In this document: positions 1-20,000 of the stretch, one piece after another
Numbering within the stretch: position 1 is the first letter of the stretch
How the letters are laid out: each line of letters begins with the position of its first letter
IMG/VR virus record: IMGVR_UViG_3300017963_000256
Reading direction: 5' to 3' (one strand)
Source: an uncultured virus (IMG/VR IMGVR_UViG_3300017963_000256)
Lineage: Duplodnaviria > Heunggongvirae > Uroviricota > Caudoviricetes
DNA: 20,000 nt
Made by a program: the position numbers and the translations under genes
The notes under the pieces: model-generated
Databases searched by the model: none
What the model saw: the letters and a program-made list of their open reading frames with translations, nothing else
What the model was told of the DNA's origin: nothing

Positions 1-654
1 ATCATCAACAACTTCCTCGTCCTGTGATCCATTGTCAACGAAAACTTCTTCGCTATCATCGTCGTCGTTATCCTCAGGTTCTTCGCCGTCTTCATTCATA
101 TCAAAAGAAAACGATCTATACCCTTGGGGAGACCTTCTGTAGCCGTCGTCATCGGCATACGGGGCTGAACTGACAAGATCCCACGCTGAATTGCAATCGA
201 CGCCCTGAATCCAGACCCGAAAATCTTCTTCAGAACGCACACGGATGGTCAATTCCAAAGTGTCCCCGTCTTCAGCATCATACAGATACACTTCAGCTAG
301 ATAATCATCCAATTCAAACGTATCACCATCTGGATCCCACGCCATATCGCCCGGTTCTAACTCGTAATAATTGTCATAATCGTCGAGATCGCCTCTGATT
401 TCTACTTCATCGGCATCCCCTTCCACCATGCATTTGACATGAAGAAAGTCGCTACCATCCCCGCGATAACGGATTTCTACACGGATATCCACGTACCCAT
501 CCGTATAGAATTCCAGTTCATCACGGTCGTCCACATCTTCCCACTCATAGTCCGTCTTTGCGGATCGAACCTCAACACTGACAATCTCAACCCGCGCCAA
601 AACCGTCGTGGTCATGAAAAGCATAACCGTCACTGCTATCAGCCATCGCAACAT
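1..654 (-). CDS. Secreted, very acidic protein with Sec-type signal peptide; partial, runs off the left edge; missing from the supplied ORF track
   Basis: Manual translation from ATG at 654, with SD-like AAAGGGGG upstream: MLRWLIAVTVMLFMTTTVLA/RVEIVSVEVRSAKTDYEWEDVDDRDELEFY...GEEPEDNDDDDSEEVFVDNGSQDEEVVDD. The frame is open for 218 codons to position 1. The N-terminus is hydrophobic and ends in V-L-A. Confidence 0.85.
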   Translation of the reverse strand, partial: MLRWLIAVTVMLFMTTTVLARVEIVSVEVRSAKTDYEWEDVDDRDELEFYTDGYVDIRVEIRYRGDGSDFLHVKCMVEGDADEVEIRGDLDDYDNYYELEPGDMAWDPDGDTFELDDYLAEVYLYDAEDGDTLELTIRVRSEEDFRVWIQGVDCNSAWDLVSSAPYADDDGYRRSPQGYRSFSFDMNEDGEEPEDNDDDDSEEVFVDNGSQDEEVVDD

Positions 655-724
655 GGGACTATCCCCCTTTCGGAGACCTTAAAAAAATTGAAAAAAGACA
701 CCAAAGCCATCCACGGCTTACTAA

Positions 725-752
725 CTATTATACGTAATTTTCCTCGAATCTC
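725..752 (-). promoter_or_regulatory. Putative promoter GAGATTCG-N9-ACGTATAATAG
   Basis: Intergenic, downstream of a terminator and upstream of the CDS starting at 654. Contains TATAAT. The same motif and spacing occur at 6097-6124. Confidence 0.65.
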
Positions 753-844
753 GATAAAAAAATGCTTTTCTACAGTCGATGTCAAGAGAAAAATCATTTT
801 TTTAAAAATACTTTACAACCTATCTTACCATCATAGCAATACTA

Positions 845-874
845 ATAAAAAAGCCCCACCCGAAGGTGAGGCTT
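845..874 (-). terminator. Rho-independent terminator with UUCG tetraloop
   Basis: Minus strand reads AAGCCTCACC-TTCG-GGTGGGGCTT followed by TTTTATT. Confidence 0.85.
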
Positions 875-932
875 GAAAAAATCTTTAAAAAAATCTTGGT
901 TTTCAGAGGGAAAAGCTTATTTTGAAGCCCCT

Positions 933-1211
933 CTAACATCGATCAAAGGCGAGACCATCTGCCCATTGGTGACAATCACTTTGTCCCCAACTCCCGTCTT
1001 CCAAAGCATCTTTTGCCATTTAACGAACATATTCCGATTCATTGGACATCTTACGTACTTTTTCCATTTCTTCGGTGGAAATAGATGCATTGTAAGCGGA
1101 AAAAATAAAGAATCCAACAATAGCCGCAATGACCACAAGAACAATCCCAATATATACAATTAAACCAAGATCGGGCGGATCGTTCCAAATCGCCTTAAAC
1201 AGTTTGCGCAT
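933..1211 (-). pseudogene. Membrane-anchored paralogue-family gene, apparently interrupted by an in-frame TAA at 1020-1022
   Basis: The 63-aa ORF (TM helix + SISTEEMEKVRKMSNESEYVR*) continues in frame as MAKDALEDG. This aligns with the paralogue segment KQPYLKYMVVDYVQEDG. The next stop is TAG at 933-935. Confidence 0.5.
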
Positions 1212-1452
1212 TTACTTTCTCCTTCGCTTTTCTTTTTATATATCTGCCTACACGCTTCCAACCTTCATTATCCGATTTAATCAGTAATTTTGGATCTTCG
1301 TTGCAAGATTTGCATACAAAAAACCCATACAGCCCTAATGAATACATGTGAGCAGCCTTATTCTCACACAAGCAACGACCACCAAGCGAAACTCCGTCAT
1401 AAGTCACTCTGAGTTTTACTTTCTTCCCTTGACAATAACAGTGCATATTCAA
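1195..1452 (-). CDS. Small Cys-rich, putative metal-binding hypothetical protein
   Basis: 85 aa with CYC, CLC and CKSC motifs; ATGA overlap with the upstream gene. Confidence 0.7.
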   Translation of the reverse strand: MNMHCYCQGKKVKLRVTYDGVSLGGRCLCENKAAHMYSLGLYGFFVCKSCNEDPKLLIKSDNEGWKRVGRYIKRKAKEKVNAQTV

Positions 1453-1799
1453 TCTCCAGTTAAATTCTCGACATCATTTCCAGAGGCATCTTTAATCTCT
1501 TCACCGTAAACATTCGACAGCATATACGTCCGTTTAATCTCTGTAAACTCTTCGGCATCGATTGTCTTATCAAATTCCATGGCCTCCACCACCAAAGGTT
1601 TCAAAGACGGCATTTCTTTGACCATCTGATTCACTTCTTTATATTGCTCTTCTGTAATCGATCTTCTCCCCAAGGTGGCTGAAAACAAAATTCCACCAAA
1701 AAAAATAATTAACGTACTTACCAATACTATAGGGAAAATATCCTTCCCACGAAACCAATCCCTAATATATTTGAAAGCATATGATAAGTTTAATGTCAT
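1449..1799 (-). CDS. Single-TM membrane protein, local paralogue family
   Basis: Start moved to ATG 1799, just after the upstream stop at 1801. TM helix IFPIVLVSTLIIFFGGILF, then SITEEQYKEVNQMVKEMPSLKPLVVEAM. Confidence 0.8.
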   Translation of the reverse strand: MTLNLSYAFKYIRDWFRGKDIFPIVLVSTLIIFFGGILFSATLGRRSITEEQYKEVNQMVKEMPSLKPLVVEAMEFDKTIDAEEFTEIKRTYMLSNVYGEEIKDASGNDVENLTGD

Positions 1800-1800
1800 A

Positions 1801-2154
1801 TCAATCGCCGGAAGTTTCTTTTGGAACCTTCCCCTCATAAACAAATGGCAGTCTTGCTTTATTCTTTATCAACTTGAAATGTTTCACCAAAATTGTTCCG
1901 TCTTCCTGCACATAATCCACAACCATATACTTCAAATACGGCTGTTTCTCAATCAGTTGATTCAATTCAATGTACTGTTCGTCTGATATCGTCGCAGTGT
2001 CATGATAAATTGCGAAAAATAAGACACTGAACATAACAATGATAATAGACGCAATGATAAACGCCTCATGCCTTATGATACGAGATGCCCGTGAAAGCCC
2101 TCTATCCTTGACCCATTTAAAGAAATGAGAAATTTTTAAGGTTGGATCTAACAT
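1801..2154 (-). CDS. Single-TM membrane protein, local paralogue family
   Basis: TM helix AFIIASIIIVMFSVLFFAIY, then TISDEQYIELNQLIEKQPYLKYMVVDYVQEDG; GAGG upstream of the start. Confidence 0.8.
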   Translation of the reverse strand: MLDPTLKISHFFKWVKDRGLSRASRIIRHEAFIIASIIIVMFSVLFFAIYHDTATISDEQYIELNQLIEKQPYLKYMVVDYVQEDGTILVKHFKLIKNKARLPFVYEGKVPKETSGD

Positions 2155-2369
2155 ACCTCGATTTTCTCCTTCTTCTTTTTATCTTCTTCCTCTTTTTGGA
2201 CTTTGCCAGCGGCAATCGCCACAATAAGGATGAAAGGCACTGAAACAGCACCAAAGGCTGCCATATATGCACCATCCTTGGAAATAGCCTCAAACAATCC
2301 AAGAACAAGAAATATAAAAGCAGCAAAACACGAAATCAAACAAATCTGCGGTAAAAGAAACTTATGCAT
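2148..2369 (-). CDS. Small two-TM membrane protein with charged C-terminus
   Basis: Two hydrophobic helices and a KEEEDKKKKEK tail; SD AAGGAG upstream. Confidence 0.75.
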   Translation of the reverse strand: MHKFLLPQICLISCFAAFIFLVLGLFEAISKDGAYMAAFGAVSVPFILIVAIAAGKVQKEEEDKKKKEKIEVC

Positions 2370-2378
2370 CTCTTCTCC

Positions 2379-2840
2379 TTACATGTGAATGATAATGACC
2401 TTGTTTTCCTTCAGCAGTTTGCTGAGATGCTGACGACCACGATCAATGCTCTCTTCTTCCTCTTCGTCTGCAGCGTAAGTGCATCCCCAATTGTCGGCAA
2501 GATTCTCAAACCGATGATCATCTTCCGAAAAGACAACTTCCGCTTCATCGTCGAAAATCGCAACCTGATCCGATTCATCAACCACGATGAAAGAGTTGTT
2601 GGCGTACAGATTCAGTTCCTCTTCCGGTTCGTTGCTGTTTTCCCATCCATCTGAATAGGCAGTCGCCTGACCCTCTACCTCAATGGTGGCTTCCAGTTCG
2701 CCGTTACCATCGACGGAAGCAGCCTTATTCCAAGGGAAAGGACGGCTTTCGAGGTCTTCCAGTTTGCCAAAGATTTCTTCGGCATCTTCTTTGGGCAGAA
2801 TACGAACGCTCGTATACTCAGTCAAAAACTGTGCTTTCAT
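2379..2840 (-). CDS. Acidic hypothetical protein
   Basis: 153 aa; SD AAAGGAG upstream; fits the gene tiling. Confidence 0.8.
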   Translation of the reverse strand: MKAQFLTEYTSVRILPKEDAEEIFGKLEDLESRPFPWNKAASVDGNGELEATIEVEGQATAYSDGWENSNEPEEELNLYANNSFIVVDESDQVAIFDDEAEVVFSEDDHRFENLADNWGCTYAADEEEEESIDRGRQHLSKLLKENKVIIIHM

Positions 2841-2858
2841 CTGTTTACTCCTTTTTGG

Positions 2859-3188
2859 TTACTGGATTTCCTGATTCCAACGCAGGCTCTTGGCTTTGTT
2901 CCGAACTTCAGAACACAGGGCGCTGTTATCTTCAACTTCCCGCAGAACCCACAGGACAGACTTCTTCCATGTCTGGAGTTTCTCCAGTTGTTCTTCGGCA
3001 TCAGTTTTTTCTTTGTTCTGCTCCGACACCAGCTGAGTGTACAGTTCGAAGATGATAGGAATGACTTCCTGCATCGAAACTTGGGTAGGAGCACAGTTCT
3101 GCTCTTTCTGCCAATCCTGAATGGCAGTCATCAGATCGTCAGGAGCGTCACTGTACTTTTCGATCAGTTTCTTCAGATTTATTTTCAT
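2859..3188 (-). CDS. Hypothetical helical or coiled-coil protein
   Basis: Probable start MKINLKKL at 3188 with AAGGA upstream; 109 aa. Confidence 0.65.
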   Translation of the reverse strand: MKINLKKLIEKYSDAPDDLMTAIQDWQKEQNCAPTQVSMQEVIPIIFELYTQLVSEQNKEKTDAEEQLEKLQTWKKSVLWVLREVEDNSALCSEVRNKAKSLRWNQEIQ

Positions 3189-3495
3189 TTTCAATTTCCT
3201 TGGTCGTTTTATTTTCTTCATCGAAATCATATTTGGTTTCGATTTCTTTTTCCAGCCTTTTATCAATTTCTTCCCGCAAGGCTTTCAAAAACTTCACAGT
3301 CCAACACCCTTCCAACTGCTCCATCAATTGAACTGCCGCTTTTTCATGCTGTTCGTAATCTTCTTCCGAATACTGCTTCACATCATGCATCCAGACATCT
3401 TCCAGATGATCATAACGCTCAAACATATGAATAAGCATTACACTATTCTTGCTTATTCGGATCGGTTCCCGAATTATCTCTTTCTGTATCGACAT
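3148..3495 (-). CDS. Hypothetical protein
   Basis: 115 aa; SD-like TAAGGGG upstream; short overlaps with both neighbours. Confidence 0.7.
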   Translation of the reverse strand: MSIQKEIIREPIRISKNSVMLIHMFERYDHLEDVWMHDVKQYSEEDYEQHEKAAVQLMEQLEGCWTVKFLKALREEIDKRLEKEIETKYDFDEENKTTKEIENENKSEETDRKVQ

Positions 3496-3877
3496 CTTTC
3501 AAACCCCTTATGACCGGTAGTCGTTTGTATTCTTTTCTGATAACTATCATTGTGTTTCTATCAATACCTTTTTTGCAATATCCATACACGTTCTCACAGT
3601 ATTCAGGACGTTCTTTTAACATCTCAGCAATTTCAAAAATGTATTTATTCTCTAGTCCTGTAATCCCTCTTTTCTGCATAGAATTATGAATCTTCATGAA
3701 ACTGTTAACGACAGGCTTCATTTCCGGTTGATCTTTGATCAAAACAGCAATTCTGTCGTACTCTTCTTTGCCAATTTCGTGGATGTACGTAAAAAGAGTT
3801 ACCAGACCCCAAAAAATCAAAAGAACAAAAATCGCCAAGAATGTGAGTGGTAAAATCGCTTCTTTTGCATCATTCAT
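3443..3877 (-). CDS. Single-TM membrane protein, more distant member of the local paralogue family
   Basis: N-terminal TM helix, then EIGKEEYDRIAVLIKDQPEMKPVVNSFM, which resembles the 1449 and 1801 proteins. Confidence 0.75.
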   Translation of the reverse strand: MNDAKEAILPLTFLAIFVLLIFWGLVTLFTYIHEIGKEEYDRIAVLIKDQPEMKPVVNSFMKIHNSMQKRGITGLENKYIFEIAEMLKERPEYCENVYGYCKKGIDRNTMIVIRKEYKRLPVIRGLKDVDTERDNSGTDPNKQE

Positions 3878-4155
3878 TTATTTTCTCCCAACTTCTTAAC
3901 TAACTGATCCATCGCCTCTATAATAGGCATGGACTCCCATTTTCTTTTTTCCATGACTGCCAACATCTCACAAGGACCCAAACCGCCACGCTCTGCCAAC
4001 CGCTGTAATGTCTGACCGCCATGATTCCGTTTTGCCGTCTCTTCATCCAATAATTCCATCGAAACAGAATCCGGATACTTCCAGAGATCAGTCCGTAGTT
4101 TCCTTTTGTTAAAATAATCGATAAGAATTGGCATTTCTTTGTACATGTTTTTCAC
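3874..4155 (-). CDS. Hypothetical protein
   Basis: 93 aa containing AKRNHGGQTLQRLAERGGL; 4-nt overlaps on both sides. Confidence 0.75.
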   Translation of the reverse strand: MKNMYKEMPILIDYFNKRKLRTDLWKYPDSVSMELLDEETAKRNHGGQTLQRLAERGGLGPCEMLAVMEKRKWESMPIIEAMDQLVKKLGENK

Positions 4156-4460
4156 TTATATAATTTCAGTTCTTTGAAAAAAGGATCCCACTCTTTCCGT
4201 GGCTTAAACACCATAGCCACTTCCTGATTCCCCAAAGTGGATTCCGTAATAACCCTATGATCCTTTAAAAAAGATGCTCTCAAATACTCTGATTTATCGA
4301 CTTTGCATACAACCTTCTTGAACGACACTTCCATCCATTCCTGAACGTCCCTGTCATCAAACCATTCAAGATATGCAATCAGAGAGGCATGCGCTACTGC
4401 AACAATCGCATTCCCCACCGGAATATCATCTTTAACCAGAATATACATTTTCATCTTCAT
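4152..4460 (-). CDS. Peptidyl-tRNA hydrolase, PTH2 family
   Basis: KMYILVKDDIPVGNAIVAVAHASL...W...FKKVVCKV...ITE matches the PTH2 pattern (initial strand, AHA helix, W, KKVV strand); length about 100 aa fits the family. Confidence 0.75.
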   Translation of the reverse strand: MKMKMYILVKDDIPVGNAIVAVAHASLIAYLEWFDDRDVQEWMEVSFKKVVCKVDKSEYLRASFLKDHRVITESTLGNQEVAMVFKPRKEWDPFFKELKLYK

Positions 4461-5092
4461 CCCTTAATAATTTTATTTAATGATTCTTTCGTGTTCTTAA
4501 TCAAATCCGGTGACACGTTAGTGTAATGGTCCTTGCTGTACCAGTCCGTATCCACCAGAGGCAAAAATACCTCTGCCAATTTAACGGGGTTTTTCTGAAG
4601 TTTGTCGTCATCAGGATTGCTGAAATTATAATGATAATCATTGTCGCCATGATGAAAACGAACGAATTTCTTCAAAACATCCGCATCGAATTTGCCGTGA
4701 TTTTCAGGAATTTCTTCCCCATACAATCCGCCGCCAACACCCGTTACCATGGATTCCATAAAAGAATGGAAAAACATGGAAGCAAATCTTTCATAAATGC
4801 TTTCCTCTTTTTCCTCCACCTTTTCACGCGGAACTTCATGAATCCTGTCCGCTTCTTCCGCTTTCTTCGTGGAAACTTTCAGCAGTTCACGGTAACGTTT
4901 CTTCTCTTTGACAGGCGGATCATCCGAAGAGAATTCATCATTGAAATGTTCAACGCACATGAAAATACTACCAACACGAACCATGTATCTGTGAACCGAA
5001 TCACAAATGACACAACTCGCATTAGGAACAACATGAACACTTTTTCTTTCAATGTTCGCCAGTACGTCAATCCATTTCGAAAGTTCGCTCAT
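4457..5092 (-). CDS. Hypothetical protein with N-terminal CxxC/CxxH zinc-finger-like motif
   Basis: Start MSELSKW at 5092 after GGAGGAG; contains CVIC...CVEH. Confidence 0.75.
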   Translation of the reverse strand: MSELSKWIDVLANIERKSVHVVPNASCVICDSVHRYMVRVGSIFMCVEHFNDEFSSDDPPVKEKKRYRELLKVSTKKAEEADRIHEVPREKVEEKEESIYERFASMFFHSFMESMVTGVGGGLYGEEIPENHGKFDADVLKKFVRFHHGDNDYHYNFSNPDDDKLQKNPVKLAEVFLPLVDTDWYSKDHYTNVSPDLIKNTKESLNKIIKG

Positions 5093-5105
5093 TTCTCCTC
5101 CCAAA

Positions 5106-5429
5106 TCAGTTCATATAAGGATCAGCATCCTCTTCGCCAGTATCCATCTCATGTTCTTCGTATTCGCCAGATGCCATAGCTTTCAGCAGAGTGCAACATT
5201 CAAGACAGACAACAAAAGACACCTGTGAGTCGGGCAGCTTTAAGACAATTCTCCTGAACGAAAGAGGCTGAACAGCGGCTTGCAGATCCCCTTCCTGTTC
5301 TGGTCCATCCGGTTTCCTGATGATAATACTTTCCGAACCAACCTTACGTTTGCAAATTCTGCAATTAAACGACAGTTCACCTTCTTGCGCATCCTCTTTC
5401 GAAAAAGTCGTAAATTCCAATGTCCGCAT
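5106..5429 (-). CDS. Small zinc-ribbon-like protein
   Basis: Start MRTLEF after AAGGGG; CRIC...CLEC pairs; acidic tail. Confidence 0.7.
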   Translation of the reverse strand: MRTLEFTTFSKEDAQEGELSFNCRICKRKVGSESIIIRKPDGPEQEGDLQAAVQPLSFRRIVLKLPDSQVSFVVCLECCTLLKAMASGEYEEHEMDTGEEDADPYMN

Positions 5430-5439
5430 CACATTCCCC

Positions 5440-5946
5440 TTATCCAGTAAGAGTTTCAGAGTCATATGTCACTGTTCGCTTGAGAAGACGAAACCCAGTA
5501 ACATCTATTTTAGTACGCCTGCCAATGCATCCTTCGGGCTGTTCCTTTTCAAAAGCACGCGCCCGCTTCATCATAAATTCAAGCTGTTCATCCGTAGGAC
5601 GATCATAAAAACTGATACCTACAGACAAATAAGCAGGATATTTATCTTTTTTATCCGGACCTTCACCATCCCGATAATGTTTGCCCATCCCATCATTCCA
5701 CCAACCGGGAGTCGGTTCAATATGGACTATCGTATCATGCTCTGCGTCAGGATGACGATATGAATTGTTCAAAAGATCATCAAACCACTGAACAGGCTTC
5801 AGTTTCACACATTCGTCAGCGTATCCGAGGGTCCATTCATGGAAGTATTCTTCTTTTCTTCCTGTACACCATGCGCAAAGTTCACGCTCGAAATAACCCG
5901 CATACTGCTCTGTGTCAATGACGAAAATGTACGTTGAATAACCCAT
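5440..5946 (-). CDS. Hypothetical protein
   Basis: Start MGYSTYIFVIDT at 5946, after AAGGGA and the upstream stop; 168 aa. Confidence 0.8.
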   Translation of the reverse strand: MGYSTYIFVIDTEQYAGYFERELCAWCTGRKEEYFHEWTLGYADECVKLKPVQWFDDLLNNSYRHPDAEHDTIVHIEPTPGWWNDGMGKHYRDGEGPDKKDKYPAYLSVGISFYDRPTDEQLEFMMKRARAFEKEQPEGCIGRRTKIDVTGFRLLKRTVTYDSETLTG

Positions 5947-5954
5947 GTTTTCCC

Positions 5955-6083
5955 TTACGATGCCATTGCGCTGATTGCCGCAAAAATCCATTTCACAACA
6001 CTCATCACCATGATAATAATGAAAAGCCAAACCGGAATGTGTCCGGATAATGTCAATGCAAATGCTAAAAGACTGACTCTCAT
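5955..6083 (-). CDS. 42-aa hydrophobic membrane peptide, below the ORF-track cutoff
   Basis: AGGAGG SD, then ATG at 6083: MRVSLLAFALTLSGHIPVWLFIIIMVMSVVKWIFAAISAMAS*. It is the first gene after the promoter motif. Confidence 0.75.
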   Translation of the reverse strand: MRVSLLAFALTLSGHIPVWLFIIIMVMSVVKWIFAAISAMAS

Positions 6084-6096
6084 AATTTCCTCCTGC

Positions 6097-6124
6097 CTAC
6101 TATACGTAAAAAATCCCGAATCTC
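6097..6124 (-). promoter_or_regulatory. Putative promoter GAGATTCG-N9-ACGTATAGTAG
   Basis: Second copy of the 725-752 motif with identical spacing, at the head of the gene run spanning 6083 to about 930. Confidence 0.65.
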
Positions 6125-6155
6125 ATAGAAATTCTCAAAATATTCTTAAATCATG

Positions 6156-6425
6156 CTACCGCCGTCGCTTACTCCGTTTCGCCTTGAATTCACCTTTCCG
6201 ACCACGGATCCATTTCAGATACTTCGACATATCTGGCTGTTTCAAAAGATCTTCAAACGACATCAAAGCCAGTTCTTTCTCCGTATATAAGGCATGAACC
6301 TGACGATGACACGTCTTACACGCAGGAACAGTATCATCATTCTTCCCACCACGGGATTTTGGCTTTATGTGATGCTTACTAGTGGACTTAACATCACGAA
6401 AACAAATTCCACATTGCTTTTCCAT
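6156..6425 (-). CDS. Small HNH endonuclease-family protein
   Basis: CGIC...HHIKPKSRGG...CKTCHRQVH is a zinc-binding HNH signature. Confidence 0.85.
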   Translation of the reverse strand: MEKQCGICFRDVKSTSKHHIKPKSRGGKNDDTVPACKTCHRQVHALYTEKELALMSFEDLLKQPDMSKYLKWIRGRKGEFKAKRSKRRR

Positions 6426-6431
6426 AGCTTC

Positions 6432-6463
6432 CTATTATACGTAAAAGTGAGGAAATTAGACAA
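6432..6463 (-). promoter_or_regulatory. Sigma70-like promoter TTGTCT-N18-TATAAT sharing the TTACGTATAATAG core
   Basis: -35 box at 6463-6458, -10 box at 6439-6434, 8 nt before the HNH ATG. Confidence 0.6.
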
Positions 6464-6496
6464 AAAAAAATCCCCACGATCCGAAAATCGCGGGGA
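6462..6496 (-). terminator. Rho-independent terminator
   Basis: Minus strand reads TCCCCGCGATT-TTCG-GATCGTGGGGA followed by a run of 9 T. Confidence 0.85.
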
Positions 6497-6521
6497 ATTT
6501 TAATATTTTCTACGTCTTAAA

Positions 6522-6713
6522 TCAGACGTTGCTTTTTTCAATAATGGTCGTGTCGTCCAAATCACTACCCAAATCTTCTCCAAAAACACGACGGTTGTAA
6601 CCGCGCATCGCTACCGAAATCGCGATCTCATCAATGGCGTCCGCTTCCTTGCGGCAATCCATCTGTTCCAGTTTTACAGCCAAATTAGCCATTTCCCTCA
6701 GTACTTCTTTCAT
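6522..6713 (-). CDS. Small helical hypothetical protein, monocistronic between two terminators
   Basis: Start MKEVLREMANLAVKLEQMDCRKEADAIDEIA at 6713 with GGAGG upstream; 63 aa. Confidence 0.7.
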   Translation of the reverse strand: MKEVLREMANLAVKLEQMDCRKEADAIDEIAISVAMRGYNRRVFGEDLGSDLDDTTIIEKSNV

Positions 6714-6828
6714 CCTACTCAAGCCTCCAATTAAAACATCCACTAAAGTAAACGAACACGTCATCTGCATATTCCGATTTATAACGATTAAACCTCGTTC
6801 AGTGTTCATTAATTTTTTTTACTCCATC

Positions 6829-6856
6829 AAAAAACCCCGCATACAACGCAGGGTTT
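6829..6856 (-). terminator. Rho-independent terminator ending the gene run that carries the NWY tag
   Basis: Minus strand reads AAACCCTGCGT-TGT-ATGCGGGGTTT followed by TTT. Confidence 0.8.
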
Positions 6857-6887
6857 ATGCCTTCTCTGATATATGGTATACATTACA

Positions 6888-7571
6888 TCAGGTGATTCCT
6901 GCATGAAATTTGTCAAATAACCTCTCATAGATGTTGTTCCAATCCGCATCAGGATACTTCTCCTTAGACTTCTCGCACAGGAACTTCGCCGCCTCCTCAC
7001 CTTGTTTTTCGTCCAAATTATAGTCGGGGTAAAGCTTTTTCATTTCCCGCATAATATTTTCATCAAGAGCAATATCATCATAAATCTTCTGTGGTAACTC
7101 AAAATCAGGCTTCTCAGACTTCTCAATGTCTTCTACCGTTAGATTGGGTTCCCAATTCTCCAACATTCTTTCTATAATGTCCTGAGTTACACCATGAGTA
7201 TTCCGCTTTGCCAACTCCTCTGCATCAAATCTCCACGGCGTCTCCGCTTCACGAATCTCGATCTCATAACCATTCTTCTTCGCCATATCCACATATTCTT
7301 TGGCTTCCCATGCCCGAACATTCGTATTGTCAATCACAACGGGAGAAATTCCTTTTTCTACTGCGTCCTGTGCCCTCTGACGAGTCCAATCATGGGCTTC
7401 CTGCATCTTGTCAGGAATAAACTCGTATTCCCCATCCTGTTCCCAAAAATCATCCGTACTCAATATAACGCCGCCTTCTCCAAGTTCTTTTGCCAACGTG
7501 GACTTCCCTGATCCAGAAACACCACGCATAATAATCATCTTTTTCTCTTGGGCGACTTTATACCAATTCAT
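6888..7571 (-). CDS. P-loop kinase (AAA_33 / N4BP2-like polynucleotide kinase family) with MNWYKVA tag
   Basis: Walker A motif MRGVSGSGKST, plus LSTDD, VVIDNTN and LAKRNTHGV, typical of N4BP2-like kinases; extra helical C-terminal region. Confidence 0.85.
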   Translation of the reverse strand: MNWYKVAQEKKMIIMRGVSGSGKSTLAKELGEGGVILSTDDFWEQDGEYEFIPDKMQEAHDWTRQRAQDAVEKGISPVVIDNTNVRAWEAKEYVDMAKKNGYEIEIREAETPWRFDAEELAKRNTHGVTQDIIERMLENWEPNLTVEDIEKSEKPDFELPQKIYDDIALDENIMREMKKLYPDYNLDEKQGEEAAKFLCEKSKEKYPDADWNNIYERLFDKFHAGIT

Positions 7572-8290
7572 TAACCTACTCCTATCTTAACGTATCCATT
7601 CTCAGTAGCCCAATCACAAACCGACTGTAAGCGATCCAAATATGATAAAGCTTGATCGTCCTGCACCAGCATTACATGAACATTGCCGCCAGACATTTCT
7701 TTTCTTTCCCTATTCTCTTCCTGTAATTTGTTTTTCAAAGTACTTCTGGCAAGATCTATCTTTTGAGAAATCTGCCATGTGTCAAACGAATGTTGATCAA
7801 GATTTAACCCTAATAAATCCTCAAATAAAAAACGCATATTGGCATTACTTAAATGCATCTTAGGAGGATTGTTTATTTCCTGAGAAGGCAATTCAATAAT
7901 AGGAAATCTTACCACATTAGAATCAAAAATACCACTTTTCTCATAAATAAGATCACCAAATTTAACACCTTTTTCACCTAATATATACTTCAACATAGAT
8001 ACAATCTTCGGTAGTTTGCTCTCTGGCAAACCTACTATATAAAAATTCATCACTCCGCTAGGTTTATCCCAACTGTAACCATCAGGGGCCAAAACTTCCA
8101 TAGGACGATTTTGCTTCCAATGTTCCATCTCTTCATTTGTCAAAATCTTACTAAGCAAAGTAAAAAAATCATGACTAAGAGCAAAACAAAGATGTAAAAT
8201 GTTATCCACTTCCTGATCATATGTATGATCTACTACATACACGTCCATTGAGGCAAATTTGCAAGTTTTTGCGACTTTGTACCAATTCAT
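7571..8290 (-). CDS. Hypothetical protein with MNWYKVA tag
   Basis: 239 aa; ATGA overlap upstream and TAATG overlap downstream. Confidence 0.85.
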   Translation of the reverse strand: MNWYKVAKTCKFASMDVYVVDHTYDQEVDNILHLCFALSHDFFTLLSKILTNEEMEHWKQNRPMEVLAPDGYSWDKPSGVMNFYIVGLPESKLPKIVSMLKYILGEKGVKFGDLIYEKSGIFDSNVVRFPIIELPSQEINNPPKMHLSNANMRFLFEDLLGLNLDQHSFDTWQISQKIDLARSTLKNKLQEENRERKEMSGGNVHVMLVQDDQALSYLDRLQSVCDWATENGYVKIGVG

Positions 8291-8814
8291 TTTTGGCTTT
8301 CATTCAAATGCGGAAATGGAACGGAAGGAACATCCTTCCCCAAAAACTTACATAACTTTTTCCAACCATCTCCTTCTTGTACATCAAAATAAAGCACATC
8401 GCGGGAAGAAAAATAAGCCATAATCCCCTGATAATGCCTTATAAATGTTGACCTCCAAGCTTTCTTGTCATAATGAAACATCCCATGAATACGAAAACGA
8501 TTCTCTAAAATCTGAGCCTTAGTATCTATCCGCATTCCCTTGTTTTTTCGATCAGAAGATGCAGACCAGTCATCTATATCCCTGATCGTTACTATAAACT
8601 TTGCATTCGGATAAAGATAATCCAGAAACTTGTAACGACTTGCCACATATAAATCATTACAAAAATCATGTTTTTCAATCTCTTCAAGAGATCGAGGAGC
8701 ATGAATGGCACTGTAACCAAGAATCTGCATCGCTCTGCATAAACTTGTTGTGCCCGTCCTTCCGATACCAATATCAAAGATCTTACAATCAGGACGTTGT
8801 CCTAGTTCCGTCAC
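8287..8814 (-). CDS. Sulfotransferase-like protein (Sulfotransfer_4 type)
   Basis: IFDIGIGRTGTTSLCRAMQILGY, YPNAKFIVTIRD..W..S and GDGWKKLCKFLG..VP..PFPHLN are family hallmarks. Confidence 0.85.
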   Translation of the reverse strand: MTELGQRPDCKIFDIGIGRTGTTSLCRAMQILGYSAIHAPRSLEEIEKHDFCNDLYVASRYKFLDYLYPNAKFIVTIRDIDDWSASSDRKNKGMRIDTKAQILENRFRIHGMFHYDKKAWRSTFIRHYQGIMAYFSSRDVLYFDVQEGDGWKKLCKFLGKDVPSVPFPHLNESQK

Positions 8815-9089
8815 GTTAATCCGCCTTCAATCATGCCCTTCAAATGATACTCAATGGCATCCCATTCACCATTGCTCTCCGCGCCATATTTGTCCTTCAT
8901 TGAACCCATGATCATTCGGACTGCAGCACGAGTATGTTTGAAATTGTGGTTGTACTCCGGATATTCCTCATATGCCTGTCCCCATGCCTCAGAATCAACT
9001 TCTTTACGGTAAATCCTGAAAGCATCTGCACGGCTGCCAGAATAACCAACCATCTCAATCAAATTCTCTATTTCTTGGTTCGTGAACAT
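8811..9089 (-). CDS. Hypothetical protein
   Basis: 92 aa; tiles tightly between its neighbours. Confidence 0.75.
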   Translation of the reverse strand: MFTNQEIENLIEMVGYSGSRADAFRIYRKEVDSEAWGQAYEEYPEYNHNFKHTRAAVRMIMGSMKDKYGAESNGEWDAIEYHLKGMIEGGLT

Positions 9090-9090
9090 C

Positions 9091-9423
9091 TTAGCCCAAT
9101 AGATTCTTGATCGCTGTTAAATGTTGACCAATCTGCTGGCACGTTGCCTGATCTGCATTAGATTCACGCATCTCTTCATAAAGATTACGCATCTCTGAAA
9201 TGCACTGAATCGGAGATGTGAAATATCCAGCCGACTCTGGTACTTCTTCAACAACCAATCCAGCAGGACGCCCTTCAGGAACAATCACCTGATCACCCGG
9301 CATGTCTTTGTATTTCGGATCAATCGCTGCTTCTTTGTTTTCCTCTGAAGGAATAGGGCGAACTTTACCATCGCCACCCAACAGATCTTTCAATTCTCCT
9401 GCTTGAATCTTGAAATCAGACAT
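9091..9423 (-). CDS. Hypothetical protein
   Basis: Start MSDFKIQ at 9423 after GGAG; 110 aa. Confidence 0.8.
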   Translation of the reverse strand: MSDFKIQAGELKDLLGGDGKVRPIPSEENKEAAIDPKYKDMPGDQVIVPEGRPAGLVVEEVPESAGYFTSPIQCISEMRNLYEEMRESNADQATCQQIGQHLTAIKNLLG

Positions 9424-9436
9424 TTTGTTTCTCCAA

Positions 9437-9862
9437 TTAAACAAAGGCACCCGGAAACATTCCTTTAATATCTTGATACATTTTGGTATCGGATAAATCT
9501 ATTTCTTCACTTTCTACCATTGCCTTAAAGATGTTCTTAAAAGCTTGTTTCAATTCTGCTTCACTCACTGCTGGACCGCCCCCGTCGATACTTTCAATAA
9601 TGGGCGTGGCTTCCGCAATCGCTTCAGAAAGTTTCTGATCATCTATAAGATCTGTCCCACGAATTGTCCCAATATAATTGTATATCAATTCATAAGCATT
9701 TAAAATATGCTCCATGCTATCGGGACCCTCCATAGTATCAAGAGACTTCATCAATTTATCTTGCTCCTCCGGACTCAGTCCATATCCTTCACCAGCCCCC
9801 GGAACATTTTCCTTAGGGAAGTAAGGAAGAGTTTCTTCTGCTGCTTTTTTGTACCAATTCAT
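9437..9862 (-). CDS. Acidic hypothetical protein with MNWYKKA tag
   Basis: 141 aa; SD AAAGGAG; ATGA overlap. Confidence 0.85.
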   Translation of the reverse strand: MNWYKKAAEETLPYFPKENVPGAGEGYGLSPEEQDKLMKSLDTMEGPDSMEHILNAYELIYNYIGTIRGTDLIDDQKLSEAIAEATPIIESIDGGGPAVSEAELKQAFKNIFKAMVESEEIDLSDTKMYQDIKGMFPGAFV

Positions 9863-10266
9863 GCTGGAACTCCTTTTTCTATTCTCGCCGGTCCTTCTGG
9901 AACTTCCGGTTCTGGTTCAGGTTGTGGTTCAGGTTCGGGCTGTAAAGCCTTCTGACGAGCCTGTTCGTACATGCTCCCCAATAACGGGGATAATTGATCC
10001 TGATAGAAATCGTTCAATTCCATCTCAAACGTATTCAAATTGTTTGCGATAGCATTTACATTCGTAACGTCATTCAACTCTTCAGACCCTATCTTCTCTG
10101 CTCCTGATTTAATCTCTTTGGCTGTACTCGAAACACGTTTACTCGTCATTTCGAATACTTCCAACGATTTCTCAAGTTTATTGGTTGCCTCCTCAAGAGA
10201 AGAAACTCTCTCATCTGGAGCATCACGAAACGCTTCTTTTTTTATCGCAAATCTATACCAGTTCAT
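9859..10266 (-). CDS. Coiled-coil protein with MNWYRFA tag and Pro-Glu-rich C-terminus
   Basis: Start moved to ATG 10266 (GAGG SD, ATGA overlap with the psd stop); tail QPEPEPQPEPEPEVPEGP. Confidence 0.8.
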   Translation of the reverse strand: MNWYRFAIKKEAFRDAPDERVSSLEEATNKLEKSLEVFEMTSKRVSSTAKEIKSGAEKIGSEELNDVTNVNAIANNLNTFEMELNDFYQDQLSPLLGSMYEQARQKALQPEPEPQPEPEPEVPEGPARIEKGVPA

Positions 10267-11339
10267 GGCGTCACCTCTCCAACACACATGCCACAGTTGT
10301 AATGAACGCCCGGTGCCGCCGTGATCGTCACATTGCTCTCTTCCTGAAACAACATGATAATGTCACTGCCGCCGAACATGAAATAACCGAATTCTTCGCC
10401 CTTATTCAAATAGCTTCCAACAACTGCCGTCATGTTGACAGAAGATACTTGAGCCATTCCAATAGGCAGAACAGCCACAAGACCAATAGGGCTATCAAAT
10501 ACGATGAGTCCTCTCGTTTGGGTGAATTCATATCCCGCTCCATCAGGTGCAGTAAACTCACCATCCTTAATCTGCACGTCCAAATACACATTCTGCTGAA
10601 TGGCACGGCACTCCATTACCGTACCGCGTACCGGTGCCCTAAAACGATGGTAGTCATTAGGACCCAGAAACGCATGCATAAATGTGCCACCCACAAACTT
10701 CTCACGATATGGACTTCCTTCCAGCAAATCCAAAATCTTATACTTATGAGTCAGTTTAATGGTTACTTCATTCTCCAAATCAATAGGAAATTTCCTCATG
10801 AATGTACTATCGGCGGGGGAAGTAATAATATTGTCTTCAAACATACCAGCAACGGGACGTAATCCGGGTTTAATTTCGCGGGCAAAAAATTGATTAAACG
10901 TCAACCAACCAGATGGATTATGCATGTAATCATCTACTCTAAAATCCGGATCCCGTAAAAAAGTATCAATCCCAGATGCCGATGCGGTCGTATTTAAATA
11001 ACTTCCCCACTGATTTGCAAAATCACGCATCCATGTATTAAAATCTTTATGCTTCTGTAATTCCCTGCCAGAAGGTTGATCCAATAACCAATAAAACTTA
11101 CACAACATATAAAGAACTTCTTTAGGAACATCCTCACGAGGAGTCCAGTGAACCATCCGTTCAAGATAAACAAAATATCCTTTTTCGCCTTCTAATCCTT
11201 CCGGAAAATCTTTGGCACCTTTTAATCCAGCCTTCATCGCTTTGACTTTGGCTTCCGTAATGGAATCCACCAGCATCTGCACCCAACCGTCTTGTTCATG
11301 TACTTGTAATAATGCCTGCAGTTCTTGAACAATATCCAT
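10263..11339 (-). CDS. psd: Phosphatidylserine decarboxylase proenzyme
   Basis: TFNQFFAR, ITSPADS, FLGPNDYHRFRAPV and KGEEFGYFMFGGSDII, including the GG/S self-cleavage site that generates the pyruvoyl cofactor. Confidence 0.9.
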   Translation of the reverse strand: MDIVQELQALLQVHEQDGWVQMLVDSITEAKVKAMKAGLKGAKDFPEGLEGEKGYFVYLERMVHWTPREDVPKEVLYMLCKFYWLLDQPSGRELQKHKDFNTWMRDFANQWGSYLNTTASASGIDTFLRDPDFRVDDYMHNPSGWLTFNQFFAREIKPGLRPVAGMFEDNIITSPADSTFMRKFPIDLENEVTIKLTHKYKILDLLEGSPYREKFVGGTFMHAFLGPNDYHRFRAPVRGTVMECRAIQQNVYLDVQIKDGEFTAPDGAGYEFTQTRGLIVFDSPIGLVAVLPIGMAQVSSVNMTAVVGSYLNKGEEFGYFMFGGSDIIMLFQEESNVTITAAPGVHYNCGMCVGEVTP

Positions 11340-11341
11340 TC

Positions 11342-11782
11342 TTACTCTCCAAGTCGTTGTTTAAGCTGCTTTTTGAGGGTTGTTTTGCTGATATGAAAAG
11401 GATTGTCAGTTGATGCTTCTTTTTCTTCGTCCTCAGATTCATCTTCCTCAGACTCTTCTTCCGGTTCTTCGGCTTTAAAGTCCTCAGATTCATCGGACAT
11501 TTCTTCTACTTCTTTGCGACCTTCTTCAATCGCTTCTTTCTCTTCCGGATCCAATTCATCTAACAACTGTTGAAATTCGCCTTTATGTACCTGTTCTTCG
11601 CGGGCGATATCCAATAATACTTTTTTTACTTTTTCGTTGTCAGATCTTTCGGCAACCAGCGTATATAAATGGGTGGCCTCTTCTTCCGCAGCCAGCCCCT
11701 GCCGTAATGCCTGAATGAGTTCGACTTCGCTTAAAGGACCATCGTCGTCCATACCGGGAAAAGGATTAATGAATTGTGCCAT
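11342..11782 (-). CDS. Ferritin-like (rubrerythrin-type di-iron) protein with acidic linker and basic tail
   Basis: ELIQALRQGLAAEEEATHLY...DIAREEQVHKGEF contains E, Y and ExxH ligand motifs. Confidence 0.85.
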   Translation of the reverse strand: MAQFINPFPGMDDDGPLSEVELIQALRQGLAAEEEATHLYTLVAERSDNEKVKKVLLDIAREEQVHKGEFQQLLDELDPEEKEAIEEGRKEVEEMSDESEDFKAEEPEEESEEDESEDEEKEASTDNPFHISKTTLKKQLKQRLGE

Positions 11783-11791
11783 GATTTTTCC

Positions 11792-12307
11792 TCATTTTGT
11801 GTACCAATACTGAGTTTCGAGTTTATATGGATGATATTCCTCACCTTCAGTCATTACGGCATATGGAATATCGTTTATTTTGTCAACCAATCTCTTCAAA
11901 TTCGCCATATGATTCTCAATGCCTTTAGGAGATCCTTCAGCCTTTAACACTCTTTTATCCTCAAGTAACACAACACGAATCAATGCGCCTTGATCATAAA
12001 TAGCGGTCATAAACTTATCGCTCAGACTATCTTCAGTCATATCATAAACATGCCATCCGGCACCAGTTTCCTTCACTTCCTGCGCTACGCTTTCTCGAAG
12101 ATCCTCCAACGTATCCTTATGGCTTTCGAGCATCGCCACCAAATCAGATGGATAGTCATTAGGATTCTTCTCAATCTCTTCTTTCAAAGCCTCCAGATGA
12201 TTCCAATAATCCGTTACCAACAACTTGTTCGCAGGAGTTAACCAACCGGCACCCTTCTCCAGAAACTTCTCAAAGTCATCTTTACCGGCTTTTTTATACC
12301 AATTCAT
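11792..12307 (-). CDS. Hypothetical protein with MNWYKKA tag
   Basis: 171 aa; contains GWLTP...H; ATGA overlap. Confidence 0.85.
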   Translation of the reverse strand: MNWYKKAGKDDFEKFLEKGAGWLTPANKLLVTDYWNHLEALKEEIEKNPNDYPSDLVAMLESHKDTLEDLRESVAQEVKETGAGWHVYDMTEDSLSDKFMTAIYDQGALIRVVLLEDKRVLKAEGSPKGIENHMANLKRLVDKINDIPYAVMTEGEEYHPYKLETQYWYTK

Positions 12308-12585
12308 TCCAACCCAACCCTCGATTCGTCAGTTTCCAAAGATGCCAAGACAGGGACCTCATCAACAATACGAACAGGCCGAACCGAAAGGTGACCTTCA
12401 TATGGTCTTGTCGCCAGATGCGCCCAATCTTCCTCTTCAAAGATCTCCGCACCCGCCAAATCAGATAAAGTGGGTAAAGTTGCCGATTTATTCTTTTCGT
12501 AACCTTTTCCAAGATAGGCAGCGCCATCTTCAAACTCGACGACCCAACCATCTATTTCTGCTTCTGCTTTTTTGTACCAGTTCAT
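12304..12585 (-). CDS. Hypothetical protein with MNWYKKA tag
   Basis: Start moved to ATG 12585, 1 nt after the upstream TGA; 93 aa. Confidence 0.8.
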   Translation of the reverse strand: MNWYKKAEAEIDGWVVEFEDGAAYLGKGYEKNKSATLPTLSDLAGAEIFEEEDWAHLATRPYEGHLSVRPVRIVDEVPVLASLETDESRVGLE

Positions 12586-12586
12586 A

Positions 12587-13135
12587 TCAATTCTTAGCCT
12601 CATAACCAAAAGACATCTCAATATTGATCTTATCGCCAGCATCTTCTGTCTTCACAGAGACCGATTCAAAGTCTAGTTCATATTCAATATATTCGTGAGC
12701 ATCCGGTGTTGTCCCGTTCATTTCCAAAATACGACTTTTTCGTGAATCACCTAAAAGATCCATATCTTCAGCAACATCAATACGAAGCCACTCCATGATC
12801 CCTTCTCTATCCTGTTGTGGAATAAGGTCAGCGGCTGTCATCTGCATCAAAGCCGGATGGTCAAACGGAATCCATGACTTCACCACAACCTCACCCTCGC
12901 ATACTCCATAATTATAAGAAGGAAGAGGAAAGCCACCAGCGCCAGAAGGATAGTCCCCCGGATCATCCCATGTGTCCATGTAACAGTCTACTGTATTCTT
13001 TTCGACAACAGCATTCTGGACAATGGTATCAGCGATTTCCCTAAAAAACTTATCATCACCCATAGCCGCGTTCTTGCGAAGAGCTTTCCGCAGGTCGCTC
13101 GAACTCATTTTGAATTCTGAATTATCGGTATTCAT
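12587..13135 (-). CDS. Acidic hypothetical protein
   Basis: 182 aa; GGAGG SD; contains WDDPGDYPSGAGGFPLPSY. Confidence 0.8.
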   Translation of the reverse strand: MNTDNSEFKMSSSDLRKALRKNAAMGDDKFFREIADTIVQNAVVEKNTVDCYMDTWDDPGDYPSGAGGFPLPSYNYGVCEGEVVVKSWIPFDHPALMQMTAADLIPQQDREGIMEWLRIDVAEDMDLLGDSRKSRILEMNGTTPDAHEYIEYELDFESVSVKTEDAGDKINIEMSFGYEAKN

Positions 13136-13428
13136 TTTGGAAACCTCCCAGATTTTTTCTTTAATGACGAAATAGGAACTCGTCGCTCCAAATTCATATA
13201 TCCTTTAACCGGATTGTAACTTAAAATTAAACTTCCTTCCTCATGCATCGCTTCATCACCACATAAAGAAGGTTCCGCTTTTACTTCTCCAGTCTTCAAA
13301 TGTCTCCGCAATAAATATCTAATTACTTCTTCCTCACCCTTCTTCTCTAAAATGACAAAAGCCTTTGCCGCAGAAGGACCCTCCACGTGTGCCAAAGGCT
13401 GATACGCACTTTTTTGTTGCTGTGCCAT
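13132..13428 (-). CDS. Hypothetical protein, tandem paralogue of 13474-13779; the original start may be 13453 with a frameshifted NWY leader
   Basis: AYQPLAHVEGP...GEEEVIRYLL...GDE...ILSYNPVKGY...RVP aligns with the neighbouring protein. Confidence 0.8.
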   Translation of the reverse strand: MAQQQKSAYQPLAHVEGPSAAKAFVILEKKGEEEVIRYLLRRHLKTGEVKAEPSLCGDEAMHEEGSLILSYNPVKGYMNLERRVPISSLKKKSGRFPK

Positions 13429-13473
13429 TACTTTGCTGTACCAAGTTCGTCATTTTAACCAAATACCTGTCCC

Positions 13474-13779
13474 TTAAACGACCTCTGCCGCAGGAACCCT
13501 CTCTGTCAGGCTTGCATATCCTTGTGCCGGATTGTAAGCCAAAATATAATTATCTCGTTCGTAGATGAATTCGTCCCCACTGAAAGGTGGCGAACTAAGA
13601 CTGCCCTCGTCACGATGTACATTCAACATGTAATCAATGACATCTTCCTCACCTTGATTGTCCATGATCTTTTTGACTTCTGCTATCGCCGGTCCATCGA
13701 CATAGGCAATCTGACGATAACCCATTGAAGCTGTTTTGTTTATGATCGTTGTTAATGATGCTTTTTTGTACCAATTCAT
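13474..13779 (-). CDS. Hypothetical protein with MNWYKKA tag, paralogue of 13132-13428
   Basis: GYRQIAYVDGP...GEEDVIDYML...GDE...ILAYNPAQGY...RVP; AAAGGA upstream. Confidence 0.85.
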   Translation of the reverse strand: MNWYKKASLTTIINKTASMGYRQIAYVDGPAIAEVKKIMDNQGEEDVIDYMLNVHRDEGSLSSPPFSGDEFIYERDNYILAYNPAQGYASLTERVPAAEVV

Positions 13780-13841
13780 CAGACTTCCTTTTCAATCTGG
13801 TCAATAACTTTTATTTATTAATTTTCGACCAAAATCCTTTT

Positions 13842-16800
13842 TTATAATATTTTAAACAAAACAGCATATTTAGGGTCTTCATCCTCTTCCATTATCTGTC
13901 CAATAAAGTCTAAACCATACTTATCTAAGCGGTTAGATCTCGGAGAACCATCTGGATTCATCAATAATCTGTATGAATCTGACAACATTTCAGCCGCCAA
14001 AAACTCATATCCTTTTTCCCTAAGTTGTTTTAGGAAATCATTTATCATTAAACTTAAATTGCGGCGATATTGTTTTTGAACTGCCAAATTGGAAACATAC
14101 ATCACCTTTCCTTGCTGAATTTTCTTAAAAAATTCTTCTAAAAATTCTTCAAAATTCTCTGCATAAGCAGGATTCATAAACTCAATTTCATAGGGATCAA
14201 AATCCTCTAAATTATCCGTCTCTATAAAATCATAACCATAAAGATAACCTTGAAGTTCGTCATTATCCATGAGACCAGTCCCTGTGCTTCCGGGCTGAAT
14301 CATGTCATTATATAAATATGCTTCTGGATCCGCATGGTCATCCTCATAATGTTCAAAATTGATTCTATCCAATTCTTCCATTCTACGAGAATGCTCTCTG
14401 TTTCGTCTGACTGCTTCTGGAAGGTCAATCAAACTGACAGCATACTTTGCCATCTGATACCAATTCTTTGCCACTTTTACAACCTCCTTTGAATCCTGAA
14501 GATACAAATCTTGATACCCTTCTTCTAAAAAAGGATACTTGTCATCATTGTCCCAATCAGGAACTTTTTCACCTAATCTATCAACTCCAAGACTATCATA
14601 ACCCGTACCAATCAAAACACTGCGCCCAGTAGCCTCTTTATACTTTTGGGCAAATTTCTTATATGCTTGTTGAATCTTTTGTTTTGCTGTTTGATTTTTA
14701 CTCATCTTCTTACCCTTCCCCTCGAATGGTCTATCCTGAAAAACATCGGCAAAAATGTTCTTCTTACCACGCTCCCCTCCTTCAAGTTCATCTGATTTTC
14801 TTTTCAATACACTTGAAAATTCAACATTATCCAAAACCAAAGATTCCCCATCTTCTGTCAACCACATCCAACTCTGTGCCTGAAATTTACCGTCCTTATA
14901 AACCGTCAAAAAGCCAGATTTAGGATTCACATATCCTTCAATCATCGAACTTTCTGAAGCATCCTCAAACTTCTGACAACAACCAGAATATGCAAGTTCA
15001 CCTAACACAAGCCCTAAAGGATCTGTTTTATCAAGACTCGCAAACTCATACGCATCACCATCTACATCTACACTAATCTTAATTGGATCAATTTCACTCT
15101 TGCCAAAATTTTCATGATTTATAATGTTGCCAACTCCATCCAAAGCCTCATAAAAGTTTGCGTCTGAGTAAAAAACAATTTGTTCCATCCCCTTTATGGA
15201 GAAATCTTTTTGTTCTTCAGTGGTATATGTACTACGACCTTTTTCTATATCATCCAAAAATTTATTATAATCTGCGTACTTGTGTTTATCTAATTGAACA
15301 GAAAAACGATGCAAAGCTGTTGTGTTAATCGGAATCTTCACATTGTTTTTAATCTCATTACGCATTCTCTTAATAGCTGTCCAACGTTTCTGATTCTCTT
15401 CACGATTCTCACTCTTCGGATACTTTTTATCTATCTCTTCCATCCCTTCTTTTTCTAATTGGGAATATTGACTTTCAAGATATTGCGGAATAATAGAAGC
15501 ATAATATATGATCGGATTTTCACCACCAAGGTCTGTGCTTTTCGAAGAAGAAAGCAAATATGATCCTATATATTTAGAAACATTTTTATCTTGTAATGCT
15601 TCATCCATTTTTTTACCGAAAGTATTAAACTTTTGAAAAACCGTTAAAATTACATTAATATCTTTGGTAAGATTCAACTGATTTATCACTATATTGGAAA
15701 TCAAACGATCCAAGATAGGAGAGAAAGAAAGATTATGATCTTTCTTAAAAATTTCATAAAGCTTATTTAGAGATCCCATCAACTCTTTGTAATCATAATG
15801 TCTCTTTCCAGTGTATTCAGAAAGATCATTCGCTGCATTAAAACGCCTACCTATCTCGTTTCCATTGATTCTCTCCAAATTAGAAAAATCAATTTCCAAC
15901 TTATCTAAATCAACTTCTCCAGAAAGATAAAGTTCCCGAATGGTAGGAGCCAAACTGTCAACTAATGCAAAATCTTCTGCCAAAGTTTTCTTGGCTTCAA
16001 GAGAAAAATCATATTTTTTCTGAAGTCTTTTAAACGTTTTTTTTGCGTCATACTCATATGAATAATAAGCAGTCTGCTTGAGAGTGTTATACACCTTCTC
16101 TCTATGATTTTTATAAATGTGAGGGAAGAGACCATAAGTCCATAAAATACTAGCTCTAGGAATTATTGTGGATGGAAATTTCTTTAAGATAAGATCAACC
16201 ATATCCGGTTGCTTCGTGCTAACAGCCCTCTCCATAGATTCTTTAAGATCTCCTTCTGACTTTTTTAAAATCTCATTTACTTTTTCTAAATTCTTTTCTT
16301 TTATAGCCAATTCAAGAACAGCATTACTGTCATATTCGCTGAAACGATCTACACGATCCAGAAACAATTTTAAAAACTCCAAATCACCAGATTTAACGGC
16401 TGTTTCTACAGCATATCTGTTTATCTCTTTTTTATAAAACGGAAGCATAGCCCGCGCCAATTCAGGATTCCCCGATTTAGCCAAATGCTGCAGACCACTA
16501 TCTCCCAATTGAGGATTCTCTACATTCTTTGCATACTCCATGAAACCATCTAATCCGCTGTAATAAAAGATTGAATCAGGATTCAGCCTTTCTTTGCCAT
16601 ATGGAAACAATAACTTTGCAACTTCGAGATTACTTGTATTAGAAACAGTTCCCCAACACCGATCCTGTTTTGAATCAAGACCATGTTCAAGCAATGCTTT
16701 AACCATCTCAGGACTTCTAAGCAAAATCTCATCACATAAAACATGAGGATGTGTCCCTTTTGTGGCGTTCAAAACTCTTTTATATATTTCCGGTCCAAAG

Positions 16801-18044
16801 AAAGGAGCGTCCAACTGCGCCTCTGTATATGAACCAGTATATTGTTTTTCTTCTATAAGATCTAACACCATCTCTACAATTTCAGGCGATTTATCTAACC
16901 TTGATCGTGAGACTGCCAGATGCAAAATCTTAGGATTCAATGAGGAAAATCCATTCTGAATTAAAGCCTCCATAACCTCCGCTGCGCCTTTAGAGCGCCC
17001 CATCGCCAGACTCAATAAATTTCCGTCTTCTGTTTCTATTTTTTGACCAATCTTTCCAAAATAATTTACAAGACGAACACATACATCTGTGGAAGAACCC
17101 CAAAATGCTTTCTTCAACAAAGCATAAGGATTCGGAATAGTAATTCCATTCTGACCAAAATAATTCAATAAAACATCTACGATCTCTTCGTTTCGATTTT
17201 CAATAGCAAAATTGAGAGATCTGGCAGGTATGCCCTTATCGGTTGTAACACCACGCTCCAAAGCCTTATAAACCACTTCTGAATTGTTTGTTTTAACAGC
17301 CTCTATCAAAGTCTGAGGTTCTTCTTTTGGAACTACCTGCCTAAATAACTGAGCTATTTCCGTATGTCCTTCTATGATAGCCAATGCTATAGCGTCTGGA
17401 GTCGGTATCATACCATACGACAAAAGAAGCTTTACTAATTCGATATTATCTGTCATCAGGGCCATTTTCATCACATTTGGATTAACTGTAGCGCCCATGT
17501 CCAAAAGTAAACGAATGATATCTATCCTAACATTATCATCATTAATTACTCCAGTAAGATGTAGTTGTGCATCAGCTTTATATCCTGCGTCTTTAAGTTT
17601 CGAAACAATCTCATAACCTTTGCTATGTCTGGTAAGATCATCCCAACTAGATGCTCCCACTGGAGCGCCAATACTTATCGCATAATCCAAAAAACCTTTA
17701 TCAGATCTATAATTTCGAATCGCATCTGCCATTAAATATTGATTCGGTTTAACACCATTTTGAAGAAGAAAACTTACAATATCACGCTTACCTTTGCGAA
17801 CGGCACGTGTCAAAGCATTCGACAACTCTTGAACCGTTATTCTTGAAATCCCCTTTGGATGATCAAACAACATTTGGGCTATTTCAAATTGCCCTTCCTC
17901 TAACGCCGGGTCGAAATAATAATACTCAACTTGCTTCAGATTTGATATGAACTCACGGGCAGCATTCAAATCACCCTGAGACACAATCTGCTCAAAGTCA
18001 GTAGGCGGATTCTCCGGCATTTGTGCCGTTACATACCAATTCAT
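13842..18044 (-). CDS. 1400-aa multidomain protein: MNWYVTA tag, ankyrin-like repeats, helical region, 'GCCQ' domain, internal NWY motif, GNAT-like C-terminal domain
   Basis: Ankyrin-like units ALTRAVRKGKRDIVSFLLQNG, AIALAIIEGHTEIAQLF and SLNFAIENRNEEIVDVLL. The C-terminal MYVSNLAVQKQYRR resembles GNAT motif A. Confidence 0.85.
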   Translation of the reverse strand: MNWYVTAQMPENPPTDFEQIVSQGDLNAAREFISNLKQVEYYYFDPALEEGQFEIAQMLFDHPKGISRITVQELSNALTRAVRKGKRDIVSFLLQNGVKPNQYLMADAIRNYRSDKGFLDYAISIGAPVGASSWDDLTRHSKGYEIVSKLKDAGYKADAQLHLTGVINDDNVRIDIIRLLLDMGATVNPNVMKMALMTDNIELVKLLLSYGMIPTPDAIALAIIEGHTEIAQLFRQVVPKEEPQTLIEAVKTNNSEVVYKALERGVTTDKGIPARSLNFAIENRNEEIVDVLLNYFGQNGITIPNPYALLKKAFWGSSTDVCVRLVNYFGKIGQKIETEDGNLLSLAMGRSKGAAEVMEALIQNGFSSLNPKILHLAVSRSRLDKSPEIVEMVLDLIEEKQYTGSYTEAQLDAPFFGPEIYKRVLNATKGTHPHVLCDEILLRSPEMVKALLEHGLDSKQDRCWGTVSNTSNLEVAKLLFPYGKERLNPDSIFYYSGLDGFMEYAKNVENPQLGDSGLQHLAKSGNPELARAMLPFYKKEINRYAVETAVKSGDLEFLKLFLDRVDRFSEYDSNAVLELAIKEKNLEKVNEILKKSEGDLKESMERAVSTKQPDMVDLILKKFPSTIIPRASILWTYGLFPHIYKNHREKVYNTLKQTAYYSYEYDAKKTFKRLQKKYDFSLEAKKTLAEDFALVDSLAPTIRELYLSGEVDLDKLEIDFSNLERINGNEIGRRFNAANDLSEYTGKRHYDYKELMGSLNKLYEIFKKDHNLSFSPILDRLISNIVINQLNLTKDINVILTVFQKFNTFGKKMDEALQDKNVSKYIGSYLLSSSKSTDLGGENPIIYYASIIPQYLESQYSQLEKEGMEEIDKKYPKSENREENQKRWTAIKRMRNEIKNNVKIPINTTALHRFSVQLDKHKYADYNKFLDDIEKGRSTYTTEEQKDFSIKGMEQIVFYSDANFYEALDGVGNIINHENFGKSEIDPIKISVDVDGDAYEFASLDKTDPLGLVLGELAYSGCCQKFEDASESSMIEGYVNPKSGFLTVYKDGKFQAQSWMWLTEDGESLVLDNVEFSSVLKRKSDELEGGERGKKNIFADVFQDRPFEGKGKKMSKNQTAKQKIQQAYKKFAQKYKEATGRSVLIGTGYDSLGVDRLGEKVPDWDNDDKYPFLEEGYQDLYLQDSKEVVKVAKNWYQMAKYAVSLIDLPEAVRRNREHSRRMEELDRINFEHYEDDHADPEAYLYNDMIQPGSTGTGLMDNDELQGYLYGYDFIETDNLEDFDPYEIEFMNPAYAENFEEFLEEFFKKIQQGKVMYVSNLAVQKQYRRNLSLMINDFLKQLREKGYEFLAAEMLSDSYRLLMNPDGSPRSNRLDKYGLDFIGQIMEEDEDPKYAVLFKIL
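14427..14466. repeat. 40-bp exact direct repeat, copy 1, encoding NWYQMAKYAVSLI
   Basis: AATCAAACTGACAGCATACTTTGCCATCTGATACCAATTC is identical to 18062-18101; the flanking bases differ on both sides. Confidence 0.95.
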
Positions 18045-19999
18045 GTTTTACATCCTTTGGAAATCAAACTGACAGCATACTTTGCCATCTGATACCAATT
18101 CGCAACTCTGACAACCTTCGTCGCATCTGTATAAGGATATCCTTCCTCTGGATCCTGATATTCTTCATATTCCTCGTCATCTTCATTGTCATAGTCATCA
18201 CAAATCTCATTCTCAGGAAGAATTGGATAACTATTATAAAAATTCCATTTCTTAACTTCTTCGCCAATCGTCTTGACCCCTAAATCATCATAACCAGTTC
18301 CAATAAAAACATTCAAACCAGTTTTCTCTTTATATATTTGGGCAAACTTCTTGTAAGCCTGTTGAATCGAAACCTTGGCAGTGTTTGGTTTGACTTCCCT
18401 CTTATTATCTTCTGGTTTGTCTTGAAAAATATCTGAAAATAAATTACCTCTTAAATAAGGACTCTCATCTTCAAACATAGGTGAAAATTCAACATTGTCC
18501 AAAACCAATGTCTTATTATCTTCTGTCATCCAAATCCAACTCTGGGCAACAAAATTCCCATCCAAATAAACAGTCAAAAATCCAGATTTTGGATTCACAA
18601 ACCCTTCTATCATCGAATCTTCAGATTCATCATCAAATTTCTGACAACACCCAGAAAATGACTGTTCTCCCAACACCAACCCCAACGGATCCTTCTTATC
18701 AAGGATCTTAAATGTATATGTTTTCCCATCTTGTTCTACGTTAGTCTCTCCCGGCGCGATCTCTCCAACGCCAAAATTCTCATGTTTAATGATTCCTTTA
18801 TAAATCTTATTCGCCTTTTCGTAATATTCAAGATCAACTGTATTATCTAAAAGATAATTCATCCCTTTGTTAAAAAATTCAACTTGCTCATTGTCATCGA
18901 ATTTAAATTCAGCAATGTCTTCAAGATTAAGTTCTGATGTACTAATAATATCTTCCATGTTCTTTTCATGTATTTTGTAATTCTCATCAGTTCTCTTTTT
19001 GGTATATAACATCAAAGCATTCTTGGTAACTGGAATCTTGACGTTATTTTTGATTTCATTCCGTAACCTCTTAATCGCCTTCCACCGCTGTACGTTATCT
19101 TTCTTCTCTTCGCGCAAAGGAAACTTTTCATCAATCTCTTTCATTCCTTCTTCTTGTAACTCATACTGTTTATCTTCAATATACATAGGAATATAGCTGG
19201 CAAAAAGAAAAAGATTGTTATGTTTTTCCACCATATTAGAATCTTTGGAATTAGAAAGAAGAAAATCTTTCACAATCTTTTTGAAATCTTTATCTTCCAA
19301 TGCTTTAATCAGGCTTTTGTGACTACTTTGAAAAGTACTCAAAATAGGAACAAGATCGCCACTCATCCTAGTAAGCTTGAACTGATTCATCAAAACACTC
19401 ATTACAATCTTGTCAACAGAAGCAGGAATATTTAAACTATGCTCCTTCTTGAATATCTTGTAAATGCGGTGTATGTTTTCATAGACCTCTTTAGAACTAT
19501 GATGAACCTTCCCAGTATACTCACCAAGATCCTCTGAAACTCTCACGATGTTGGACAACTCCCCAACTTCCTCTTCATTAAGCTCTTCAATAACAGGAAT
19601 CTCAAATTTCATCCTGTCCAAATCTATCTTGCCTTCCAAGTATAACCTTCTCAATGTTTGCGGAAAATTCAATGCCGTTATGGGATCCGTTTTTATGATT
19701 CTTTCCACAATAGGAGACATGTCAAATTGGGTTTCTATATCTTTCCCTACGCCCAACGCACGATTGCTTTCGGAGAATATCTTCATGAAATAATCAGGAT
19801 TTAGATTATAGATATGTCTTGAAAGTTTCCCTCTTTGAATAAGTCTGGAAGTATCGTCTGTAATAAACTTAGGATCATTCAAACTAATAATATAATCCAA
19901 AAGAACAGTGTTTGAACCTGAGCCACCATATGATGCAAAACTATTTAAAACACTATCCAAAGCATTCGAAGGTAACTCAAACCCTATGCTCTCTAAAAA
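18041..19999 (-). CDS. Large paralogue of the 1400-aa protein (helical region + GCCQ domain); partial, start lies beyond the right edge
   Basis: The frame stays open upstream of 19960 (FLESIGFELPSNALDSVL). It shares RW.AIKR.RNEIKNNVKIP, DPLGLVLGE...SGCCQKF, SMIEG.VNPKSGFLTVY, AQSW.W and LVLDNVEFS with 13842-18044. Confidence 0.85.
   Translation of the reverse strand, partial: FLESIGFELPSNALDSVLNSFASYGGSGSNTVLLDYIISLNDPKFITDDTSRLIQRGKLSRHIYNLNPDYFMKIFSESNRALGVGKDIETQFDMSPIVERIIKTDPITALNFPQTLRRLYLEGKIDLDRMKFEIPVIEELNEEEVGELSNIVRVSEDLGEYTGKVHHSSKEVYENIHRIYKIFKKEHSLNIPASVDKIVMSVLMNQFKLTRMSGDLVPILSTFQSSHKSLIKALEDKDFKKIVKDFLLSNSKDSNMVEKHNNLFLFASYIPMYIEDKQYELQEEGMKEIDEKFPLREEKKDNVQRWKAIKRLRNEIKNNVKIPVTKNALMLYTKKRTDENYKIHEKNMEDIISTSELNLEDIAEFKFDDNEQVEFFNKGMNYLLDNTVDLEYYEKANKIYKGIIKHENFGVGEIAPGETNVEQDGKTYTFKILDKKDPLGLVLGEQSFSGCCQKFDDESEDSMIEGFVNPKSGFLTVYLDGNFVAQSWIWMTEDNKTLVLDNVEFSPMFEDESPYLRGNLFSDIFQDKPEDNKREVKPNTAKVSIQQAYKKFAQIYKEKTGLNVFIGTGYDDLGVKTIGEEVKKWNFYNSYPILPENEICDDYDNEDDEEYEEYQDPEEGYPYTDATKVVRVANWYQMAKYAVSLISKGCKT
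18062..18101. repeat. 40-bp exact direct repeat, copy 2
   Basis: Identical to 14427-14466. Confidence 0.95.
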
Positions 20000-20000
20000 T

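Follow-up and report, generated by a model that had tools for sequence, protein, structure and literature searches.

Eight genes in a 20,000-nt stretch of viral DNA (the window, as the whole stretch analysed is called here) begin with the peptide M-N-W-Y-x-x-A. With a probability of roughly 0.7, this tag is a head-loading propeptide resembling the T4 CTS and would be cut after Ala; we infer both loading and cutting from sequence. Judged by its predicted head genes, the 74-kb contig containing the window is a fragment of a phage-G-related giant phage. G-type capsid, portal, protease and terminase, by which phage-G-like megaphages are recognised, were all found. The capsid protein (phrog_2522, E 1e-72) is 58% identical to phage G gp27, and near-complete tag-bearing relatives measure 461-548 kb. 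The tagged window genes lie ~60 kb away from the capsid gene.

Tagged genes and conservation of the tag

All eight MNWY starts and peptides listed by an earlier sequence-only reading were found on the minus strand (Table 1), and the contig carries nine in total. N-W-Y-x-x-A starts thus occur in 9/97 called contig genes, against 1e-4 to 2e-4 expected. When residues 2-20 were shuffled 10,000 times, the tag count was 0 in 9,997 cases and 1 in 3, so the enrichment over shuffled N-termini (~0.0002 expected) that this reading anticipated is present.

Table 1. Tagged genes and related features (window coordinates unless marked as contig).
Feature	Position	Strand	Remarks
Tag MNWYKVA on P-loop kinase	7551..7571	minus	
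Tagged P-loop kinase (AAA_33, polynucleotide-kinase-like), 227 aa	6888..7571	minus	tag stops just ahead of first beta strand
Tagged ORFan, 239 aa	7571..8290	minus	tag 8270-8290; second K-F-A site four residues on
Tagged acidic ORFan, 141 aa	9437..9862	minus	tag 9842-9862
Tagged coiled-coil protein, 135 aa	9859..10266	minus	tag 10246-10266 with R-F-A, then K-E-A site
Tagged ORFan, 171 aa	11792..12307	minus	tag 12287-12307
Tagged ORFan, 93 aa	12304..12585	minus	tag 12565-12585
Tagged small protein, 101 aa	13474..13779	minus	tag 13759-13779; second K-T-A site ahead of body
Paralogue of 13474-13779 protein	13132..13428	minus	E 2.5e-19; different short front ending K-S-A
Third, weaker paralogue of 13474-13779 protein	contig 49937-50233		E 9e-4; MKII-type front
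Tagged 1400-aa protein	13842..18044	minus	tag 18024-18044, MNWYVTA, position 5 not basic
Candidate nested GNAT-like product, 210 aa	13842..14474	minus	AAGGAGGT, in-frame GTG 14474, then NWYQMAKYA
5'-truncated paralogue of 1400-aa protein	18041..20000	minus	42.5% over 574 aa
Ninth tag copy	contig 49937		outside window

Conservation acts on the peptide, as the same reading held. Across the nine tags, Asn is encoded by AAT 6 times and AAC 3 times, Tyr by TAC 5 and TAT 4 times, and Ala by GCA (5), GCC (2), GCG (1) and GCT (1); both codons are in use across 108 tags. Mean nucleotide identity is 0.78 in the 21-nt tag, against 0.28 upstream and 0.31 downstream. No prominent common upstream hexamer or promoter motif was seen in five genomes. 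The bodies of tagged genes are unrelated, as claimed before, the best all-against-all BLAST match having E 0.12. Lys is absent from position 5 in two of the eight window tags, with Arg at 10266 and Val at 18044. The ATG at 12585 is internal to a longer ORF and follows the stop of the upstream gene by one base.

The 1400-aa protein consists of ankyrin repeats, an unnamed middle domain and a C-terminal GNAT-like domain. Two extra in-frame internal copies, NWYQMAKYA, are present at 14465 and 18100. The former (14439-14465) falls at a domain boundary of this protein, and a nested 210-aa GNAT-like product from the same gene is possible; the truncated paralogue ends 19 residues past the latter (18074-18100).

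For 10 window proteins, of which 7 are tagged, the fetched loci held no homologues, and 45/62 tagged proteins match no Pfam family. Domains detected in the cargo include ART-PolyVal, GNAT, PcfJ, kinase, ParB-like, SLOG and WYL. Conflict enzymes of polyvalent proteins, to which this cargo is related, have been argued to be virion-delivered (Iyer et al., PMC5512222). Many of the 126 pattern matches in IMG/VR are due to chance, in short or internal frames, and in two complete records lacking a G-type capsid the pattern matched at internal Met codons.

K-x-A sites in the protease-scaffold protein

A head maturation protease domain (phrog_18299, E 4.6e-20) is carried by a 1885-aa protein of the contig. 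Its predicted structure (pLDDT 87.8) best matches herpes assemblins and T4 gp21 (E 1.5e-4 to 6e-4); the five structure matches at E<=0.001 are all to HCMV protease or T4 gp21, with TM 0.45-0.49. A PDB sequence search with the protease gave nothing useful. Single-sequence scan retrieved no relatives of the protease; these were collected by tblastn on fetched loci. Residues H59 and S110 of the domain are invariant in 32/32 rows. From their motif position we presume them to be catalytic, and we take the enzyme to be of clan SH (assemblin/gp21-type head maturation protease).

Tags in the window end in K-x-A, the one motif which is enriched, in a spacing-specific manner, in the head protease-scaffold. 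In 44 distinct protease/scaffold sequences, K-x-A occurs 1031 times against 473.5 expected and exceeds expectation in 42/44; KA, K-x-x-A and A-x-K occur in the same set about as often as expected. The scaffold has fewer K-x-E than expected (387 vs 542). We infer Ala specificity of the protease from this enrichment. Scaffold K-x-A sites prefer L/I/M/V at P5 (0.40 vs 0.21) and S/Q/G at P1' (0.42 vs 0.18). W/Y are not enriched at P5/P4 of these sites (0.06 vs 0.05), and the leader front is therefore not simply the protease consensus. Exactly 21 residues past a conserved domain motif, K/R-x-A is present in 17/27 rows in which the motif was found; this site appears to resemble a release site. In a co-variation comparison of K versus R between scaffold and leader, 13/40 records showed any match.

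Leaders on relatives and in phage G

The sequence-only reading also asked whether homologues of the tagged bodies lack the tag elsewhere, and this is the case. Among kinase relatives, 65/118 have the W-Y front, which stops at the first strand, the point at which homologues lacking the tag start; the kinase tree was built in quick mode and has many open forks. G002 uses the tag, yet its kinase has no clear tag. G6PD bears the tag in 8/120 matches, all within a phage group of 75-99% identity, and the other 112 homologues (43-49% identical) are untagged. The tag appears to have been added to a captured G6PD.

The same kinase in T4-type phages has leaders ending in Glu. Among 48 kinase records, W-Y fronts co-occur with a G-type capsid in 2/5 and with Gp23 in 0/5, and Glu-ending fronts with Gp23 matches in 8/25 and with G-type in 0/25, the records being related, several Gp23 matches partial, and 3/5 and 17/25, respectively, fragments without capsid gene. 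Tag type thus seems to follow head type. Three W-Y-front records have no head genes at all and are therefore neutral for this link.

Leader fronts interchange among MNWY, MKII-K-x-A/S and MKRL-x-K-x-A/S, their common part being the K-x-A/S end; in longer variants, K-x-A/S stands right ahead of the body. Swaps on the kinase and on paralogues, together with natural addition to G6PD, indicate evolutionary portability, not sufficiency. The notion of a genome-wide label has to be refined accordingly, MNWY being one of several interchangeable fronts.

In phage G, MKRL-x-K-x-A/S begins 30/713 called genes (shuffled mean 1.4, max 7) and 0/30 tail, replication, terminase and capsid controls. Five of the leader genes (gp9, 10, 13, 17, 20) lie within the head module, and 8/11 members of the "gp336 family" have the leader. 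K-x-A is found 50 times vs 23 in nine head-module genes; the corresponding figures for controls are 93 vs 83. Gonzalez et al. reportedly analysed phage G virions by mass spectrometry in 2020 (J Mol Biol); our literature search returned no description of the tag or of phage G K-x-A processing, and an earlier report in that study is possible. In the accessible part of another report, leader-bearing gp346 is the sole leader protein named as present in phage G particles (PMC12484599). This detection is a weak datum, because the particle proteome given there holds 104/668 ORFs, including many replication enzymes. The accessible part of the Tunturi 5 paper has no "virion proteins" in its listing.

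Proposed head loading, alternatives and known systems

An address label for the virion, cut after Ala, had been proposed from the window; it is favoured by several independent sequence tests, namely K-x-A enrichment in the scaffold, the predicted assemblin/gp21 fold of the protease, tag ends at domain boundaries, G6PD addition and the match of tag to head type, with packaging and cleavage themselves as predictions. Enzymes with nothing else in common would enter the prohead of a giant phage of the phage G kind by way of the shared peptide; the head maturation protease would there cut after K-x-A and leave enzymes of native length, likely to be injected with the DNA. The address may lie in the hydrophobic front, which is W-Y here, L-I in phage G and I-I in G001, and which possibly acts as a ligand that fits the protease-scaffold core optimally. 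A broader version, to which we give even odds, is a modular head-cargo system: a leader of 7-8 residues ending in K-x-A/S would combine address and cut site of an Ala-specific assemblin-like protease, with interchangeable lineage-specific fronts (W-Y, I-I, R-L) and dozens of enzymes pre-loaded and injected. Its cargo would range over ADP-ribosyltransferases, acetyltransferases, captured G6PD and a CCA-adding enzyme, with ~30 proteins in phage G. Counted against head loading were Val instead of Lys/Arg at P3 in 1/8 window tags, G6PD and HTH proteins as atypical injected material, the many tagged proteins that match no Pfam family, the lack of W/Y enrichment at scaffold sites, the distance from the capsid gene and the G002 kinase.

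The peptide might be a cut site only, removed by the head protease from cargo that enters by charge or DNA binding, with W-Y merely aiding cleavage. Leader families indeed have in common just hydrophobic-hydrophobic-K-x-A/S, near the scaffold site consensus. We consider this unlikely, since a 7-residue piece can mask little, W-Y is near-fixed in leaders though unenriched at scaffold sites, and a removable stub on captured G6PD makes little sense unless it is addressing. It is also rather improbable that the tag is an address or timer unconnected with the virion, such as a sorting signal or degron that a protease or adaptor of phage or host (e.g. ClpXP), or else a phage compartment, would recognise inside the infected cell. 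ClpP and ClpX are annotated in phage G, tagged genes are scattered and many of the enzymes could work in cytoplasm; against this stand the concentration of K-x-A in protease-scaffold and head-module proteins rather than in tail or replication proteins, the phage G leaders inside the head module, and the agreement of tag and head type.

Short N-terminal signals direct export in other systems, and one tag lacks a basic P3 residue, as would suit a signal for ejection or secretion that stays uncut and is recognised by portal or tail as infection proceeds; this is very improbable given that tags end in the scaffold-enriched motif and that K-x-A/S immediately precedes the body in longer variants. 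A DNA- or RNA-level element (translation enhancer, promoter start or mobile cassette) with no peptide role could draw on the ATGA overlap of several starts with the stop of the preceding gene, an arrangement in which the fourth base tends to be A, but is largely refuted by the synonymous changes seen at all degenerate codons, the lack of similarity between flanks, the missing upstream hexamer and internal in-frame copies at domain boundaries.

If head loading is true, a sequence rule would predict which of the unknown megaphage genes (hundreds) are delivered at infection, and the T4 CTS principle would extend to an unrelated head lineage with different protease specificity. About 30 uncharacterised phage G genes would gain a testable role, and the phage G leader would offer a means of filling the largest cultured phage capsid with chosen proteins. 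As phage G is cultured and particle proteomics exist, the idea is testable at low cost.

Among known systems, the T4 CTS (of IPI-III and Alt, removed by gp21) is likewise a short N-terminal peptide common to unrelated proteins, with its end motif dense in the scaffold, and the contig protease is predicted to share the gp21 fold. The sequences differ, the cut is predicted after Ala instead of Glu, and the T4 head is of Gp23 type, in contrast to the phrog_2522/phage G type capsid of the contig. Further, the contig protease is joined in one protein to a scaffold of 1,600 aa having a Zn-ribbon insert, and ~10-30 genes per genome are tagged, metabolic enzymes included, in a system known from sequence. 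Because tags end in K-x-A, K-x-E is rare and the capsid is G-type, the tag would be CTS-like in working, not a CTS member. For proteases of the T4 and phiKZ types, cleavage follows Glu (PMC5694885). In phiKZ and SPN3US (gp175/gp245), head proteins of giant phages are also processed by a prohead protease and propeptides have been proposed as head-targeting (PMC5694885); those are mostly >100 residues long and cut at A/S-x-E, whereas the leaders here have 7-8 residues ending in K-x-A/S.

Herpesvirus assemblin (UL26) gives the best predicted fold match and shares an N-terminal protease followed by scaffold, a conserved site soon after the protease domain, and sites ending in Ala (PMC4498786). Herpesvirus has two principal sites and lacks tagged cargo; here, K-x-A sites number in the dozens and tagged genes are numerous. 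Polyvalent proteins (Iyer et al. 2017), argued to be virion-delivered, overlap in domains (ART-PolyVal, GNAT, kinases). They are metallopeptidase-linked polyproteins in which many conflict domains are fused, often with MPTase, whereas tagged proteins are mostly separate, small and single-domain, with one tag each. Also close is the system of Lysinibacillus phage G (Donellivirus gee), with its 58% identical capsid, protease homologue gp19, K-x-A excess in the head module and sister leader on 30 genes. It differs in the R-L instead of W-Y front and in its protease, a separate 300-aa gene, and falls in a sister clade of the protease tree.

The tag and its bodies

All eight tag starts claimed by the sequence-only reading were confirmed, on the minus strand, and a ninth was found elsewhere on the contig. 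N-W-Y-x-x-A opens 9 of the 97 genes called on the 74,345-base contig (two of these starts were placed by hand, because the caller took an upstream ATG), against 1e-4 to 2e-4 expected and at most one in 10,000 shuffles. As proposed, the tagged bodies are unrelated, with no match among themselves (best E 0.12). Two further copies, NWYQMAKYA, occur within reading frames. The copy in the 1400-aa ankyrin protein is preceded by AAGGAGGT and an in-frame GTG, which would yield a separate tagged product of 210 aa; this is suggestive only, because AAGGAGG occurs nine times on the contig and a start codon follows only four. This contig also has three paralogues whose fronts all differ; in each, the front ends K-x-A ahead of a common body.

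Relatives of the window kinase were collected (120, with readable N-terminus in 118). A W-Y front is present in 65 of the 118; it stops just short of the first strand (by one to a few residues), at the point where homologues without a tag begin. Remaining relatives have fronts of MKI-type, helical-hairpin or Glu-ending kind. Among 120 matches to the tagged glucose-6-phosphate dehydrogenase (G6PD), 8 are tagged, all within the phage group, and the other 112 start without the tag. On this evidence, the tag has been portable in evolution. If the address reading proposed below is true, tagged G6PD would be a virion-delivered metabolic enzyme. The hairpin motif listed in the table also fronts kinase relatives P0072 and P0090 and possibly represents a longer leader class.

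A Pfam family was assigned to 17 of 62 tagged proteins of relatives: kinase, ART-PolyVal, GNAT, cREC, PcfJ, UvrD helicase, CCA/poly(A) polymerase with HD, G6PD, HATPase, HTH, lysozyme and DUF5661. For phage G leader proteins, 9 of 30 had matches at E 0.01, including PARP-like, ParB-like, WYL, SLOG, ferritin, GNAT and nucleoside deoxyribosyltransferase-like domains. No tail or shell protein was found among the identified cargo of relatives and phage G. For such conflict enzymes in phage polyvalent proteins, Iyer et al. argue packaging and injection (PMC5512222).

Distribution of the tag and related leaders

The contig carries genes for terminase, portal, a 1885-aa protease-scaffold, decoration and capsid proteins. 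Its capsid is 58% identical to phage G gp27; identity falls to 34% with Tunturi 5 and to 25-26% with cluster C-type actinophages. In near-complete relatives, W-Y lies near the start of 18 (G002, 461 kb) and 13 genes (G003, 488 kb), a few by chance. The main leader of G001 (476 kb) is M-K-I/L-I/V-K/R-x-A/S, on 12 genes, most adjoining the capsid gene. In phage G, 30 of 713 called genes bear M-K-R-L-x-K-x-A/S, where shuffling gives a mean of 1.4 and a maximum of 7; among them are 8 of 11 members of the "gp336 multigene family" (Supplementary Table 1 of PMC12484599). A control set of 30 tail, replication, terminase, capsid and decoration genes contains no leader. PMC12484599 names leader-bearing, ferritin-like gp346 as particle-detected, in a set that is broad (104 of 668 ORFs); the ferritin-like protein of the window bears no tag. 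In the protease tree, a 100/100 branch parts R-L leaders from W-Y and I-I leaders (6 and 14 labelled rows, 13 unlabelled), a split that reflects kinship, not co-evolution.

MNWYK-x-A was found in 126 IMG/VR stretches from 49 of 64 parts; many are chance matches in short frames, and many contigs have several tagged genes. For 48 hand-picked loci, a G-type capsid was detected in 20 of 42 searchable records (one weak and broken) and in 5 of 7 near-complete ones; the two complete exceptions have the pattern at internal Met codons. Among 185,579 prokaryote genomes, a longer pattern matched 10 stretches, with real tagged genes, four in number, on only one, a 19-kb MAG contig that is probably a binned phage fragment. 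The tag therefore belongs to this phage group rather than to cells. The Halanaerobium MAG contig listed in the table gives a weak hint of the host group.

Front type was also compared with head type (50 of 80 kinase loci chosen, 48 records searched, two W-Y rows assigned by eye). Of 5 records with W-Y fronts, 2 had a G-type capsid and none had Gp23, the T4-type capsid; of 25 with Glu-ending fronts (F-x-x-W/F-x-E, I-K-x-x-L-R-E), 8 had Gp23 matches and none had the G-type. Since most records are fragments, the association is consistent but not strong. The W-Y pattern matched 3 times in five Gp23-type records, and its reversed control 6 times.

The protease and the probable K-x-A site

His59 and Ser110 of the protease domain are invariant in all 32 rows, and the best structural matches of its model (pLDDT 87.8) are HCMV protease and T4 gp21. 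K-x-A was counted 1031 times across 44 distinct protease or protease-scaffold sequences, where 473.5 were expected, with excess in 42, the sequences being related and the counts thus non-independent. Spacing controls are at expectation (KA 495, K-x-x-A 462, A-x-K 493); R-x-A is also elevated (342 against 184). Scaffold sites favour L/I/M/V at P5 and S/Q/G at P1', a preference lacking in K-x-A of other genes, and in 17 of 27 rows one such site lies exactly 21 residues past a motif conserved in the domain. K-x-A is doubled in the phage G head module (50 against 23; controls 93 against 83). Mycobacteriophage I3 shows a rise in its putative protease-scaffold (18 against 8.1) and Tunturi 5 in the gene after the protease (16 against 5.6), with no rise in tail genes of either. 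In 108 natural tags, a set skewed to K5/A7 by the search pattern, Ala/Ser is followed mostly by Q, K, S or N. In herpes assemblins, protease and scaffold are fused, and pseudorabies virus sites are given as YLQA-T and VQA-S (PMC4498786); Ala at P1 therefore fits the assemblin fold. The K-x-A end of the tag is likely a protease site.

Features of the window, the contig (G000) and related loci
Location	Feature	Remarks
Window 6156-6425 (-)	Small HNH endonuclease	Downstream of tagged cluster
Window 6522-6809 (-); contig 8003-8836, 19380-20894	Helical-hairpin motif	LA..L...G...EAD.LD-like
Window 8287-8730 (-)	Sulfotransferase domain protein	Untagged, interleaved with tagged genes
Window 10263-11339 (-)	Phosphatidylserine decarboxylase	Untagged, interleaved with tagged genes
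Window 11342-11782 (-)	Encapsulin-cargo-type ferritin-like protein	Matches EncB family at E 4.6e-22, under the cut-off; untagged though amid tagged genes; acidic tail holds K-E-A-S
	Internal NWYQMAKYA, copy 1	Boundary before GNAT-like C-terminal domain of 1400-aa ankyrin protein
	Internal NWYQMAKYA, copy 2	19 residues ahead of stop, upstream paralogue of the ankyrin protein
Contig 49937	Ninth tag start	Beyond the window's eight
Contig 2326-7983	Protease-scaffold	Six (E/D)VITEKQL repeats; duplicated block near C-terminus; several CxxC zinc ribbons, one inserted within protease domain
Contig 12637-14763	Portal with fused C-terminal DUF559/very-short-patch endonuclease domain	K-x-A sites within N-terminal 35 residues
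Contig 17300-18121, 18569-19153, 28367-28654	Head-region proteins sharing Y-W-K-x-x-[YW]-P-x-x-Y-[VI]-D	C-terminal in two; candidate capsid- or portal-binding element
L014:10001-11320	Tagged G6PD	In one phage group
L342 (LR745208) 18710, 26337	Shared leader of ~30 residues in 485-kb relative	Also ends K-E-A
L345/L346 (Halanaerobium MAG contig CAZYRX010000043.1)	Four tagged genes within 3 kb	Probably binned phage fragment

Interpretation and comparison with T4

We propose, with a probability of about 0.7, that the tag would act as address and protease cut site in one peptide. Against this stand one tag without basic P3 and the ~60 kb between tagged genes and head genes on this contig. That the tag is a cut site only is unlikely. 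A degron or sorting signal outside the virion is quite improbable, and an uncut ejection signal is very doubtful. A nucleic-acid element has equally little probability, since every degenerate tag codon varies synonymously and the 21-mers on either side agree no better than background (identity 0.28 and 0.31; tag 0.78), in line with the earlier claim of selection on the peptide.

No earlier description of the tag was found in our literature search; Gonzalez 2020, outside its reach, may bear on the cut site. T4 internal proteins enter the core via a capsid-targeting sequence (CTS) of 10-20 residues, removed by gp21 after Glu and able to package foreign proteins (PMC5694885). The analogy drawn with T4 holds in part: the tag resembles the CTS in every sequence test run, but is not a member of that system, because its sequence, predicted P1 (Ala instead of Glu) and capsid lineage differ. 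The tag itself is real.

Follow-up and report, generated by a model that had tools for sequence, protein, structure and literature searches.

An NWY peptide at the joint of the GCCQ and GNAT-fold modules in a multi-module protein of an uncultured virus

The window analysed here is a stretch of 20,000 nt from the IMG/VR record IMGVR_UViG_3300017963_000256. Within its 1400-aa ORF a strong Shine-Dalgarno (SD)-like sequence and an in-frame GTG stand directly ahead of an internal NWY motif, at the joint between a module termed GCCQ and a module with GNAT fold (Table 1). Is this site the start of a nested gene, a cleavage site, a joint of recombination or a boundary between two modules? We favour, at a probability of roughly 0.7, a joint of partner modules in a multi-module protein of phage type, with a complete GNAT behind GCCQ and with the NWY peptide as a portable, protein-level tag of module ends.

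Table 1 Coordinates of the features discussed in the text
Feature	Position	Strand	Basis
1400-aa multi-module (polyvalent-type) ORF: MNWY tag, ankyrin repeats, GCCQ, internal NWY tag, GNAT fold	13842..18044	-	ORF list, translation
N-terminal tag MNWYVTA of the 1400-aa ORF; ATG overlaps the stop of the upstream paralogue (ATGA)	18024..18044	-	
Ankyrin-repeat region, about aa 47-624	16173..17906	-	Pfam Ank_2, E 1.8e-23, with Ank_3, Ank_4 and DUF3447
GCCQ module, aa 672-1190, duplicated in the upstream ORF; without Pfam family	14475..16031	-	paralogue alignment
GCCQ conserved core, about aa 986-1190	14475-15089	-	local jackhmmer
SD-like AAAGGAGGT (codons K-E-V)	14482..14490	-	duplex -12.3 kcal/mol
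In-frame GTG (Val1191), candidate internal start, matching N-termini of free homologues	14472..14474	-	
Internal tag NWYQMAKYAVSLI, aa 1194-1206	14427..14465	-	translation; 39 nt 14428-14466 identical to 18063-18101
GNAT-fold module, about aa 1201-1400	13845..14444	-	AF2, Foldseek, VIA
Candidate nested ORF, 210 aa and stop	13842..14474	-	
Upstream paralogue, at least 652 aa, 5' end beyond the window; GCCQ ending in VVRVANWYQMAKYAVSLISKGCKT and stop	18041..19999	-	
Second copy of the 39-nt NWYQMAKYAVSLI block, 19 residues before the paralogue stop	18063..18101	-	
101-aa protein starting MNWYKKA	13474..13779	-	
Untagged paralogue of the 101-aa MNWYKKA protein	13132-13428		
Small protein starting MNWYKKAEAE (start is the ATG ahead of NWY)	12304..12585	-	
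171-aa protein starting MNWYKKAGKD	11792..12307	-	
Protein starting MNWYRFAIKK	9859..10266	-	
141-aa protein starting MNWYKKAAEE	9437..9862	-	
239-aa protein starting MNWYKVAKTC	7571..8290	-	
227-aa P-loop kinase (AAA_33) starting MNWYKVAQEK	6888..7571	-	Pfam AAA_33, E 1.8e-22

Internal SD sequence and GTG

The initial annotation had claimed a full SD 7 nt before an in-frame GTG at 14474, an NWY motif at aa 1194 and a possible product of 210 aa. These claims were confirmed on the DNA and by translation. Around the joint the minus-strand DNA reads TTCAAAGGAGGTTGTAAAAGTGGCAAAGAATTGGTATCAGATGGCAAAGTAT and the protein KEVVKVAKNWYQMAKYAVSLI, with N as residue 1194. After AAAGGAGGT (14482-14490) and a 7-nt spacer the GTG (14472-14474) follows in frame with the ORF 13842-18044. 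It lies three codons ahead of NWY, K-NWYQMAKYAVSLI sits just after it, and 630 nt (210 codons) run from it to the stop. A separate 437-nt contig from run X3, whose study code differs from those of X1 and X2, spans 14164-14600 without any difference. Thus, one faulty assembly is unlikely to explain the joint. An identical 1400-aa protein is recorded on a 74,489-bp contig, and a contig of 99 kb belongs to the same element as well. On a single contig a weak joint of 15805 to 16290 (side 22) was seen.

The anti-SD duplex at 14474 (-12.3 kcal/mol) is the best of 1342 ATG, GTG and TTG codons on the minus strand. Pairing of -9.5 kcal/mol or stronger was found for ten of these 1342 start-like codons, compared to none of 711 on the plus strand. 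The site also falls into the class defined in bioRxiv 10.1101/520783 by a duplex of at most -8.5 kcal/mol with an in-frame AUG, GUG or UUG within 15 nt. Its position coincides with the domain boundary, as given by homologue starts and structure models.

These values are in favour of a working nested gene, in which ribosomes start at GTG 14474 and both the 1400-aa protein and a free, tagged GNAT of 210 aa are made. The GTG stands where free homologues have their Met. Furthermore, two GCCQ modules but one GNAT are encoded in the window, so that a free GNAT could serve the paralogue, and an internal GUG at the ArcB-C boundary, described in a section of bioRxiv 10.1101/520783, is a precedent. On the other hand, an SD with start was present at the joint in none of nine other fused loci with DNA, including the closest, L037 (41% identity), and all pairings were weaker than -5.3 kcal/mol; these nine include the near-duplicate pairs L047/L048 and L040/L045 and thus represent about seven distinct forms, and the closest proteins, P0002 and P0091, are outside the set. 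At the equivalent place the paralogue has GTT GCG, which is no start codon. A second, nearly equal pair (-12.2 kcal/mol) is located at 14770, 300 nt upstream of the joint in the same ORF; it is out of frame and clearly accidental. Hence, chance can likewise produce strong SD-like strings in this purine-rich coding sequence. The SD of the joint merely corresponds to the codons K-E-V, and in the minimum-energy RNA fold it pairs with downstream sequence, although this fold is not significant (z -1.36). A promoter scan gave 8 sites versus 16.3 expected, none of them close to the internal start. Use of the GTG as start is plausible, but we would bet against it, and a working nested gene is accordingly rated as a tentative possibility; it is compatible with the module joint that we favour. 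The strong SD and GTG may in that case supply some free GNAT, for example for the GNAT-less upstream GCCQ paralogue.

The same evidence can be read more plainly: SD and GTG may be accidental, and NWYQMAKYAVSLI may be a conserved helix ending GCCQ, unrelated to the N-terminal MNWY peptides. Accidental strong SD strings in the same ORF and the missing conservation of the SD and start fit with this, as do the residues ahead of NWY (YTDAxxxxxxA), which are conserved with the GCCQ module. The distribution of the motif, described below, speaks against it.

The modules on both sides of the joint

For the last 210 aa AF2 predicted a GNAT alpha/beta fold with a pLDDT of 94.3 and a pTM of 0.89. A Foldseek search with this module matched 459 PDB chains at E<=1e-3, headed exclusively by GNAT acetyltransferases. 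With a 461-aa two-domain model, the VIA match to 4pv6 had Z 14.6 and an rmsd of 2.7 over 140 residues, and Z>=8 was reached by 213 chains; the GNAT matches span model residues 260-461, beginning at 260-264. Thus, a complete GNAT-fold module is predicted with high confidence for this part. Residues 1-10 of the 210-aa model (VAKNWYQMAK) are modelled as coil with a mean pLDDT of 55, and the fold begins at about residues 11-14. In the two-domain model residues 238-262, including NWY, have a pLDDT below 50. The initial annotation had raised the question whether the motif is located in a linker: according to these models it lies in a low-confidence, flexible segment before the GNAT fold and is not buried. 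The NWYQMAK half of the tag has low confidence, and YAVSLID begins the GNAT fold in the AF2 model.

Pfam detected ankyrin families alone (about aa 47-624) in the 1400-aa protein; its GNAT models did not match the window protein, and two of 50 family members touched Acetyltransf_1, with a best E of 0.032. The GNAT profile reached GCN5 at E 0.47 among PDB sequences. Canonical GNATs carry the acetyl-CoA pyrophosphate loop Q/R-x-x-G-x-G/A after strand 4. The corresponding segment aligns as YVSNLAVQKQYRRNLSL (YRRNLS here); by eye, R is common in the family and the glycines are not conserved. The nearest folds are N-terminal acetyltransferases, namely Ard1/Naa10, RimI, Naa30 and Naa60 (PDB 4pv6, 5isv, 4r3k, 4kvm, 7l1k). 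For these chains Z was 14.6-13.4 with an rmsd of 2.1-2.7 over 135-147 residues and Foldseek E of 1e-7 and weaker, at just 9-15% sequence identity. Many other GNATs follow at a distance of no more than 1-2 Z units from these top matches, so that no GNAT subfamily can be named.

An exhaustive search with the 210-aa stretch yielded 88 proteins at E<=1e-3; at most 260 aa long are 55 of these. The residue equivalent to the GTG was found within 12 residues of the own Met in 46 of 57 short homologues. Three free forms start with the tag itself: P0090 (MSNWYKNY), P0089 (MSSWYNSY) and P0006 (MNWFKIAQ); the start of P0006 was checked on the DNA, where a stop lies five codons upstream. Judging from these relatives, the GNAT module is in most of them a free-standing gene of about 200 aa. 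Stand-alone homologues, for which the initial annotation had suggested a search, were thus found. A word-indexed protein search gave only two near-length matches for the GNAT and three for the GCCQ region, and none among shorter proteins. The metagenome scan for GNAT loci was run with the eight closest sequences.

The module ahead of the joint is a recurrent partner. Window GCCQ and upstream ORF share 43% identity over 574 columns, and a local jackhmmer search detected the GCCQ core in 14 proteins as well as in several loci. No Pfam (E up to 1), PHROG or PDB-sequence family was found for it. AF2 modelled GCCQ with moderate confidence overall, with pLDDT 81-94 for model residues 40-140. GNAT matches filled the listing of the fold search with the two-domain model; the nearest Atlas clusters of GCCQ are unnamed, and a PcfJ row (0.83) remained below lead level. 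The idea of a tandem GNAT, with GCCQ being a GNAT as well, found no support, as hhalign of both profiles gave a probability of 0.13. Complex prediction of GCCQ (A4, residues 40-250) with the tagged GNAT (A2) gave no verdict, with scores of 0.00 and 0.00.

GCCQ and GNAT occur together in 13 of the 88 homologue hits. They are encoded in separate ORFs in L039, L043/L044 and L047, and as adjacent genes in L042. Being fused, split and reshuffled in this way, the two arguably work together. In the split pair of L042 the GCCQ ORF ends with IFDYIYKLAIKFQHLYAEAVS and its stop, and the next gene starts with MYDAIYKLAVEFQ, followed by the GNAT. Hence, the local tag is present on both sides of this gene boundary. 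Two tandem tags are retained in P0003. GCCQ ends in the tag even if no GNAT follows, as in the window paralogue, P0091, P0006 and P0011 (at 3531); in P0006 the GCCQ end is a true stop and the next gene is convergent. From these sequences, GCCQ usually appears to end in an NWY tag, and the motif is equally a conserved C-terminal end of GCCQ and the N-terminal tag of the downstream module. This qualifies the proposal that a formerly separate tagged gene was fused: free genes with a similar N-terminal peptide do exist elsewhere, but the tag does not belong to the downstream module only. As both partners carry the tag at their meeting termini, fusion or fission would have taken place exactly at the tag. 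Fusion there would leave NWY in a flexible linker just ahead of the GNAT fold.

The NWY tag within and beyond the window

The six-frame translation of the window contains ten NWY tripeptides. All are on the minus strand in real ORFs, and all ten read NWYxxA. Eight stand directly behind a start Met; the other two belong to the internal joint and to its copy close to the C-terminus of the upstream paralogue. From residue composition 0.17 NWY are expected. Residue shuffles (2000) contained 0.165 on average and never more than 2, six-frame nucleotide shuffles (200) 0.99 on average and never more than 5. The N-terminal tags of the window vary synonymously (AAT/AAC, TAT/TAC), which indicates selection on the tag peptide, and the peptide is kept across backgrounds of 26-41% GC. 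A text search of the literature for the peptide strings revealed no relevant paper; among the matches listed the titles concerned botany or software. Thus, the NWYxxA tag looks undescribed. The plain reading given above, with a helix unrelated to the MNWY peptides, is in its motif part largely contradicted by the ten NWYxxA versus 0.17 expected, by free GNATs beginning with the same motif, by the motif on both genes of the L042 pair and by its position between module blocks. As a whole we consider it highly improbable.

Tags are also found inside giant proteins. P0011 (4226 aa) contains nine motifs of the type NWY[KR]x[AS]Q, eight internal and one near the C-terminus, and internal tags are present in ORFs of G001 and L038 as well. 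P0006 (1209 aa) is over its whole length 39% identical to P0011 2229-3530, and residues 1511-1776 of the 1809-aa ORF of L038 are 67% identical to P0011 904-1166. These alignments suggest that tag-to-tag units move as blocks between giant proteins. Relatives show other combinations: P0037, for example, has 14 DUF4116 repeats, and P0011 a weak PARP/Tpt1-like match that stays below the Pfam cut-offs. In the window paralogue, P0006, L032 and P0091 tags are located 5-38 residues before true stops.

Maturation of a polyprotein has to be considered, as the initial annotation proposed. A protease would cut at or next to each NWY; the 1400-aa protein and the giant multi-tag proteins would be precursors, and the M-NWY genes would mimic mature products. 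Each of the nine motifs in P0011 follows a small or polar stretch after a hydrophobic residue (LSSNN, FSSKE, MASGR, FAGKD and others), the internal tags in G001 and L038 fit with this, and in the predicted flexible segment the motif would be accessible. Proteolytic processing has also been proposed for phage polyvalent proteins in a part of PMC5512222. However, a scan of part of the window ORFs revealed no protease, no invariant residue at a fixed distance resembles a scissile site, and a cut at the tags 5-38 residues before stops would free only a tiny peptide. Maturation is therefore rated as rather unlikely, and these near-terminal tags are more easily reconciled with a docking or junction peptide than with a site of cleavage. 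We infer that the tag is such a peptide, read by some partner or by another tag, and not part of either fold. The YAVSLI half is the predicted first GNAT strand, yet the same 13 residues are kept at the end of the GNAT-less paralogue; this may instead mean a recent recombination or deletion, since 39 nt are identical.

With respect to these 39 nt, the tag could mainly be an in-frame homology patch on the DNA level for insertion, deletion or swap of modules. The present fusion would have been formed in this way and the peptide would be a by-product. The copies are identical over 39 nt versus 43% identity of the flanking protein, and no stretch of identical codons between the window paralogues is longer than the 13-codon tag (next longest 5). 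As 54.6% of identical degenerate residues share their codon, 11 in a row have a probability of about 0.001. The copies are direct and in phase, so that a crossover would fuse the paralogue GCCQ to the GNAT in frame, and tag-to-tag blocks are common to different giant proteins. A terminator-like hairpin within the block is weak, and the number of hairpins (4 versus 2.3 expected) is not significant. Against this origin, the synonymous variation of the eight N-terminal tags and the peptide kept over the range of GC contents point to selection on the protein level. No contig linking 18101 to 14466 was seen among the contigs examined, which cannot exclude rare variants. A mainly DNA-level patch is in our opinion improbable, still somewhat less so than the plain reading.

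In line with the module joint that we prefer, the peptide ([NS]-W-[YF]-x-x-A...) heads eight window proteins, ends GCCQ, heads free GNATs and separates the modules of giant proteins. One may speculate further that NWYxxA serves an undescribed module system of huge phages as an address or as a junction label. Label-ended enzymes would be strung, split and swapped, and one reader (docking hub, packaging receptor or maturation protease) would act on the label; this is an option worth following rather than an expectation. GCCQ, with the tag regularly behind it, is a candidate reader of the label. In a bolder variant the NAT-like GNAT would modify the shared Met-Asn-Trp-Tyr N-termini. If the label system exists, internal SD and GTG would be a third way of freeing a module.

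The practical meaning is given by the many giant, unannotatable proteins of huge phages, for which a boundary peptide provides a rule for cutting them into testable units. Moreover, the tag would point to shared machinery (reader, packaging receptor or protease) not yet known, and the GCCQ-GNAT site offers a clear example from nature of one enzyme pair fused, split and reshuffled.

The source element is probably an uncultured, huge-phage-like one. This assignment is based on the gene style and on tag arrays in IMG/VR. The window genes are packed densely on a single strand, with overlapping starts and one HNH gene among them; PHROG matched the window kinase and one protein of unknown kind, and no phage hallmark gene was found within the window. 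The 227-aa kinase is 60% identical to a tagged protein of the IMG/VR record G001, which has nine N-terminal tags in 4 kb. MNWYKKA gene arrays were found in IMG/VR fragments of 58-67 kb, estimated to be 14% complete; the five IMG/VR records with such arrays contained no GCCQ or GNAT relative. Protein search in IMG/VR detected no relatives of the GNAT part and the paralogue, no IMG/VR contig had an NWYQMAKYA-coding pattern, and tblastn gave no match of the paralogue in GenBank phages. The relative P0002 is filed under an archaeal MAG.

Comparison with known systems

The capsid-targeting sequence of T4 is N-terminal only, is found on internal proteins and is removed by the prohead protease at a defined motif. 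Like this sequence, the NWY tag is a short peptide common to otherwise unrelated proteins (eight N-terminal in the window, nine in G001). Unlike it, NWY tags also take internal and C-terminal positions. Neither a protease nor a capsid gene nor a cleavage motif was found in the DNA examined.

In-frame internal starts are known from lambda C/Nu3 and T7 gp4A/4B. For E. coli ArcB-C, an internal GUG exactly at the domain boundary yields a free domain (Meydan et al., bioRxiv 10.1101/520783). According to sections of the same source, 26 species show conservation of this site, ribosome profiling and western blot have proven it, and the internal product of rpnE is 98% identical to a separate gene (RpnE/YpaA). 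As in ArcB-C, the window has an SD-like sequence and a GUG at the start of the C-terminal domain, and the predicted product is a separate gene elsewhere. In contrast to the ArcB site as described there, the window site is not conserved (none of nine fused loci) and is known here from sequence alone.

Polyvalent proteins of phages and conjugative elements combine 2-15 unrelated domains; GNATs are listed among them, with 'solo' versions elsewhere, and proteolytic release of domains and packaging into the head have been proposed (Iyer, Burroughs, Anand, de Souza, Aravind 2017, PMC5512222). The available part of that text does not mention a short peptide at module boundaries, 'linker' or 'ankyrin', and two GNAT families treated in it have other contexts (ART neighbour; T4SS elements). 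Furthermore, the GCCQ domain is without Pfam model. The likeness to polyvalent proteins, as far as this source presents them, lies in the architecture: ankyrin repeats, GCCQ and GNAT are combined in one ORF, free GNATs and other combinations occur elsewhere, and relatives carry weak ART/PARP-like matches (below Pfam cut-offs) as well as repeat domains.

Tagged genes of the window and the joint

The minus-strand genes of the window (39.6% GC) form a dense array with overlapping stops and starts. Its six-frame translation contains ten NWY tripeptides. Each is part of a real minus-strand ORF and has the form NWYxxA; 0.17 are expected from composition, and residue shuffles gave two at most over 2000 trials. 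Eight stand directly after the start methionine (starts 18044, 13779, 12585, 12307, 10266, 9862, 8290 and 7571). That leaves the internal joint of the 1400-aa ORF and a copy 19 residues ahead of the stop of the upstream ORF. The N-terminal tags differ at synonymous sites, which argues for selection on the peptide.

Features of the 1400-aa ORF and its upstream paralogue
Feature	Position	Strand	Remarks
Upstream paralogue	18041-19999 (5' end off window)	minus	43% identical to aa 672-1206
1400-aa ORF	13842-18044	minus	ORF list and translation
Start of 1400-aa ORF			MNWYVTAQ (translation)
Ankyrin repeats	about aa 47-624		sole Pfam families detected
GCCQ module	aa 672-1190		without Pfam family; named in the initial annotation after its GCCQ motif
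SD-like AAAGGAGGT	14482-14490	minus	DNA read directly
In-frame GTG	14472-14474	minus	7 nt after AAAGGAGGT; NWY begins 3 codons on
Internal tag segment	after GCCQ module		KEVVKVAKNWYQMAKYAVSLI
Last stretch	after KEVVKVAKNWYQMAKYAVSLI		about 200 aa

In a 461-aa model of aa 940-1400 (mean pLDDT 78, pTM 0.55) the GCCQ core was moderately confident and the GNAT domain confident. Residues 238-262 of this model, including NWY, had pLDDT <50. Thus, the motif is predicted in a flexible inter-domain segment and not buried, in agreement with the linker position considered in the initial annotation.

Several neighbouring features were recorded. The small paralogous proteins of 13474-13779 and 13132-13428 (minus strand; ...YRQIAYVDGPAIAEVKK... 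vs ...YQPLAHVEGPSAAKAF...) have the common end ...YNP.KGY..LERRVP. One carries about 20 extra N-terminal residues beginning MNWYKKA and the other starts MAQQQKSA; by sequence, they appear to be a natural tagged/untagged pair. A phosphatidylserine-decarboxylase-family gene (PF02666, E 4.8e-41) directly follows a small rubrerythrin/ferritin-like gene (PF02915, E 1e-8). Both (10263-11339 and 11342-11782) are without tag, and the rubrerythrin/ferritin-like protein has an acidic tail. One of the ORFs 6156-6425 and 8287-8814 is HNH-type-endonuclease-like (CxxC...HH...CxxCH) and the other, by eye, sulfotransferase-like; the GTG start of the second overlaps the preceding stop. A contig of sequencing run X1 omits 484 nt at 15805-16290 (side 22, one contig), which may reflect a variant where the ankyrin and GCCQ regions meet or else an effect of assembly.

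The C-terminal GNAT module and its GCCQ partner

An exhaustive HMMER search with the C-terminal 210 aa (1.84 billion representatives, E<=1e-3) matched 88 proteins, 55 of <=260 aa and 23 of >=500 aa. For 46 of 57 short homologues, the GTG codon aligns to a residue <=12 positions from their own methionine; the seven lying beyond -12 to +25 are fragments or end differently. Stand-alone homologues beginning with the tag, proposed as a check in the initial annotation, were found in three forms: P0090 (MSNWYKNY), P0089 (MSSWYNSY) and P0006 (MNWFKIAQ). The start of P0006 was verified on the DNA of its locus L038, with a stop 5 codons upstream of the methionine. The last 210 residues make up a whole protein that stands alone elsewhere.

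The AlphaFold2 model of this module (50 homologues, pLDDT 94.3) has a predicted GNAT fold. In it, VAKNWYQMAK (residues 1-10) is coil with pLDDT 55; the folded part sets in near YAVSLID. Foldseek gave 459 PDB chains at E<=1e-3. With VIA, Z reached 14.6; the top rows were N-terminal acetyltransferases, with no statistical separation from many other GNATs. Sequence-level GNAT models were not reached by the family in profile searches, and the usual acetyl-CoA loop glycines were not evident in the family alignment.

By local iterative search, the GCCQ core is present in 13 of the 88 GNAT matches, in front in most. The order is reversed in P0006, which ends ...NWYKIAST at a true stop; the next gene is convergent. 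GCCQ and GNAT are encoded by different ORFs in L039, L043/L044 and L047 and by adjacent ones in L042. There the GCCQ ORF closes with ...IFDYIYKLAIKFQHLYAEAVS*, and the gene behind it opens MYDAIYKLAVEFQ..., followed by GNAT. This is the most telling case, with the lineage's tag version on both sides of a gene boundary. P0003, a fragment of the fused form, keeps two tandem tags. P0091, 51% identical in the GCCQ region, starts MSWYTSA; it stops about 30 aa after ...VYKVASWYRRAKYML and lacks GNAT. The upstream paralogue ends ...VVRVANWYQMAKYAVSLISKGCKT*, with the tag kept and GNAT absent. GCCQ and GNAT are thus habitual partners, and the tags on both show fusion and fission exactly at the tag. 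The formerly separate tagged gene of the initial annotation is supported by free, split and fused forms, with the amendment that the tag is as much a part of the upstream module, at its end, as of the downstream one, at its start. Reading the joint as a fused free gene is well supported.

Two relatives were noted for their architecture. P0037 has 14 DUF4116 repeats in place of the ankyrin repeats before the same pair. Among full-length relatives that share the architecture of the 1400-aa ORF, P0002 is the closest; NCBI lists it under a MAG of Candidatus Sifarchaeia (Asgard archaeon).

Between the paralogues, 43% identical, 39 nt are identical at 14428-14466 and 18063-18101, as a direct repeat in phase. 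No run of identical codons is longer than this block (13 codons, the next longest 5). Elsewhere, just 54.6% of the identical degenerate residues have their codon in common. The block therefore hints at recent crossover or conversion at the tag. Retention of YAVSLI, the predicted first GNAT strand, in the GNAT-less paralogue fits such an event. No deletion variant between the copies was seen in the contigs examined, which are no proof of absence. The block contains a weak hairpin, GATGGCA-AAGTA-TGCTGTC, flagged by the terminator scan in both copies.

A candidate start inside the ORF

Re-reading of the DNA confirmed the SD, the 7-nt spacer, the in-frame GTG and NWY of the initial annotation in every detail. 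The pair at 14474 scores -12.3 kcal/mol, the best among 1342 start-like codons on the minus strand; accepted starts mostly score -5 to -11 kcal/mol. Strength, spacing, frame and exact position favour use of this GTG as the start of a nested gene, as do the two GCCQ modules to one GNAT in the window and the precedents ArcB-C and RpnE/YpaA described in passages of bioRxiv 10.1101/520783. However, a second, accidental site at 14770 within the same ORF is out of frame and equally strong (-12.2), so an SD by itself is weak evidence. Furthermore, none of nine other fused loci has an SD/start at the joint (all pairings weaker than -5.3 kcal/mol), the upstream paralogue reads GTT GCG at the equivalent place, and the promoter scan found no promoter-like site near the GTG. 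Use of this start is doubtful. Elsewhere, a strong SD (-10.3) precedes an ATG at about 6083 (minus strand) in a gap between listed ORFs; its putative product opens with MRVSLLAFALTLSGH..., which looks signal-peptide-like.

Tags beyond the window and known systems

The 4226-aa protein P0011 contains nine NWY[KR]x[AS]Q-type motifs and DWYKTAQ near its start. Its GNAT match starts exactly at motif 2229, and full-length P0006 is 39% identical to the tag-to-tag block 2229-3530. Residues 1511-1776 of the 1809-aa ORF of L038 are 67% identical to P0011 904-1166. Tags thus delimit movable blocks. A weak PARP/Tpt1-like match was seen at P0011 277-344.

Such multi-tag giant proteins would also fit tags as maturation sites cleaved by a protease, as would the small or polar residues before internal tags and the processing proposed for polyvalent proteins in passages of PMC5512222. 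Against this, at least four proteins have tags 5-38 residues ahead of true stops, and no protease was found among the window proteins scanned. Cleavage is unlikely, more so than the internal start; both are kept as candidates.

Record G001 of IMG/VR encodes a tagged protein with 60% identity to the window's tagged kinase (6888-7571); this record has nine MNWY[KR][KR]A-type tags in 4 kb and internal and near-C-terminal tags too. G001 and a second record, G002, are 58-67-kb fragments estimated as 14% complete, implying very large phage genomes. The L038 ORF (2446-7875, minus strand) has two internal NNWYK[TV]AQ tags. On the same contig (26% GC) lie a prepilin-type gene and a fragment of an IS200/IS605-type transposase, so the tag reaches beyond contigs that are obviously phage. 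Successive genes of marine relatives (L039, about 4910-5700) begin with another common peptide, M-[IL]-K-x-L-I-K-[IL]-A-N-x-L-D-x-x-G-L-x-x-E-A. This peptide is also seen at the N-termini of P0025, P0027 and P0039 and ahead of GNAT in fused forms; it resembles the NWY tag as a device, though its sequence differs.

The NWY motif at the joint is real, and the tag system around it is more interesting than the joint itself. A literature text search found no paper carrying the tag strings. The 1400-aa ORF agrees in architecture with the phage polyvalent proteins already described as a class. Internal starts in frame at domain boundaries are known as well, and the GTG of the window is a predicted candidate of this kind.
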